DNA from: Candidatus Sulfomarinibacteraceae bacterium
GTDB lineage: Bacteria > Acidobacteriota > Thermoanaerobaculia > Thermoanaerobaculales > Sulfomarinibacteraceae
Length of the DNA stretch: 64,000 nucleotides
NCBI GenBank assembly: GCA_963796455.1
Contig: CAWCLO010000005.1
Span: 96,001 to 160,000 of the forward strand
Direction: 5' to 3'
Part shown: piece after piece, positions 1 through 64,000 of the stretch
How the letters are laid out: every line of letters begins with the position of its first letter
How positions within the stretch are numbered: the stretch's first letter is position 1
Notes under the pieces: model-generated
Told to the model about the DNA's origin: nothing
The model's database searches: none
Seen by the model: the letters and a program-made list of their open reading frames with translations, nothing else
Translations under genes and position numbers: made by a program

Positions 1-652
1 GGACTTCAGAGGATCCGGTGCCTCCGGGGCCCGATCCGCCACCTACCGAACCGGCAGAATCGCCGCCCTGTTCTCCGCTGGTCCCCGATCCGCCTTCCGC
101 GGCACTGTCGCTTTGGTCGGATGATGACCCGGGTCCCGATGCGGACGAAGATGAGCCACCGGGTGGGGGTCCTCCGACCCCTCCGCGGGCCGCTGCCTCG
201 GCGGCGAGGCGCTGCAGCTCTTCACGCATTTTCTGGTCGAATTCAGCGGTCGAGGAACCGAGCTGGTCTTCGAGGGCCGAGGTTGCTTCGTCGCTGGAAT
301 CTGCGCCGCCGGGAGGTCTCTCGCCGCCGCTTTGACCACCCTGCATACCCGCCCCGCCCCCGGGCGAAGCCTCTTGACCCGATTCGCCGTCTCCGGCACC
401 TTCAGATCCGCCGCCGGTCGATGCGGCTCCCTCGGCACCGGTTTCACCGCCGCCGCCCTCTCCGCCGCCGGTCTGACCGCCTCCGGCGGCGGAAGATCCC
501 TGGCCGGCTGATTCAGCGCTTGCCCCGGGCATTTCTTCGGGTGTTTCGGGAGGTGCTTGCTGGTTGTTGGAACCACTCGAAGCGCACCCGAAAAGCAGGA
601 CTGCGATGAGGGTCATTCCGGCACCGAGCAGTATTTGTTCTATTGTCTTCAT
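1..652 (-). CDS. Gly/Ser-rich lipoprotein, partial (runs off left edge)
   Basis: Manual translation from ATG 652 (GAGAG upstream): MKTIEQILLGAGMTLIAVLLFGC (lipobox), then a long G/S/E/A low-complexity open frame to position 1; not in the ORF track because there is no stop in the window. Confidence 0.75.
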   Translation of the reverse strand, partial: MKTIEQILLGAGMTLIAVLLFGCASSGSNNQQAPPETPEEMPGASAESAGQGSSAAGGGQTGGGEGGGGETGAEGAASTGGGSEGAGDGESGQEASPGGGAGMQGGQSGGERPPGGADSSDEATSALEDQLGSSTAEFDQKMREELQRLAAEAAARGGVGGPPPGGSSSSASGPGSSSDQSDSAAEGGSGTSGEQGGDSAGSVGGGSGPGGTGSSEV

Positions 653-855
653 TGTTCGTACTCTCTCAATCACATCAACGTTCCCGGAAGGGAAAACGGA
701 GTTGACACAGGAACGCATTCCGAACTCTAACATGCACATCCTGTGCCGAAGCCGGGTGGACATATTTTCGGAGTTGTGACTGATCAACGCGTGTTACAAT
801 TTGCAGCCGCTTTCCCCGCCGTCCGAGCGGGGCGAGATCGTGCCCGGAGGTTTGT

Positions 856-1374
856 ATGAGGGGCTTTTCGCGGTTGTCTGCGTTTGTGGTCATGGTGCTG
901 CTGGTAGCGCCGGCCGTGGCCGGCCAGGTGGGTTTTCTGGACGCCGAGCGGGCGGTCTTTTCGGTCGACGAAGGCAAACGGCAGCAGGCGGCGCTCGAAG
1001 AATGGGCAAAGACCCGGACGGAAGAGTTGCAGCGGATGCAGTCCGAAGTCGCGGAGCTCACGAATCAGCTCAACCGACAGCGTGCGGTGGCCGCACCCGA
1101 CGCGCTTTCAGAACTCGAGAACCGGGCCCGGCAGGCCAACAGGGCTCTCGAGGATGCCGATCGGAATTTCAAACGCGAAGTCGAGAGCAAACAAAGAGAA
1201 TTGCTCGCAGAGGTGGCCGCGAGAGTGCGCAGCGTGGCCGGCGAGTATGCCCTTGAAAACGACTTCGATGCGGTCTTCCTGATCGACGCCCAACCTCTCG
1301 TCTATATGAAGGAAACAGCCGACCTGACCGAAACGGTGATCCGGATCTATAACGAAAAATACCCGGTGAACTGA
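856..1374 (+). CDS. skp: OmpH/Skp family periplasmic chaperone
   Basis: Signal peptide, VGFLD start motif, long coiled coil, C-terminal DLTETVI; GGAGG RBS. Confidence 0.8.
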   Translation: MRGFSRLSAFVVMVLLVAPAVAGQVGFLDAERAVFSVDEGKRQQAALEEWAKTRTEELQRMQSEVAELTNQLNRQRAVAAPDALSELENRARQANRALEDADRNFKREVESKQRELLAEVAARVRSVAGEYALENDFDAVFLIDAQPLVYMKETADLTETVIRIYNEKYPVN

Positions 1375-1414
1375 CGCTATTGCTGCGTTTTCACGGGATA
1401 TACTCACCCGACCC

Positions 1415-4222
1415 ATGGTGAGATCATTTTCGGTCGTTGCAGCAGTTCTCGTGCTCGTCGCCGGTATTTCCATCGTCGACGCGGGCGAGAATGACCCGCA
1501 CCATGACCTGACGGTGGTCGTCGAGAGCCCGCCTACCCGGCTCGATGCCGGTGACGTGGTCTCGGTGGTCCTCGAGATCACGAACGACGGCTCGTTGTCC
1601 TGGTCGACCGACGACGGGTTCGCCCTGGCCTATCATTGGCTCGATCTTCACGGCGAGCCGGTCGTGTGGGACGGTCGCCGGACAGCCTTGCCGAGAGTGA
1701 TGGCCGCCGGTGATTCGGTCGAAATGGAGGCGATCCTCGAAGCGCCTCCCCAAGCCGGTGAGTATTTTCTGGTCTGGGACCTTGTACACGAGCGGGTGTT
1801 GTGGGTTTCAGAGGTCGATCCGACTCCGGTCACACCAATTCCAATCTCGGTCTCGGTCCAGACGAGCCACCGCTTTTCCCTCCAGAGCGCCGACCCGCCA
1901 AGGGTGATGGTGGCCGGGTCCCAGACCGCCATGGATATCCGGCTCCGCAACGACGGCACCCGGGTGTGGCCGGAGGATGGTACCGTCAACGCCTCGTATC
2001 AGTGGTTGTCGCTCGGTGGTGACCGAGTCCCCGGGGAAGGACACGGCGTCCTCCTGGAGGGACGGCGGACCAGGTTTCAAGACACCGTCAGCCAGGGCGA
2101 ATCCGCCAGCATGAGGATCGTCATCGATTCCCCACCGAGAGGGGGGCTTTACCGCCTGCAGATCGACATGGTCGAGGAGGGGGTGTGCTGGTTTTCGGAT
2201 CGCCAGCCCGACCCGCCACCGGCGCGAACGGTCCTGGTCATCGCCAATCCGCTGACATCGCCCGGCTGGTGGGCGTTTTTGAGCCTTCTTGGTGCTGCTG
2301 CCGCAGCGGCAACCTTGCATCGCGGCGGACCTCCCGCCCTGGTCGGGATCTTTGCCGCAGGGGATGTCATCTGGTTGGTGGGCTCGTTGGTGCTCAAACA
2401 GTCCTTTGTCCTGGCCGGTGCCGTGAATAGACCAGGCGTCGAAGGGTGGCTGCTCATGGTGGCCGGTGCGGCGGCGATCGCGCTGTTGACCCGTATCTTG
2501 CCCGTCCGATTTCGCGCCTGGGGCTGTTGGCTGGCCGCAGCGGCGGCGACCCTGGTTCTCTGGGGCGATGCGGTCTATCTTCGTTTTTTTGGAGATCTTC
2601 CGGGCCCCGCCGCCCTGTCCGCCGTCGGTCAGGTGGGCCAGATCGAAGCAAGTGTCCGGAGTCTCCTGATGGCTTCCGATCTGTGGCTGTGGCTGGATCT
2701 GCTGCCGGGCATCGTTGTGGTCTTGGTTGCGAGACGGCTGCAGCTTCGATCGGGCCGGTGGTTGCATCGCGGTGTGGTGCTGGTCCTGATTGTTTTGGTC
2801 TTGCCCGGAGTCGTGACGGCGAAACGGCTCGAGGTCGAACAGGGGAGGCGCCTGCGACAGGTCTTTCGAAGGGTTCGTGTGGCCAAGAATGTGGGCATCC
2901 TGAATCTCCACGGGATTGAAATCGGGCGACAGCTCGCTGGTGTGTTTTCGCGCGCGAAGCTGAGTCCCGAGGAAGAACGGGAAATCGTCGACTGGTTCCG
3001 TGAGCGCGCACCGTTGCGTGCGGGTGTCGGACCGTGGTTCGGTGCTGCGGATGGCTTCAATCTCATCATGCTGCAGGTAGAGAGCCTGCAGGGCTTTGTC
3101 GTGGGTCTGGAGATCGAAGGCCGGGAAGTCACCCCATTCCTCAATGAATTGCGGGACCGTGCTCTGTATTTTTCTAATTTCGGTGATCAGACCCTCGATG
3201 GCCGGTCGTCGGATTCCGAGTTCAGCACCCAGGTTTCGCTGCTGCCCTCGACCGGAGGCGCGGCCGCCTTCCTCCACGACGACAATGATTTCACCGGTTT
3301 GGCGGAGGTGCTCGCTGCCGAGGGCTACGAGACCCTTTCGGCGGTGCCCTTCGATGGGAGCTTTTGGAATCGGCGAACCACCCATCGCGCCTATGGTTAT
3401 GGGAAGAGTCTGTTCACGGAGGATTTTCCTACCGGCGAAAAAGTGGGATGGGGTCTCAACGATCGCGATTTTCTGCGCTTGATGGCGAATCGTGTGGGCC
3501 GTGTCGAACAGCCGTTTGCCGCCTATCTGTTGACCCTCTCCCTGCATCATCCCTTTGATGGATTTCCGGTTCGTTTTCAGACCTTCGACGTCGGTCCGTG
3601 GGCGGGCACGCCCTTCGGGAATTTCCTTCATACGATGCATTTCTTCGATCAGGCCCTGGCCGGGTTTTTTGCCGAATTGGAGAGAGAAGGCCTTGCGGAT
3701 AAGACCGTGGTTGCCCTCTGGGGAGATCATGATGCCGGTTTCAAGTGGCGCTCGGAGATCGCCGAAGTGACGGGATTCAGCCATGACAACATCGGCTGGT
3801 ATCTGAGCCAGGAGGTTCCACTCTTCATCGTCGTTCCGGGTCGGGAAGGGGCCGGTGGCGAGCTCTTGCTTTCGACCGGCCACGTGGATGTCGCTCCGAC
3901 GCTGATCGCACTGTTGGGTATTGATCCAGCCCCCTACGCTTTTGTCGGTCGAAACCTGCTCGGAGAACCCGGTGATCAACCGATTGTCGGGGAGTTCGAT
4001 TGTTGGAGAGACTCCAGACACCTCTTCATCCGGGGCAGTGGAAATCTTGCAGACGGCAGCTGTATCGACGCCACGAATCTGAAGGTCCTTCCGGTCTCAG
4101 AGTGTGCTGCAGGCTTTGCCGTCGCCGAAAAAACGGTGGCGGTTTCAGCTGCGGTCCTGGAACACGATCTGCAACGCGAGATTCACCTCCGCTTGATTGG
4201 CGAAACGAGCCACTCAGAGTGA
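1415..4222 (+). CDS. LTA synthase/sulfatase-family membrane protein with two N-terminal Ig-like repeats
   Basis: Two NDG..W...Y.W...GRRT...DxV.E...W repeats, TM segment block, QVESLQ / GRSSDSEF / TLSLHHPF / WGDH sulfatase-superfamily motifs. Confidence 0.75.
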   Translation: MVRSFSVVAAVLVLVAGISIVDAGENDPHHDLTVVVESPPTRLDAGDVVSVVLEITNDGSLSWSTDDGFALAYHWLDLHGEPVVWDGRRTALPRVMAAGDSVEMEAILEAPPQAGEYFLVWDLVHERVLWVSEVDPTPVTPIPISVSVQTSHRFSLQSADPPRVMVAGSQTAMDIRLRNDGTRVWPEDGTVNASYQWLSLGGDRVPGEGHGVLLEGRRTRFQDTVSQGESASMRIVIDSPPRGGLYRLQIDMVEEGVCWFSDRQPDPPPARTVLVIANPLTSPGWWAFLSLLGAAAAAATLHRGGPPALVGIFAAGDVIWLVGSLVLKQSFVLAGAVNRPGVEGWLLMVAGAAAIALLTRILPVRFRAWGCWLAAAAATLVLWGDAVYLRFFGDLPGPAALSAVGQVGQIEASVRSLLMASDLWLWLDLLPGIVVVLVARRLQLRSGRWLHRGVVLVLIVLVLPGVVTAKRLEVEQGRRLRQVFRRVRVAKNVGILNLHGIEIGRQLAGVFSRAKLSPEEEREIVDWFRERAPLRAGVGPWFGAADGFNLIMLQVESLQGFVVGLEIEGREVTPFLNELRDRALYFSNFGDQTLDGRSSDSEFSTQVSLLPSTGGAAAFLHDDNDFTGLAEVLAAEGYETLSAVPFDGSFWNRRTTHRAYGYGKSLFTEDFPTGEKVGWGLNDRDFLRLMANRVGRVEQPFAAYLLTLSLHHPFDGFPVRFQTFDVGPWAGTPFGNFLHTMHFFDQALAGFFAELEREGLADKTVVALWGDHDAGFKWRSEIAEVTGFSHDNIGWYLSQEVPLFIVVPGREGAGGELLLSTGHVDVAPTLIALLGIDPAPYAFVGRNLLGEPGDQPIVGEFDCWRDSRHLFIRGSGNLADGSCIDATNLKVLPVSECAAGFAVAEKTVAVSAAVLEHDLQREIHLRLIGETSHSE

Positions 4223-4420
4223 GTCCTGAGAGTGAGCCCTTCGCTCTCGATGCGCGAGCTCGGCCCCAACGGGGCGATCAGCGATCGGCAGGAACAATTA
4301 TCAAAGTATCGTCTCGAGTGGCCGACCGGCCGGAGCGAATAATCGGTGAGAAAACCGGGTTACAGTGCATGTTAGGATGGGTCCGTCCCACCACGCTGCA
4401 ACCGCAGTAAGGAGCATCAT

Positions 4421-5476
4421 ATGAATCAGAAGGCTGACAAAGTCAAAGCGCTGGAGACGGCAATCGGGCAGATCGAACGCCAGTTCGGCAAGGGCTCGGT
4501 GATGCGTCTCGGTGACAGTCCCAGAGTGCGTATCAACACCATCCCGACCGGCTCACTGACCCTCGATGCCGCCCTCGGGATCGGCGGCGTGCCGCGTGGC
4601 CGCGTGATCGAAATCTATGGGCCCGAATCATCGGGAAAAACCACTCTCGCTCTCCACATCATCGCCAATGCTCAGAAGACCGGTGGATTGGTGGCGTTCA
4701 TCGATGCGGAACACGCTCTCGATCCGGAGTACGCGGAAAACCTCGGTGTCAATCTCGACGAGTTGCTGATCTCGCAGCCGGATTTCGGTGAGCAGGCGCT
4801 GGAGATCGCGGAAACCTTGATTCGTTCCGGGTCGGTGGATGCGATCGTCATCGATTCGGTGGCCGCCCTGGTGCCGCGGTCGGAGCTCGAAGGCGATATG
4901 GGTGACGCCCAGATGGGTTTGCAGGCCCGGTTGATGTCGCAGGCTCTTCGCAAACTTGCAGGCATCGTCTCCAAGTCGAACACGAGCCTGATCTTTATCA
5001 ACCAGGTGCGCGAGAAGATCGGTGTCATGTTCGGCAACCCGGAGACCACGACCGGCGGGCGGGCCCTCAAATTCTACTCGTCGGTGCGGATCGATATCCG
5101 CCGGACCAGCGCCATCAAACAGGGCGACAAGGTGGTCGGAAATCGCACCAAGGCGAAGGTCGCGAAGAACAAGGTTGCCGCACCCTTCAAGGTGGCCGAA
5201 TTCGATATTCTCTACGGTGAGGGCATCTCTCTGACCGGCGAACTGCTCGATCTCGGGGTCGAGTACCGGATGGTCCAGAAATCTGGTTCCTGGTACTCCT
5301 ATGGCGAAACCCGGATCGGTCAGGGAAGGGAAGCGGCGCGCACCTTCCTCAAAGAAAATCCGGAAATCGCCGACGGAATCGAAATCAAGCTTCGCCAGGA
5401 ACTGGGTCTTTTGCCCGGAGCCGAGGTTGAAGAGGTTGCCGAGGAATCGGCGGACGCCGCGGAGAAATCGGAATAG
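4421..5476 (+). CDS. recA: Recombinase RecA
   Basis: [40 protein letters not shown]. Confidence 0.99.
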
Positions 5477-5538
5477 GCACCGGTCTTTTTCGGGTCGTTG
5501 CCTCTGACCGGCTGATACAATCTCAAGAGGAGAAATGA

Positions 5539-6675
5539 ATGAGGATGAGACTCCGTCAAAAAACCGCCTGTGTTTTTGCACTGACGATGCTGCTGACCGT
5601 CGGCATTGGCGCCCAGGGTCAGACGCAAGTCGAGCCCGATGACACGACCTTGCGATGGGTGCAGCGCGCCGTTGCGTGGTATCCCGACTCGACCTTCGAA
5701 TTGATCGAGAACAAACGTTTTCAGACCACCGCAGGCTCCTATCGCCTGGTGCGCATCGATCGAAAATGTGCCAGCCAAATGCTCAGCGGTCAGCCGTCGG
5801 CATTGGTGGACGAGGTCACCAACTCGGTGTGGCTGGGGTCGGTCGGCGAATTGCCCGTGGTGCGGGCGGGTGCGAGCACTGATGAGATCAAAACCTTTGT
5901 CGCGGGCTTTCTTCCGGAAGCTCTCAGCGCATCGATGGGTCTCAAGGCGAAGGTGGTCTGGGATGTCGGTCCGCGTCGTCCGGGAGCGTTGATTCCCATG
6001 GATTTGATGGTCCAGACCGGGTATGGAGAATACCGTCGCCCGGCCGCTGTGACCGCCGATGGAAAATACCTGGTGATGGCGACCGAGATGTCTCGCGACG
6101 AAGACCCGGTTGCGGCTCGCAAGCGCCGCTTCGCCAACAGCAAATACGTCATCTGGGATACCGAAAAGAAAGGCGATTCCAAGGTCGAAATCGTCGAGTT
6201 CTCGGACCTCGAGTGCCCGGCCTGCAAGAGCAAGTGGCCGCTGGTCGAGGAGGTTCTGGCCAAGAACTCCGCGACTGTTCGCCACGGCATGGTCAGTTTT
6301 CCGTTGACGATGATCCATCCGTGGGCGTTTCGCGCCGCCAGCGCCTCGTGGTGTGTCGCGCAGCAAAACCCCCAGTCGCTGATTCCATTCAAGGAGACCT
6401 TCTACTCGCTGCAGCGCGAGATGGAGGTTTCGCTGGTAACGGAAACCTCGGTCGATTTTGTGGCCGGTCAGGGTCTCGACGAAAGCGCTTTTCGCGGATG
6501 TTATCTGCGTGAAAGTTCCCTGGAGGCGGTTCACAAACAAATGGGTCTGGGTCAATTGATGGGTGTTCGCGCCACGCCGACATACTTTGTCAACGGCTGG
6601 CAGATCCAGGTCCCCGATGCGAGCTGGTTTCCGGCGTTTGTTGCCGACCTCGCAGCGGGCAAGGAGCCCAAGTAG
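5539..6675 (+). CDS. Exported DsbA/thioredoxin-fold protein
   Basis: Signal peptide; VEFSDLECPAC and GVRATPTYFVNG motifs. Confidence 0.8.
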   Translation: MRMRLRQKTACVFALTMLLTVGIGAQGQTQVEPDDTTLRWVQRAVAWYPDSTFELIENKRFQTTAGSYRLVRIDRKCASQMLSGQPSALVDEVTNSVWLGSVGELPVVRAGASTDEIKTFVAGFLPEALSASMGLKAKVVWDVGPRRPGALIPMDLMVQTGYGEYRRPAAVTADGKYLVMATEMSRDEDPVAARKRRFANSKYVIWDTEKKGDSKVEIVEFSDLECPACKSKWPLVEEVLAKNSATVRHGMVSFPLTMIHPWAFRAASASWCVAQQNPQSLIPFKETFYSLQREMEVSLVTETSVDFVAGQGLDESAFRGCYLRESSLEAVHKQMGLGQLMGVRATPTYFVNGWQIQVPDASWFPAFVADLAAGKEPK

Positions 6676-6869
6676 GCAGGGTTTGGAATAAGGAATTAGG
6701 AAGTTCATCGCACTCGAAGCCATCACAAACCGCAGAACGCGCAGATGAGCGCGGATAGAAGACCGCTTTCGCTTTCTACCTAGCCTGCTGCAAGAACCGG
6801 ATTTGCAGAGGGGTTGCCGGTCGCAAAATCCATGAGGCGGGATCACTCGTGCCCAAGTGCGAGTTTCGG

Positions 6870-6979
6870 ACAGCGATCAGGGACGGCGGCAGCGATCAGC
6901 GTCAGAGACAGGGAACAGCGATTAGTGTTCAGCGTCAGCGTCAGCGAACAGCGGCCGGGACAGCGACAGCGAACAGCGC
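6870..6979. repeat. Degenerate CAGCGN(N) repeat array, left arm
   Basis: cagcgatcag..cagcgtcagcgtcagcgaacagcg..cagcgacagcgaacagcg directly downstream of the four-helix-bundle stop. Confidence 0.7.
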
Positions 6980-7333
6980 TCACTTCGTCGGGTTCAACAA
7001 CCGCCAGGTCATGGCACGGACCTGATCGAAGGCCTTCATCGCTTCACCGGCTCCATTCCGGTTGACCGCCCCAGCGTGGGCGAGGAGCTTCAAGTGGCTG
7101 TCGACCTCTTTCGCCGAGGCGTAGGCGATTCTCCAGTGATTCGACCGGTCTCTACCGACTCGGCCGTGCCCTTCTGCCAGATTCGCAGGGACCGAACTTG
7201 CCGACCGGATCACCTGGTCGGCTATGGATTTCAGCGGAGCTGGAACCCTCATCACGAGTTTGATCGCGATTCCTGCTGCTTCGAGGGCTTTCGAGTGGGC
7301 AACGAGGTTGGTGTTCGTGGCGGCGTTGGACAT
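6980..7333 (-). CDS. Four helix bundle protein (23S rRNA IVP/TIGR02436-like)
   Basis: DQVIRSASSVPANLAEG and IAYASAKEV motifs; ATG 7333 preceded by GGAGG. Confidence 0.85.
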   Translation of the reverse strand: MSNAATNTNLVAHSKALEAAGIAIKLVMRVPAPLKSIADQVIRSASSVPANLAEGHGRVGRDRSNHWRIAYASAKEVDSHLKLLAHAGAVNRNGAGEAMKAFDQVRAMTWRLLNPTK

Positions 7334-7470
7334 GGTCACCTCCGGGTCGTTCATGCCCATTCCCACAAGCCGGTGTGGCGGCCGATGTCAAGGATGCCCT
7401 GCACCCTGCCTGTCCTTGACATCGGTCGCCCACCGGCTACCCCTTCTTTGGAACGACCCGGAGGTGGCCA
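7333..7470 (-). promoter_or_regulatory. Long nested hairpin in the 5' leader of the four-helix-bundle gene
   Basis: 7333-7352 vs 7451-7470 are 19/20 inverted; ~7368-7394 vs 7413-7438 form a near-perfect inner stem. Confidence 0.7.
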
Positions 7471-7491
7471 CTTCGCCACATGAACTCCAGA

Positions 7492-7616
7492 CTGCTGCCG
7501 CTGCCGCTGCCGCTGATCACTGATCACTGATCACTGATCACTGATCACTGATCACTGACCGCTGTCCTCTGTCGCTGTTGCCTGTCGCTGACGCTGGACA
7601 CTGTCGCTGCCGCTGC
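7492..7616. repeat. (CTGCCG)3-(CTGATCA)6 plus degenerate CGCTG array, right arm
   Basis: Six perfect CTGATCA units at 7513-7554; unit orientation is inverse to the 6870-6979 array. Confidence 0.85.
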
Positions 7617-7824
7617 AATTCGGGATCGGGATCGGGCACGGGCAACCGCTAACCAGATATGCCGAAACCAACCCGTAACCAACGTGTTTTCACGTTGGAA
7701 TCTTCACGTACCGATCTGTTTTGAACAGCAGTGATCCTGCATCCTGCGCCAGTATTCGCTCGAAACTGCAATCTACGTTACCTTTTCTGAAGCTCCGGCC
7801 AATGACTGGGCACTGGAGCTGGCC

Positions 7825-8568
7825 ATGTCGAAGACCGATATTGCAGTGATGAAGCACATGAATACTGAACACGAGCACGCGACCTGGAAGAAGTGGCGCA
7901 AGCTGGCTCTCGGGCTGGTTGCGGTTGCGGTTGGGTTGTTTGCGGCGTGGCGTTTTGGTGTCTTCGATCTCCTGACGGTCGAGAACATCGATCGCCTCGA
8001 CGGGTGGTTCGAGAGTCTCGGGTGGTGGGCGCCGCTCGCGTTCATCCTTCTCTGGATCGTGGCGGCGGTGTTCTTTCTGCCGGGATTGGTGATCACCATT
8101 GCGGGCGGCCTGATTTTCGGCGCGGTCTGGGGCACGGTGTGGACGACGATCGGCGCGAATCTCGGGGCCATCGCGGCCTTCCTGATCGGCCGCTACGCCG
8201 CGCGCGAGATGGTCGAGGCAATGGTGGAGAAAAACGCGACGCTCAAGAAGATCGATGAAGGCGTCGCGACCCATGGATGGCGGATGTTGTTGATCACCCG
8301 GTTGGTGCCGATCTTTCCTTTCAATATTCAGAATTATGTCTACGGTCTGACCGACATACCTTTGAAGACCTTTGTCCTTGTCACATTGCCTGCAATGCTG
8401 CCGGCCACCATTGCCTTCAATTTCGCGGCCGGTTCCGTTCGGACCGGCGATTTCGGAAAATCCCTGTGGTACCTCGGGATTGCGGCGGTGTCTTTTGTCC
8501 TGCTCTCGCTGATCCCGGGATGGGTGCGGCGGCGTTTCGGAAGCGGCGACCTTCCGGGCGAAGGTTGA
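7825..8568 (+). CDS. TVP38/TMEM64 (DedA/VTT) family membrane protein
   Basis: FFLPG..ITIAGGLIFG, RLVPIFPFNIQNYVYGLT; true start may be ATG 7858. Confidence 0.9.
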   Translation: MSKTDIAVMKHMNTEHEHATWKKWRKLALGLVAVAVGLFAAWRFGVFDLLTVENIDRLDGWFESLGWWAPLAFILLWIVAAVFFLPGLVITIAGGLIFGAVWGTVWTTIGANLGAIAAFLIGRYAAREMVEAMVEKNATLKKIDEGVATHGWRMLLITRLVPIFPFNIQNYVYGLTDIPLKTFVLVTLPAMLPATIAFNFAAGSVRTGDFGKSLWYLGIAAVSFVLLSLIPGWVRRRFGSGDLPGEG

Positions 8569-8958
8569 GATCCTCTTTTGTTACCGATTCGTAACTGTGC
8601 TGTCGTGCTCAGAAGACGGTAGCGCGATCTCGTGGAACGATTGCGACCGGCAGGGGTGATCACCTTCGGTCGGATCTCCTGTGCTTTGGTGACTTCGCTC
8701 GGATCCCCACGGTGCAAACCAGGATTGGCAGTGGTTGATATCCGAGCAGTTCACTAGGGAATAAATATTGCGAATTTCGTGCCCGAATGGAGAGCGCTGA
8801 AGGCTTCCAGCGAATTCGATCGGGATGCGTTTTTGTGCGGTTCCCGCGAGCTCGGTGTGTTGATCGGCGCGGAATTTCGAAGCTTTCAAACATGTCCATT
8901 TGCGAGATTGTGCAACCATCACAATATGCAAAAATGGTTATATAATTCATTTTGAGGA

Positions 8959-9912
8959 GTGATATTGATGACTACTCTTATTTACGTCATCGCGTACCTC
9001 GGCATTGTTTTCTTTCTCATCGCTGTCGTCGCCCGATTCGTGATGTGGTCGAAGATGCCGATGCATCTCAGATGGGAGCTCTACCCCGTCGCTCATGAGG
9101 GTGGAGGGCGCGCGGCCTATGGCGGTTCCTATCTCGAGGAGAGCGATTGGTGGACCAAAAAGCGCGAGGTCTCCATGCTCGGAGAGCTCAAGGTCATGGT
9201 GCCGGAGATTCTCTTCCTGGTCGCCCTCCGAGAGCACAATTCCAAGCTCTGGAAATGGTCCTTCCCGTTCCATTTTGGGCTCTATCTGGTCGCCGCTGCC
9301 ACGATCATGATGATCGTCGGAGGGATCGCGGGTGCGCTCCTTCCGGCTGCGGTCGCCGGCCCGACGAATACCATCTTTTCGGCAGTCGTTCCCTTCTTGG
9401 GCGGTGCCGGCCTGATCCTCGGCATCATCGGTGCAGTCGGTCTCTTTGCCCGTCGCCGCGGTCGTTCATTGAAGGACTATACGGCGCCTGCGGATCTCTT
9501 CAACCTGTTGTTTTTCATCGTGGCCTTTGGCATCGCGCTCATCCTCTTCATTGGATTTGATCGCGATTTTTCGATGGTCTCGGCCTTTGTCGCCAACCTG
9601 GTGGCATTCAAGTTCGCGCCCCTGGCCATCGGCGGCACCGGAGCGCTGTTGCTCCTGTTGTCGGTCGTGCTGCTATCGCTCCTGGTGGCGTATATCCCGA
9701 CCACCCACATGTCGCACTTTGTAGGCAAGTACTTTGCCTATCACTCGATTCGTTGGAAGGATGACCCGAATCTCGCCGGTGGCGATGAAGAGGTCGTCAT
9801 CGAAGAACTGCTCAATCGACCGATTTCGTGGTCTGCCCACCACATCGGCGGTGACGGAAAGAAGACCTGGCTCGAGGCAGCGACCGAAGAGCCGGAGGTG
9901 AAAACCAAATGA
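8959..9912 (+). CDS. NarI/DsrM-like cytochrome b membrane subunit (paralogue)
   Basis: PMHLRWELYPVAHE, FPFHFGLY, PTTHMSHF; multiple TM helices; ATGA overlap with the next gene. Confidence 0.8.
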   Translation: MILMTTLIYVIAYLGIVFFLIAVVARFVMWSKMPMHLRWELYPVAHEGGGRAAYGGSYLEESDWWTKKREVSMLGELKVMVPEILFLVALREHNSKLWKWSFPFHFGLYLVAAATIMMIVGGIAGALLPAAVAGPTNTIFSAVVPFLGGAGLILGIIGAVGLFARRRGRSLKDYTAPADLFNLLFFIVAFGIALILFIGFDRDFSMVSAFVANLVAFKFAPLAIGGTGALLLLLSVVLLSLLVAYIPTTHMSHFVGKYFAYHSIRWKDDPNLAGGDEEVVIEELLNRPISWSAHHIGGDGKKTWLEAATEEPEVKTK

Positions 9913-11513
9913 AACAGCCCGATAGCGTCAAGGACATTTCCAGAAACCCCGGTCAGCCGCTGGCTCATATCGATGCGCTCGAGCAGATCCCGCTGCCTCC
10001 TCCGTTTGACAAGATCGACGACGAGCCGGAATTTGCCCAGATTTCGGACGCGGCACGCGAAAAATTCGTGGTGCTCGACGACACCATCGCGGTCAATATC
10101 CCCAAACCGGAGACCAAAGAGGACGAGGCTCGCCTCGTTGACGGTTTCTTGAGGGGTCTCGAGCGGTGCATGAGCACTGAGGACAACTGGGCCTTTCTGC
10201 AGCCCTTCGAGATGTCGATGGAACACTGCGCACACTGTCAGACCTGTTCCGACGCGTGTCCTATCTATGAGGAGAGCGGCGAGAACGAGCTCTACCGGCC
10301 GATGTATCGCTCCGAAATTCTCCGCCGGATCTATTTCAAGTACGTCAAAAAGCAGTCGCCGAAGGTCCATGGCGACATCGATCTCAACTGGGAGACCGTC
10401 GCCAGGTTGATCGAGCTTTCTTATCGTTGCAACCTCTGCCGCCGTTGTGCGCAGACCTGTCCGATCGGCGTCGACAATGCCCTCCTGTCCCGCGAGATCC
10501 GCAAGATCGCGTCGATGGAGATGGGGATCGTGCCGAAAGAGCTTCACAAAGACGGTTCGGTGCTGCAGCTCGAAGTGGGTTCCTCCACCGGCATGACGCC
10601 CATGATCGTCAAAGACAATATCGAGTTCATCGACGAAGACACCGCCGAGCGCACGGGAATCGAAATCGAAACCCCCTGGGATGTTGAAGGCGCCGATATC
10701 CTCCTCATTCACAATGCGGGCGAGATCATGGCATGGCCCGAAAACCCGGGCGCCTTCGCTACCGTTTTCGAAGCTGCCGGGTTGTCGTGGACCATGTCAT
10801 CGGAGGCCGTGGCCTACGACGGCATCAACTACGGCGTCTGGTACGACGACGTCCAGTTCGCCCGGGTCGCGGTCAAGCATGCGGCAGCCGCCAAAAAGCT
10901 CGGTGTGAAGAAGATCGTCCTTGGCGAGTGCGGCCACGCGCACAAGGCCCTGACCGTTATCGCGGACAAGATTCTCACCGGCGACCTGAACATCCCCCGT
11001 GAGAGCTCCATGGTGACCCTGCGCGATATCGTGCGCTCGGGCAAGCTCAAACTCGATCCGAGCCGCAATGATTTTCCGGTGACCCTGCACGATCCCTGCA
11101 ACCTCGTCCGGTTGATGGGCGTGGTCTCGCCGCAACGCGAGATCCTCGAGGCCGTGCTGCCGCCGGGACGCTTCCGCGAAATGACGCCCCACGGTGTGGA
11201 GAATTATTGTTGTGGCGGCGGCTCCGGCTTCGCCATCATGTCGGGCCACAACTTCCAGGATTGGCGCCACCGCCTGACCGGACGCAAGAAGTTCCGCCAG
11301 ATCCTCGACGCCTTCCAGGACGAGCCGATGGACAAGGAACACCCCAAGTACCTGTGTGCGCCGTGTTCCAACTGCAAAGGTCAGATCCGCGACATCATCA
11401 ATTATTACGACGCCTGGGAAAAGGCCGGCATCTACTACGGTGGTCTGGTCGAACTCATCGTCAACGCCATGGTCGATGCGGAGCCTGGGTTCATCGATTG
11501 GGAGTGGCACTAA
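9909..11513 (+). CDS. DsrK/HdrD-like (Fe-S)-binding CCG-domain protein (paralogue)
   Basis: CAHCQTCSDACP and CNLCRRCAQTCP clusters; GECGH, TLHDPC, CCGGG, CSNC. Confidence 0.85.
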   Translation: MKQPDSVKDISRNPGQPLAHIDALEQIPLPPPFDKIDDEPEFAQISDAAREKFVVLDDTIAVNIPKPETKEDEARLVDGFLRGLERCMSTEDNWAFLQPFEMSMEHCAHCQTCSDACPIYEESGENELYRPMYRSEILRRIYFKYVKKQSPKVHGDIDLNWETVARLIELSYRCNLCRRCAQTCPIGVDNALLSREIRKIASMEMGIVPKELHKDGSVLQLEVGSSTGMTPMIVKDNIEFIDEDTAERTGIEIETPWDVEGADILLIHNAGEIMAWPENPGAFATVFEAAGLSWTMSSEAVAYDGINYGVWYDDVQFARVAVKHAAAAKKLGVKKIVLGECGHAHKALTVIADKILTGDLNIPRESSMVTLRDIVRSGKLKLDPSRNDFPVTLHDPCNLVRLMGVVSPQREILEAVLPPGRFREMTPHGVENYCCGGGSGFAIMSGHNFQDWRHRLTGRKKFRQILDAFQDEPMDKEHPKYLCAPCSNCKGQIRDIINYYDAWEKAGIYYGGLVELIVNAMVDAEPGFIDWEWH

Positions 11514-11568
11514 TCTGGAATTAGGACTTAGGAATCAGGAATTTCCGTCCATGTAACGACGACAATTC

Positions 11569-11604
11569 AGAGAGCCGCCCGTGTTTGCGGGCGGCTCTCT
11601 TTTT
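11569..11604 (+). terminator. Intrinsic terminator between convergent genes
   Basis: AGAGAGCCGCCCG-tgtttg-CGGGCGGCTCTCT followed by a T run. Confidence 0.85.
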
Positions 11605-11627
11605 CTTAGCGATGGTTGTCGGGATTC

Positions 11628-12342
11628 TTACTCGTTCGGCTTCCATTCCTTCCAGACGTTGCCGACGAGAGCTGGTCCGGGCTTGAGCACCGGGTCACCG
11701 GGCATCCATCCTGCGGGGGTCGCTTCGGCTCCGCCGCTGGCGCGGACCAACTGGTAGGCCTGTACCTGCCGGATGGATTCGGCGATGCGCCGGCCCACCG
11801 GAGGCGTCAACACCTCCATGGCCTGGATCACACCGTCCGGATCGATGATGAATCGGCCGCGCAACTCGATTCCCTGCGTTTCGTCATAAACACCGTAGGC
11901 TCTGCCGATGTTGCCGGCCTGGTCCGAGAGCATGTGGAAAGGAATTCCGCCCTCCACCATTTTCGAAAGTTCGTGGTCGTTCCACATTTTGTGGACGAAA
12001 TGGCTGTCAACGCTGACCGAGAAATACTTCAACGCCGAGATCCTGCAGTTCCTGATACTTGTCGGCGACCGCCGACACTTCGGTGGCTCAAACGAAGGTG
12101 AAATCACCGGGGTAGAAGCAAAGAAGAATCCACTTGCCAAAATGGTCGGAGAGCTGAACGTTGGTGAAGCTGCCTTTGAAATAGGCAGGTGCGTTGAAGT
12201 CCGGTGCCTTCTGTCCGACTCGTGCCGTCATGAAATTCTCCTTGGTGGTTTCGTCGATTGTTGGGGTGTCCGGAACCTCGGGCGAGGGCTCGCCCATGAC
12301 CGCTCCGGTGACTCGTGCGCATCCTTTGGGTTCTTCTGCCAT
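11628..12342 (-). CDS. prxU: Selenocysteine-containing peroxiredoxin (PrxU/AhpC-type); one apparent single-base frameshift near 12022
   Basis: [15 protein letters not shown] places UGA (12088-12090) at the peroxidatic Cys; continues [23 protein letters not shown] after an extra T; GGAGG before ATG 12342. Confidence 0.85.
12060..12077 (-). promoter_or_regulatory. Bacterial SECIS hairpin
   Basis: 10 nt after UGA: UGUCGGC-GGUC-GCCGACA, a 7-bp stem with a G-first apical loop. Confidence 0.75.
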
Positions 12343-12469
12343 TGGACCTCCTTGTGGTTCCCGATCTAACACCGTGATTCACGGATAGTCAAGCAAATAG
12401 GTTATGAATCAATCAGTTGCGCGTATGTTCACTTGAGAAAAAGCTTGGTCCGCCTCGGAAGCTGCGTCG

Positions 12470-12908
12470 TCAGTCGTAGCTTCTGCGCATTGCCTTCGTC
12501 GGTGAGGCTCGGCTGGAGCTTGCTCTGCCACTCCGGCCCGGTCCACGTCCCAAGGACTGCATGGGTGTCGAAGTATTTCTGTGGAATCGGGTGGGTCCCG
12601 AGCACGACCTCCATGCCGTATTTGGCTTCAATGAATGTGCTGAATTCATCGATGTAGGGGCACGGTGGATAACCGACCAGAAAGCCGGTGGCCAGGTGCA
12701 CCACTTCGGCACCGTTTTTCTTCATTTCCTCCGGCGCGTATTCGATGTTGCCGCCAGGGCAGCCGTCGCATGTGGTGTATCCCACCAGTTCGACTTCCTC
12801 GTCTCGATAGCGACTGAAAGCTCCCTCGCGCTGCCTGAGGGCCCGTAGGCATTTGCCACCCGCACACGTGTGGTATCGATCACAGATGATGATTCCGATC
12901 TTTTTCAT
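12470..12908 (-). CDS. CGGC domain-containing metal-binding protein (likely frameshift near the 3' end)
   Basis: MKKIGIIICDRYHTCAGGKC, TTCDGCPGG, YPPCP, VLGTHPIP; the natural-looking end AMRRSYD* lies in the adjacent frame. Confidence 0.8.
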
Positions 12909-13906
12909 TTCGATATCTCCTTCATTTGCCATGCTGCCGGAGCCAGCGAATCGTTGGTCATCCCTCCACCCACCCCTGGAGGTTCGTCCCACACGCTGCG
13001 GATGTCGTCCGCGGCGTCGCCACCCAACTCGACCACGGCTCGACCCGCGACCTGGGCCTTCGTGACCGTGGTGTCGTAGCGAATGCGGCCGGCGATCACG
13101 GCGCCGTGGCGGAGCGCGTGGGATTCGATCTGCTCCGCGCCCTCCGGATTGAGGTCCCAACGGTTGACACACACGGCGACCGGTATGTGGAAGTGGGCGG
13201 CCAGTTCGAGGACCCGCTTCATGTCGTGTGCTCCGGACACAGTAGGCTCGGTCACGATGAGGACGCCGGTCGCTCCGGTGATGGCGGCGATGACCGGACA
13301 GCCAATACCGGGTGGGCCGTCGACCAGGATCAAAGCAGAATCGTTGCTCGCTGCGAGCTTCTTCGCTTCGCTGCGCACGGTGGAGACCAGCTTTCCCGAG
13401 TTCTCGGCCGCGATCCCCAGGCGCGCGTGGACCATGGGACCGGTCGGCGTCGTCGACACGAACCACTCGCCGCACCTGCGTTCGGGGAAGGCGATGGCCC
13501 GGTTGGGACAGACTTCGACGCACACCCCGCAACCCTCGCAGGCGAGGGGATCGATGACGGATACGGTTGAGTTGTTTTCGGCGATCACCGCACCGAACCG
13601 GCAGACCTCACGACAGGTGCCGGATCCGTTGCAGAGATCCTGGCGGATCACCGCATCGTGGCCGCTGGAAAATATGTGGCTTTCGAGAGTCTGTGGCCTT
13701 AAAACGAGGTGGAGATCGGCCGCGTCAACATCGCAATCGGCAATGACGGCATTCCGAGCGAGTACTGCGAAGGATGCCGCAACGCTGGTTTTGCCGGTTC
13801 CCCCCTTGCCGCTGATGATCACGAGTTCCGGGATAGGTGTGCGCGCCGCCCGGGAATCCCTTACCGGTAGTTTGGTCGGCAGGTGTTCAACGGCAGGCAT
13901 GAGCAT
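12905..13906 (-). CDS. MinD-superfamily P-loop ATPase with inserted ferredoxin (copy 2)
   Basis: SGKGGTGKT, DCDVDAADL, CEGCGVCVEVCP, ENSGKLV, DGPPGIGCP. Confidence 0.85.
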   Translation of the reverse strand: MLMPAVEHLPTKLPVRDSRAARTPIPELVIISGKGGTGKTSVAASFAVLARNAVIADCDVDAADLHLVLRPQTLESHIFSSGHDAVIRQDLCNGSGTCREVCRFGAVIAENNSTVSVIDPLACEGCGVCVEVCPNRAIAFPERRCGEWFVSTTPTGPMVHARLGIAAENSGKLVSTVRSEAKKLAASNDSALILVDGPPGIGCPVIAAITGATGVLIVTEPTVSGAHDMKRVLELAAHFHIPVAVCVNRWDLNPEGAEQIESHALRHGAVIAGRIRYDTTVTKAQVAGRAVVELGGDAADDIRSVWDEPPGVGGGMTNDSLAPAAWQMKEISK

Positions 13907-14771
13907 GACCCTCCTCGGCCCTTGAGTCGGATCCGCCGGCCGCGATGGTCTCGATGTGCTCGGCAAATAATCCGAAGAGTCGACGGACTTCGGGAAAACT
14001 GCCGACGAGTGTCCGGCCGCCGGCATACGCCTCTGCGATGCGGCGGTCGTCCGGAATCTCGAGCAGGATCGGCAGGCCTTCGGCGGCACAGTAGTCGTGA
14101 ACCCGATTGTCGCCCGAACCTGCGCGGTTGATCACGACGCCGCATGGAATTTCGAGGGCTCGCACCGTCTCTACGGCGAGAGCGAGATCGTTGAGACCGA
14201 AAGGAGTCGGCTCGGTGACCAGGACCACGAAATCACTGCCGCGCACTGCGGCGATCATCGAGCACGAGGTGCCGGGCGGAGCATCGATGAGGACCACCCC
14301 GTCCTCATGGCACCGTGCCCTGACCTCGCGGATCAGGGGCGGAACCAGAGCCTCGCCCACGTTGAGGCGACCCTGCACGAGGTCGATACTGCCGGCCCTG
14401 CACTCTTCAACCACCCCGATGGGTCGCAAGACTTCGGTGATGGCCTCTTCCGGACAGAGCAGTGCGCATCCGCCACAGCCGTGGCACAGTTCGGGGAAGA
14501 CCATGACGCCGGTCCCGAGGACCGCGATGGCGTTGTACTGACAGATCCGGCTGCACTCGCCGCATTGGTTGCAGCGGTCGGGATCGATCTCGGGAGCCGG
14601 GATGCCGACCACCTCCCGCCCCACCGGTTCGGCGTCCAGGAAGAGATGGACATTGGGCGCCTCGACGTCACAGTCGAGGATCTGGACTGCGCCGGAGAGG
14701 CTCAGACCGAGGTTCACAGCCACCGTCGTTTTTCCGGTGCCGCCCTTGCCTGAAGCGATCGCGACGATCAC
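13887..14771 (-). CDS. MinD-superfamily P-loop ATPase with inserted ferredoxin (copy 1)
   Basis: GTG start overlapping the upstream stop; ASGKGGTGKTT, DCDVEAPN, two CxxCxxC motifs, DAPPGTSC, TEPTPFGLNDL. Confidence 0.88.
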   Translation of the reverse strand: MIVAIASGKGGTGKTTVAVNLGLSLSGAVQILDCDVEAPNVHLFLDAEPVGREVVGIPAPEIDPDRCNQCGECSRICQYNAIAVLGTGVMVFPELCHGCGGCALLCPEEAITEVLRPIGVVEECRAGSIDLVQGRLNVGEALVPPLIREVRARCHEDGVVLIDAPPGTSCSMIAAVRGSDFVVLVTEPTPFGLNDLALAVETVRALEIPCGVVINRAGSGDNRVHDYCAAEGLPILLEIPDDRRIAEAYAGGRTLVGSFPEVRRLFGLFAEHIETIAAGGSDSRAEEGHAHACR

Positions 14772-15130
14772 CCCCAGTGTCCTCCGACGTCGGGCTCTTC
14801 CGAGAGGTGGAGGGTGCCCGCCTTGAAGCCTTCGATCGCGTCGGCGATTGTGCCCGAAGCGCCGGTGTAGACCTTGATGCCGGCCGCCGTCAGGGTTCGG
14901 AAGGCCTTGGGCCCGCAGTGGCCGGTGAGCAAACACTCGGCGCCGAGTCGGGAGACGGTTTCCGCCGCTTGGATGCCGGCCCCCTGGGCGGCACTCGCGG
15001 CGCCGGAGTTATCGATACTCTTCGTCTCACCGGTCTCTGTGTCGACCAGCACGAACATGGCAGCGCGGCCGAATCGGGGGTCAACCTGCGAGTCCAGACT
15101 CCCACCTATCGACGATACGACGACTTTCAT
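14768..15130 (-). CDS. NifB/NifX (MTH1175/orange protein-like) family protein
   Basis: VDPRFGRA, GAGIQAA, TGHCGPKAF. Confidence 0.88.
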   Translation of the reverse strand: MKVVVSSIGGSLDSQVDPRFGRAAMFVLVDTETGETKSIDNSGAASAAQGAGIQAAETVSRLGAECLLTGHCGPKAFRTLTAAGIKVYTGASGTIADAIEGFKAGTLHLSEEPDVGGHWG

Positions 15131-15166
15131 TTTCTACCTCCGGAACGCGTACTTTTTCGCGTCAAA

Positions 15167-15514
15167 TCACCGCTCGGCCTTGAGTTCGCCGAGACGCGTC
15201 TTGATATTTTGTTGTTCGACCTCGAGCGCAGCAGCGCGCTTCTCGAGGATCTCCAGCTGGGTTTCAACCGTCGGTTCGGAGCCCGCGAAGGCCGGCGGGA
15301 CCGCCGCCCCTCGCATCCTTCCGGGTGTTCCGGTCGCCCAGAATCGGTTGCGCCGGCCCCGGCCTCCTCCACCAACGCCGCGGCCGAAACCTCGGCCCTG
15401 TCCGCCGTTCCTGCCGCGCGCGAAAGGCGGTCCGCCCTGCTCGCCACACGGGCCACGGCCCCAACCGGTCATCGCCCCACGACCCATCGGTCCACTACCG
15501 TCTCCACCGGGCAT
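15167..15514 (-). CDS. DUF5320 family protein
   Basis: MPGGDGSGPMGRGAMTGWGRGPC, Gly/Arg-rich middle, C-terminal coiled coil. Confidence 0.8.
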   Translation of the reverse strand: MPGGDGSGPMGRGAMTGWGRGPCGEQGGPPFARGRNGGQGRGFGRGVGGGGRGRRNRFWATGTPGRMRGAAVPPAFAGSEPTVETQLEILEKRAAALEVEQQNIKTRLGELKAER

Positions 15515-15810
15515 TTCAACCCTCCGTTTCTTTTTGAGCCGCGTTGACTGCGGCGTTGGGTGATTTCTTGGTGATGGGCGGAACCCTCACGAATGAGGGC
15601 CACACCACAGTCCTCGCAGCGCTCTTTGAGGCATGGAACGCCTTGTTGGTGGGGGAAGCGGCGCCCGCACTTGGGGCAGAGGCATGATCCGCCGGCGCCC
15701 ATGGCGCCGCCACCCTGACCACGACCGCCGCCACCACGCCCTCCTTGACCGCCCTGGCCGCCGGCCCCCTGGCCCCGTCCCTGTCCGCTCCCTCGTCCCT
15801 GGTTCTTCAT
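15469..15810 (-). CDS. Small Gly-rich, Cys-rich metal-binding protein
   Basis: ATG 15810 with GGAGG; CLCPKCG..H..GVPC...CEDCG; 3' end uncertain because it overlaps the next gene. Confidence 0.7.
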   Translation of the reverse strand: MKNQGRGSGQGRGQGAGGQGGQGGRGGGGRGQGGGAMGAGGSCLCPKCGRRFPHQQGVPCLKERCEDCGVALIREGSAHHQEITQRRSQRGSKRNGGLKCPVETVVDRWVVGR

Positions 15811-15845
15811 CTCGACCTCCCAGCCGGGCGCCTCCGCCCGATCTC

Positions 15846-16247
15846 TCATTGGCCGTGGCCGTGACCGCCACATCCGCTTGATTCCTTGTGGTTTCCACAG
15901 TCGTGGAAGCCATGCTCGTGGCACAATTCACCGCTGAAGGTGAGCGTGCCGTCGAGGTAGGCGTGCACCATCGCCTCGGGATCCTCGCCGTCTGCTCCCA
16001 GCACCACATCGATGCCGTGCCCGGTGAAAATGTCCGACGCCCTCGGGCCCATGCCGCCGGCGAGGACCGTGGTCACTCCTTGCTTCCTGAGCCACATCGG
16101 GAACACGCCGCGGCCGTGCTCGGGTGGGGCGGCCTGACGTTGTTCGGTGATGTTTTTGGTCTCATCCACTGTGTAGAGCGCAAAGGCCTCGGCACCGCCG
16201 AAGTGGCTGGTGAATCTCCCCTCACGAATCGGAACTGCGATCATCAT
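15846..16247 (-). CDS. NifB/NifX family protein with His/Cys-rich tail
   Basis: MIAVP..SHFGG, LAGGMGPRA, CHEHGFHDCG..CGGHGH. Confidence 0.85.
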   Translation of the reverse strand: MMIAVPIREGRFTSHFGGAEAFALYTVDETKNITEQRQAAPPEHGRGVFPMWLRKQGVTTVLAGGMGPRASDIFTGHGIDVVLGADGEDPEAMVHAYLDGTLTFSGELCHEHGFHDCGNHKESSGCGGHGHGQ

Positions 16248-16639
16248 TTTCCCTGTCTCCTTCCTGTTCTCGGAGCATCGTCGCACCGGCAACCGCGGGT
16301 GCGTTTCCTGCCGGCACCGTGCACCGGGCACGGCAGCGGCTTACTTGGTCCCTCAACAACCGGGCCCTCGCCAATCAGCAGAAGTCGCTCTTCGACAAGG
16401 GCTCGGGCCACTACTGATCTCGCACGATCGAGGATTCGAGCGAAGGTGGGTCTCGAAACTCCCATCCGTTCGGCAGCGGCTTCCTGGTACAGGCCCTCGA
16501 GGTCGGCGAGGCGGAGAGCCTCGAGTTCGTCGGTGCGCAGGGTTTCAACTTCGAGCTCGGTTGCGGGGCGGCCGATGGGCTTGAAAGCACGCCCATGAGC
16601 CCCGCAGCTGACGTTCCTGAGCTTTTCCGGTCGTCCCAT
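16244..16639 (-). CDS. DUF134 family putative DNA-binding regulator
   Basis: MGRP, FKP.G, DELEALRLADLEGLYQEAAAERMGVSRPTFARIL. Confidence 0.9.
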   Translation of the reverse strand: MGRPEKLRNVSCGAHGRAFKPIGRPATELEVETLRTDELEALRLADLEGLYQEAAAERMGVSRPTFARILDRARSVVARALVEERLLLIGEGPVVEGPSKPLPCPVHGAGRKRTRGCRCDDAPRTGRRQGK

Positions 16640-16655
16640 CGAACCTCCTAGTTAC

Positions 16656-16667
16656 GAACATATGCTC
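16656..16667. promoter_or_regulatory. Near-palindrome upstream of the DUF134 gene (possible operator)
   Basis: GAACATATGCTC (one mismatch from GAGCATATGCTC) just upstream of the RBS. Confidence 0.4.
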
Positions 16668-16915
16668 AAAATGCTCATCGGTCAAGCCCTCGGGAAAAAT
16701 ATTCTGCTCACCAGGATAATTCCGTCGAGATGGAGGCGTGATTGAATGAGGAATGGAGGAAGCTGAGGAATGAATTTGTCGCTGCCGCTGGCGCGGCATC
16801 TCCGCCCCTGACACGGAAATGGCGATATTGAGCGCCGGCGAATTTATCATTATTTCGTATTGTATTTCGATACAGTTAATTAAGCTCGTACGAGCTCTAC
16901 CCGGGAGGAAGAGAT

Positions 16916-17397
16916 ATGAACGTACCCATCGCCCTGATCATCGGTTTCGTTGCAGGCATTTTGATTACAGTCGTAGCCACGGTCATGACTATGCGATCGA
17001 AAATGGTGGTGCCGGAGCGAAGTTCCAAGTCCTTCGAGACAACCTGCGAAGCCATCGAAGAGGTCGTTCCTTCGAGCGAAGGTTGGAGCTTCCCGATGGA
17101 GAGCTTCGACATGTCGGCTAAAGCTCGCGGCCAAGAATGGGCTGCCGGAAAACGTCAAACGCATCCGCCTTTACTTCATGTGCAACCCAAAGGTCGCCAA
17201 AGTGGTTCTCGGCGCCGAGCCCAAGTTGTCGGCGATCATGCCGTGCTCGTGGTCGGTCTACGAACTCACCGACGATACGGTGTGGGTGTCGCACATGAAC
17301 ATGGATCTGATGGCAAAGATGATGGGCGGCGTTGTCGGCCGGGCCATGGGTGGAGTCGCGAGAGGCCGACAAGGGCATCCTGAAACACGTGCTTTAG
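16916..17397 (+). CDS. DUF302 domain protein (two apparent frameshifts, ~17120 and ~17363)
   Basis: N-terminal TM, then FMCNPKVA..SAIMPCSWSVYE in the shifted frame; reconstructed end GILKHVL-TAG. Confidence 0.7.
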
Positions 17398-17445
17398 GCC
17401 CTCGATTCGAGCCGTCACCTCGGGCGGCCGGAAATTCGGCCGGAT

Positions 17446-17944
17446 CAGACGCCTGCCGACATCGCTTCCGGCTCGGCTGGGCGGGCTCCAGCGGCAGATT
17501 CATGACGATGGACTGCAGCTTGTTCATGGTCCCGATGTAGCGCTGAAAATAGTTGCGTGAAATCTGGGTCTGGATGCTATAACCCAGAACCAGATCTTGA
17601 TCCATCAATTCCTTGAGAGTGGTTGATGAGATTTTCAGAAGACGCGATTCACGCGTGCACTGGGCATCGAGACTGTAGTCGATCAATTGGAAGCAAACGC
17701 ACGAACCGAAAATGGCTCCCCCTGTCAGTTCGTCGATCTGGATGCTGACCCCGCGATGTCCCGGGAGCCGGAGCGAAACCTGGCCTTCGAGCACAATGTA
17801 GAAATGGTCTGCCGCGGCGCCTTTCTTGTAGATCGTTTCGCCCGCGTTATACGCAATGACCTCCGCCACATCGCTGATGGTCTTGACCTGGTCGGGCCGT
17901 AGAAATTGAAACACCTCATGCTTGTCGAGCCGATCGATGGCCAT
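17446..17944 (-). CDS. Stand-alone cyclic-nucleotide-binding (Crp-like) domain protein
   Basis: YNAGETIYKKG..ADHFYIVLEGQV..GAIFG; no HTH; 3' end approximate (uncorrected ORF runs to 17258). Confidence 0.75.
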
Positions 17945-17987
17945 CGGAGCCTCCTTTCTGGGTTGTTGGTCTTCAGTGGAGGTTCTT

Positions 17988-18003
17988 TGCACGAGGTGTG
18001 CCA
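17988..18003 (-). promoter_or_regulatory. Sigma-54 promoter for the cNMP-domain gene
   Basis: Minus strand TGGCAC-ACCTC-GTGCA, correct -24/-12 spacing, ~45 nt before ATG. Confidence 0.7.
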
Positions 18004-18261
18004 GATGAGGGGGAGGAGCGTGGTTTCGACCTGGGAGCGCTCGAGTGATCGGGCCGGCGATTTTCGAGCTGCATCCGAAAACTGCGATTAATCAGCAGTT
18101 TCAAAATGCGATCTCGTCGAGATTCCAGTCCGATATTTCGAGAATCAAAATGAGTCGAGGCCGGCGGGACCAATGTGGCCGGTTGCCCGTATGTCCGAGA
18201 CGGAATCCGGGTGAACGGCGGCAGGCATTGGAATCGTGCAGATTCATGCATTTTGCAATTA

Positions 18262-18274
18262 TATCAATGATTTG
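18262..18274 (+). promoter_or_regulatory. IHF-like site
   Basis: TATCAATGATTTG matches WATCAANNNNTTR; lies between two divergent sigma-54 sites. Confidence 0.5.
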
Positions 18275-18366
18275 AAACTGGCAGAACGCAACGTTCCTTC
18301 GGGCCTGCCAATCATAAATTGAAGAAATCAAGCACCTTGTGCGAAGTTCCCTGTGTTCTCGGAGGC

Positions 18367-18382
18367 GGGCATGGGCGTTGCA
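18367..18382 (+). promoter_or_regulatory. Sigma-54 promoter for the tmc/hmc operon
   Basis: GGGCAT-GGGCG-TTGCA with GG-N10-GC spacing, ~60 nt before the tmcD ATG. Confidence 0.6.
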
Positions 18383-18443
18383 CCGGGAGCCGACCAACGC
18401 GAGGGAACTGGTCGCGCGTGGGCCTGGACGAAGGGAGCGCGCA

Positions 18444-19707
18444 ATGATCGATCGCGGCAGATGGGACTGGGAAGTCGGGAAAAAGTCCGTCTGTGATCTT
18501 CGAGCGTTGCGAAGCGGTTCACCGAGGTTCACGAGTTCGTGGTGAGTCCGGACGGCGAGTGCATCGCCGCGCCGGTTCTGACGGCTCCAGAGATGTTTCG
18601 GCGTGTGCGTCAACGGTTCGTTGTGGGACGGCGAGTTCGAAAAGGCGTGGCACCCGATCTTCGCGCCCGACGGACGGTTGGATCCCTGGTCCGCATCGAC
18701 GATGAGTGGACCCTTGCCGTCGATGGTGAGCCCTGGGAACAGCGTTGGGAGTTTGCCTGGAACCCGGTCTTCAGCCGCGACGGTTCGATTGTCGCGGTAC
18801 AGATCAAGGACAACATGCAGTACACCGTGGCGGTCAACGGGGAGCGGTGGGAGAAGACCTTTCACTCCTCTCGAGGGCTCGCCATCAGTGACGACGGCAG
18901 CAAAGTCGGTTGCGGTGGTCCAGGTGGAGCCGTTGGCCGAGGCCGACACCGTCGGATTCATGGAGGGAACCTGGAGTCTCGCCGTCAATGGCGAAGCCTG
19001 GCAGCGCAAGTTCATCAATGTCTACGGGCCGGCGATCAGCGCGGACGGTGGCGGTGTGGCCGCCGAAGTGCGGCTGGACATCTGCGAATACACTCTGGCT
19101 GAAAACGCCGAGCCATGGGCGGGGCGTTTTGGGTGTGTCTGGGAGCCCAGCTATCGCAATGGAAGCCGGAACCTGCTGGCGCCCGTCCGGGTCAACGGTT
19201 CGTGGACGATCGCCGAAAACGGCAGCCCGATCTGGGACAGCCGATTCATGCAGTTGTGGAACCAGCGTCTGAGCCCTGATGGCGACACGTCGCGGCGGTG
19301 GCGGCACCCGGCTTCGGCAGTTGGACGGTTGTAGTAGACGATCGAGGCTGGGGAGTGTCATTCGATGATCTGGTGCTGCCGCCGGTGTTTTCACCGGATG
19401 GTCGGCGAGTCGCGGCTGGAGTGAGGGGCAACGGCTCGTGGGCCATGGCGGTGGACGGCAACCACTGGCCGGAGACCTTCGACATGGTGTGGGACCCGGT
19501 TTTCTCCTCTGGGCGATCGGGTAGTGGCCAAGGTGGAGAAAGACGGACGGTTTGCGATTGCGGTTGACGGCAGGTCTGGAGCCCGTGGTACGAAGCGCTG
19601 TGGGATCCGATTTTCAGTCCAGACGGCAGAGGCTGCTGATCCGCGCCGTGGAGAACGGAGTCTACCTCCGCTAGGTGGTGCCATTCGACGCCATTTTCCA
19701 AGGTTGA
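18444..19707 (+). pseudogene. tmcD: TmcD-like Trp-rich beta-propeller subunit, broken by several frameshifts and one TAG as assembled
   Basis: MIDRGRWDWE start; repeated W.PVFS.DG / W..AVDG..W units spread over all three frames; TAG at 19672-19674; directly upstream of tmcC/tmcB-like genes. Confidence 0.65.
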
Positions 19708-19720
19708 GGAGGGAGGGAGC

Positions 19721-20368
19721 ATGTACGAATTCGTTCGCGGCCCCCTGGTCTGGATCGCCTTCATCGGTTTCTTCGGCGGGCTGGCCTACCAATTCATCAC
19801 GATGGCGCTGTTGGCGCGTAAAGACAAGGTTATCTACCCGACCTTCGACGCCAAGTACGGGGCCCGTTCACTCCTCCATTGGGTCCTGCCGTTCGGCGGA
19901 CGGAATATGCGTCTGCATCCGCTCTACACCCTGCTGTCCTACGCTTTCCACATCTGCGTTCTCGTGACTCCCCTGTTCCTCATGGGGCACGCGGTGCTGT
20001 GGCAGGAATCGTGGGGCATTCGCTGGTGGAGCCTGCCGGAAGGCGTTGCAGATGTCATGACCCTGGTGGTCATTGTTGCCTGCTTCTTCTTCATTGTCCG
20101 GCGGTTGGTTCGTCCCGAGGTTCGCAATGTCAGCTACCCGTCGGACTTCCTGCTCGCGCTCTTGGTGATGGCGCCGTTCGTGACGGGCTTCGTGGCCCAC
20201 CAGCAGTGGCTGCCCTACGAGCCGATGATCGTGATCCACGGCCTCTCAGGGGCGTTGGCGCTGCTGGCGATTCCGTGGACACGGTTGGTCCACATGCTGT
20301 GGTTTGTTTTTACCCGGGCCTACATGGGCGCTGAATTCGGCGCCGTGCGCCACTCGAGGGACTGGTAA
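19721..20368 (+). CDS. tmcC: TmcC/HmcE-like cytochrome b membrane anchor
   Basis: MYEFVRGPLVW, FHICVLVTPLFLMGH, IPWTRLVHM. Confidence 0.75.
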   Translation: MYEFVRGPLVWIAFIGFFGGLAYQFITMALLARKDKVIYPTFDAKYGARSLLHWVLPFGGRNMRLHPLYTLLSYAFHICVLVTPLFLMGHAVLWQESWGIRWWSLPEGVADVMTLVVIVACFFFIVRRLVRPEVRNVSYPSDFLLALLVMAPFVTGFVAHQQWLPYEPMIVIHGLSGALALLAIPWTRLVHMLWFVFTRAYMGAEFGAVRHSRDW

Positions 20369-20411
20369 ATGTTTGTAAATGAGAGGGTTGGCGCTATGAG
20401 GATGAGGCGAC

Positions 20412-21731
20412 ATGGCTGATCTTCAAGACATCCAGATCATCGACCCCGGTGTGGACGACAACATCGCGAAGCTCACACCGGAACAGATCGAGAAGACCAT
20501 CAACAAGGTGCTGACCCAGGAGTGTGCGGCGCGTCTCGAGGTCTACCTCCAGACCTGCGTCCATTGCGGGCTGTGTGCCGAATCCTGCCAGAGCTATATC
20601 TCGCGCAACGGCGACCCGGACTATGCGCCTGTGGCCAAGGTCGAGAACACGCTGTGGGAGATGGTCAAGCAAAAGGGAAAGGTGGATCACGAATTCCTCC
20701 ACAACGCAGCGCGCATCGCGTTCATTGACTGTGGAGCGTGCCGGCGCTGCAGCATGTACTGCCCATTCGGCATCGACATCTCCTATCTGATCATGACCGT
20801 GCGACGGATCTTGAACCTCCTCGGCGTCGTGCCCCAGTACCTCCAGGACACGACCAACAGCCACGCGGCGACCATGAACCAGATGTGGGTCCAGCAGGAT
20901 GACTGGATCGACACCCTGATGTGGCAGGAGGAGGACGCCCAGGCCGAACTGGCCGGGACCCGCATTCCGCTCGACAAGATCGGCGCCGAGGTCATGTACT
21001 CGATCATCGGCCCCGAACCGAAGATCCTCGCCCAGCTGATCGCCAACATGGCGATCATCTTCAAGGTTGCGGGGACGGACTGGACCATGCCCTCGACCGA
21101 CGGTTGGGACAACTCCAACATGGCGATGTATTCGGGCGATTTCGAGACCATGGGCCGGGTCGAGCGTTTGCATTGGGAACGGGCCATGCAACTCAAGGTC
21201 AAAAGGATCGTGATGGGTGAGTGCGGCCACGCCTACCGCGGCGCGGTCTACGACGGCCCGCGGTGGTTGGGTTGGACCAAGCCCCCGATCCCGATGGTGC
21301 ACGCCGTCGAGTTCTACTACGAACTTCTGAAGAGCGGCCGGATCAAGATCGCGCGCAAGATCGAAGAGCCGGTCACTGTCCAGGATCCCTGCAACATCGT
21401 CCGCGGCCGCGGTCTGCACGAAAAACTGCGCTACGTGGTCAACGAAATCTGCGAGGACTTCCGCGACATGGACCCCCGCTACGAACACAACTACTGCTGC
21501 CAGGCCGGCGGTGGGCTCATCAATTGCGGTCCACCCTGGAAGCTCTCCCGGATGAAGAGCAACAAGGTCAAAGCGGAGCAGATCGGGGATACCGGTGCGC
21601 ACACGGTGATCACCCCGTGCCACAACTGCCACTCGGGCATCGAGGACATCATCGGCCACTACAAACTCGGCTGCCACGTCTCGTTCATCAGCGAGATGCT
21701 GGTCAAGACGATGGAAATGCCGGAAGCGTGA
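20412..21731 (+). CDS. tmcB: TmcB/HmcF-like (Fe-S) CCG-domain protein
   Basis: CVHCGLCAESC, CGACRRCSMYCPFG, GECGH, QDPCN, CCQAGG, PCHNC. Confidence 0.75.
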   Translation: MADLQDIQIIDPGVDDNIAKLTPEQIEKTINKVLTQECAARLEVYLQTCVHCGLCAESCQSYISRNGDPDYAPVAKVENTLWEMVKQKGKVDHEFLHNAARIAFIDCGACRRCSMYCPFGIDISYLIMTVRRILNLLGVVPQYLQDTTNSHAATMNQMWVQQDDWIDTLMWQEEDAQAELAGTRIPLDKIGAEVMYSIIGPEPKILAQLIANMAIIFKVAGTDWTMPSTDGWDNSNMAMYSGDFETMGRVERLHWERAMQLKVKRIVMGECGHAYRGAVYDGPRWLGWTKPPIPMVHAVEFYYELLKSGRIKIARKIEEPVTVQDPCNIVRGRGLHEKLRYVVNEICEDFRDMDPRYEHNYCCQAGGGLINCGPPWKLSRMKSNKVKAEQIGDTGAHTVITPCHNCHSGIEDIIGHYKLGCHVSFISEMLVKTMEMPEA

Positions 21732-21744
21732 GGGGAGGGACACA

Positions 21745-23253
21745 ATGCATAAAAGAACACTGCCTTTCCTGACCTTCAGCCTGATCATGATGATTGCTGT
21801 TTTCGTGGGGACTTCAGGCGCCGATGACGAGGGGCCGAGAACGATCGCGCCGACGACTCTCACCATGGATTTCCCGGCCGCCTTTGGCGAAATGCAGCGG
21901 CCGGCCGTCGAATTCGATCATGGGGCCCACACCAAGGCCCTCGAAGAAAAGGGTTGTGAGACCTGCCATCGAATCGACGACAAGCTCGTACTGATTCCCA
22001 CCATGAAGTCGGTTCTCGCCGCCGACAATCGCGACCAGGCGATCGACGGCTACCACGACGCCTGTGTGAATTGTCACCGCGATCGCGCCGCGGATTCTCT
22101 GACCGCGGGGCCGGTGACCTGCGGCGAGTGCCACGTTCGACGTCTTCCGGGAATCTCGTCTCGTGTGTCGATGGAATTCGATTACTCGCTGCACGCACGC
22201 CACGTGAAGGCGTCGGAGGACAAGTGCGAGAACTGCCACCACGTCTACGACGAGGTGGCTGAAGAACTGAAGTACGAAAAGGGCAAGGAAGAGGGATGCC
22301 GTGCCTGCCACGGAGCCGAAGACGAAGACCGCAAGCTGTCTCTGGCCAACGCTTCCCACCGTCAATGCGTCTCCTGTCACCTCGAGCGTACCGAAGCCGG
22401 GCTCGAAGCAGGCCCGGTTTTCTGCGTCGGCTGTCACGATCAGGAGCAACGCAACGCCATCCAGGTCCTGGCCGAAGTTCCGCGACTCCTGCGCGGCCAG
22501 GCGGACACCATCTGGGTCACCAGCGAGGAATCGAAGTCGCCGTCGGTGGCTTTCAACCACCTTGCGCACGAAGGGCAGACGACTTTTTGCTCCGACTGCC
22601 ATCACCGCACTCTCCAGGCCTGCGACGACTGCCACACACTCACAGGGACGGTCGAGGGAGCGGGTGTGACTGTGGCTCAGTCATACCACCTCAAGACCTC
22701 GCAACACAGCTGTGTCGGATGCCATACGACGGTTGCGGCCGAGCATCCACAGTGTTCGGGTTGCCACAGCGTTCCGAATGCGGTTCCGGCCGATCGGGCG
22801 TGCGCCATCTGCCATAGCGGGCCCCTGGCCGGGAGCGCGGCGATCGAGAGGCCGCCGTTGGCGGAGGACCGTCTCCTCGGGCCGCTGCCCTCGTTCTCCG
22901 ACGACTATCCGGAAACCGTGGTCATCGATTTCTTGGTCGATCGCTACGAGGCATCGACCCTTCCGCACGCCAAGATCGTCAGTGCGCTCGAAACCGGGAC
23001 GAGGGAAAGCACGCTCGCTGCGGCGTTCCACGAAGAAACGACAACGCTGTGTTCGGGCTGCCACCACCACACGCCCATCGGGGTACGACCGCCCCCGTGC
23101 CGGTCCTGTCACGGCGAGAAAGCCGACGCAACCAGGGACCGGCCCGGCCTCAAGGTCGCCTATCACCGGCAGTGTGTCGGCTGCCACGTCCAGATGGGGG
23201 TCGCGAAACAGGGTTGCACCGACTGCCACGCCGCGAAGGAGGATCAATCATGA
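21745..23253 (+). CDS. hmcA: 16-haem high-molecular-weight cytochrome c
   Basis: Signal peptide and 16 CxxCH motifs counted, in a cytochrome c3-like arrangement. Confidence 0.88.
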   Translation: MHKRTLPFLTFSLIMMIAVFVGTSGADDEGPRTIAPTTLTMDFPAAFGEMQRPAVEFDHGAHTKALEEKGCETCHRIDDKLVLIPTMKSVLAADNRDQAIDGYHDACVNCHRDRAADSLTAGPVTCGECHVRRLPGISSRVSMEFDYSLHARHVKASEDKCENCHHVYDEVAEELKYEKGKEEGCRACHGAEDEDRKLSLANASHRQCVSCHLERTEAGLEAGPVFCVGCHDQEQRNAIQVLAEVPRLLRGQADTIWVTSEESKSPSVAFNHLAHEGQTTFCSDCHHRTLQACDDCHTLTGTVEGAGVTVAQSYHLKTSQHSCVGCHTTVAAEHPQCSGCHSVPNAVPADRACAICHSGPLAGSAAIERPPLAEDRLLGPLPSFSDDYPETVVIDFLVDRYEASTLPHAKIVSALETGTRESTLAAAFHEETTTLCSGCHHHTPIGVRPPPCRSCHGEKADATRDRPGLKVAYHRQCVGCHVQMGVAKQGCTDCHAAKEDQS

Positions 23254-24287
23254 CCGTTTCACGTCGGGGTTTCGTTGGAGGGGCGGTCGGAGCCATGCTC
23301 GGTGCGGGCGCGGCGGACGCCGGAACCGTCAAGCATTTCGACGGCTACCCGGGACGCTACGGCCTGCTTCATGACACGACACTCTGCGTCGGATGCAGAT
23401 CGTGCGAGGTCGCCTGTGCGGAGGTCAATGAGCTTCCGAAACCGGCGATCCCGGTCGACGACCCGGTGGCTTTCGAGACCACCAGGAGGACATCGGATAC
23501 CGCCCTCACGGTCGTCAACCGCTATGTCGATGGGACCGGCGACGAGCCGGACGTCTACCGCAAACTGCAGTGCATGCACTGCAACGAGCCGTGCTGCGCG
23601 ACGGTGTGCCTGGTCCACGCCTTCGAGAAGACACCCGAGGGCCCGGTCCTCTACCATCCCGAACTCTGCATGGGTTGCCGCTACTGCATCACGGCGTGCC
23701 CTTACAACGCCCTGGCGTACGAGTACGACAACCCGCTGACACCAGAGGTCATGCGCTGCACCATGTGCTACCCGCGCATCAAGGAGGGGCTGGTGCCCGG
23801 CTGCGCAGAGGCCTGCCCAATGGGTGCGATCACCTTTGGAGAGCGGGAAGAACTGCTCGAGGTGGCGCGGGAGCGGATTCGAAAGTACCCCGACCGCTAC
23901 ATCAACCACATCTTCGGCGAACACGAATTCGGCGGCACCAGCTGGCTCGTGCTCGCAGGAGAGGCGTTCGGAAAGCTCGGTCTCGAAGAAGGCCTCACTT
24001 CGGAACCGCTGCCGGCGATTGCCACGAGCTACCTGGGGGTCGTTCCGCTGGTGCTGACGATCTATCCCGGGCTCCTGATGGGAATCCACGCCTTCACCAA
24101 GCGCCAGGAAGCGGTGGCGAAGCGAGAGAAAAACGAGGCGGTTGCCCAGACGCTGGAGGCCGCCGGTGAAGAGACGAAGAAGAAGCTCGCCGCAGCGGCG
24201 GAACGAGCCGCCAAGGACAAGGAACGAGCGGTCGCTGCCGCAGTCAAGAAGGCGCTCGCCGAGGCCGAGAAAGGGGCTGACTCATGA
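23250..24287 (+). CDS. hmcB: HmcB-like Tat-exported 4x[4Fe-4S] protein with membrane anchor
   Basis: SRRGFV Tat motif; CVGCRSCEVAC, CMHCNEPCCATVC, CMGCRYCITACP, CTMC; C-terminal TM and Ala/Lys tail. Confidence 0.85.
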   Translation: MTVSRRGFVGGAVGAMLGAGAADAGTVKHFDGYPGRYGLLHDTTLCVGCRSCEVACAEVNELPKPAIPVDDPVAFETTRRTSDTALTVVNRYVDGTGDEPDVYRKLQCMHCNEPCCATVCLVHAFEKTPEGPVLYHPELCMGCRYCITACPYNALAYEYDNPLTPEVMRCTMCYPRIKEGLVPGCAEACPMGAITFGEREELLEVARERIRKYPDRYINHIFGEHEFGGTSWLVLAGEAFGKLGLEEGLTSEPLPAIATSYLGVVPLVLTIYPGLLMGIHAFTKRQEAVAKREKNEAVAQTLEAAGEETKKKLAAAAERAAKDKERAVAAAVKKALAEAEKGADS

Positions 24288-25472
24288 TTGACGCAACCGT
24301 TGATGTCAGCCCGTCGCCTGCCGGGAAAGCGGGATACCTGACGCCGTTCAACATCATCACGAGCATCATCCTCGCCGGGGGTGCGGTGATTCTCGGCATC
24401 CGCTTCATCTACGGGCTGTCGGCCACGACAAACCTCGACCACAACTACCCGTGGGGCATTTGGATCGGGTTCGATGTGATGAGCGGAGTTGCCCTTGCCG
24501 CGGGCGGCTTTGTGACCTCGACGGCGGTCTACGTCTTCGGGATGAAGGAGTACAAGCCGGTTGTTCGCGCGGCAATCCTGACCGGCTTTCCTGGGGTACT
24601 TCCTGGTCGTCCTCGGTTTGCTCGCCGATCTCGGTCGGCCGTGGCGGTTGCCGTACGCGTTCATCAAATCGGCCGGGCCGACCTCCCCGCTCTTCGAGGT
24701 GTCCCTGTGCGTGGCGCTCTATCTGACCGTGTTGTTCATCGAGTCGACGCCGGCGGTGCTCGAGTGGCTCGGCCTCAAACGGTGGCGGAAAGTGGTGGGC
24801 AGCCTGACTCTCGGCCTCACCATCTTCGGGCTGATCCTCTCGACGATGCACCAGTCGACCCTGGGAGCGATGTTCATGTCGGTCCCGACGAAGCTCCACC
24901 CCCTGTGGTATTCAGCGCACATCCCGGTGCACTTCTTCGTCTCCGCGGTCGCGGCGGGGTTGTCGATGGTCATTGTCGAAGGGATGTTTTCCCATCGCGC
25001 GTACCACGACAAGGTCGACATCACCACTCAGCATTTCGAGAACATCAATTTCGGTCTGGCCAAGGCGGCGTCGGTCACCCTTGGAATCTACCTGGCAATC
25101 AAGATCGTTGCCCTGGCCCTCGAAGACGAGTGGCACCTCCTGGCAACCGGATGGGGCGCGTGGTATCTGGTCGAGGTGGTGGGTTTTGTTCTCCTGCCGT
25201 GTGTGCTCTTCGCTGTGGGCTATCGAGAGCGAAAGCTGGTGCTGGTGAGGACAGCGGCGGTCATAACCGTGTTGGGAATCGTCCTCAACAGGTTCAACAC
25301 GACCTTCATCGTATTCAACTACAACTTGCCGGCCAGTCAGCGCTACGTCCCGTCGTGGATGGAAATCTGGGTGACGGTGGCATTCATCACCTTTGCGGTG
25401 GTGGTCTTCCGATGGATCGCGAACCGCATGCCGATCATGTACGAGCACCCCGACTGGCGTGGGCAGCACTAA
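24284..25472 (+). CDS. hmcC: HmcC-like NrfD/HybB membrane protein (one frameshift near 24590)
   Basis: YPWGIWIGFDVMSGVALAAGG, then DLGRPWRL and MHQSTLG in the next frame; removing one T of GGCTTTC joins them. Confidence 0.8.
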
Positions 25473-25479
25473 GGAGCCG

Positions 25480-25605
25480 ATGATGCACACACTTTTTGAT
25501 TTCCTCACCCACACCAAAGCCATCGGCTACATCGTGGCCTTCGGCCTGTTGCTGGGGTTCATCCCGTTTTGGAAATTCTTGACAGAGCGCGAGCGAGAGG
25601 AATAA
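25480..25605 (+). CDS. hmcD: HmcD-like small membrane protein
   Basis: MHTLFDFLTHTKAIGYIV...FWKFLT, 41 aa, AAGGAG RBS, follows hmcC. Confidence 0.75.
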   Translation: MMHTLFDFLTHTKAIGYIVAFGLLLGFIPFWKFLTEREREE

Positions 25606-25642
25606 TTCAATGAATGTTGTTTTCTCAGAAACGGAGGTCGCG

Positions 25643-26008
25643 ATGAGTCACACTGTCCTGGTCGTGGACGACGAGGCCGATATCCGGAAGTTCATCACGG
25701 CGGTTCTCCAGAAGAGGGGTTACGAGACCCTGACGGCCGAGAACGGGCGCGAGGCTTTCGACGTGGTGGAAAGCGAACGGCCGGATCTCATCATTCTCGA
25801 TCTGCAGATGCCCAACCAAACCGGGACCGATTTTTTCCGCCGTCTTTCCAAGGACAAGGACCTGTCGGCCATCCCGGTGATCGTCGTCAGCGGTCTCGCC
25901 GGCCGCCACCTGGCTGTGCGGGAGCCGTTTGCTGTTTTCGACAAGCCGATCGATCCGGATGAGTTCGGTGAGACCGTAGACCGCGCGTTGGGTCTGCATG
26001 AAGAATGA
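25643..26008 (+). CDS. Single-domain response regulator
   Basis: VVDD, DLIILDLQMP, IPVIVVSG, KP. Confidence 0.9.
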   Translation: MSHTVLVVDDEADIRKFITAVLQKRGYETLTAENGREAFDVVESERPDLIILDLQMPNQTGTDFFRRLSKDKDLSAIPVIVVSGLAGRHLAVREPFAVFDKPIDPDEFGETVDRALGLHEE

Positions 26009-26095
26009 CGAGATTGTCGTGGAGATTCCTTTGATTTCCAGTGGCAACGAGAAGAGGCAGGGGCCAGGCCCCATTCTCACTCCCGAGAAAGGAGT

Positions 26096-26929
26096 ATGAC
26101 CATGAACGTTCTAGAGAGAAACAAGAAGACCGGCGGGGTGGTGCAGAAAAAGGACCACTCGAATCCTCGAACGCGACTGACGGCGGTAGAGAAAATGGAC
26201 GATCCGGAAGCTCTGATCGAAGTGGCGTGCACCGACGATTCACCACGGGTCCGCCTGACGGCGGTCTCCCGAATTCACGATGACATCAACTTGGAAAAGG
26301 TCGCGAAAGGGGCAGAGTTCCTCGATGTTCGCCTGGTGGCCGTTGAACGGATTTTTTCCCAGGGTGTCGTGGCTGGGCTTCTGAAGGCCCCGGAGAACCT
26401 CGAACTCATCGGGATGTGTTTCTCGAAGATCTCGGACCGCCGGATCATCGAGTCCATTGCTGAAGACCCGGACTACTCGGCAGCGGTGCGGCGGATGGCC
26501 GTCGAGTTCTTTGCCGACGAGTCGTATCTGTCCGAAATCACTGACAAGCAGGAGGAGCCCGAGCGCAAGAGCGACGAGGCTGTGCAGGCCTTTGTCGAGG
26601 TCTATGGCGGTGGTCTCCGCGGAGTCCGGGCCATCGGGCGCTTCCGACGCAGCGAAAAGGCCCTGCGCGCACTGGGCACGATCGCCCGCCAGGGCGGGGA
26701 AACCGGTGGGCTCGCGGTCGAGTATCTGTGCTCGGCGCTTGGCAGCGCGAATGTGAAACTCGTCGAGTGTGCTGCGTCGGAACTCCAGCAACTCAAGGAG
26801 CCCGAGTTGGTCGATTGTGTGATCTGTGCCCTCGACAATCCTGGTTTGAGGGAACCGATCCGCGAAGTTTTGCGGCGAATCGACACCCCCGAGGCGCGTG
26901 CCGCCCTCGGTGACTCGGCAACCCAGTAA
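26096..26929 (+). CDS. Helical (HEAT-like) repeat hypothetical protein
   Basis: Repeated (V)RL.AV..I.D...L..(V/I)A units; AAGGAG RBS. Confidence 0.65.
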   Translation: MTMNVLERNKKTGGVVQKKDHSNPRTRLTAVEKMDDPEALIEVACTDDSPRVRLTAVSRIHDDINLEKVAKGAEFLDVRLVAVERIFSQGVVAGLLKAPENLELIGMCFSKISDRRIIESIAEDPDYSAAVRRMAVEFFADESYLSEITDKQEEPERKSDEAVQAFVEVYGGGLRGVRAIGRFRRSEKALRALGTIARQGGETGGLAVEYLCSALGSANVKLVECAASELQQLKEPELVDCVICALDNPGLREPIREVLRRIDTPEARAALGDSATQ

Positions 26930-26955
26930 TATTACCGAGATCGGAGGAGCGCACC

Positions 26956-27333
26956 ATGGCGAAGAAAGTTCTCATCATCGATGACGAAAAAGACATGCGA
27001 GTCTACCTCGAGGCGGTGTTCCGCAAAGCCGGTTACGAGACCGAAACCGCATCCAACGGTGAGGAGGGAGCGTGGCTGGCCGAGGCGCACCAGCCCGACC
27101 TGATCACTCTTGACGTTTTGATGCCGAAGAAGTCGGGTATCAAGGCCTACCGCGGTCTCCGCACCTCGGAGAAGACGAAGCATATCCCGATCGTGGTACT
27201 GACGGGTTTGACCCGGCTCGACGACTTCTTCGGCGATCTCGAGGAACTCCCTCAACCGGACGCTCTGGTTGAGAAACCGATTGAGCGGGACCTCTTCTTG
27301 GAAAAAGTGGAGGGAATTATCGGAGCTGCTTGA
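26956..27333 (+). CDS. Single-domain response regulator
   Basis: IIDD, DLITLDVLMP, IPIVVLTG, EKP. Confidence 0.9.
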   Translation: MAKKVLIIDDEKDMRVYLEAVFRKAGYETETASNGEEGAWLAEAHQPDLITLDVLMPKKSGIKAYRGLRTSEKTKHIPIVVLTGLTRLDDFFGDLEELPQPDALVEKPIERDLFLEKVEGIIGAA

Positions 27334-27354
27334 CAGCTCCGGCGGCCGGGTGTT

Positions 27355-28715
27355 TCAGGCCTCGACGGCTTGCGATGGGTGAACCACCGGATCTGCAGGA
27401 TGTTCGAGGTCGGCATTCGGGATTACGACGATGAATTTCGTCCCTTCTCCGGGGACGGATTCGAAAGTGACCTTTCCGCCGTGCTCTTCGGCCACCTTCT
27501 GGACCACGAGCAGGCCGATGCCCGTTCCCTCGGTTCCCTTGGACGAAAAGAAGTCCTGGAACACCTTGCTGTTGAGTTCCTCGGGAATGCCCGGTCCGTC
27601 GTCCTCGACCTCGAGGATTTGCGAGCCCTCTCCGTTCTGTCTGCAGCGGAGTGTCACGGTGTGGCGGCTCTTTGTCCGGGGAGGGATCGAAACGGCAGGC
27701 GTCGATCGCGTTGGCGACCAGATTGCAGAGCAGGCTGTGCAGGCCGTCCCTGTCGAAGGTCCCTCGACGCGGCGGGTTTCCGAACTCGGTGCGGATCTCG
27801 ATGTTCTCGCCCTTCATCCGAGCGGCATAGAGATCGCACACTTCGGTCACGATCTCCTGCGGGTCGACATCCGGCTGGAAGTTGGGCTCGCGGTCCTTGG
27901 AGCAGTAGAGCAGGTCCTTGACGATGCCGGTGACCAGTCCGACATTTCGCTCCACCATCTCCCAACCCATGCCGATGGCCTCGCGATCGTCCTCCTCGAG
28001 ACCGTCATTGACGATGAAGATGCCGCCCTCGAGCCCCATGAGGATGTTCTTGACCCGGTGTGCCATCCCGGCGACCGCGCGGCCGGTCAGGGCGAGTTGT
28101 CGCTGCAGGCGTTTGACCTCGGTGACATCGGTGAAGACTTCCATGACGGCTGAAATCTCGCCGTTGTCGTCATACACGGGTTGGGTGTGGACCACGACGT
28201 TGATCCGGCGCCCGTCGCGTGCGCACGAGCGTCTCCTCGCTGGAGTAGATCCCGCCGTCCGCAAAGGTCCGGTCGACCTGGCAGTCGAGGCACGGTTTGC
28301 TTCTCTTCTTGCAGATTTCGTAGCATAGAGAACGGTCTGTGACATCGAACTCCTTACGGTAGAGCGAGTTGGCCTCGATGACGTGGTGGTCCCGGTCGAG
28401 GACACAGATGAAGCACGGAACAGCGGCGAAGAGCTGGGCGCGGTCCCGTCTGGTCTGGAACAGTTCTCGGCGCAGATCGTCGATGGGCTCGACTGGCTCC
28501 TTGCTCCGACCCCGATTCCGGGCAACGATGCCTCCGACTGTGAGGATGGAGACCAGAGCCGCGCCGCCCACCGCCAGGGGCGGCAAGAACTGGGCTGCAA
28601 GGCCTACGGCCGCTGCCGTGGCGATGCTGCAAAAAAGAAAGATGAACGTCCGAGTCACGCCCGCGGCATTTGTTGCCGGCTGAGTGTTTTTGCTGGGTTG
28701 TGGCGGAACGGGCAC
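27355..28715 (-). CDS. Membrane PAS sensor histidine kinase (two apparent frameshifts, ~28225 and ~27665)
   Basis: TM pair, PAS with CYEIC..PCLDC, H-box GMAHRVKN, NLVANAIDAC, EDDGPGI, GTGIGL in successive frames; start uncertain. Confidence 0.7.
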
Positions 28716-28883
28716 CGCCTCGTGATCGCGGGTCTCGAGGCCGTTTGTTGATTCGGTGCGGATTTGAATTCCATTTGGTCAAAACGATGGTGCCTCGGCG
28801 GTAGTATGCCACAAATGTGGTTCTGCCGGAGTGTCCCGGTCGAACCGGAAGTGGGGTAAACTCCTTGATCCGAAGGGCATGTT

Positions 28884-30296
28884 ATGAATTCGGACGAACC
28901 TGGAGTCGGTCAGATTATTCTCGACAATGTGGCCGACGGCGTGTTCACGGTCGATCACGAGTGGCGCATCAGCTACTTCAACCGGGCCGCCGAACGGATC
29001 ACCGGTGTGAGTCGCGATTCGGCCGTCGGGCGCCGCTGCTGCGATGTCTTCCGGGCCAGCATCTGTGTCGACGGCTGTGCGCTCCGCCACACACTGGAGA
29101 CGGGTGAACCGGTGGTCAACAGGGCTGCATTCATCATCGACGCCAGGGAGCGCAAGGTCCCAATTAGTATTTCGACCTCGGTCCTGCGGAACGATCGCGG
29201 ACAGTTGGTTGGCGGTGTCGAGACCTTTCGCGACCTGAGCCAGGTGGAGGAGCTGCGGAAGGAGCTCGAGGGCCGGTTTTCTCTCGGTGACATCATCGGC
29301 CGAAGCCGAGCCATGCGCGATCTCTTCGGAGTCCTGCCGGCCATCGCCGCCAGCGAGAGCACGGTCGTTATCCACGGTGCGAGCGGAACCGGGAAGGAGC
29401 TCTTCGCTCGTGCCATTCACGATCTGTCGCCACGGAGCAAGAAGCGTTTCGTGGCCATCAATTGCGGCGCTCTCCCGGACACGCTTCTCGAGTCCGAGCT
29501 CTTTGGACACAAAGCGGGAGCCTTCACTGATGCCCGCAAAGACAAGCGGGGGAGGTTCGAGGTCGCAGAGGGGGGCACGATCTTTCTCGACGAGATCGGT
29601 GACATCTCGCCCGCAATGCAGGTCCGCCTGCTCAGGGTCCTGCAGGAACACGAGTTCGAGCCCCTAGGGAGTGTGGATCCGGTGGCCGCGGACGTTCGCG
29701 TTGTCGCGGCCACCCACCGGGACCTGGCCGACCTTGTCAGCAGGGGAGATTTTCGGGAAGATCTCTACTATCGCATCAACGTCATGCGACTCGAACTGCC
29801 ATCGCTGGCTGGGCGTCGCGAGGACATCCCACTGTTGATTGACCATTTTGTCGATCGCTTCAATCGACTCCAGGAGAAGAGCATCGCCGGCGTCTCCGAC
29901 GAGGTGCTCGGCCTGTTGATGAATTACGATTTCCCGGGCAACGCCCGTGAGCTCGAGAACATCATCGAACACGCATTTGTTTTGTGCAGCAGCAGCATGA
30001 TTGAACTCCAGCACCTGCCGCCGGAATTGGCTCGGGGACGGGGAGAGGCCGAACTGGCCTCGGCTCCCGGAATGACGCTCCGCTCACTGGAACGACTCCA
30101 CGTAGAAGATGCTTTGCGACGCCATCTCGGCAATCGGAAGGCTGCAGCCGAGGAGCTCGGCATCCACCCGAGCACGCTGTACCGAAAGATGCGGGACCTG
30201 GGCATCGAAGCCCCGGAAACGGATGGTCGAAGCCGACTTCCTGTGATTCACGAGAGCCGCTCGGCTGATCGACTGGCGACCACTGTCAGGGAATAA
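28884..30296 (+). CDS. PAS-domain sigma-54 enhancer-binding protein, OrpR-like
   Basis: PAS with CCDVFRASICVDGC; GASGTGKE, ESELFGH..GAFTDA, FLDEIGD, FPGNARELEN, C-terminal HTH. Confidence 0.9.
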   Translation: MNSDEPGVGQIILDNVADGVFTVDHEWRISYFNRAAERITGVSRDSAVGRRCCDVFRASICVDGCALRHTLETGEPVVNRAAFIIDARERKVPISISTSVLRNDRGQLVGGVETFRDLSQVEELRKELEGRFSLGDIIGRSRAMRDLFGVLPAIAASESTVVIHGASGTGKELFARAIHDLSPRSKKRFVAINCGALPDTLLESELFGHKAGAFTDARKDKRGRFEVAEGGTIFLDEIGDISPAMQVRLLRVLQEHEFEPLGSVDPVAADVRVVAATHRDLADLVSRGDFREDLYYRINVMRLELPSLAGRREDIPLLIDHFVDRFNRLQEKSIAGVSDEVLGLLMNYDFPGNARELENIIEHAFVLCSSSMIELQHLPPELARGRGEAELASAPGMTLRSLERLHVEDALRRHLGNRKAAAEELGIHPSTLYRKMRDLGIEAPETDGRSRLPVIHESRSADRLATTVRE

Positions 30297-30320
30297 GCGC
30301 GAACCCTGTCACACGCTTCC

Positions 30321-30336
30321 GTTACGCATATGTAAC
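30321..30336. promoter_or_regulatory. Imperfect palindrome, candidate activator site
   Basis: GTTAC-GCATAT-GTAAC ~95 nt upstream of the sigma-54 site. Confidence 0.4.
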
Positions 30337-30401
30337 ACCGAGGGTGGTGACGCTGTTTCTCATCCCGCGGGATCCCACCGAAGTAACATCTCGTCAACGA
30401 C

Positions 30402-30419
30402 TTGTGAAAAGCTGCACGA
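30402..30419. promoter_or_regulatory. Rex-like operator upstream of the dsrA promoter
   Basis: TTGTGAA-AAGC-TGCACGA vs Rex TTGTGAA-N4-TTCAC(A/G)A. Confidence 0.55.
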
Positions 30420-30429
30420 GATAGGTCAC

Positions 30430-30445
30430 TGGCACATAGGTTGCA
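30430..30445 (+). promoter_or_regulatory. Sigma-54 promoter upstream of dsrA
   Basis: TGGCAC-ATAGG-TTGCA, exact consensus. Confidence 0.8.
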
Positions 30446-30790
30446 CCGTTGACCAATGGTTCGGTGTCGATTGCGTGAAGAAAGGTACACGGTGCACAAC
30501 GGCTTGAAAAAACTCCTGCAAATCGAGGGCTCCAGGGCGGTGTGCTTCGTTCAGTGTTTTTCGTGCATCGGGTCGTCGGCCCGCTGCGCTGATCGTTTGA
30601 TCTTCGGTCTCAAGCCGATCAGGGCTTTCACCATCGGTGTGTCGGTGAATGTACCGTTCGGCTATTTCCTATCAACCGTGGTGTTCTCCAAGTTCTGGTC
30701 GAACATCAGTTCGCTGATGTGAGGTCGGTTCGTGGATTCACGACTCGCTTTGCCCCAGCAAGCAACAACAAATTAAGGAAAGGAGTGGCC

Positions 30791-31990
30791 ATGACAGAAG
30801 AGAAGAAGTCATCGACGCCGCTAATTGACGAGCTCGAATCAGGCCCCTGGCCGAGCTTTGTCAAGGAGTTCAAGAAGGAGGCCCACAAACCGATGGTCCA
30901 GGACGCCATGAGCCAGCTTGAGCGCTCCTATGAGGAGCACCTCAGTCACTGGAAGCATGGCGGGTTGGTCGGTGTGATGGGTTATGGCGGAGGCGTGATC
31001 GGGCGCTACTCGGATCTGGCCGACGAGTTCCCGAACGTTGCCGAGTTCCACACCCACCGCGTCAACCAGCCGTCAGGGTGGTTCTACACCACCGATGCCC
31101 TGCGCACCCTGTGCGACATCTGGGACAAACACGGTTCGGGTCTGACCAACATGCACGGCTCCACCGGCGACATCGTTTTCCTGGGCTCGACAACCGAGGC
31201 CATCGAACCCCTCTTCAAAGACCTCACCGAAAAGGGTTGGGATCTCGGCGGATCGGGCTCCAACATGCGGACGCCGAGCTGCTGTGTGGGTCCGGCGCGT
31301 TGTGAGTGGGCCTGCTACGACACCCTGGATGCTTGCTACAACATCACCCAGGAATGGCAGGACGAGCTCCACCGCCCGTTCTTCCCCTACAAGTACAAGT
31401 TCAAGTTTGCAGGCTGCCCGAACGACTGCGTGGCCTCGATCGCACGTTCGGATTGCTCGGTCATCGGCACCTGGAAGGACGACATTCAGGTCAACCAGGC
31501 CAAGGTCGTCGAGTATGCCACCAATGGCGTCGACATCCAGAGCGAAATCTGTGATCTCTGCCCGACCAAGTGCGTCGACTGGGATGGCAAGGCGCTGGAT
31601 ATCGACAATGAGAACTGCGTCCGCTGCATGCATTGCATCAACGTGATGCCGAAGGCCCTGAAACCCGGCAAGGAGCGCGGTGCGACGATCCTGATCGGCG
31701 GCAAGGCCCCGATCGTCGGTGGCGCCCTCTTGTGCTCGGTCTTCGTGCCCTTCCTCGAGATGGATCCGGAATCGGATTATGAAGATCTCAAGGAACTCAC
31801 CGAGGCCATCTGGGATCTCTGGGGTGAGCACGGCAAGGCCCGCGAACGCACCGGTGAGTTCATCCAGCGAGTCGGTATGTCGAACTTCCTCGAGGAGATC
31901 GGGCTCGACCCGATTCCCGAGATGGTCATGGCACCGCGCTCGAATCCTTATATTTTCTTCGATGACGAAATCTTCGAAGACGCGGAATAG
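30791..31990 (+). CDS. dsrA: Dissimilatory sulfite reductase alpha subunit
   Basis: [52 protein letters not shown] 30791 after AGGAG. Confidence 0.98.
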
Positions 31991-32004
31991 GAAGGGAGGA
32001 AGAA

Positions 32005-33078
32005 ATGGCTGAAGAACGCATCACTGATATCGGACCCCCACATTACGAACAGTTCCTCCCGCCGGTCATCAAGGACAACTATGGCAAATGGGACCACCAC
32101 GAGATTCTCCGCCCCGGCGTCATGGTTCACGTAGGTGAGACCGGCGACAAGCTGTTCACCGTACGTGCCGCCTCGCCGCGGCTGCTTGCGATCACATCGA
32201 TCCGCGAGTTCTGCGACATCGCCGACAAATACTGCGATGGTTACCTGCGGTTCACGAGCCGCAACAACGTCGAGTTCCTTCTGAGCGACGAAGCGAATGT
32301 CGATCCGCTGGTCAAAGACATCGAAGCGCTTGGCTACCCGATCGGCGGCATGGGCAACGCCATCTCGAACCCCGTCCACACCCAGGGCTGGGTGCACTGC
32401 CACTCGTCGGCCTCCGATGCCTCGGGTGTCTGCAAAGCTCTCATGGACGAGCTCATCGGCCGCTTCACGAGCATGGAACTGCCGGGCAAACTCCGTCTGG
32501 CATACGCCTGCTGCCTCAACATGTGCGGCGCGGTCCACTGCTCGGACATCGCGGTCCTGGGTGTTCACACCCGTGCTCCGGTGATCGATCACGCCGACCT
32601 GCCGAAGATGTGCGAGCTCCCGACCCTCGTCGCTTCGTGCCCGACCGGCGCCATCCGTCCGGCCACCGTCGACGGCATCCAGTCGATCGAGATCGTCGAA
32701 GAGCAGTGCATGTACTGCGGCAACTGCTACACGGTCTGCCCGGCGGTGAAGATCAACAATGCCGAGACCGATGGCATCTCGATCTGGGTCGGCGGCAAGG
32801 TCTCCAACGCCCGCTCGACACCGAAATTCTCGAAACTCGCGATTCCCTTCATTCCCAATAATCCGCCGCGTTGGCCCGAAGTGGTCGAAGCGGTTACCAA
32901 GATCGTGAACGTCTACGCCGAAAATGCGCGCAAACACGAGCGCATGGGCGAGTGGATCGAGCGTATCGGTTGGCCGAAGTGGTTCGAACTCAATGATCTC
33001 GAGTTCACCAAGTACCACATCGACGACTTCAAACACGCCGGCGAGACCTTCACGAGGACGGCGCAGCTGCGCCACTAG
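32005..33078 (+). CDS. dsrB: Dissimilatory sulfite reductase beta subunit
   Basis: [39 protein letters not shown]. Confidence 0.98.
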
Positions 33079-33087
33079 GAGGACACC

Positions 33088-33321
33088 ATGGCTGAGGTCA
33101 CGATCGATCAGATCGCAGACGCCATGTTCGAACTGGTCAAATCGACCTATGGCAAGAAAAACCTGAAACCAATGGACGTTACCAAGGCGATGATTGAAGA
33201 TTTCGGCGACGATGCGGTGGACAAGAAGATGTGCAAAAAGGCCTTGCGCCAGCTCATCGACTCCGGCCGCTGCACCTACAAGTATGCCGGCGGCAGCTAC
33301 GTGACGCTTCCAGAAGACTGA
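33088..33321 (+). CDS. dsrD: DsrD
   Basis: 77 aa Lys-rich winged-helix-sized protein directly after dsrB, KKALRQLIDSGRC.Y..AGGS. Confidence 0.8.
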   Translation: MAEVTIDQIADAMFELVKSTYGKKNLKPMDVTKAMIEDFGDDAVDKKMCKKALRQLIDSGRCTYKYAGGSYVTLPED

Positions 33322-33330
33322 GCGCTGATC

Positions 33331-33364
33331 ACTCCCCCGGGCGCGAGCCCGGGGGAGTATTTTT
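33331..33364 (+). terminator. Intrinsic terminator after dsrD
   Basis: ACTCCCCCGGGC-gcga-GCCCGGGGGAGT followed by ATTTTT. Confidence 0.8.
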
Positions 33365-33393
33365 CGCGCCGCTACGAACCACGGAGGACGAAA

Positions 33394-33837
33394 ATGGGAG
33401 AGAAGAAACTTTCGGGCCCGGAACGGGCGAAGTTCGCAGTTGACGTACTGCGGCAGTGGCAGGGCATCGAACGAGATGCCATCGAGACGACCGCCCAGAT
33501 CATGGAGAAGACCGACAACCTCCTGATCCGCCAGGTCATGGAGATCATTCGTAACGACTCGGTCCAGCATCACCGGGTGCAGCAGTTCCTCATCGACAGC
33601 ATCACCAAGACGCCTGTCACTCTGAACCGCGATGAAATCGCCGAGGTGTGGGGACAGATCGAGGCGCACGATGAACTCGAGCGGCAGACGATCGCTCTCG
33701 CCAACCAACTCCTCGAGCAGACGACCGACCCGGTGCAGAAAGTCCTGCTCAACTACCTCCTTCACGATGAGGAAAAGCACGACGGGATTCTCGGGGAGCT
33801 CGACGAGTTGAAGAAATACATGGCCAAGATCTCCTGA
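33394..33837 (+). CDS. Ferritin/rubrerythrin-like hypothetical protein
   Basis: Helical; paired E...DSVQH and E...DEEKH motifs; GGAGG RBS. Confidence 0.65.
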   Translation: MGEKKLSGPERAKFAVDVLRQWQGIERDAIETTAQIMEKTDNLLIRQVMEIIRNDSVQHHRVQQFLIDSITKTPVTLNRDEIAEVWGQIEAHDELERQTIALANQLLEQTTDPVQKVLLNYLLHDEEKHDGILGELDELKKYMAKIS

Positions 33838-33869
33838 GGCGGATTGAGCCGGGAATAGAGGAGTAGTAA

Positions 33870-35606
33870 ATGGGTCTGCTGAAAAAGAAGGACAAGAAAA
33901 AGTCCAGCAAAATGACTGCACGCATGAGCGGATCGGGGGGCAGTTCAGCCCTTTCGTCGCTCCGGCCGAGGTACGTGGAAAGCCTTCCGCCGTGTTCGGG
34001 CAATTGCCCCAGCGGCAACGATATCCGCGGCTGGCTGACCGTCATCAGTCTGCGCGAAAAGTTGGGCCTGAGCCTCGACGAAGCGTGCGAGCAGGCGTGG
34101 CGCATCGAAATGGAGACAAACCCCTTCCCGTCGGTGATGGGGCGGGTATGTCCTCATCCCTGTGAGACAGGTTGCAACCGCGGTCAGAAAGACGGCCCGG
34201 TCGGAATCAACTCGGTGGAAAGGTTTATTGGCGACTACGCCATCGACCACGACCTCAAAGCAGAAGCCATCGAGGGTGAGGGTGCCAAGGACCAGAAGAT
34301 CGCCGTGATCGGCGGCGGGCCCTCCGGACTCTCCTGCGCCTACCAGTTGGCCCGTCGCGGGTACAAGGTGACGGTCTTCGAAGGCCTGCCGAAGGCCGGC
34401 GGCATGCTCCGTTATGGAATCCCCGTCTATCGTCTGCCGCGGGAGATCCTCGATGCCGAGATTCAGCGTATCGTCGATCTCGGGGTCGAGCTCAAATGCG
34501 ACACCAAAATCGGTAAGGACGTAAGCTTCGAGGATATCCGCAAAGAATACGCCGCAATCTATGTCGCGATCGGCGCCCACCAGGGCAAAAACCTCGGCAT
34601 CCCTGGAGAAGACGGCCCCGGCATCTGGACCGGTACCGAGTTTCTCAATCACGCCAACTCCGGCAAAGAGGTCGATCTCGGCACCAAGGTGATCGTGATC
34701 GGTGGCGGCGACACCGCTGTCGATGCGGCCCGTGTTTCCAAGCGCCTCGGTTCGGATGCGGCCTCGATCGCGTCCAAAATGGGGGCCGAAGTCACCATCC
34801 TTTATCGCCGGACCCGGACCGAGATGCCGGCCATCGAGCGCGAAATCGAAGAGGCGATCGAGGAGGATATCCATATCGAGTTCCTCGCAGCGCCGCACGA
34901 GATTCTGCGCGACGACGACGGCAAAGTTCGCGCCATGGTGGTCCAGCGCATGGAGCTCGGCGAGCCCGATGATTCGGGTCGCCGGCGCCCGGTCGCCATT
35001 GAAGGCGACACCTATGAGATCGAGGTCGAGACCGTGATCACCGCGGTCAGCCAGAAACCCGATCTTGCGGCCGTCAAATCGACGGAATTGGGCGACGGTT
35101 GGCTCAATGGCGACGAGTGGGGCTTTACCGGCATCGACGGCATCTGGACCGGCGGTGACAACATCAATCTCGGTATCGCCACCACCTCGATCGGCCAGGC
35201 CAGCAAGGCGGCTGATGCGATCCACGCCCACCTGCAGGGCACGACGCCACAGGAGGTCCAAGAGGGCGAAATGATCCGTGCCGAAAAGCTCAAGCTTGAT
35301 TGGTACCCACCGGCAGAACGCAAACAACGACAGGTCAAAGCGCCCGAAGATCGCTTGGCGAACCCCTTCGACGAGGTCGATCTGGGTTTGTTGGCCGAAG
35401 ATGCGCTGGCCGAAATCGACCGCTGTTTCAGTTGCGGCAGGTGCTTCGGTTGTGAAAACTGCTGGATGTACTGCCAGAACAGCGTATTTAGCAAAACAAA
35501 AGTAGTCTCCCCCGGAAACTTCTTTGAAATCAAGAAGATGGAGATGTGCGACGGGTGCAAGAAGTGCTGGGAAGAGTGCCCGTGCGGTTACATCGTGGGT
35601 GAGTGA
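33870..35606 (+). CDS. dsrL: DsrL NAD(P)H:acceptor iron-sulfur flavoprotein (YRR-type)
   Basis: PPCSGNCP, GRVCPHPCE..CNR, two Rossmann motifs, LYRRT, RCFSCGRCFGCENCWMYC, CDGCKKCWEECPCG. Confidence 0.92.
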   Translation: MGLLKKKDKKKSSKMTARMSGSGGSSALSSLRPRYVESLPPCSGNCPSGNDIRGWLTVISLREKLGLSLDEACEQAWRIEMETNPFPSVMGRVCPHPCETGCNRGQKDGPVGINSVERFIGDYAIDHDLKAEAIEGEGAKDQKIAVIGGGPSGLSCAYQLARRGYKVTVFEGLPKAGGMLRYGIPVYRLPREILDAEIQRIVDLGVELKCDTKIGKDVSFEDIRKEYAAIYVAIGAHQGKNLGIPGEDGPGIWTGTEFLNHANSGKEVDLGTKVIVIGGGDTAVDAARVSKRLGSDAASIASKMGAEVTILYRRTRTEMPAIEREIEEAIEEDIHIEFLAAPHEILRDDDGKVRAMVVQRMELGEPDDSGRRRPVAIEGDTYEIEVETVITAVSQKPDLAAVKSTELGDGWLNGDEWGFTGIDGIWTGGDNINLGIATTSIGQASKAADAIHAHLQGTTPQEVQEGEMIRAEKLKLDWYPPAERKQRQVKAPEDRLANPFDEVDLGLLAEDALAEIDRCFSCGRCFGCENCWMYCQNSVFSKTKVVSPGNFFEIKKMEMCDGCKKCWEECPCGYIVGE

Positions 35607-35627
35607 GGTCAACGGGCGGTTGAGCCG

Positions 35628-37031
35628 ATGCGTGTCAAGGTTCCTCGATTAGTTGTCGCCGGGCTCTCCGGTGACAGCGGCAAGACCCTGGTCAGTCTGG
35701 GTCTTGCCAGGGCCTTGGCGGATCGTGGGCTCAAGGTGCGGCCTTTCAAAAAGGGGCCGGACTATATCGACACCGCGTGGCTCGGTGTTGCGGCTCGTTC
35801 AACCTGTCGGAATCTCGACACCTTCCTCATGAAGGATGAGGCCATGGCGGCTTCGCTCAGCCAAGCCGCGCAGGATGCGGACCTCATTCTCGTGGAGGGC
35901 AACCGCGGCCTCTTTGACGGTGTCGATGTTGAAGGAAGCCACTCGACGGCCATGTTGGCCCGTCGAATGGCCGCGCCGGTGGTGTTGGTCATCGACTGCA
36001 CCAAAATGACGAGGACCGCTGCTGCGCTGGTCATGGGCTGCAGAGCCATGGATCCAGAGCTCGACCTCGCCGGCGTGATCTTGAATCGGGTCGGTTGCGG
36101 ACGCCACGAAACAATCGTTCGTGAGTCGGTGGCCGGCATCGCAGGGACCCCGGTTCTGGGCGCCATCCGCCGAATCAGGGGTGACGATCCGCTGCCGGGG
36201 CGGCACCTCGGGCTGGTGACCGCTGCGGAGCACCCCGACCCCGAGGAGGCGGTGCAGCGCGCCGCCAAGGCGGTGGTCGACGGGGTCGATCTCGATCGAC
36301 TGCTCGCTGCAGCCGAGTGGGCTCCCGAGTTGGAGCTCGTGCCTGCCGACAATCCTGTCGTGCAGGTTCCGGTCAGCATTGCGTATTTCGAAGGCGAAGC
36401 CTTCAGCTTCTATTACGCCGAAAACCTCGAGTTGCTGCGCGCTTCGGGCGTGCAGCTGGTGCCGGTGGACCCGGGCAGTGCCAGCGAGCTTCCCGAGGCC
36501 GACGGTCTCTATATCGGTGGTGGTTTCCCTGAAGTTCACGCAGCGCGTCTCGGAGCGAACTCCGCCTTTACCGAAAGCGTGCGTGCCCGTGTTGTAGCCG
36601 GTATGCCGGTTTACGCCGAGTGTGCCGGGCTCATGTATCTGGCTCGCGAATTGGTAGTCGACGGTGTGCCGCACCCGATGTCCGGCATTTTGGACCTCGT
36701 CGTCGAACAACGACCGACACCGCAAGGCCATGGTTACGAGGTCGCTGTGGTGGATCGGGACAATCCGTTCTTTCCTGCCGGGGCTCGACTGGTAGGTCAC
36801 GAATTTCATTACTCGAGAATCATGAATGCCGGGGGCGGGGATCGGACCGTCCTTCGGCTGGAACGTGGCACCGGTATCGGCGATGACCGCGACGGCATCG
36901 TCGAGGGACGTGTCTGGGCTTCTTATCTTCATCTCCACGCCAGAGCGACGCCCGAATGGGCGGACGGCTTTCTCGCTCTCGCCGCGAAATTCGCGGCCGA
37001 GCGGGGTGATCCGACGGCCGTATGCGGGTGA
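35628..37031 (+). CDS. dsrN: Siroheme amidase (cobyrinate a,c-diamide synthase family)
   Basis: SGDSGKT, KKGPDYID, EGNRGLFDG, YAECAGLMYL, GHEFHYS; dsr context. Confidence 0.9.
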   Translation: MRVKVPRLVVAGLSGDSGKTLVSLGLARALADRGLKVRPFKKGPDYIDTAWLGVAARSTCRNLDTFLMKDEAMAASLSQAAQDADLILVEGNRGLFDGVDVEGSHSTAMLARRMAAPVVLVIDCTKMTRTAAALVMGCRAMDPELDLAGVILNRVGCGRHETIVRESVAGIAGTPVLGAIRRIRGDDPLPGRHLGLVTAAEHPDPEEAVQRAAKAVVDGVDLDRLLAAAEWAPELELVPADNPVVQVPVSIAYFEGEAFSFYYAENLELLRASGVQLVPVDPGSASELPEADGLYIGGGFPEVHAARLGANSAFTESVRARVVAGMPVYAECAGLMYLARELVVDGVPHPMSGILDLVVEQRPTPQGHGYEVAVVDRDNPFFPAGARLVGHEFHYSRIMNAGGGDRTVLRLERGTGIGDDRDGIVEGRVWASYLHLHARATPEWADGFLALAAKFAAERGDPTAVCG

Positions 37032-37537
37032 AGGAGGAAGTGATGGAAATGCTCCGGCTTGGCGACTCGCAGGGTCTCGAACGGATGGTCGGGGAGAGAC
37101 CTTCCAGCGTTCGTTTCCTCCAGGGTCGACTGTGGGACACAGATCCCTTGATTCGCGGCCGCGCGGCGGCAGCGATCGGCGCGGCGGCCTCGTCGCACCC
37201 GGATCTAGGGCTCGAGATCCTGCGGCGTGCCCTGTGGGCGCTCAACGACGAGTCGGCCACCAACGGTTCCTACATGTTGCCTGCAATCGGCGAAATCGGC
37301 CGACGGGCACCGGATCTGGTCGTTCCATTTGTCGGTCCGATGACGGGCTACCTGTGGGACGAAGGTCTGCGACCGGGCATTTTGAGAGCTCTCTGCCGCA
37401 TCGCAGAGGTTGCGCCCGAGCTGGTCGAGGAAATCCGTGATCGGCTGCCGGATATCGACGGAATCAACGATCCCGGAGAGCGAGCGGATCTCGAGTACCT
37501 GCTCTCCGTGAACAGGGAGGGTGCGAATGAACAATGA
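37022..37537 (+). CDS. HEAT-repeat protein (DVU0298-like)
   Basis: RAAAAIG, RRALWALNDES, AIGEIG. Confidence 0.65.
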   Translation: MRVKEEVMEMLRLGDSQGLERMVGERPSSVRFLQGRLWDTDPLIRGRAAAAIGAAASSHPDLGLEILRRALWALNDESATNGSYMLPAIGEIGRRAPDLVVPFVGPMTGYLWDEGLRPGILRALCRIAEVAPELVEEIRDRLPDIDGINDPGERADLEYLLSVNREGANEQ

Positions 37538-38120
37538 AAGCCAGCGCAACCGTTTGGAGCGCTGTATGAGAGACGTGGAGGAGCATCCCGAACAGGCCTC
37601 CGCATATCACAACCTCGGCCTCGCCTACACCGTGTCGGGCCGAGTCAAAATGGCCGAGGAAGCCTATCAGAAGGCCCTCGAGTTGGACCCGTCGCTCTAC
37701 CAGGCGTGGGTCAACCTCGGCGGCGTGAAATTGATGCGGTGGGAGTTCCAGGGATGCCTCGATGCAAACCAGGAAGCCGTAAAACTCCGGGATGATATCC
37801 CGATCATCCACTACAACATGGGTCAGGCCTATCTCTATCTCAACGATCCCGAAAACCTGGTGCAGTGCAATCTGCGGGTTCTCGAGTTGGACAGGAATCA
37901 CGCCCTCGCCCACTACCACGCGGCGGTCGGCTACATGGCTCTGGAAAACATCGGCGCCGCCGAACGTCACCTCGGCCGTGCGATCGAACTCGGCCACCGT
38001 CCGACCCAGGACTTTGTCAAGGCCATGGAAAAGGCCACTCTTAAAAAGCAACGTGAGAAAAACGTCACCATGATCGAACTGAGCGGGGCTGAAACCCCGG
38101 AAAACACAAAGGAGGACTGA
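37527..38120 (+). CDS. Tetratricopeptide repeat protein
   Basis: AYHNLGLAY, AWVNLG, IHYNMG TPR units. Confidence 0.85.
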   Translation: MNNESQRNRLERCMRDVEEHPEQASAYHNLGLAYTVSGRVKMAEEAYQKALELDPSLYQAWVNLGGVKLMRWEFQGCLDANQEAVKLRDDIPIIHYNMGQAYLYLNDPENLVQCNLRVLELDRNHALAHYHAAVGYMALENIGAAERHLGRAIELGHRPTQDFVKAMEKATLKKQREKNVTMIELSGAETPENTKED

Positions 38121-38121
38121 A

Positions 38122-38439
38122 ATGGCACTTTTCGAGCAAGGGAATGTTTCAATCGAAGTCGACGAAGACGGTTTCATGCAGGAGCCGGAAAACTGGAACG
38201 AAGAGGTTGCGGCCGCGCTCGGCGAGACCGAGGGTGTTGACAGCCTGACCGACGATCACTGGAAGGTCGTCAACTATCTGCGCGACTATTACCTGCAGTT
38301 CGGTGTTGCGCCGATGATCCGCAAGCTCTGCAAGCAGACCGGATTCCAGCTCAAGGAGATCTACGAGCTGTTCCCGTCGGGCCCCGCGAAGGGCGCCTGT
38401 AAGGTCGCCGGCCTGCCCAAACCGACCGGCTGCGTCTGA
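38122..38439 (+). CDS. dsrC: DsrC sulfur carrier with both C-terminal cysteines
   Basis: VDEDGF, HWKVV.YLR, LFPSGPAKGACKVAGLPKPTGCV. Confidence 0.97.
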   Translation: MALFEQGNVSIEVDEDGFMQEPENWNEEVAAALGETEGVDSLTDDHWKVVNYLRDYYLQFGVAPMIRKLCKQTGFQLKEIYELFPSGPAKGACKVAGLPKPTGCV

Positions 38440-38452
38440 GATCAATCCGCCG

Positions 38453-38480
38453 CCGCCCCCGTCGTTTTTGACGGGGGCGG
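38453..38480. terminator. GC-rich hairpin after dsrC (no clear U-tract)
   Basis: CCGCCCCCGTC-gttttt-GACGGGGGCGG. Confidence 0.6.
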
Positions 38481-38507
38481 TCATGCGGTATCACTCGAGA
38501 TATTTGC

Positions 38508-39035
38508 GTGAAACACGCAGCACTCGCACGTCATCGACAAGCCATCGTCGATAGTTGGGTCGAGATGGTCATTTCCAGCTATCCGGAGAAAACCGGAGAG
38601 TTTCTCAGGGGACAGACCGACAGGTTCTCGAACCCGGTCGGAGCCGGTCTCCAGGAGGGGCTTGACGAGATCATCGACGGGCTCTCTCAGGGACGTCAGC
38701 CGGCGGAGCTCGAACCGGCATTGGATCTGGTGATCCGAATCCGAGCGGTCCAGGATCTGTCGCCGGCGGAGGCCGTGGGATTTGTTTTTGATCTCAGGCC
38801 CATCATCGAGAAGGTCCTCGGAGAAGATTCGGGGACCGGCGGGAAAGACGAAATCGACCTCGGGACGACGATCGATCGTCTCGCGCTCGCTTCATTCAAC
38901 GTCTATATGAAATGTCGTGAGCAGATGTGGTCGATACGTGCCAAAGAGATTCGTAATCAGTCGCTCGGAATTATGGAGCGCATGCAGGCGTGGCGGGAAC
39001 GCCGCGCCGAAGAATCGGAGAACACACCGCGATAA
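38508..39035 (+). CDS. dsrT: DsrT (RsbRD N-terminal domain)
   Basis: DRFSNPVG, IRIRAVQD.SP..AVGFVF, YMKCREQ; directly before dsrM. Confidence 0.9.
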   Translation: MKHAALARHRQAIVDSWVEMVISSYPEKTGEFLRGQTDRFSNPVGAGLQEGLDEIIDGLSQGRQPAELEPALDLVIRIRAVQDLSPAEAVGFVFDLRPIIEKVLGEDSGTGGKDEIDLGTTIDRLALASFNVYMKCREQMWSIRAKEIRNQSLGIMERMQAWRERRAEESENTPR

Positions 39036-39087
39036 GACGGTGTGTCTCCTGGTCTGAAGGGACCGAGAGGAAGGAGGGATTGAACGC

Positions 39088-40086
39088 ATGGGAGCGTTGA
39101 TATCTCTAGTTGCGGTAGCCATTTTGGTTCTGCTTGCCGCGGTGGGGGCGAGCGCGGGCGGCAGCCTGCAGTTCTTCCTCGGGGTTGTTGTCCCCGGGGT
39201 GGCCTTCGCCGTTTTCCTCGGTGGGATCATCTATCGGGTGATTCATTGGGCAAAATCTCCTGTTCCGTTCCGGATTCCGACCACGAGTGGGCAAGCGAAG
39301 TCCCTCCCGTGGATCAGAAACAACGAGTTGGAGGCGCCGAGCGGCCTCCCGGGTGTCATCGGTCGGATGGCCCTCGAGGTCCTGTTCTTCCGTTCGTTGT
39401 TCCGCAACCACAGGGTCGAGCTCTTGCCGGCCAAGGAAAAGGTGAACTACATCTCCGACAAGTTGTTGTGGGCGGCGGCCATGGCATTTCACTGGGCCAT
39501 GCTGATCGTCGTTCTGCGCCACTTCCGGTTCTTTGTCGAGCCGGTTCCTTACTGGGTGGAGCTCCTGCAGCAGTTTGACGGCTTCTTCCAGGTGGGTCTG
39601 CCGGTGTTCTACATCACCAGCTTCCTCCTCCTCGGTGGGCTCTTCGTACTGCTTCTCAGGCGTCTGTTCGATGCCAAGGTGAAGTACATCTCATTGCCTA
39701 CGGATTATTTCGCCCTTTATCTCCTGCTCGGTATCGCCATCACCGGCATCATCATGCGCCATGTGGAAAAGGTCGATGTGGTCCAGGTCAAGGCGGCGAT
39801 CGTCGGATGGGCCTCCCTCCAGCCCGTGGCTCCGGTGGGAGTTGGATTGTGGTACTTCGTACACGTCTTTTTGGTCAGCGCACTGCTGGTCTATTTCCCA
39901 TTTTCAAAGCTGTTGCACGCGCCCGGCGTGTTCTTGAGCCCAACCCGCAATCTCGCCAACAGCAACCGTACCCACCGTCATATCAACCCGTGGAACCCCG
40001 ACATCCAAGGCCACTCGTATGCCGAGTGGGAGGACGAGTTCCGCGACAAGTTGAAGGCGTCTGGCTACGCGCTGGAGAAGGAGTGA
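39088..40086 (+). CDS. dsrM: DsrM cytochrome b
   Basis: PVPFRIPTTSGQ, RMALEVLFFRSLFRN, YFPFSKLLH, PTRNLAN. Confidence 0.95.
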   Translation: MGALISLVAVAILVLLAAVGASAGGSLQFFLGVVVPGVAFAVFLGGIIYRVIHWAKSPVPFRIPTTSGQAKSLPWIRNNELEAPSGLPGVIGRMALEVLFFRSLFRNHRVELLPAKEKVNYISDKLLWAAAMAFHWAMLIVVLRHFRFFVEPVPYWVELLQQFDGFFQVGLPVFYITSFLLLGGLFVLLLRRLFDAKVKYISLPTDYFALYLLLGIAITGIIMRHVEKVDVVQVKAAIVGWASLQPVAPVGVGLWYFVHVFLVSALLVYFPFSKLLHAPGVFLSPTRNLANSNRTHRHINPWNPDIQGHSYAEWEDEFRDKLKASGYALEKE

Positions 40087-40089
40087 GCC

Positions 40090-41712
40090 ATGGCGGAAAA
40101 AACGCCTCAAGAACTGATTCAAATCGACCTCACTCCGCCGACCCGCGACTGGATGAATCCTTCAGTTGATTTCGAGGCGCGGCGGGGCACGTGGTCCTAT
40201 CCGACCGCGACGAAGAACCTCGAATACATGGGCATGCCCAACCCGCGCGAATGGTCCCCGACCGACGCCGATTGGAAGCTGCCGGAGAACTGGCAGCAGA
40301 TCATCCACGACGGGTTCAAAGACCTGTTGAAGAAGTACCGGACCCTCGAGGTCTTCATGGACATCTGTGTGCGCTGCGGTGCGTGCGCCGACAAATGCCA
40401 CTTCTTTATCGGTTCGGGTGATCCGAAGAACATGCCGGTCCTGCGCGCCGAGCTGCTGCGCTCGGTCTATCGCCAGGACTTCACCACCGCCGGCAAGATT
40501 CTCGGTCGTCTCGCCGGTGGGCGGGAGCTTACCGAAGAGGTGCTCAAGGAGTGGTACTACTACTTCTTCCAGTGCACCGAGTGCCGTCGATGCAGTGTCT
40601 ATTGCCCCTATGGCATCGACACGGCTGAGATCACCATGATGGCGCGTGAACTCATGAATCTGGTCGGTCTCAACATCAACTGGATCATGGAACCCGTGGC
40701 CAATTGCCAACGCACCGGCAATCACCTCGGCATCCAGCCACACACCTACAAGGACAACGTGGAGTTCCTGGTTGACGAGCTCGAAGAAGTCACCGGCCTC
40801 AAGATCGATCCCCCGATCAACCGTAAGGGCGCCGAGGTCCTCTTCGTGATTCCGTCGGCGGACTACTTTGCCGATCCGGGCACCTACACCTTTGTCGGTT
40901 ATCTGATGCTCTTCGAGCACATCGGCCTCGACTACACCCTGAGTTCCTATGCCTCTGATGGCGGGAATTTCGGCATGTTCAACTCCGCCGAAAACCTCAA
41001 ACGGCTCAACTGGAAGATCTACCACGAGGCCAAGCGTCTCGGTGTCAAGTGGATCCTGGGTGGTGAGTGCGGCCACATGTGGCGGGTGATGCACCAGTAC
41101 ATGAACACCATGAACGGTCCTGCGGACTTTCTCGAGGTCCCCAAATCGCCGTTCACCGGGACCGTTTTTGACAATGCAGCCTCGACCAAGATGGTTCATA
41201 TCTGCGAGTTCACCTCGGATCTGATCAAGAACAACAAACTCAAGTTGGACCCGAGCCGGAACGATCGTTTCCGGGTCACCTATCACGATTCGTGCAACCC
41301 TGCGCGTGCGATGGGTCTGCTAGAAGAACCGCGCTATGTGATCAAGAGCGTGTGCAACCACTTTGTCGACATGCCTGAAAACACGATTCGGGAGAATACC
41401 TTCTGCTGCGCAGGAGGTGCGGGTCTCGGTAACGACGAAAACATGGAGATGCGGATGCGAGGCGGTTTGCCGCGAGGCAACGCCGTGCGCTGGGTCAGGG
41501 ACCACAACGACGTCAACCGTCTCGCGTGCGTTTGCGCAATCGACCGTGCCACGTTGCCGCCGCTGGTCGAGTACTGGTCGCCCGGTGTCGATGTCAGCGG
41601 GGTCCACGAATTGGTGGGCAACGCTCTGATCATGGAGGGCGAAAACGACCGGACTACCGACCTCCGTGGTGAGCCCCTGGTGGCAGAGGTGGAGGGACAG
41701 GACGATGTATGA
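40090..41712 (+). CDS. dsrK: DsrK catalytic Fe-S subunit
   Basis: CVRCGACADKCH, CTECRRCSVYCPYG, GECGHMWR, YHDSCN, FCCAGG. Confidence 0.95.
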   Translation: MAEKTPQELIQIDLTPPTRDWMNPSVDFEARRGTWSYPTATKNLEYMGMPNPREWSPTDADWKLPENWQQIIHDGFKDLLKKYRTLEVFMDICVRCGACADKCHFFIGSGDPKNMPVLRAELLRSVYRQDFTTAGKILGRLAGGRELTEEVLKEWYYYFFQCTECRRCSVYCPYGIDTAEITMMARELMNLVGLNINWIMEPVANCQRTGNHLGIQPHTYKDNVEFLVDELEEVTGLKIDPPINRKGAEVLFVIPSADYFADPGTYTFVGYLMLFEHIGLDYTLSSYASDGGNFGMFNSAENLKRLNWKIYHEAKRLGVKWILGGECGHMWRVMHQYMNTMNGPADFLEVPKSPFTGTVFDNAASTKMVHICEFTSDLIKNNKLKLDPSRNDRFRVTYHDSCNPARAMGLLEEPRYVIKSVCNHFVDMPENTIRENTFCCAGGAGLGNDENMEMRMRGGLPRGNAVRWVRDHNDVNRLACVCAIDRATLPPLVEYWSPGVDVSGVHELVGNALIMEGENDRTTDLRGEPLVAEVEGQDDV

Positions 41713-42094
41713 CGCCTATAAGATCGTCGCCGGCCTCGCCGTCTTCGTGATCCTCGCGACCTCGCCCCTGTGGTTCAACGCCTTGAGCGCTGCGCCGCCT
41801 GACAAACCGGAGCTGCAAGGGCCTCCAAATGGTTCGACCGAATGCGTCGAATCGGCGGAGTTCATGCGTGCGAATCACATGGATCTTCTCGATACCTGGC
41901 GTGACCAGGTGGTTCGCGAGGACCTTCGCGATTACACATCGACGGCCTCCGGCGAGACCTTTGATATGAGCCTCTCCAATACCTGTATGGACTGCCACTC
42001 CAACAAGAGTCAGTTCTGCGATTCCTGCCACACCTTTTCGGCGGTGACGCCCTATTGCTGGGACTGCCACGTGGCCCCTCAGGAGGCTTTGTGA
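41705..42094 (+). CDS. dsrJ: DsrJ trihaem cytochrome c
   Basis: MRANHMDLL..WRD.VVR; CMDCH, CDSCH, CWDCH. Confidence 0.95.
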   Translation: MYDAYKIVAGLAVFVILATSPLWFNALSAAPPDKPELQGPPNGSTECVESAEFMRANHMDLLDTWRDQVVREDLRDYTSTASGETFDMSLSNTCMDCHSNKSQFCDSCHTFSAVTPYCWDCHVAPQEAL

Positions 42095-42945
42095 TGAAGA
42101 GCAGCAGAAGAGGATTCCTTAAGTTTGCCGGTCTTTCCGCGGTGGGTGTGGCGGGTTCGACCGCTGTGACCGCCCGGACCAAGGCCTCCCAGGAGCACGA
42201 ACCGCCGGCAACCGTTGGCAAGCGGCTCGCCATGCTGGTCGATCTGCGGAAGTTTTCCAAGGACGACGCTATGCTCAAAAAAATTACCGACGCGTGCCAC
42301 AAGGCGCACAATGTGCCGGATTTTGCCGACGACCCGAAAAATGAGGTCAAGTGGATCTGGAGCGACGAATTCGAGACGGCATTCCACGAGCAGGAGTTCC
42401 ACTACATTCGCGAAGACCTCAAGGGCAAACCGACCCTGCTCTTGTGCAACCACTGCGATAACCCGCCGTGTACGCGGGTCTGCCCGACCCAGGCGACCTG
42501 GAAACGCGCGGCGGACGGGGTCGTGATGATGGACTGGCACCGTTGCATCGGTTGCCGCTATTGCGTGGTTGCGTGCCCCTACGGTTCGCGCAGCTTCAAC
42601 TGGAAAGACCCGCGCAAGGCTCCGAACCTCCAAACGATCGAAAACACCTACCCGACCCGGATGCGCGGAGTCGTCGAGAAGTGCACCTTCTGCGACGAAC
42701 GCCTGGCGCGAGGCGAACAACCGGCTTGCGTCGAGGTGTGTGAAAACGACGAACTGGTCTTTGGTGACCTCAACGATCCGCATTCAAGGATTCGCGAATT
42801 GCTGGCGGAGCACCTGACGATCCGCCGCAAACCGGGGCTCGGAACACAGCCCGAGGTCTACTACATCGTCGAGGACCCACGCACTCTGCAGGAGTTCGCT
42901 CCGGCTGTCGAGGTCTTTGAAGGGGAGGAGGGCGGCCATGCTTGA
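42094..42945 (+). CDS. dsrO: DsrO Tat-exported Fe-S protein
   Basis: SRRGFLK, CNHCDNPPCTRVCP, CIGCRYCVVACPYG, EKCTFC. Confidence 0.95.
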   Translation: MKSSRRGFLKFAGLSAVGVAGSTAVTARTKASQEHEPPATVGKRLAMLVDLRKFSKDDAMLKKITDACHKAHNVPDFADDPKNEVKWIWSDEFETAFHEQEFHYIREDLKGKPTLLLCNHCDNPPCTRVCPTQATWKRAADGVVMMDWHRCIGCRYCVVACPYGSRSFNWKDPRKAPNLQTIENTYPTRMRGVVEKCTFCDERLARGEQPACVEVCENDELVFGDLNDPHSRIRELLAEHLTIRRKPGLGTQPEVYYIVEDPRTLQEFAPAVEVFEGEEGGHA

Positions 42946-44104
42946 GAAGGCTCTTTCGGGCTCCAAGACGTACTGGGGCTGGATCTTCGCCCTTTTGGTG
43001 ATCATCGGGGCCGGCGTGGGTTGCTGGTTCTGGCAGTTCCGCGAAGGTCTGACGATCACCGGTCTCAGCCGCGATGTCGTGTGGGGATTTTATATCGCCC
43101 AGTTCACCTTCCTGGTCGGCGTTGCGGCTTCGGCTGTGATGGTGGTCCTGCCCTACTACCTTCACAACCACAAGGCATTCGGCAAGATGACGATTCTCGG
43201 CGAGTTTCTCGCGATCCCGGCGGTCATCATGTGCATGCTCTTCATCTTTGTCGATATGGGCATGCCCAACCGGATCCTCAATGTGTTTCTCCACCCGACG
43301 CCGCACTCGATGATGTTCTGGGACACGGTGGCACTGAGTGGGTATCTCCTGCTCAACCTCGTGATCGGTTTCATCACCTTGTCGGCTGAACGGCGCGAGG
43401 AGCCGCCGCCGAAGTGGATCAAACCGGTCATCCTGCTGTCGATTCCCTGGGCGGTCTCGATCCACACGGTCACCGCGTTTTTGTATTCCGGTCTCGCGGC
43501 CCGGCCTTTCTGGATGACTGCGATCCTGGCCCCGCGATTCCTGGCCTCCGCATTTGCCGCAGGTCCGGCGATCCTGATCCTGCTCGCCTTCTTTGTTCGC
43601 AAGGTCTCCACCTTCGACGCCGGCGAGAAGGCAATCGATACCCTTTCCAAAATCGTCACCTATGCCATGACGATCAATGTCTTCTTCGTTTTGATGGAGG
43701 TCTTTACCGCCATCTACAGCGATATTCCGGAACATGTTCATCACTTCGAATTCCTCTTCACGGGCATCGAAGGCGAAAACACGTTGGTTCCGTGGATGTG
43801 GCTGTCGTCGATTCTGGCGATCGTGTCCCTGATCGTGCTGATGAATCCAAAGACAAGAACCAATCACAACTGGTTGCTCTTTGGCTGCGTGGCGGTGGTC
43901 TTCTCGCTCTGGATCGACAAGGGTCTGGGTATGGTGATCGCAGGCTTCGTGCCGAACCCGCTCGGCCAGGTCGTTCATTATGCGCCGTCGGTGCCGGAGT
44001 TGGTGATCAGCTTGGGGATCTACGCCATCGGGCTCCTGATCCTCACCGCGCTTTATAAGATCGCACTCGAGGTCCGGGGACAGATCAAAAAGGCAGAGTA
44101 CTGA
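42938..44104 (+). CDS. dsrP: DsrP NrfD-family membrane protein
   Basis: GLSRDVVWG.YIAQFTFLVGVAASAV, SIPWAVSIHTVTAF, WIDKG. Confidence 0.95.
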   Translation: MLEKALSGSKTYWGWIFALLVIIGAGVGCWFWQFREGLTITGLSRDVVWGFYIAQFTFLVGVAASAVMVVLPYYLHNHKAFGKMTILGEFLAIPAVIMCMLFIFVDMGMPNRILNVFLHPTPHSMMFWDTVALSGYLLLNLVIGFITLSAERREEPPPKWIKPVILLSIPWAVSIHTVTAFLYSGLAARPFWMTAILAPRFLASAFAAGPAILILLAFFVRKVSTFDAGEKAIDTLSKIVTYAMTINVFFVLMEVFTAIYSDIPEHVHHFEFLFTGIEGENTLVPWMWLSSILAIVSLIVLMNPKTRTNHNWLLFGCVAVVFSLWIDKGLGMVIAGFVPNPLGQVVHYAPSVPELVISLGIYAIGLLILTALYKIALEVRGQIKKAEY

Positions 44105-44181
44105 ATTAGGAATTAGGAATTAGGAATGAGGAATTGGCCCCCGCCCACCCGGCATGTCGCCGGTGGCGGGGGTCGGTTTTT
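44104..44181 (+). terminator. (GAATTAG)-type heptamer array followed by a terminator-like hairpin after dsrP
   Basis: gaattaggaattaggaattaggaatgaggaatt, then CCCCCGCC..GGCGGGGG and a T run. Confidence 0.6.
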
Positions 44182-44199
44182 GCGTGAGGAGCGGTTCCA

Positions 44200-45864
44200 A
44201 TGAGCAAGGATCCAAAACGGGTGGTGATTGTCGGGGCGTCGGCGGCGGGTCTGCGGTGTGCGTGCCGGTTGCGGCGGTTGCAGCCCGACTGGCCGATCAC
44301 GGTTGTCGAGACCAACGAGATCTTCTCCTACGGCGCATGCGGTCTTCCCTACGTTCTTTCGGGGGACATTGAGGAGCTCGGCGTGTTGCGCCGGACTCCT
44401 TACGGGGTCGATCGGAATGCCGACTATTTTGAATCGGTCAAGGGTGTCGAAGTTCTTGCTCCGTATCGGGCGATGGATGTCGATGCGGCCGCCCGGACTC
44501 TGACTGTCGAAGGGCCGGATGGAGAAAGGGCCTTCGAATGGGACGAATTGGTGATCGCGACCGGCGCTTCCCCACGCAGGCTCCCGAATACTCCCGATCA
44601 TCCGCGGGTCCACACCTTTCACGTCTGGGAGGATGTCAAACCGCTCAAGATCGGGCTCATGCGGGGCGAAATCGACCACGTTGCCGTGATTGGGGCCGGT
44701 CTCGTGGGATGTGAGTTGGCCGAGGCCTTCCATAGCCTGTGGGGTGCCGAGGTGACCCTGATCGAGGCCGCCTCGACCCCATTGCCGGAGATACTCGATC
44801 CCGAGCTGGGTGAAGTTGTCGCCCGTCATCTCGAGAAGAACGGCGTTCGGGTGCTCGCCTCTTCAGCGGTGGCCGAGATTTCGGCCGACGATGACGGGGT
44901 CACGATCGAGGCCGGTTCGGAGACCGTATGTGCCGATGCGGTCGTGATCGCGGTCGGAGTTTTACCCGAGACGGAGTTGGCGACTGCGGCGGGTGCCGAA
45001 CTCGGGCCGACTCGCGCCATTCGGGTGGATGAACAGCTTGCGACTTCGGTGGCTCATGTATGGGCCGTGGGTGATTGTGTCGAGTGCCTCCATGCTGCCA
45101 CCGGTGGTCCCGCCTATATCCCCCTGGGCTCACTCGCAAACCGGCAGGGACGAACCCTTGCCAATGTGCTCGCAGGGCTCGAGGATCGGTTCGGGCCGGT
45201 GGCGGGAGCGGCGGCCGTCAAAGTCTTCGATCTCAACGTGGCAGCGGTCGGGTGCACGGCGAACCGGTTTTCAGCCGACGGCCTGGGTGTACGATCGGTC
45301 TGGATCAGCGCAGAAGACCGCGCCCACTACTGGCCTGAAGCCAAACTGATTCTGCTCGGGATGGTCTACGATCCACTGACCCGCCGTGTGCTCGGTGTCC
45401 AGGGCGTCAGTGAAGAGGGTGAGGTGGCCAAGAGAATCGACGTCTCCGCGCAGCTCATCCTCAGATCGGCGACCACCGACGATTTCATTTCCGTCGAGCA
45501 TGCCTATGCTCCGCCCTATGCGCCCGCCCTCGATCCGCTGATGGTTCTCGCGTGCGCGGCAGACAACCAGATGAACGGCGTCGAGATGGTCTCGCCGCTG
45601 TTCGATCTCCGCGGAGAGACGGTGCTCGATGTGCGCATGGAGGAAGAACGCTCGGAACGCCCGTTGACGGCCAAGAAGTTGGTCGAGATCGAAGTCTCCG
45701 ATCTCCCTGACCGCGTTGACGATCTGCCCGAGGTGCCGTTGGTGGTTGTCTGCGCCCATGGAACACGCTCGGCGGAGGTGGTCCGTCGGCTCAACCAATT
45801 GGGCCGCACAGCGCGCTATATCGGCGGAGGCGTCAGTTGGCGTGTCCGCGCCCTCGCGCCTTGA
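44200..45864 (+). CDS. CoA-disulfide reductase-rhodanese fusion (Npsr/CoADR-RHD-like)
   Basis: GASAAG, SYGACGLPY, GAGLVGCE, YAPPYA, C-terminal rhodanese CAHGTRS. Confidence 0.85.
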   Translation: MSKDPKRVVIVGASAAGLRCACRLRRLQPDWPITVVETNEIFSYGACGLPYVLSGDIEELGVLRRTPYGVDRNADYFESVKGVEVLAPYRAMDVDAAARTLTVEGPDGERAFEWDELVIATGASPRRLPNTPDHPRVHTFHVWEDVKPLKIGLMRGEIDHVAVIGAGLVGCELAEAFHSLWGAEVTLIEAASTPLPEILDPELGEVVARHLEKNGVRVLASSAVAEISADDDGVTIEAGSETVCADAVVIAVGVLPETELATAAGAELGPTRAIRVDEQLATSVAHVWAVGDCVECLHAATGGPAYIPLGSLANRQGRTLANVLAGLEDRFGPVAGAAAVKVFDLNVAAVGCTANRFSADGLGVRSVWISAEDRAHYWPEAKLILLGMVYDPLTRRVLGVQGVSEEGEVAKRIDVSAQLILRSATTDDFISVEHAYAPPYAPALDPLMVLACAADNQMNGVEMVSPLFDLRGETVLDVRMEEERSERPLTAKKLVEIEVSDLPDRVDDLPEVPLVVVCAHGTRSAEVVRRLNQLGRTARYIGGGVSWRVRALAP

Positions 45865-45874
45865 GGCGCGGTTT

Positions 45875-47551
45875 TCAGATCACGTTCGGGAACAACACCG
45901 AAAACGCCAACCAGGCCACCGCCAGGGTCAGGATCAGATTGAACGACTGCCCGACGATATAAAGAAGGAGCGACTTGCCGCCTTCGAGCTGTTTTGCCAT
46001 GTCCGCAAAATTCGACTCCAACCCGATCGAAACAAAAGCCAGACAGAAGAACCAGCCCCGCAGGGGATTGGTCATGGCCTTGAGCACGCTCGATTCCACC
46101 AGCTTGGTGCCGTCGCCGTTGAACAGGGAGGCGAACAGGGGCGCCAGCACGAAGGAGAACAATAGAGACGCGGCGACAAAGCCGACGATGAACTTCGGAA
46201 ACCGAACCCAGATCTGCATGAGTCCCGGGCGCGGAGCATCCGGGTCCCGTTCGACCGAGGTGATCCAGAACAGGGCGACGAAGAAGCCGACGGCCCCGAT
46301 CAGGATGTTCTGGATCATTTTGACCACTGCTGCCACGGCCTCGGCCCGTGGGCCGAGAAAAGCGCCGGCCGCCACGACGGCTCCTGTGGAGTCAATTGTG
46401 CCGCCCATCCACGCGCCGCCGAGTACCGGGTCCATATCGACCCAGGCGATGAACATGGGCATGAAGATCATCATGAGAACCGTGAAGATGAGCGTCATGC
46501 CGACTGCGAGGGTCAGTTCTTCCTTCTTTGCACGGGTGGCGGCAGCCACCGCGATGGCGGCCGAGACCCCGCAGACCGAGGTTGCGGCCGCGATGATCAT
46601 CACCAGGGGTTTGCTGACGATTTTGAGGATTCTGGTTCCGTACAACCACATGAAGATGATCACGGTCGGTGTGACCAACCAGGCCACCATGAGCCCCGGA
46701 ACGCCGATGCTGAGAATCTTGCCAAACAGAATCTCGGCCCCGAGGAGGACCAGGCCCGCCTTGATGTACATTTCGGTCCTCACCGCCGGTTTGAGCCAAG
46801 CCGGTGTGCCGACAGTGTTGGAGACCAGGAGGCCGAGGAGCAACGCCCAGGCGGCGTAGCTCAGGCCGTATGCGTTGATGGTGATCTGGTTGGCGATCAC
46901 AAAGGAGAGAACGGCCAGGATGAAGACCGCCAGAAAAGCAAGAGCATAGGCGCCGGGGTTCTGACCCATGACCCGGACCCCGACCACGGTCAGGAGCATG
47001 AGGAGGATCATGGTGACGATCAGCGGGAGCACGATCGATCGTGCTCGTTGACTTGAAACGCTGAGCGTGCCGGCTCCGATTTCGACATCCGCCGACGGCA
47101 GGATCTGGGACGTATAGGCCGCCGCTCCCAGACCATCGCGGTCAGGATCGATCTTGTCGAAACGAAGCTCCTCCGCTCCCCCGGCGAGTTGTTCGCCAAT
47201 GCTGATCGTCTGGCCGTCGCCGGATCTGGAGGTGGCGATTTGCAACCGGGTTCCTCCGTTTTCGGGAACAACATCGGCAATTGCGCCCGCTTGCGCCGAA
47301 TTGATGGCGTCAGCCAACCCGGCGAGGGTCGTGCCCTCCTCGACCTCGATCCGGGTCGTTTTGGTCGCGTAGAAGGCGTCCATGGGATTGGATGCCCACT
47401 TCCCGATCTTTGGCACCTTCTTGGTCGGGATGGTGCCGGAAAGCGCCAGTGCTCCGAGCACGGTGGCGACGAGGAGAATCGCCAGGCCGAACCAGACCGT
47501 CCACCAGTCTTCCTCTACTAAAAGTGGGCTGCGCTTTGCATCACCTGTCAT
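45875..47551 (-). CDS. YeiH/putative sulfate exporter family transporter with a large soluble insertion
   Basis: EDWW, EMYIKAGLVLLG, SVCGVSAAIA, GGTIDSTGAV, KMIQN, RFPKF. Confidence 0.88.
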   Translation of the reverse strand: MTGDAKRSPLLVEEDWWTVWFGLAILLVATVLGALALSGTIPTKKVPKIGKWASNPMDAFYATKTTRIEVEEGTTLAGLADAINSAQAGAIADVVPENGGTRLQIATSRSGDGQTISIGEQLAGGAEELRFDKIDPDRDGLGAAAYTSQILPSADVEIGAGTLSVSSQRARSIVLPLIVTMILLMLLTVVGVRVMGQNPGAYALAFLAVFILAVLSFVIANQITINAYGLSYAAWALLLGLLVSNTVGTPAWLKPAVRTEMYIKAGLVLLGAEILFGKILSIGVPGLMVAWLVTPTVIIFMWLYGTRILKIVSKPLVMIIAAATSVCGVSAAIAVAAATRAKKEELTLAVGMTLIFTVLMMIFMPMFIAWVDMDPVLGGAWMGGTIDSTGAVVAAGAFLGPRAEAVAAVVKMIQNILIGAVGFFVALFWITSVERDPDAPRPGLMQIWVRFPKFIVGFVAASLLFSFVLAPLFASLFNGDGTKLVESSVLKAMTNPLRGWFFCLAFVSIGLESNFADMAKQLEGGKSLLLYIVGQSFNLILTLAVAWLAFSVLFPNVI

Positions 47552-47582
47552 GAAAAAGGCCCTTTCACTTCCTCTCGCGAAA

Positions 47583-47825
47583 TTACCCTCCCGCCGACGA
47601 TTGGTGTGTCGGCGGCTGTGCGCGCTCCAAAGAGCGATTCTTGAATGATGGACAATCCTTGGCCAACACGGGGTCCATGAAGCGGTCGAATTCGCGGCAG
47701 ATCCCCGCGTATCCGCGCGCCGAAGAATAGGCGGAACCGAAGGACGTCAGGCCGGGAATTTCAGCTTCGATCACGGCAGGGTCGTCGGCAAAATGAGCGC
47801 AGTGCTGGCAGGTTTGTTCGCTCAT
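47583..47825 (-). CDS. Small four-Cys hypothetical protein
   Basis: MSEQTCQHCAHF...GIC..F........DCPSF, ~80 aa, directly upstream of the exporter. Confidence 0.6.
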   Translation of the reverse strand: MSEQTCQHCAHFADDPAVIEAEIPGLTSFGSAYSSARGYAGICREFDRFMDPVLAKDCPSFKNRSLERAQPPTHQSSAGG

Positions 47826-47955
47826 GCTCTCGATTCCAATCACGGATGGATCATCCGTTCGATTTATGTTTTCAAGGTACCACGATCTGCTGGCCAGGAC
47901 AGCGCTCTCTCAGTGGCGGGGGCAACCGGTGAGCCGCAGTTCTCAGGAACAGAAT

Positions 47956-48054
47956 TTGGAATGAGGAACTAGGAATGAGGAATGAGGAATTATCATCGCA
48001 CCCTTCCCTGAATGATCTGGGGATGGGTACATTCCTAATTCCTCATTCCTAATT
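47956..48054. repeat. Inverted heptamer arrays (GGAATGA / TCATTCC)
   Basis: ggaatgaggaactaggaatgaggaatgaggaatt ... attcctaattcctcattcctaatt. Confidence 0.8.
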
Positions 48055-48173
48055 TGCGATATTCTTTTCCCTTGTTTCTTTGGCGTAACGCTGGAGTCGA
48101 AACGACCCGCGGTGTTACACTCCTGGAACTACGGCGCGAATGGCCGTGACAGTTATATTTTCGGGGCTTTTTT

Positions 48174-49970
48174 ATGTATCCCGTAACGCTTGAAGTCAAA
48201 GACCGTCGCGTTTTGGTTGTGGGTGGTGGTGGCGTTGCTTTGCGCAAGGTCCAGGGCCTGGTCGAAGAGGGGGCACGGGTGACCGTCGTTTCCCCGGAAG
48301 TGGTGCAGCCACTTCAGATCATGGCCGACAAGGGTGCGATTCAACTCGAAGCTCGGCCCTACGCGGGTGACGCGACCGACGGCTGGATGCTTGTCATTGC
48401 GGCCACCGACGATCGCGAGACCAATGCCTGCGTTTTTCGAGATGCCGAAGAAGCGGGTCTGTGGTGCAATGTCGCCGATGATCCCGAGTTCTGTAGCTTC
48501 CACCTCCCTGGAAGGGTCCGCCGGGGTCCGTTACAGCTGACCATTGCGTCGGCCGGCAAAGCGCCCTTCGCGACCTCTCGCCTGCGCCGGCTCCTCGAGC
48601 GCCGCTTCGGAGAGGAGTGGGGTGAGTGGATGGCCGCGGCGTCCCGCTATCGTACGGCGGTTCAGGGTCTCGAGCTCGGTCCATCTGAGGCCAACGCCCT
48701 CTTCGATCGATTTTTCGAGGCAACCGTAGACGGCGATCGACTGGCAGCCCGGGTCCCCACCGAGAACGAAGAACGTGAATGGTTGCACGCGCCGGTCGAT
48801 CATCGGGCGGCCGAAACAACCGCCGCGCCGCCTCAACCGCGTGGTTGCCGGGAGGCGGGATCGGGTTCGGGGCTGATTTCCCTGGTCGGTGCCGGGCCCG
48901 GTTGTCCTGGTTTGTTGACGGTCCGAGCGCGGCAGCGTTTGAGCGAGGCGGATGCCGTGGTCTACGATCGGCTGGCCGCTCCGGCTCTGCCCTGTGACCT
49001 GGCGGTTGACGTGGAGCTCCACGCAGTCGGCAAGGTGGCCGGAAATCATCCGATGCCGCAGGAGGAAATCAACGCGCTGCTCGTTCGGCTGGCACGAGAA
49101 GGGAAAAGGGTCGTCCGTTTGAAGGGTGGAGACCCCTATGTCTTCGGCCGCGGCAGTGAGGAGGCCGAAGTCCTCGAGGCGGAAGGTCTTCCCTTCGAGG
49201 TCGTTTCCGGGGTGACTTCAGGAGTGGCTGCACTGGCATGGGCCGGCATTCCGGCCACCCATCGCAACGAGTCGGTCCGGTTGACGCTGTTGACCGCCCA
49301 CGAGGCCGTCAAGAACGACGGTCCTCAGGTGCGGTGGGATCTGTTGGCCAAAGACCGCCACGCCACACTGGTCGGTTATATGGGTGTCACGGCGCTGCCC
49401 CAGGTGGTGGAAAGATTGCTCGAGGCGGGGATGGACCCGACGACCCCGGCCGCCATGGTGGAGCAGGGGACTACCGCCGCCCAACGGCGGGTGATCTCAA
49501 CGGTCGAAAATCTCCAACGGGACATCGAGCTTGCAGGCCTGAAACCACCGGCCTTGTTTGCCATCGGACCGACCGTTCGCCACGCTGACCGGCTCGATTG
49601 GTTTGACGCCTTGCCGCTGAGCGGTTTCAGGATCTTGATGGCCGGCTCGAGTTCGAAACTCGCCTCGGTTCTCGAAGACCGTGGTGCGGAAACGGTGGTG
49701 CTGCCGATGCCGGTGACACCGGCGGCTCGAGTGGTGATGGCGGCCCTGCCTTTGACCGGTTGTGTGGTGGGTGACCGGGTTGAAGTCGATTGGCTCGACG
49801 AGGAGCGAAACAACGGCGGCTGGCATTCCGACTCCATCGCCTGGTGCATCGGGCCCGAGACTGTGCAACGAGCCCACGATCGCGGATGGCAGAACATCGT
49901 CGATCTCGGTGACAACGTCGATTGCGACGAACTCGCCGGTCGCATCGCAGCGGGACGGTCGGATCGATGA
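48174..49970 (+). CDS. cysG: Siroheme synthase with C-terminal HemD-like extension
   Basis: VVGGGGVALRK, CNVADDP, LVGAGPG, RLKGGDPYVFGRG, LVGYMG; ~120 aa tail ending AWCIGPET. Confidence 0.9.
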   Translation: MYPVTLEVKDRRVLVVGGGGVALRKVQGLVEEGARVTVVSPEVVQPLQIMADKGAIQLEARPYAGDATDGWMLVIAATDDRETNACVFRDAEEAGLWCNVADDPEFCSFHLPGRVRRGPLQLTIASAGKAPFATSRLRRLLERRFGEEWGEWMAAASRYRTAVQGLELGPSEANALFDRFFEATVDGDRLAARVPTENEEREWLHAPVDHRAAETTAAPPQPRGCREAGSGSGLISLVGAGPGCPGLLTVRARQRLSEADAVVYDRLAAPALPCDLAVDVELHAVGKVAGNHPMPQEEINALLVRLAREGKRVVRLKGGDPYVFGRGSEEAEVLEAEGLPFEVVSGVTSGVAALAWAGIPATHRNESVRLTLLTAHEAVKNDGPQVRWDLLAKDRHATLVGYMGVTALPQVVERLLEAGMDPTTPAAMVEQGTTAAQRRVISTVENLQRDIELAGLKPPALFAIGPTVRHADRLDWFDALPLSGFRILMAGSSSKLASVLEDRGAETVVLPMPVTPAARVVMAALPLTGCVVGDRVEVDWLDEERNNGGWHSDSIAWCIGPETVQRAHDRGWQNIVDLGDNVDCDELAGRIAAGRSDR

Positions 49971-51436
49971 TCAAGCTCGGTCTCCGCGTCCGATTTTTTC
50001 TCTATTCCAACACCGTGATCGCGGTGACGATGACCCTCGTGACGGTCGTTGGAATGATGTACGAACGCCGCATTCGGTATGAGGGGATCGTCAACCACGG
50101 CCGCAGCATCGTCGAGGCGATGGCGATTCCCATCAGCGACTCGCTGCACCAGCGGAAAGAGGGCGGCTCTCGCGGCGTCGAACTCATCGAGAACTATATC
50201 TCGGAGATCATGGCGCGGAATTCCGGTTTTATGCGCTATATCGTTGTCACTGATGCCGCGGGAATCGTGACATATTCGAGCCGGACATCACTGGTCGGCA
50301 ATCCGTTCAATCGCGTCCTGCCACCGCCGAGCGACATGCCGCCGCTGGTAGCGGAAAATCGGTCTGAAGGTGAAGAGGACCTGATCGAGGTCCGAACGGG
50401 GCTCAATCACTCCGGCGACTACGTCGGGGCGCTGGCAGTCGGTTTTTCCCTCGAACCCATCGAACGGCAGGTGAGAGAGGTTGCTTCACGAGCGGCATTG
50501 GTCGCGCTGGTGCTGATGCTCGGCAACTCGATCATGACGGCCTTGTATGTGGAGACCTTGATCCGGCCGATCCTCAACCTCAACCAGACGATGAAAAAAG
50601 CCGGAGAGGGAAATCTCACCGTCCGCGCCCCCTCCCGCAGCGGCGACGAGGTCGCCGAGTTGGCCGGGGTCTTCAACCAGATGATGGACGAACTCGTGGC
50701 GTCCCGTGAGCGCGAAGAATTACAGCGTGCGCAGCTTGCGCACACCGAAAAGATGGCTGCGGTCGGGACGCTTGCGGCCGGAGTCGCGCACGAAGTCAAC
50801 AATCCCCTGGCGGGGGTTCTCGCGAGTATTGAAAACCTGCGCGACAACCCGGACGACGAGGAGATGCGCGACCGCTACCTCAAGCTGATCGCGGATGGTT
50901 TGCTGCGCATCGAACGAACGGTCGCCAATCTGCTCAACTTTGCCCGGCAGCGTGAGAGCAAGCTCGAACCGACTTCCATCAATCACAATATGAAGCACGT
51001 CATCGAGTTGGTGGAATATCAGTTGCGGGCGGCCGGTGTCGAGATCGATATGGATCTCGATCCGAGCCAGGCGGTTGTCGAAGCCGATCATTTCCAGATG
51101 GAACAGCTTTTTCTCAATCTGGTTCTCAACGCTCTCGAGGCGATGAGCGGAGGCGGCACCCTGCACCTTCGAACCCGGGTCCGCGGCGGCAAGGTCATTG
51201 CCGAGGTTCGCGACACCGGTCACGGAATACCGGTGGATGTTCGCAATCGCATCTTCGATCCGTTTTTCACCACTCGTGAAGTCGGTGAAGGAACAGGTCT
51301 CGGGCTGGCGGTGAGCGGGAGTATCGTCGCCGCCCACGGCGGCACCATCGAAGTCGAATCATCTGCCGGTCGCGGTACAACTTTCCGGGTCATCCTGGCG
51401 GCAATGCCTGGCAACTGGGAAAATGAGGGAGTGTGA
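49967..51436 (+). CDS. HAMP sensor histidine kinase (NtrB-like)
   Basis: Two TM segments, HAMP, AHEVNNPL, QLFLNLVLNA, DTGHGI, GTGLGL. Confidence 0.93.
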   Translation: MIKLGLRVRFFLYSNTVIAVTMTLVTVVGMMYERRIRYEGIVNHGRSIVEAMAIPISDSLHQRKEGGSRGVELIENYISEIMARNSGFMRYIVVTDAAGIVTYSSRTSLVGNPFNRVLPPPSDMPPLVAENRSEGEEDLIEVRTGLNHSGDYVGALAVGFSLEPIERQVREVASRAALVALVLMLGNSIMTALYVETLIRPILNLNQTMKKAGEGNLTVRAPSRSGDEVAELAGVFNQMMDELVASREREELQRAQLAHTEKMAAVGTLAAGVAHEVNNPLAGVLASIENLRDNPDDEEMRDRYLKLIADGLLRIERTVANLLNFARQRESKLEPTSINHNMKHVIELVEYQLRAAGVEIDMDLDPSQAVVEADHFQMEQLFLNLVLNALEAMSGGGTLHLRTRVRGGKVIAEVRDTGHGIPVDVRNRIFDPFFTTREVGEGTGLGLAVSGSIVAAHGGTIEVESSAGRGTTFRVILAAMPGNWENEGV

Positions 51437-52812
51437 TGAAGATCTGCGGACATCGATTGCTGATCGTCGAGGACGAACCGCTGCTTCGAATCACCATGGC
51501 GGACGCTCTGCGCAAAGAGGGGTGGGCAGTGGACGTCGCTGAGGACGGCGTCAAGGGGGCAGCCCTCTTCGAGCAGCATCAACACGACCTCGTTCTCTCT
51601 GATCTGGTCATGCCCCGCCTCGGCGGTGTCGAGCTGCTGAAGCGGATCAAGGCGTTGAGCCCCGACACCACAGTGGTCATCATCACCGCACATGGAACTG
51701 TGGACCGCGCCGTGGAAGCGATGCGGGAAGGTGCGGCAGATTTTATCGCCAAGCCCTTCTCGATGGCCCAGCTGGTCGTCCGGCTGAGCAACGTCTGTTC
51801 GGTTCGAATTCTCCGCGAACAGAACGTCCGGCTGCAGGCCCAGCTCGAACAGCGCCACTCCTTCGCCAATATCATCGGCAAAAGCAGGGTCATGCAGGAA
51901 GTCTTCGAGCTCATCCGCCTGGTCGGCGATTCAGATGCCTCGGTGATCGTCCACGGCGAGAGCGGAACCGGCAAGGAAATGGTGGCGTCGGCCATCCACT
52001 TCAACTCGCCCCGGCGGGCCAAGCCCTATCTTCGAGTCAGCTGTGCGTCGCTGCCGGAGTCCCTCATCGAATCCGAGCTCTTCGGCTACGAAAAGGGCGC
52101 CTTTACCGGTGCCAGCGAGCGCCGCATCGGTCGATTCGAGGCAGCCAGCGGCGGCACGCTTTTCCTCGATGAGATCGGGGAGCTGCCAATGACTTTTCAG
52201 GTCAAACTCTTGCGCGTCTTGCAGGAACGGCAGATCGAGCGCCTCGGCTCCAACCGCCCGATCGATATCGACGTCAGGATCGTCTCGGCGTCGGTGCGCT
52301 CTTTGGAAGAGGAGATCCGCCAGGGCCGATTCCGTGAGGATCTTTATTTCAGGGTCAATACGGTGGCCATCGATCTTCCCCCTTTGCGCGAGCGCAGAGA
52401 GGACATTCCCCTTCTTGCCGACAGCTTTCTGCAGGAATTTGCCGCCGATCGGCGTCGCGAAATCGACGGTTTTACCGATGACGCGGTTGATCTCCTGGAG
52501 ATGTATCCGTGGCCCGGAAACGTCCGCGAACTCCGCAACGTCATCGAGCGCGCGGTCCTCTTCTGCCGCGGACCGGTGGTAGGTGTCGAAGAGTTGCCGC
52601 CAAACGTCCGCGGTGGGACCAACGAAACAGCCACCACGGATTCCTCCCAGGTGGTGGTGATGCAAAAGGCGGTCGAGCAGGCTGAGGTCGACGCGATCCG
52701 CGCCGCACTGGCCGCGACCAACGGTAAGCGGGCAGATGCCGCCGAGCTTCTCGGTATCAGCCGCAAGACGCTGTGGGAGAAGATCAAAACCCTCGAGATC
52801 GTGGTTGATTGA
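51436..52812 (+). CDS. NtrC-family sigma-54 response regulator
   Basis: Receiver, GESGTGKE, ESELFG..GAFTGA, WPGNVREL, HTH. Confidence 0.95.
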   Translation: MKICGHRLLIVEDEPLLRITMADALRKEGWAVDVAEDGVKGAALFEQHQHDLVLSDLVMPRLGGVELLKRIKALSPDTTVVIITAHGTVDRAVEAMREGAADFIAKPFSMAQLVVRLSNVCSVRILREQNVRLQAQLEQRHSFANIIGKSRVMQEVFELIRLVGDSDASVIVHGESGTGKEMVASAIHFNSPRRAKPYLRVSCASLPESLIESELFGYEKGAFTGASERRIGRFEAASGGTLFLDEIGELPMTFQVKLLRVLQERQIERLGSNRPIDIDVRIVSASVRSLEEEIRQGRFREDLYFRVNTVAIDLPPLRERREDIPLLADSFLQEFAADRRREIDGFTDDAVDLLEMYPWPGNVRELRNVIERAVLFCRGPVVGVEELPPNVRGGTNETATTDSSQVVVMQKAVEQAEVDAIRAALAATNGKRADAAELLGISRKTLWEKIKTLEIVVD

Positions 52813-52852
52813 GGTCGCCGCAGGAAGCGGTCTGCGCCGTGTGTCGCACGGC

Positions 52853-52870
52853 TTGTGAAATCATCCACAA
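52853..52870. promoter_or_regulatory. Rex-like (or Crp/Fnr-family) operator upstream of the porin
   Basis: TTGTGAA-ATCA-TCCACAA, one mismatch to TTGTGAA-N4-TTCACAA. Confidence 0.6.
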
Positions 52871-52911
52871 TGTCCGGTTATACTGTGCCGGTGATGGGAC
52901 GGGGTGCTTCG

Positions 52912-54267
52912 ATGAGGGATTTCAGCTGGTTTTCTTTGTTGCTCTGTTTCCTGTTGCTCGTGCCGCTGGTTTCAGCCGAGGAGCAGGTCGAAGAAGGGGA
53001 CAAGAAGCTGCGCGTCCTCTACGACCGTGGCTTCCGGTTTGCCACCAAGGATGGGTCGTATTCTCTGCGAATCAACGGGCTGCTCCAAACGCGGTACTCG
53101 TACGTGGACTACGACCCGAATATCCGTTTCAATCAGCAGGACTACTCGAACTTTTTTGTCCGGCGCGCCAGGCTCTATTTCACCGGCAACGCCGGGAGCT
53201 CACGATTGACGTATTTCCTCCACGTCCAGCTCGAACCCACCCAGGCCATCAACGCCAACGATCTCTGGATCGAGTACGAGTTTTCGGACCTGCTGCGCCT
53301 CGGCGCGGGCCGCAACAAGATCAGCTACGGGCTCGAGTTCATGAACTCAGGATCCGCCCTCGGAATGGTGGAGCGTTCGCTGATGTACGGCGAGACCGAT
53401 ATCGACCTCGGTTCGGTCACCGTGCCCGGTCCCCGTTATCCCGGCGGCGGGAGCGAACGATTCGGCCTGAGCTGGTACGCATACAACGGTTTTGCCACCG
53501 GAGGAATGACGCTCTATCGTTCCCAGGGAATCCAGTTGCGCGGGCAGCGCGGATCCGAAACCGACCCGACCTTCGAGTACCAGGTCGGGGTTTGGCAGGG
53601 TCGAAGCACCACCAGTCTCTCCAACGGCGGCAACGGCCATCTGCTGGCTGCGCGGGTCGGCTATCACCCGTGGGGATTTGTCGACTGGAAAGTGGTCGGC
53701 GATGTCGAGCGCTCGCCGGAATTCAAGCTGGCGGTGATCGGCTCGGCCTACACCAACACCAACGAAGGCACCGATGGTTTCGATGAAGGTGGTTACAACA
53801 TCGCCGCCATCGCGCACTACCGGGGGTGGTCGCTGGATGCCGAGTGGGGAACCGAGAACTACGATTTTGACGATTTCGAGGCTGATTTCAATCGTGAGGG
53901 TTGGCGGGTCGCGATGGGTTGGTACGTGGTGCCACGAAAGCTCGAATTGCGGATCCGCCGGGCCGCCATCACGCGCCTCGGGGACCCTTCCTTCGAAACC
54001 GCAAACCAATCGGGGCTCGGCACCGTCCAGATCAAGGACGGCGACGGCTGGAAGCCTGCCATCGAGGCAGAGATTTCCGAATTCTCGGCCGCGGCAAGCT
54101 ATGCCCTCCCTGGCTGGCGCAACAAGGTGGCGCTGGATGTCTCACGCCTCGTGCGATCCTTTGCGGCAGACCCTGATGCGATCATCAACGGCGTGGCGTC
54201 GCCGATCGAAAAGGCCCCCGACCAGGTGGACCACCGGATCCGCTTGATGGTGCAACTCGTCTTCTAG
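52912..54267 (+). CDS. OprO/OprP-like anion-selective porin
   Basis: Signal peptide, GFRFAT.DG..SLRING.LQ.RY, RRARL..G, ERS, terminal Phe. Confidence 0.75.
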   Translation: MRDFSWFSLLLCFLLLVPLVSAEEQVEEGDKKLRVLYDRGFRFATKDGSYSLRINGLLQTRYSYVDYDPNIRFNQQDYSNFFVRRARLYFTGNAGSSRLTYFLHVQLEPTQAINANDLWIEYEFSDLLRLGAGRNKISYGLEFMNSGSALGMVERSLMYGETDIDLGSVTVPGPRYPGGGSERFGLSWYAYNGFATGGMTLYRSQGIQLRGQRGSETDPTFEYQVGVWQGRSTTSLSNGGNGHLLAARVGYHPWGFVDWKVVGDVERSPEFKLAVIGSAYTNTNEGTDGFDEGGYNIAAIAHYRGWSLDAEWGTENYDFDDFEADFNREGWRVAMGWYVVPRKLELRIRRAAITRLGDPSFETANQSGLGTVQIKDGDGWKPAIEAEISEFSAAASYALPGWRNKVALDVSRLVRSFAADPDAIINGVASPIEKAPDQVDHRIRLMVQLVF

Positions 54268-54355
54268 TTTTGAGGTTTGAGTTTTAAGTTTTGAGTTCGG
54301 CCGACCTTCAATCACGAAGGGCAACTCAAAACTCATAACTCTTAACTCAAAACTA
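54265..54355. repeat. Inverted heptamer arrays (TTTTGAG / CTCAAAA) between convergent genes
   Basis: agttttgaggtttgagttttaagttttgagtt ... aactcaaaactcataactcttaactcaaaact. Confidence 0.8.
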
Positions 54356-55420
54356 AGTACTGAGCCCCAGCCGTCCGCCGTCGTAGCTCTCGGCCATGAC
54401 CGTCTCACACCAGGCTTCGTTTTCGAGGTACCAGCGCACCGTCTCGCGGAGCCCGCTGTCGAAATCGAAGGTAGGCACCCAACCGACCTCGGATATGAGA
54501 CGGTCAGCATCGATCGCGTAGCGCAGGTCGTGGCCGGGTCGATCGGCGACGAATTCGATCAATTCGCTTCGATCGCGACCATCAGGACGCATCTCGTTCA
54601 CTGTGTCGCAGATGGCGCGGACGACCTCGAGATTCGTGCGTTCGTTGTTTCCGCCGACGTTGTAGGTTCGGCCGGGACGGCCGCGACGGACGATGAGATC
54701 GAGGGCGCGACAGTGGTCCTCTACGTGGAGCCAGTCGCGAATATTGGCACCCTCGCCATAAACCGGGAGCGCGGCGCCGGCAACCGCGTTGCGAATCATC
54801 AGCGGAATCAGTTTCTCGGGAAACTGGAAGGGCCCGTAGTTGTTCGAGCAGTTGGAGAGAGTCATGGGCAAACCATAGGTCCGGTGCCACGCGCGCACCA
54901 GATGATCTGCCGCGGCTTTGGATGCCGAGTAGGGGCTCGACGGGTCATAGGGTGTTGTCTCGGTGAAGAGACCGTCGGCGCCGAGTGAGCCGAAGACCTC
55001 GTCGGTGCTGACGTGGTGGAAGCGGACGTCGCTGCGATCGTGCCACGCTCCCCGGGCGGCCTCGAGGAGATTGGCGGTTCCGCGGATATTGGTATCGATG
55101 AAGTCCAGCGGGCCGTCGATCGACCGGTCGACGTGGCTTTCGGCCGCGAGGTGAACGACCGTGTCGATATCGTGTTCTTCGAACAGGGATCGGAGGGTGG
55201 AGGCATCGCGGATATCGGCGTGGACAAAGAAATAACGATCACCGTTTCGTGCAGCCACGTCGTCGAGATTTGCTCGGTGACCGGCATAGGTCAGGGCGTC
55301 GATGTTCACCAGCCGGAGCTCGGGATCGTTGTCGAGGGCCAGGCGGATGAAGTTGCATCCAATGAAGCCTGCACCGCCCGTAACCAGCATCGAACGGGGA
55401 CTGTGATCCTTCGTGCTCAT
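54353..55420 (-). CDS. rfbB: dTDP-glucose 4,6-dehydratase
   Basis: TGGAGFIG, AAESHVDRS, STDEV, YSASK, DRPGHDLRY. Confidence 0.97.
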   Translation of the reverse strand: MSTKDHSPRSMLVTGGAGFIGCNFIRLALDNDPELRLVNIDALTYAGHRANLDDVAARNGDRYFFVHADIRDASTLRSLFEEHDIDTVVHLAAESHVDRSIDGPLDFIDTNIRGTANLLEAARGAWHDRSDVRFHHVSTDEVFGSLGADGLFTETTPYDPSSPYSASKAAADHLVRAWHRTYGLPMTLSNCSNNYGPFQFPEKLIPLMIRNAVAGAALPVYGEGANIRDWLHVEDHCRALDLIVRRGRPGRTYNVGGNNERTNLEVVRAICDTVNEMRPDGRDRSELIEFVADRPGHDLRYAIDADRLISEVGWVPTFDFDSGLRETVRWYLENEAWCETVMAESYDGGRLGLST

Positions 55421-55980
55421 TTCAGATACTCCGGGAGATCGTCCAGAACGGTTTCGGACAATGGGCTCCAGCTCTGGTCGCGTTCAGACAATATCGGATC
55501 GAGTCCGTCGAGCGGCCAATCGATGCCGATGTTCGGGTCGTTCCACGGCAGTCCACGTTCGTCATCAGCGTCATAAAAGGCGGAGCACTTGTACTGGAAT
55601 TCAGCGGTCTCACTGAGAACCAGAAAACCATGCGCCAGGCCTTCCGGTGCCAGGAGCTGGAGTTGATTCGCTGCGGTCAGTTCGACCCCGAACCACTCGC
55701 CGAAGGTTGAACTGCCTCTGCGGATATCAGCTACGACATCAAAGACCCGGCCGTGAGTGACCCGGACCAATTTCGCCTGTGGCTGGCGGAGCTGATAGTG
55801 GAGACCGCGCAACACGCCGCGTTGCGATCGTGAGTGGTTGTCCTGGACAAACTCGTACTGCATGCCGAAATCGGCAAAACGGCGGCGGTTGTAGGACTCC
55901 ATGAAGAAGCCGCGATTGTCTTCAAAGACTCTTGGCGTGATGACCAGAACTCCGGGAAGTCTTGTCTCAGTGACCTGCAC
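55417..55980 (-). CDS. rfbC: dTDP-4-dehydrorhamnose 3,5-epimerase
   Basis: DNRGFF.E, QDNHSRS, LRGLHYQ, AHGF; GTG start inferred. Confidence 0.95.
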   Translation of the reverse strand: MQVTETRLPGVLVITPRVFEDNRGFFMESYNRRRFADFGMQYEFVQDNHSRSQRGVLRGLHYQLRQPQAKLVRVTHGRVFDVVADIRRGSSTFGEWFGVELTAANQLQLLAPEGLAHGFLVLSETAEFQYKCSAFYDADDERGLPWNDPNIGIDWPLDGLDPILSERDQSWSPLSETVLDDLPEYLK

Positions 55981-56857
55981 GCGATCGCTCCGCGGCCTCG
56001 AGGACTTCGACGAGGTAGGCGCCGTAGGTGGATTTTCCGGCCGCCTCAGCCTCGGATCGAAATTCTTCGGTAGTGATCCACCCCTGGTTCCAGGCAATTT
56101 CCTGAAGGCACCCGACCTTGAGACCCTGCCGGTCCTCGATGGCCTGGATGAAGTTCGAGGCGTCGATCAGGCTCCGGTGGGTGCCGGCGTCGAGCCAGGC
56201 GTATCCTCGTTCGAGCACGCTCACAGTCAGTCTTCTCTGTTCGAGGTATTTGAGGTTGAGATCGGTGATCTCGAGTTCACCACGAGCACTCGGCGTCAGG
56301 CCTGCTGCCACATCACAGACATCCGGGCCGTAGAAATAGAGACCGGGAACCGCGAACGGGCTTTTGGGTTCTTCGGGTTTTTCTTCGATCGACCGGGCCA
56401 GACCATTATCGTCGAATTCAACCACTCCATAGCGTTTCGGATCGCGCACGCGGTAACCGAAAATCCTGGCGCCGTCCTCGAGTAGCGAACACTCCTTGAG
56501 CAGTGAGGCGAGGCCGGGCCCGTGCAGAATATTGTCGCCGAGCACCAGTCCCGCGGCCGAACCCGCCAGAAAATCGCGACCGAGGATGAAAGCCTGGGCG
56601 ATCCCCTCCGGTTCTGGTTGTTCGCAATAGGTGAAGGTCATCCCGAATCTCGAACCGTCGCCGAGCAACTCACGAAATGCCGGTAGATCTCTTGGAGTCG
56701 AAATGATGAGAATTTCGCGGATGCCAGCGTGCATCAGCAGACTCAGCGGGTAGTAGACCATCGGTTTGTCATAGACGGGCAGAAGCTGCTTGCTGACGAC
56801 CTGCGTCACAGGGTGTAGACGGGTACCGGAACCGCCTGCGAGAACGATGCCTTTCAT
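55967..56857 (-). CDS. rfbA: Glucose-1-phosphate thymidylyltransferase
   Basis: GIVLAGGSGTRLHP, KQLLPVYDKPM, RGELEITD, WLDAGT. Confidence 0.97.
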   Translation of the reverse strand: MKGIVLAGGSGTRLHPVTQVVSKQLLPVYDKPMVYYPLSLLMHAGIREILIISTPRDLPAFRELLGDGSRFGMTFTYCEQPEPEGIAQAFILGRDFLAGSAAGLVLGDNILHGPGLASLLKECSLLEDGARIFGYRVRDPKRYGVVEFDDNGLARSIEEKPEEPKSPFAVPGLYFYGPDVCDVAAGLTPSARGELEITDLNLKYLEQRRLTVSVLERGYAWLDAGTHRSLIDASNFIQAIEDRQGLKVGCLQEIAWNQGWITTEEFRSEAEAAGKSTYGAYLVEVLEAAERSRAGH

Positions 56858-56892
56858 GCGTTTGTCTCCATCGGCGCAACGATAACACAGGG

Positions 56893-57076
56893 AGGCTTGG
56901 GGCTCGGGGCCTGGGGCTTGAACTCACCCAGGCTTGGGGCTTGGGACCTGGGGCTTGACAACCCCCGCCACAAAACGGATATTCTTGAAGCCTCAAGCCT
57001 CAAGCCTCAAGCCTCAAGCCTCAAGCCTCAAGCCTCAAGCCTCAAGCCTCAAGCCTCAAGCCTCAAGCCTCAAGCC
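56893..57076. repeat. Degenerate GGCTTGG array inverted against a perfect (AAGCCTC)12 array
   Basis: Twelve perfect AAGCCTC units at 56988-57071; the left block ~56893-56958 is its degenerate reverse complement. Confidence 0.92.
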
Positions 57077-57079
57077 CAC

Positions 57080-57125
57080 TTGACAATATTTCATCACTGA
57101 CATAGTGTATTACATCAGTGACACA
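57080..57125 (+). promoter_or_regulatory. Sigma-70 promoter and YtrA/GntR-like operator
   Basis: TTGACA (57080), 17 nt, TAGTGT; TGTATTA-N6-TGACACA at 57106-57125 just before the GntR gene. Confidence 0.6.
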
Positions 57126-57130
57126 GTGAT

Positions 57131-57553
57131 ATGAGCATCCAGAACCTGCTTCACGTCGATCCCAAAGCGGCCGCGCCGATCTGGCGCCAGATCGAGGATG
57201 GCATGCGGCGGTTGGTGGTGTCCGGCAAACTCTCCGAGGGTGTCGCCGTGCCATCGGTCCGAGACCTCGCGAAGAAACTGCAGGTGAATCCCGCGACGGT
57301 GTCCAAGGCCTATCGTCGCTTGACCGATGCCGGTTTGTTGGTTGTGCGGCGTGGTGAGGGGACCTTTGTCGCCGAGATCTCCGGTCGTCGCCGCGAGGTC
57401 GACCGCCTGGGGCTCCTCGCGGATGGGGCTTCGAAATTTGTCCGGATCGCCGAGAGCATCGGCGCCGATCTCGAGGCTGCGCTGGAAGCGGTAGAAACAA
57501 GGTGGAACACCACTCTCTCCGAGGGCGGAGAAGGGTCCGATGATGAGTCCTGA
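57131..57553 (+). CDS. GntR (YtrA subfamily) regulator
   Basis: PIWRQI, PSVRDLA..LQVNPATVSKAYR.L, RGEGTFV. Confidence 0.93.
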   Translation: MSIQNLLHVDPKAAAPIWRQIEDGMRRLVVSGKLSEGVAVPSVRDLAKKLQVNPATVSKAYRRLTDAGLLVVRRGEGTFVAEISGRRREVDRLGLLADGASKFVRIAESIGADLEAALEAVETRWNTTLSEGGEGSDDES

Positions 57554-58460
57554 CGTTGTGGTTGACGTTGACGGGGTGACGATCCGTTATGGAAAGGTAA
57601 GAGCCGTCGAAGACCTTTCGTTTCAGGTCAAGCGAAAGAGTGTGTATGCCCTGCTGGGTCGAAATGGCTCGGGCAAGTCGTCGACGGTGGCTTGCGTCCT
57701 CGGGCAAAGGCGGGTGAGCGCGGGGGCCATCCGTCTTTTCGGTCTCGATGCGTGGGGCCGCCGCCGCCAGACCATGGAGCATGTGGGGGTCGTGCCGGAG
57801 AACCCGGACGTGCCGCCGGAGACCACCGCCGTCGAATTGGCGCGGTTTATCTCCAGGGTCACTCCGCGGTGGGGAAGCACGAAGTTCTTCGATTGGCTGG
57901 ACGAATTCGGGGTGCCGCAGAAACAACGATTTGATCGGCTTTCAAAAGGCCAACAGCGGCAGCTCGCGCTGGCGATGGCCCTGGCCGGATCGCCGAAGCT
58001 CCTGATTCTCGATGACCCGACGCTCGGGCTCGATGCGGTGGCGCGCAGGGATTTGTATCAAGAACTCATCGGAGATCTCGCCGACCGCGGAACAACCGTT
58101 TTTCTCACGACCCATGATCTGGCGGGAATCGAGGGCATTGCCGACCGGATCGGGGTGATGCAGAAGGGCAAGCTCCTTGTCGATGACTCGATGGAGTCGC
58201 TCAAGGCTCGTTTTTGCCGCCTGATCTGGACGGGGGCCGAGGAGGTCCCGAGACAAAAGATCGAGGATGGTCTGAAACACCTGAATGTGGTCTCGATGGA
58301 ACACCTTGGAGGCACCGGCGAAGCGGTTGTCGAAGGATTCTCGGAGGTCGGTTTCGGTCGTTTCCGGGAAGTGGCGGCCGTCAATGTCATGCGAGTTGAT
58401 TCGCTTTCGCTGGAAGAGATCTTTGTGGTTCTGTGCGGCGACAACGGAGACCGGTCGTGA
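57540..58460 (+). CDS. ABC transporter ATP-binding protein
   Basis: GRNGSGKS, LSKGQ, LILDDP, TTH, SLEEIF. Confidence 0.93.
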   Translation: MMSPDVVVDVDGVTIRYGKVRAVEDLSFQVKRKSVYALLGRNGSGKSSTVACVLGQRRVSAGAIRLFGLDAWGRRRQTMEHVGVVPENPDVPPETTAVELARFISRVTPRWGSTKFFDWLDEFGVPQKQRFDRLSKGQQRQLALAMALAGSPKLLILDDPTLGLDAVARRDLYQELIGDLADRGTTVFLTTHDLAGIEGIADRIGVMQKGKLLVDDSMESLKARFCRLIWTGAEEVPRQKIEDGLKHLNVVSMEHLGGTGEAVVEGFSEVGFGRFREVAAVNVMRVDSLSLEEIFVVLCGDNGDRS

Positions 58461-60376
58461 CACCGATGGTGGCGGTCCTGAGGCGCGAGTTCGTTGCGAG
58501 ACGGGCGCTTTTGTCCATAGCCCTGGCGGCGGCCGTCATTGCGTGGCTGATGCCCTTCGCGCCCGGGTTCGGGGACGACAACGCCGCTGAGGTTCGCAGC
58601 CTTGCATCCTTTACCCTGGCGTTGACCCTTGGTTGGGGCCTCGCGATCGGCCTTGGCGCCACGACCTTCGGCGGCGATCTGTCCGAGGGACGATTCGGGT
58701 TCTTTCTCGCCCGCCCGGTTTCGGCCAACTCCCTGTGGTTCGGTCGGATCCTCGCGGTGGTCCTGCTGTCGCTGGCTGCGGAGTTGATCGTCATCGTTCC
58801 GGCGCTTGTCGGCGATGGTGTCCAGGTGCCGATCTTTGGCAGCTTCCTCCAGTGGCAGAATCTCCTCCTGTTCCTCGCTGCGCCGATTCTGTTGGCGCTG
58901 TTGGCCCACACCCTCAGCATCATGCTCCGGGCGCGAACTGCATGGCTGTTTCTCGATCTGGTAGGTGCGGTGGTGACGGCCGTCGTCTTGTGGTGGGTGA
59001 TCGCTTCGTTGGTTTTTTCCGTCGCCATGGACGCGTTGATGGTTGTGGTTGGAGGATTCCTCCTGGTTTTACTCGGGGCCCTCATGGTCGCGGGTCTCGC
59101 CGGGGTCGCGGTCGGGCGGTCAGATCTCCGACGGACCCACCGGGCGGTGTCGATCGTGTTGTGGATGTTCCTGGCCCTCGGTATGGTCGGGGTGTGGGCC
59201 GGGGTCAGGTGGTTGTGGGATTTCGGGCCGGACAAACTCGCGGCCCTCGAGGTCCATTCGGCGGCTGCAAACGGGGAGTGGATCGAGATCACCGGCACCG
59301 GTCAACGACGCTTGGACGTGAGGCGCCGGTTTCTCTATTCGACAAGAGACGGCAGGTTTGTGGCGCTGCCAACCGGGTGGTTTGATTTCCTGGGCGAATC
59401 GGTTTTCTCGCGCGACGGATCGCGAGCTCTGTGGCGTGGTTTTGATTTCCGCCGTGAACCCGGGCTCCTCGAATGGGTGGATCTGAGGGGGAAGGAACCG
59501 GAGCTCCAGCGCTCGACGATCGTCGTCTCCCCGGAGGCGATCGTGACCCTCTCGGCGGACGGGGGTCGGTGCGCGGTGCTCGAGGAGGGGCTGCTGTCGG
59601 TCTACGAGGTCGACGGCGATCGACTCTTGACCGCGACGCATCTTCCCGATCGGATCAGCCGGGCCACGGTGCTGTTCGAGTCGAACTCCAGCCTCCGCAT
59701 CTTTGGTCGACCGGATATCGTGGCGGAGTCGGCGCTCACCATCGCGAGGATGGATCTGGAGACCGGAAAGATCGTGTTGACCGGCGGAGTTCCAGATCTC
59801 GAGAAAAGCCTCCTGATCGCGCTTGACGCCGAGATGCAGACCGCGGTGGTCTGGTCGAGGTCGGATGGCGAACCAAAGAGCGTGAAGTTCGTTGTTGACG
59901 CCGTCGACGGATCGCGCATCAGAGTGCTCGGCAACGGAGGTTTCCCGCGTTTTCTCGGCGACGGGCGACTGCTGACCATGGATGTCGGCGCAGAGGGGGT
60001 TCCGATCCTCATCATCGAGTCGGTTGATGGCGGCGAGCGGATCGAACACCAATTGCCCGCTGGCAGAGCGGAGCGCCTCATCGGCGAGGTCATGCCGGGC
60101 TTGGTGGCCGTCTCCAGACATGTCGATCCGATCGACCCAACCCGGGGAGTGGAAGTCGATCTCATCGATCTCCAGACCGGAGAGGTCCAACCCATGGCTT
60201 CGCCCCTCCGTGGACACGTCCGGTCGTCGCCCTGGCAGAACGGTCATGCAGGCGCCATCCTCTGGTATGCCGAACAACCCGAGGCCCACCGGTTGTTCAT
60301 CGATCAGACGGGTGCCGTCGTCAGGTGGGAGCCGGGAAGCGGAGAACTGATCCATGTAGTTGGTGGTGGACGGTAG
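58457..60376 (+). CDS. ABC-2-type permease with large beta-propeller-like C-terminal domain
   Basis: GTG overlap; RREF start, FFLARPVS motif, ~7 TM segments, then FSRDGS / LSADG repeats. Confidence 0.65.
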   Translation: MTPMVAVLRREFVARRALLSIALAAAVIAWLMPFAPGFGDDNAAEVRSLASFTLALTLGWGLAIGLGATTFGGDLSEGRFGFFLARPVSANSLWFGRILAVVLLSLAAELIVIVPALVGDGVQVPIFGSFLQWQNLLLFLAAPILLALLAHTLSIMLRARTAWLFLDLVGAVVTAVVLWWVIASLVFSVAMDALMVVVGGFLLVLLGALMVAGLAGVAVGRSDLRRTHRAVSIVLWMFLALGMVGVWAGVRWLWDFGPDKLAALEVHSAAANGEWIEITGTGQRRLDVRRRFLYSTRDGRFVALPTGWFDFLGESVFSRDGSRALWRGFDFRREPGLLEWVDLRGKEPELQRSTIVVSPEAIVTLSADGGRCAVLEEGLLSVYEVDGDRLLTATHLPDRISRATVLFESNSSLRIFGRPDIVAESALTIARMDLETGKIVLTGGVPDLEKSLLIALDAEMQTAVVWSRSDGEPKSVKFVVDAVDGSRIRVLGNGGFPRFLGDGRLLTMDVGAEGVPILIIESVDGGERIEHQLPAGRAERLIGEVMPGLVAVSRHVDPIDPTRGVEVDLIDLQTGEVQPMASPLRGHVRSSPWQNGHAGAILWYAEQPEAHRLFIDQTGAVVRWEPGSGELIHVVGGGR

Positions 60377-60387
60377 ACCGGAACCCT

Positions 60388-60454
60388 GCAGAGGAGCAGA
60401 GGGGCAGAGGGGCAGAGGAGCAGAGGGGAAAGGGGGAAAGGGAGAAAGGGAGAA
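60388..60454. repeat. Octamer array GCAGAGGR / GAAAGGGR
   Basis: About eight tandem 8-mers after the permease stop. Confidence 0.8.
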
Positions 60455-60512
60455 CGCCCGCCCACGAAGGAAGAGCGAACTCCGCAGTTCACCGCAGATG
60501 AGGAGGAAATCG

Positions 60513-60770
60513 ATGAGCAGAAACCGTTCATTGCGCTTGGCGAGTATCTTGTTGATTGGAGCGATTGGCGTCGTTTTCGCACTCAGTGCTGACGGTATCT
60601 TGGAAGCTGATTCGCAGCCTGAGTACAAGTTTGTGCGTCTAACCGATGATGGCGCGATGCCGGTCATCAGCGATGCGCTCAATCGTGAAGCAGAGCGTGG
60701 CTGGGAACTCGAGGAGATGGCCGTGGTGGCGGGTGAAACGGGAACGATCTATCTGGTGTTCAAGAAGTAG
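60513..60770 (+). CDS. Small exported protein (DUF4177-like)
   Basis: GGAGG RBS; signal/TM; EYKFV..LN.EA.RGWEL..YLVFKK. Confidence 0.65.
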   Translation: MSRNRSLRLASILLIGAIGVVFALSADGILEADSQPEYKFVRLTDDGAMPVISDALNREAERGWELEEMAVVAGETGTIYLVFKK

Positions 60771-61022
60771 GACGAGAAATCTAGTTTGGTCCATGTCGGC
60801 GTGGGTAGACGGTGAGTCGGAACCGGATCTCCAGCTCATCTACCCTTTTCCTATCGGCCGGAAACAGCCGTTGTGGTGTAGGCGTCTCGCCTGCGCACCG
60901 TGCGGCCGAGACGGCCGCACCACAAAGACCGGAGCCCCGAAGAAATGGTTGCTGTTCACTGTCCCTGTGCGCTATCCGAGACTCTGTCTTGGACAAGAGC
61001 GCATCGAGCATCAAGCGAGCGA

Positions 61023-61068
61023 TCTCCCTTTCTCCCTTTCTCCCCTTCTCCCTTTCTCCCTTTCCCCT
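61023..61068. repeat. Octamer array TCTCCCTT, inverse of the 60388-60454 array
   Basis: tctccctttctccctttctccccttctccctttctccctttcccct. Confidence 0.8.
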
Positions 61069-61134
61069 ACCGGGAGCATCCGTGCGGAGGGAACTAAATT
61101 CCTCACCCATGCGTAATGAAGAATGGAGGACGAG

Positions 61135-61344
61135 ATGTGGACCTTTATTCTGTGGTTGATTCTGCTGGTGGTGTGTTGGCCGCTGGCCTTTCTGGCCCTG
61201 GTGCTCTATCCGATCGTGTGGCTTCTGACACTGCCGTTTCGCCTGATCGGGATCACGGTGGATGCGGTCTTCAAGCTGCTCCACTCGATTCTCACGCTGC
61301 CTGCACGGGTTCTTCGAGGACCAACCGCGGCAAGCGCCGGGTGA
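61135..61344 (+). CDS. Small hydrophobic membrane protein
   Basis: GGAGG RBS; LVVCWPLA.LALVLYP.VWL..LPFRL.GI. Confidence 0.7.
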   Translation: MWTFILWLILLVVCWPLAFLALVLYPIVWLLTLPFRLIGITVDAVFKLLHSILTLPARVLRGPTAASAG

Positions 61345-61390
61345 GTTCAAAAGTTTGGAGGGGAGGGGATTATCCCCTCCCTTGCATCTT

Positions 61391-61777
61391 TCAGCCCTCT
61401 TCTGCAGGCTCTGGAGTTTTGAGCAGAAACGCGGCCAGCTTCTGCAGGTCTTCCTCTGCGAGGTCGGGATAGCCGAGCATCGCTATCGGGTACTGTTCGA
61501 CCATGTAAGACAGCCGTGGGTTGGATTCAACAAAAGCCTTGGGGTACTTGAGGTACTCGACCAGGGTGTCCTGCTGCCAGCGTTCGGCCAGGGTGTCGAG
61601 CGGTGGCCCGGAGCGCTGTCCTTCCCCCTCGGGGCCGTGACATTTCGCGCACCCGAGATCGATATACATGGCCTCCGGAGTGCCGGGTTCGGGCCCGGAA
61701 GCTCCGCATGCGGCGAGAGTCAGAATTGATGCGGCGGCGACGGCGAAGGACGCATAGACACAGCGGGTGGCGTTCAT
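61391..61777 (-). CDS. Monohaem cytochrome c lipoprotein
   Basis: LAAC lipobox, CAKCH, GPPL, distal Met. Confidence 0.8.
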   Translation of the reverse strand: MNATRCVYASFAVAAASILTLAACGASGPEPGTPEAMYIDLGCAKCHGPEGEGQRSGPPLDTLAERWQQDTLVEYLKYPKAFVESNPRLSYMVEQYPIAMLGYPDLAEEDLQKLAAFLLKTPEPAEEG

Positions 61778-61803
61778 GATGACTCCTCGTACAGGCAAGA
61801 TTT

Positions 61804-62139
61804 TCAGTCGCCCACCAGGTGGTCGACTTTTGCGGAGCAGATGAAGTCGTTCTTGGAGATCCCGCCGATGGAGTGGGTGCAGTATCGGATGGCACAGGAG
61901 TTGTAGCCCACCGTCATCTCCGGGTGATGGTCCTCGCGGTGTGAGATCCACGACACCGCGTTGACAAAGGCCATCGTTTGGTAGTGGTCCTCGAATTGAA
62001 AGGTCTTGGTGAGTTCTCCCTCGGCCACCTTCCAGCCCTCCGCGTGACTCAGCATGTGCTCGAGGTCATGACCGGTGAGGGGAGGCGTATCCGGCGACAG
62101 CGATTTGCACGCCATCATCAACAGTTCGTTGTCACACAT
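61804..62139 (-). CDS. phhB: Pterin-4-alpha-carbinolamine dehydratase
   Basis: EDHHPE, THSIGGISKNDFICSAK. Confidence 0.9.
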   Translation of the reverse strand: MCDNELLMMACKSLSPDTPPLTGHDLEHMLSHAEGWKVAEGELTKTFQFEDHYQTMAFVNAVSWISHREDHHPEMTVGYNSCAIRYCTHSIGGISKNDFICSAKVDHLVGD

Positions 62140-62194
62140 ATTGAATCCTCCGGCCGCATGATAACCGATTCCGGGGCTTGCGTTCTGAAAAAGT

Positions 62195-62208
62195 TTAGGC
62201 TAGCCTAA
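62195..62208. promoter_or_regulatory. DtxR/MntR-family operator
   Basis: Perfect palindrome TTAGGCTAGCCTAA immediately upstream of the DtxR-family gene. Confidence 0.85.
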
Positions 62209-62218
62209 CTTTATTGTG

Positions 62219-62905
62219 ATGCAACTCGAAACCACCCGCCCGGACCTCTCAGAGTCGCAGGAAGACTATCTCAAACAGATCCTGTTGCTGGAGGAAAAAG
62301 AAGCCAAGGTGAGCACCAAGGCTCTGGCCGGTCGACTCAAGGTTCGGCCGGCTTCGGTGACCGAAATGGTGGGGCGTCTGGCGCAGCTCGGTCTGGTCGA
62401 GCACGCGCCGTATCGGGGGTCACGCCTCACCGAAGCCGGCCGAAAAGTGGCCTTGGAGTTGTTGCGGCACCACCGCCTGCTCGAAACCTATCTGGTGGAG
62501 TTCCTGGGCTATACCTGGGACCAGGTCCACGAGGAGGCGGAGCGGCTCGAACACGTGATCTCGGAACGATTTGAAAAGCGGATTGCAGCCGCGCTCGGCC
62601 ACCCGACCCACGATCCCCACGGTGACCCCATACCGGATGAAGATCTTCAGATGCCTTCTTCAGGCCGCCCGATTCAATTGTCGGAGCTCGCGGTCGGCGC
62701 CGGTGGAACCCTCATCCGGGTGACGGCTCAAGACGGCGAGGCACTCGACCGCTTCGGGCGGCTCGGTCTGGGTCCGGGATCGAGGATCGAAGTGCTGGCA
62801 TACGACGATTCCGAGCTGCGCCTCATTTGTGACGACAAGACAATGGTTTTGAGCCAGGAACTGGCTCGCAAACTGTGGATCGAGGGAGAGAACAAATGCG
62901 AATAA
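62219..62905 (+). CDS. DtxR/MntR family metal-dependent regulator with FeoA domain
   Basis: EDYLK, RHHRLLETYL, HEEAERLEH, DPHGDPIP. Confidence 0.93.
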   Translation: MQLETTRPDLSESQEDYLKQILLLEEKEAKVSTKALAGRLKVRPASVTEMVGRLAQLGLVEHAPYRGSRLTEAGRKVALELLRHHRLLETYLVEFLGYTWDQVHEEAERLEHVISERFEKRIAAALGHPTHDPHGDPIPDEDLQMPSSGRPIQLSELAVGAGGTLIRVTAQDGEALDRFGRLGLGPGSRIEVLAYDDSELRLICDDKTMVLSQELARKLWIEGENKCE

Positions 62906-63843
62906 AAACACTGGCTGCGGCAATCGCAGCCGCGATTCTCATCGTTGGGTGCGGTGCCGGCGAAAAGCCAGGAGATCAGGATAGAAAGCTCAGAATTGTC
63001 GCGACCACGACGATTGTCGGAGATCTCGTAGGGGTGGTGGGCGGCGAAGATGTGGAAGTGGACGTTCTGATGGGACCGGGGATCGATCCCCACCTCTACA
63101 AGGCATCTGCCGGCGATGTCCGGCGGATGAGCGGCGCCAAGGCCATCATTTACAACGGTCTCCACCTGGAAGGCAAGATGAGCGAGATCCTCGCGGAGAT
63201 CGGCGAGCGAGGAGTGACCACGTTGGCTGTCGCGGAGTGCCTTCCCGAAGAAGATCTTCTGGAACTCACTGGATTTCAAGACCTCCATGATCCACACGTC
63301 TGGTTTGATGTCGGTTTGTGGTCGGGTACGGTGGATTGTCTTGCGGAGGCTCTGATCGAACTCGATCCGGAGGCGGCCGCCGGCTACCGCGATCGCGCCG
63401 GCGCGTTCAAAGAGGAACTCGCTTCCCTTGACGCCTGGGTCGAACAGCGAACCGCAGGGCTCGAAGCCGAACGACGGGTGCTGGTGACCGCACACGATGC
63501 GTTTTCATACTTCGCCCGCGCCTATGGTTTCGAAGTCCGGGGTCTCCTGGGTGTCAGTACCGCCGCCGAGGCCGGAACCTCGGATGTGAAGGATCTGGCC
63601 GCCTATATCGTGGATCGGAAAATCCCAGCGATCTTTGTCGAGACTTCGGTCTCGCCCCGTTATGTCGAAGCCTTGCAGGAGGCGGTTGCCGCCCGCGGTT
63701 TTGATGTGGTCATCGGTGGGACCCTGTACTCCGACTCTCTCGGGGACCGCAATTCACCTGCGGGTTCCTACGCGGGGACTGTTCGTGCCAACGTCGAGAC
63801 CATCATCGGAGCGCTCGAGGTGGTGGAGGGGACGGGGCAATGA
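62896..63843 (+). CDS. Mn/Zn/Fe ABC transporter substrate-binding lipoprotein (TroA-like)
   Basis: IVGC lipobox, DPHLY, YNGLHLE, DPHVWFD, TAHDAF.YF, LYSDSLG. Confidence 0.93.
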   Translation: MRIKTLAAAIAAAILIVGCGAGEKPGDQDRKLRIVATTTIVGDLVGVVGGEDVEVDVLMGPGIDPHLYKASAGDVRRMSGAKAIIYNGLHLEGKMSEILAEIGERGVTTLAVAECLPEEDLLELTGFQDLHDPHVWFDVGLWSGTVDCLAEALIELDPEAAAGYRDRAGAFKEELASLDAWVEQRTAGLEAERRVLVTAHDAFSYFARAYGFEVRGLLGVSTAAEAGTSDVKDLAAYIVDRKIPAIFVETSVSPRYVEALQEAVAARGFDVVIGGTLYSDSLGDRNSPAGSYAGTVRANVETIIGALEVVEGTGQ

Positions 63844-64000
63844 AGGTTTCGAGATCTCTTGTTGTTGTCACGCTTGCGGTCTGGGTTTTAGTGACGGGCT
63901 GGACCCACGAGGTGACGGCCAAGGAGCCGTTGGTGACCGATCGGCCTGATTTCACCGAAAGCTCGAGTTCGGTCGGAGCGGGTGTGATTCAGCTTGAAGC
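63840..64000 (+). CDS. Outer-membrane beta-barrel 'transporter' (MetA-pathway-like), partial
   Basis: Manual translation: signal peptide then EPLVTDRPDFTESS..VG.G.IQLE; ATGA overlap with the TroA-like gene. Confidence 0.7.
   Translation, partial: MKVSRSLVVVTLAVWVLVTGWTHEVTAKEPLVTDRPDFTESSSSVGAGVIQLE

Follow-up and report, generated by a model that had tools for sequence, protein, structure and literature searches.

For Desulfovibrio, control of sat and other energy genes by Rex, an NADH/NAD+-sensing repressor, has been reported. Like the circuit proposed here, Rex ties sulfate-reduction genes to the redox state, but it does so as a sigma-70-type repressor responsive to the ratio of pyridine nucleotides and not as a sigma-54 activator with an Fe-S PAS domain. 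The control of core respiratory enzymes in sulfate reducers outside the model Desulfovibrio is largely unknown, and marine sediments and peat harbour abundant dsr-bearing Acidobacteriota. Desulfovibrio vulgaris Hildenborough has a sigma-54 activator, OrpR (DVU2106), whose PAS domain carries a redox-sensitive [4Fe-4S] cluster; the signal is perceived in this domain, and C52, C61, C65 and D/E54 are conserved in it. The OrpR regulon, as determined by ChIP-seq, consists of only two orp operons, and the part of the report considered here leaves the fourth cluster ligand and the physiological intermediate open (PMC8359166). The sigma-54 contact loop of DVU2106 has been tabulated as GAFTDA (PMC4641369). 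At least one dsr-bearing acidobacterium turns the pathway off under oxygen: in CO124, an acidobacterial MAG with oxidases, sat, apr and dsr were transcribed almost only under anoxia, and the accessible part of that report names no regulator (PMC10564751).

The window (the whole stretch of 64,000 nucleotides of DNA analysed here) carries a gene for an OrpR-like protein directly upstream of dsrAB. As in OrpR, the protein has a PAS-AAA+-HTH architecture without a receiver domain, C52, C61 and C65 and an acidic residue 54 in the same numbering, and a GAFTDA loop; also as in OrpR, there is one palindrome per promoter and the activator gene adjoins its target. The two systems differ in DNA site (GGGCGYRTTTTGCGCCC for OrpR versus GTTAC-N6-GTAAC here), in targets (two orp operons versus the predicted dsrAB, aprBA, DASS and DsrMK-like operons), in an extra cysteine, C53, in the window protein, and in phylum, which is Acidobacteriota here; the Fe-S cluster of the window protein is predicted from its sequence. 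CO124 is likewise a facultative acidobacterium, and its anoxia-limited transcription, as given in the part of its report considered (PMC10564751), is the behaviour that the window circuit would produce. Two COX1-family oxidase genes were found in the source genome.

The activator gene and the dsrAB unit

Around dsrAB, the order was activator gene, palindrome (30321), -24/-12 promoter (30430), YeiH-like remnant, dsrA, dsrB, 77-aa ORF and terminator:

28884..30296, plus strand: gene for an OrpR-family sigma-54 enhancer-binding protein of 470 aa, PAS - AAA+ - HTH_8 (Pfam domains)
29037..29078, plus strand: PAS cysteine motif C52-C53-D54-x6-C61-x3-C65, predicted [4Fe-4S] ligands (translation GRRCCDVFRASICVDGCAL)
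29517..29534, plus strand: GAFTDA variant of the sigma-54 contact loop, residues 212-217
30321..30336, no strand assigned: palindrome GTTAC-N6-GTAAC with conserved arms, predicted to be the enhancer (UAS) of the promoter 109 nt downstream
30394..30404, plus strand: TCAAnnnnTTG, possible IHF-type bending site, inside block TCAACAGTTTGTGGRAWTTTTCACGAG, conserved in same-genus loci
30430..30445, plus strand: sigma-54 (-24/-12) promoter TGGCAC-N5-TTGCA, exact consensus TGGCACATAGGTTGCA, N5 being ATAGG
30456..30722, plus strand: 88-aa ORF, YeiH-like (PF03601) transporter remnant, with an N-terminal piece (about 30508-30544) fused to a C-terminal piece (about 30545-30728)
30791..31990, plus strand: dsrA (TIGR02064, 571 bits versus a cut-off of 393)
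32005..33078, plus strand: dsrB (TIGR02066, 491 bits, over the cut-off)
33088..33321, plus strand: 77-aa ORF at the usual dsrD position, with a weak winged-helix match only (E 0.0013)
33331..33358, plus strand: strong intrinsic-terminator-like hairpin with a 12-bp stem, 10 G-C pairs and a T run

The initial annotation had described a PAS-AAA-HTH activator with C52, C61, C65 and GAFTDA upstream of dsrA, and this was confirmed; C53 and D54 had been missed. Pfam domains were assigned to residues 12-122 (PAS, single and N-terminal), 137-303 (Sigma54_activat, followed by AAA_lid_14) and 398-437 (HTH_8), and a receiver domain was absent. C52, C53, D/E54, C61, C65 and GAFTDA were found in all 18 of 18 dsr-linked orthologs, so that loss of the PAS cysteines, named beforehand as an outcome against the proposal, was not observed. 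In alignment A1, which includes two orp-context proteins, C52, C61, C65 and the GAFTDA loop were invariant and residue 54 was D or E. The likeness to OrpR, first noted as a motif, extended over the full length: the protein was 54-57% identical to activators beside orp-type operons, a comparison that rests on orthologs named by orp context and not on the DVU2106 sequence itself. One of these orp-context relatives adjoins the published OrpR binding site and a sigma-54 promoter. Two outgroup activators fell outside the OrpR-type group in the tree (fork 90/95, drawn open). By sequence, then, the window activator is a member of the OrpR family, and it is the only one in the source genome, where the next match was 36% identical; enhancer-binding proteins as a class gave 19 tblastn matches there (E <= 1e-30).

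The window activator is not a functional ortholog of OrpR, because the OrpR site is absent, GTTAC-N6-GTAAC stands next to its gene instead, and the target alongside is dsrAB. The OrpR palindrome had no exact match in the source genome and no relaxed match in the window. When the OrpR-site pattern was searched in 401 Desulfobacterota-type genomes, matches were obtained in two, which is at chance level because the reversed control matched three; one of the two, G084, is a real orp locus by context. The activator gene adjoined dsrA in 17 of 17 same-genus loci, and none of the five same-genus genomes without dsrA, including the 95% complete G011, had an activator ortholog of at least 74% identity.

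Since dsrA and dsrB are adjacent and both scored over their equivalog cut-offs, the pair was assigned as dissimilatory sulfite reductase dsrAB. An assignment of the 77-aa ORF as DsrD found no support: the ORF had no Pfam or NCBIfam match beyond the weak winged-helix match and no PDB relative. The hairpin at 33331..33358 is likely the end of the promoter-dsrAB unit. A sigma-70-type scan of 30200-39200, a weak test because its consensus comes from E. coli, yielded a single site on the minus strand and none on the plus strand. No Rfam family reached the gathering score anywhere in the window, and therefore no known leader RNA was present. By four metatranscriptomes (shares of only 0.05-0.07), aligned at 88% likeness, only 30778-31206 was covered, with the leader and promoter uncovered; the matches were to conserved dsrA coding sequence and, being mostly 90-95% alike, came from relatives, and these RNA runs, as contigs, cannot show a transcription start.

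Promoter, palindrome and leader upstream of dsrA

The exact sigma-54 site named in the initial annotation was confirmed on the plus strand, 345 nt before the dsrA start (30791). Its -24 GG and -12 GC are ten bases apart, as in a sigma-54 promoter, and rpoN is encoded in the source genome (526-aa open frame on contig C4, Sigma54_DBD match of 222 bits). As transcription from such promoters usually starts 11-12 nt downstream of the -12 GC, the dsrA transcript is predicted to start near 30455-30457. The bare motif in the window was no more frequent than expected by chance: three exact or one-mismatch sites were found versus a shuffle mean of 1.13, with at least three in 11 of 100 shuffles. Across the genome, TGG[CT]A[CT]-N5-TTGC[AT] occurred at 32 sites. 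The significance of the dsrA site therefore lies in its conservation in relatives, which had been set beforehand as a test of the proposal. Of 24 regions upstream of dsrA (the window and 23 Thermoanaerobaculales relatives, all from metagenome bins), 23 carried the site and only that of G027 lacked it; because the relatives are kin, these are not independent cases. In the alignment of the 23 loci, the majority base made up a fraction of 1.00 at the 11 specified -24/-12 positions and of 0.98 at the 10 positions of the palindrome arms, versus 0.59 in the other 257 well-filled columns and 0.55 in the N6 spacer of the palindrome. The architecture of palindrome and promoter is conserved across two Thermoanaerobaculales families. 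Among 80 named dsrA loci, the sigma-54 site was present in 11 of the 12 with a DsrA identity of at least 73%; the other 68 (identity of at most 72%), among them loci titled Bryobacteraceae and Terriglobia, gave only two weak pattern matches. CO124 appears, from the part of its report considered, to belong to Terriglobia (PMC10564751).

The palindrome begins 24 nt after the stop of the activator gene, and its distance to the promoter was 108-111 nt in 22 of 23 loci. Sites of sigma-54 activators lie about 80-200 nt from the promoter. Exact copies of GTTAC-N6-GTAAC numbered three in the 5.02-Mb genome, all intergenic, versus about 2.6 expected from the GC composition of 0.60, so that only placement and conservation carry weight. 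Between palindrome and promoter, we take TCAAnnnnTTG to be a possible IHF-type bending site from the consensus WATCAANNNNTTR, which it misses at two positions. CRP/FNR-type sites likewise have a 5-N6-5 palindromic layout, and the sulfur island contains a gene for a cNMP-binding regulator.

The leader between promoter and dsrA contains the remains of a transporter gene. At this position, 6 of 17 same-genus loci carried a full YeiH-like (YeiH/UPF0324) gene of 550 aa (PF03601 match of 125 bits), and in the other 11 it was deleted, with at least six different junctions. In the window, the 88-aa remnant had no Pfam match and no full-length PF03601 match was found; by blastn, the deletion spans approximately positions 114-1535 of the full form. 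The deleted loci were scattered over the activator tree and all retained promoter and palindrome. Independent deletions have thus removed the YeiH-like gene on several occasions, and the promoter stayed in place each time. Since the leader is what is left of a transporter gene, the unit was originally promoter-yeiH-dsrAB. The spacer between yeiH and dsrA was about 65 nt long and variable except for the ribosome-binding site, and no T-run or terminator was seen in the alignment. Weak terminator-like hairpins in the remnant (30535-30552 and 30575-30593) were at chance level (9 found versus 7.3 expected).

Predicted regulon and distribution of the activator

Palindromes were found at two further places in the window, listed here with the genes beside them:

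8580..8595, no strand assigned: second exact palindrome copy, preceding the DsrM-like/DsrK-like operon; conserved in all 20 same-genus loci, spacers variable
8754..8772, plus strand: candidate sigma-54 promoter, non-canonical GG-N10-GC CTAGGGAATaaATATTGCG, conserved in the 20-locus alignment
8959-9912, plus strand: DsrM-like gene, predicted regulon member
9909-11513, plus strand: DsrK-like gene, predicted regulon member, with Fer4_8 and CCG domains (DsrK model 330 bits, under the 400-bit cut-off)
48074-48089 and 48114-48129, no strand assigned: two one-mismatch palindromes, flanked by cysG (48174-49970) on one side and on the other by a small Cys-rich ORF with a YeiH paralog (45875-47551, minus strand)

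Because only its GG and TTGC cores fit the consensus, the element at 8754..8772 is treated as a putative promoter; the upstream region of the DsrMK-like operon also carries a conserved TATAAT. Upstream of the DASS operon, the palindrome and TGGCA[CT]-N5-TTGC[GT] stood 112-113 nt apart in 11 of 12 orthologous loci, and the pair was found in none of 18 paralogous or distant loci. Upstream of aprBA, a sigma-54 site was present in 21 of 22 loci, together with palindrome-like sites. As palindrome and sigma-54-type promoter precede the aprBA, DASS and DsrMK-like operons as well, the predicted regulon would be wider than dsrAB and comprise most of the sulfate-reduction pathway. Both palindromes of 48074..48129 were kept in the six loci with at least 80% identity out of the 12 examined; a search next to the two palindromes revealed no canonical sigma-54 site. 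The DASS transporter is a putative sulfate transporter, and its operon includes a CBS-kinase-like gene.

A paralog with 68-71% identity was found in some other Ca. Sulfomarinibacteraceae genomes (G006, G010, G014, G015 and G019) and not in the source genome; in the tree it branches as sister to the dsr-linked activators (support 99/98). It lies in the same sulfur island, with activator gene, site, sigma-54 promoter and target arranged in the same way, but precedes orp-type (Nitro_FeMo-Co-like) genes, and its site resembles that of OrpR rather than GTTAC-N6-GTAAC. The recognition helix reads TTLRRK in the paralog versus STL[YF]RK in the dsr-linked activators.

In the sister family, no activator gene was found within 6 kb upstream in 7 of 7 loci, though the cis elements were present. 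Homologs with 47-53% identity and a somewhat different recognition helix were encoded on other contigs and had no palindrome closer than 1.5 kb, and 2 of the 7 genomes with the cis site at dsrA (G031 and G036, both 96% complete) were without a close OrpR-family protein. G026 and G038 had a 59% homolog and lacked dsrA. G027 had neither the cis sites nor any OrpR-type PAS match.

Proposed redox gating of dsrAB and alternative readings

We propose, with a probability of roughly 0.6, that the OrpR-family activator binds GTTAC-N6-GTAAC and activates the sigma-54 promoter of dsrAB when its predicted PAS Fe-S cluster is reduced. The adjacent activator, and no other protein, would bind the palindrome. 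Its PAS domain would hold a [4Fe-4S] cluster, which in the oxidised state would, by analogy with OrpR, restrain the ATPase, so that transcription would take place only at low redox potential. The same activator may also drive aprBA, the CBS-kinase-like/DASS operon and the DsrMK-like operon, in which case sulfate respiration would be under one common switch, as a single regulon; the activator itself may have arisen by local duplication of an OrpR gene followed by a change in DNA specificity. More tentatively, and at slightly less than even odds, one duplicated and rewired OrpR-type Fe-S redox sensor could be the master switch of dissimilatory sulfate reduction in marine Thermoanaerobaculia, making DASS uptake, aprBA, dsrAB and the DsrMK-like genes sigma-54-dependent and strictly redox-gated, with selection holding the circuit while the promoter-proximal transporter was lost repeatedly and replaced by a paralog. 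The idea in the initial annotation that an OrpR-like sensor gates dsrAB was thereby supported and at the same time amended: the predicted regulon is wider, the DNA site is not that of OrpR and the leader is a decayed transporter gene. The annotation had also been aware of no description of the circuit for dsrAB, and our literature search found no paper describing such a control circuit or connecting dsrAB or aprBA with sigma-54 or with a sensor of the OrpR type.

It is unlikely that the circuit is real but responds to another signal, the Cys-rich PAS domain sensing sulfide or polysulfide, sulfite, NO or a metal, or C53 giving an all-Cys cluster with different behaviour. C53, invariant in the dsr-linked orthologs, is replaced by W or K in two orp-context proteins; a sulfur-compound signal would be physiologically sensible because the regulon is specific to sulfur metabolism; and the fourth ligand and the intermediate are open for OrpR itself in the part of its report considered (PMC8359166). 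Against this, all residues implicated in OrpR are kept, the 54-57% identity over the full length includes the PAS domain, and no sequence feature suggests another ligand. That the palindrome belongs to some other factor, of the CRP/FNR type or another enhancer-binding protein, while the OrpR-type gene regulates something else and owes its position to the history of the sulfur island, seems quite improbable. Such a reading would account for the sister family, which retains palindrome and promoter without an adjacent activator, for G031 and G036, which lack a close homolog, and for G026 and G038, which have the 59% homolog and no dsrA. The 5-N6-5 layout also fits CRP-family sites, and the source genome offers 19 enhancer-binding matches. 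It sits poorly, however, with the fixed spacing of about 110 nt between the palindrome and the downstream -24/-12 promoter in two unrelated operons, a geometry typical of enhancers for such activators, with the activator gene lying 24 nt before the palindrome and present in 17 of 17 same-genus loci, with the joint absence of cis sites and OrpR-type PAS match in G027, and with the paralog of the sister clade, in which gene, own site, sigma-54 promoter and target follow the same layout.

Very improbable, in our view, is that the sigma-54 promoter is a relic of the YeiH-like gene and that dsrAB uses an unrecognised promoter of its own near dsrA. Directly behind the promoter comes the transporter gene, rather than dsrA, in 6 of the 17 same-genus loci and 2 of the 7 from the sister family; its final 100-200 nt persist in most remnants and could hide an internal promoter; and the promoter scan used an E. 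coli-type consensus. A relic would be expected to decay, yet the -24/-12 elements and palindrome arms are essentially invariant in the 11 same-genus loci that have lost the gene, as they are in the short forms of the sister family; moreover, G010 keeps the N-terminal piece without the 3' piece, the sister-family short forms have no recognisable remnant, and the yeiH-dsrA spacer of about 65 nt is variable outside the ribosome-binding site and has no terminator.

Redox gating of dsrAB by the OrpR-family activator would constitute a testable candidate circuit with a defined activator, a 16-bp enhancer site, a canonical promoter and four predicted target operons, and one that could be reconstituted in a heterologous host despite the organisms being uncultured. 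It would offer an example of the dedicated regulator OrpR being duplicated and retargeted to a central energy pathway, and GTTAC-N6-GTAAC with a -24/-12 promoter could serve as cis markers for predicting redox-gated sulfate respiration in metagenomes. A homolog search with the PAS region gave 4255 matches, mostly to multi-PAS activators of about 800 aa from Thermodesulfobacteriota, so the domain type is widespread.

The sigma-54 site and palindrome ahead of dsrA

The sigma-54 motif that the initial annotation had placed before dsrA was indeed located in the window (C5:96001-160000 of G000, the window's own 5.02-Mb genome, with 60% G+C), in the following arrangement.

Features of the dsr locus (window positions)
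28884-30296: activator ORF, 470 aa (domains PAS, Sigma54_activat, AAA_lid_14, and HTH_8)
30321-30336: palindrome GTTAC-N6-GTAAC, predicted enhancer
30430-30445: sigma-54 promoter motif TGGCACATAGGTTGCA
30791-31990: dsrA, score above the curated cut-off
32005-33078: dsrB, score above the curated cut-off
3' of dsrB: 77-aa ORF
33331-33358: strong terminator-like hairpin, after dsrB and the 77-aa ORF

Farther 3' of dsrAB lie genes for an NAD(P)-binding protein of the DsrL type, an amidase of the dsrN type, and DsrC, as well as dsrMKJOP; rpoN is encoded in G000. The bare motif, at no more than one mismatch, had three matches in the window versus 1.13 expected, which is not above chance; the dsrA promoter is therefore significant because it is conserved and not because the motif is rare. 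dsrA was present in 28 of the 41 genomes searched (G000 counted), and in the 6 kb upstream of it TGG[CT]A-N7-TGC was found in 23 of 24 loci (the window and 23 relatives, all metagenome bins and kin rather than independent samples), the exception being genome G027, so that the expected conservation of the site in related dsr loci held. Upon alignment of the 23 loci, the majority fraction was 1.00 at the 11 specified promoter positions and 0.59 in the other 257 columns; for the palindrome, it was 0.98 at the ten arm positions and 0.55 in the spacer. The distance from the start of the palindrome to the promoter was 108 to 111 nt in all but one of the 23 loci, the remaining locus carrying a one-mismatch variant. 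The best named relative at the dsrA locus was a Candidatus Sulfomarinibacteraceae bin, and the others were Thermoanaerobaculia or Thermoanaerobaculales (Acidobacteriota). Among 80 named dsrA loci of many phyla, the site was present in 11 of 12 with DsrA identity of at least 73%, and the other 68 yielded only two weak matches. Because of this presence pattern among relatives and named loci, the predicted sigma-54 site is a conserved, clade-specific trait of dsr loci in Thermoanaerobaculales.

The activator and the OrpR family

The PAS cysteines C52, C61, and C65 and the GAFTDA loop noted initially are present in the window protein, together with C53 and D54, and all (with D or E at residue 54) were retained in 18/18 dsr-linked orthologs. 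The dsr-linked activator of G024 (locus L032, G024:C15) is split over two frames (residues 1 to 306, then 307 to 453), either by a frameshift or by an assembly error. In the available part of the sigma-54 regulome paper on Desulfovibrio vulgaris Hildenborough, the loop of OrpR (DVU2106) is listed as GAFTDA (PMC4641369), and OrpR without its PAS domain or with Cys-to-Ser changes is described as constitutive in the accessible text of PMC8359166. For comparison, OrpR orthologs were chosen by genomic context in place of the DVU2106 sequence itself. Downstream of the gene for one, a 469-aa activator in G084, come the OrpR palindrome as published, a sigma-54 promoter, and genes of the Nitro_FeMo-Co, ParA/NUBPL, and MinD-4Fe4S types; the other, of 460 aa, lies 5' of a similar operon in a Smithella bin. 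Full-length identity of the window activator to these proteins was 54% and 57%, respectively, with C52, C61, C65, and GAFTDA invariant and residue 54 D or E, which supports the proposal of an OrpR-like sensor. The window activator was the sole OrpR-family member in G000 (next-best protein, 36% identical).

Compared to OrpR, however, the window activator does not appear to be an ortholog in function, as the published OrpR site had no exact match in G000. Several relatives encode a second OrpR-type copy, 68 to 71% identical to the dsr-linked activator, with a cNMP-binding gene before it and a sigma-54 promoter and Nitro_FeMo-Co-type genes after it; an OrpR-site-like sequence lies upstream of that promoter. 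On the activator tree, this copy branches as sister to the dsr-linked activators (support, 99/98), and it has a different recognition helix. The simplest reading would be that a local OrpR gene was duplicated and one copy was then retargeted to dsr. In some relatives, the paralog is located inside the orp-type unit. G000 has retained orp-type genes (12429-17992, minus strand), and the second copy is absent from it.

Features of the orp-type operon (all minus strand)
18003-17988: one-mismatch sigma-54 site TGGCACACCTCGTGCA
17258-17992: cNMP-binding regulator
about 14822-15094 and 15846-16331: two Nitro_FeMo-Co genes
12905-14936: two MinD-4Fe4S genes
12429-13532: CGGC-domain gene

A 7-bp inverted repeat, AAACTGC-N9-GCAGTTT, lies by this operon at 18079-18101, and the GTTAC palindrome is absent from the region 12429-18101. 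The stretch from the orp-type genes to the activator (19721-28600) encodes an Hmc/Tmc-type complex (NarI-like, TmcB-like, 16-haem HmcA, HmcB, and HmcC), two response regulators of a single domain each (25610-26008 and 26956-27333), and a HEAT-repeat protein; on its minus strand, divergent from the activator gene, is a histidine-kinase-like gene (27317-28600).

The leader between promoter and dsrA

In 6/17 same-genus and 2/7 sister-family loci, a gene for a 520- to 600-aa membrane protein, ending about 65 nt before dsrA, lies between promoter and dsrA; the protein matches PF03601 (YeiH/UPF0324 family; NCBIfam name, "putative sulfate export transporter"). An 88-aa ORF in the window (30456-30722) joins the first few codons of this YeiH-like gene to its last ~60, and the 345-nt leader is thus, judged by sequence, a dead YeiH-like gene. 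The eleven deleted same-genus loci had at least six different junctions in the gene (in G010, the 5' piece is retained and the 3' piece gone), and loci with deleted and intact genes were interleaved on the activator tree (28 rows, the split G024 copy left out). Because junctions differ and loci interleave, the gene was lost several times, promoter and palindrome meanwhile remaining invariant, which points to a promoter role in dsrAB transcription and not in that of the transporter alone.

A YeiH paralog, 25% identical, is encoded at 45875-47551 (minus strand). This paralog, or a 62% relative, was found in 9/13 genomes with the deletion and 0/6 with the intact gene (kin, so that counts are not independent), a complementary distribution which suggests that it replaced the YeiH-like gene. 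One-mismatch palindromes before it, at 48074 and 48114, were conserved in the six loci of at least 80% identity, of 12 examined; no canonical sigma-54 promoter was found beside them. The region upstream of the paralog also contains a short Cys-rich ORF on the minus strand that starts near 47827, an extended AT-rich inverted repeat of AGGAAT/ATTCCT units (~47960-48060), and the divergent cysG (siroheme synthase), transcribed from 48174. In the sister-family loci L048 to L053 (G040, G025, G028, G034, G036, and G029), DsrMK-like genes lie directly 5' of the palindrome-promoter-(yeiH)-dsrAB unit, and several carry an extra GTTAC-N6-GT[GT]AC-like site ~100 nt farther upstream.

Predicted regulon and control

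The exact palindrome had three copies in G000, all intergenic; as ~2.6 are expected by chance from base composition, this count alone is uninformative.

Exact palindrome copies other than that at dsrA
8580: ahead of a DsrM-like/DsrK-like pair
C10:466975: ahead of cytidylate-kinase-like/CBS, DASS (sodium:sulfate-symporter family), and carbonic anhydrase genes

At the C10 operon, a TGGCACATATATTGCG site lies 113 nt downstream of the palindrome, and the pair, 112 to 113 nt apart, was found in 11/12 orthologous and 0/18 paralogous or distant DASS loci. The palindrome was upstream of the DsrM-like gene in 20/20 same-genus loci, followed by a conserved, non-canonical GG-N10-GC and, nearer the gene, by TATAAT; because the latter is conserved in relatives, transcription of this operon may start from two promoters. 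Together with this TATAAT box, a CRP-like palindrome, TGTGCAACCATCACA, lies close to the DsrM-like gene at 8900-8948. Upstream of aprBA (C1:62839-65139) are AGGCACAGCTCTTGCT and two one-mismatch palindrome copies. A sigma-54 site preceded aprB in 21/22 loci of relatives (at -88 to -98 in 14/14 same-genus loci), and perfect palindromes were found in 4/8 sister-family loci. G027 lacks the sigma-54 site and palindrome at aprB, as at dsrA, and had no OrpR-type PAS match.

No paper linking sigma-54 or OrpR to dsrAB or aprBA was found; the available portions of PMC8528874 hold no occurrence of "sigma" or "promoter," and those of PMC4641369 none of "dsr" or "sulfite." The observation behind the proposed OrpR-like sigma-54 switch on dsrAB is confirmed, and comparative evidence supports its interpretation: the activator is probably an OrpR-family sensor with a new predicted DNA site and a new and central predicted regulon. 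By analogy with OrpR, the reduced [4Fe-4S] activator would remodel, through its AAA+ domain, the sigma-54 holoenzyme at palindrome-linked promoters, and cluster oxidation would turn these promoters off; we infer the activator's Fe-S cluster, DNA binding, and the transcription start. In four metatranscriptomes, the matches to this locus were confined to 30778-31206, a conserved part of the dsrA reading frame, came from relatives, and did not extend to the leader or promoter. G000 encodes two COX1-family oxidases. In a probably terriglobial acidobacterium, sat, apr, and dsr are reported to be transcribed almost only under anoxia, the accessible text naming no regulator (PMC10564751).

The palindrome would also suit a CRP/FNR-type protein, whose sites its layout fits. 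A weak point of the OrpR-type reading is the sister family, where 0/7 dsrA loci had the activator gene within 6 kb upstream and, of the seven genomes that carry the cis site before dsrA, two showed no close OrpR-family member. Apart from the OrpR-type activator, the island holds a second sigma-54 system (49922-52812), in which a histidine kinase resembling AtoS/ZraS is paired with a response-regulator activator of the NtrC/AtoC type. Situated between dsrP and the YeiH paralog (44200-45864) is a gene for a flavoprotein resembling CoA-disulfide reductase, and a similar gene, with a rhodanese domain in addition, is present at the OrpR-context locus of G084.
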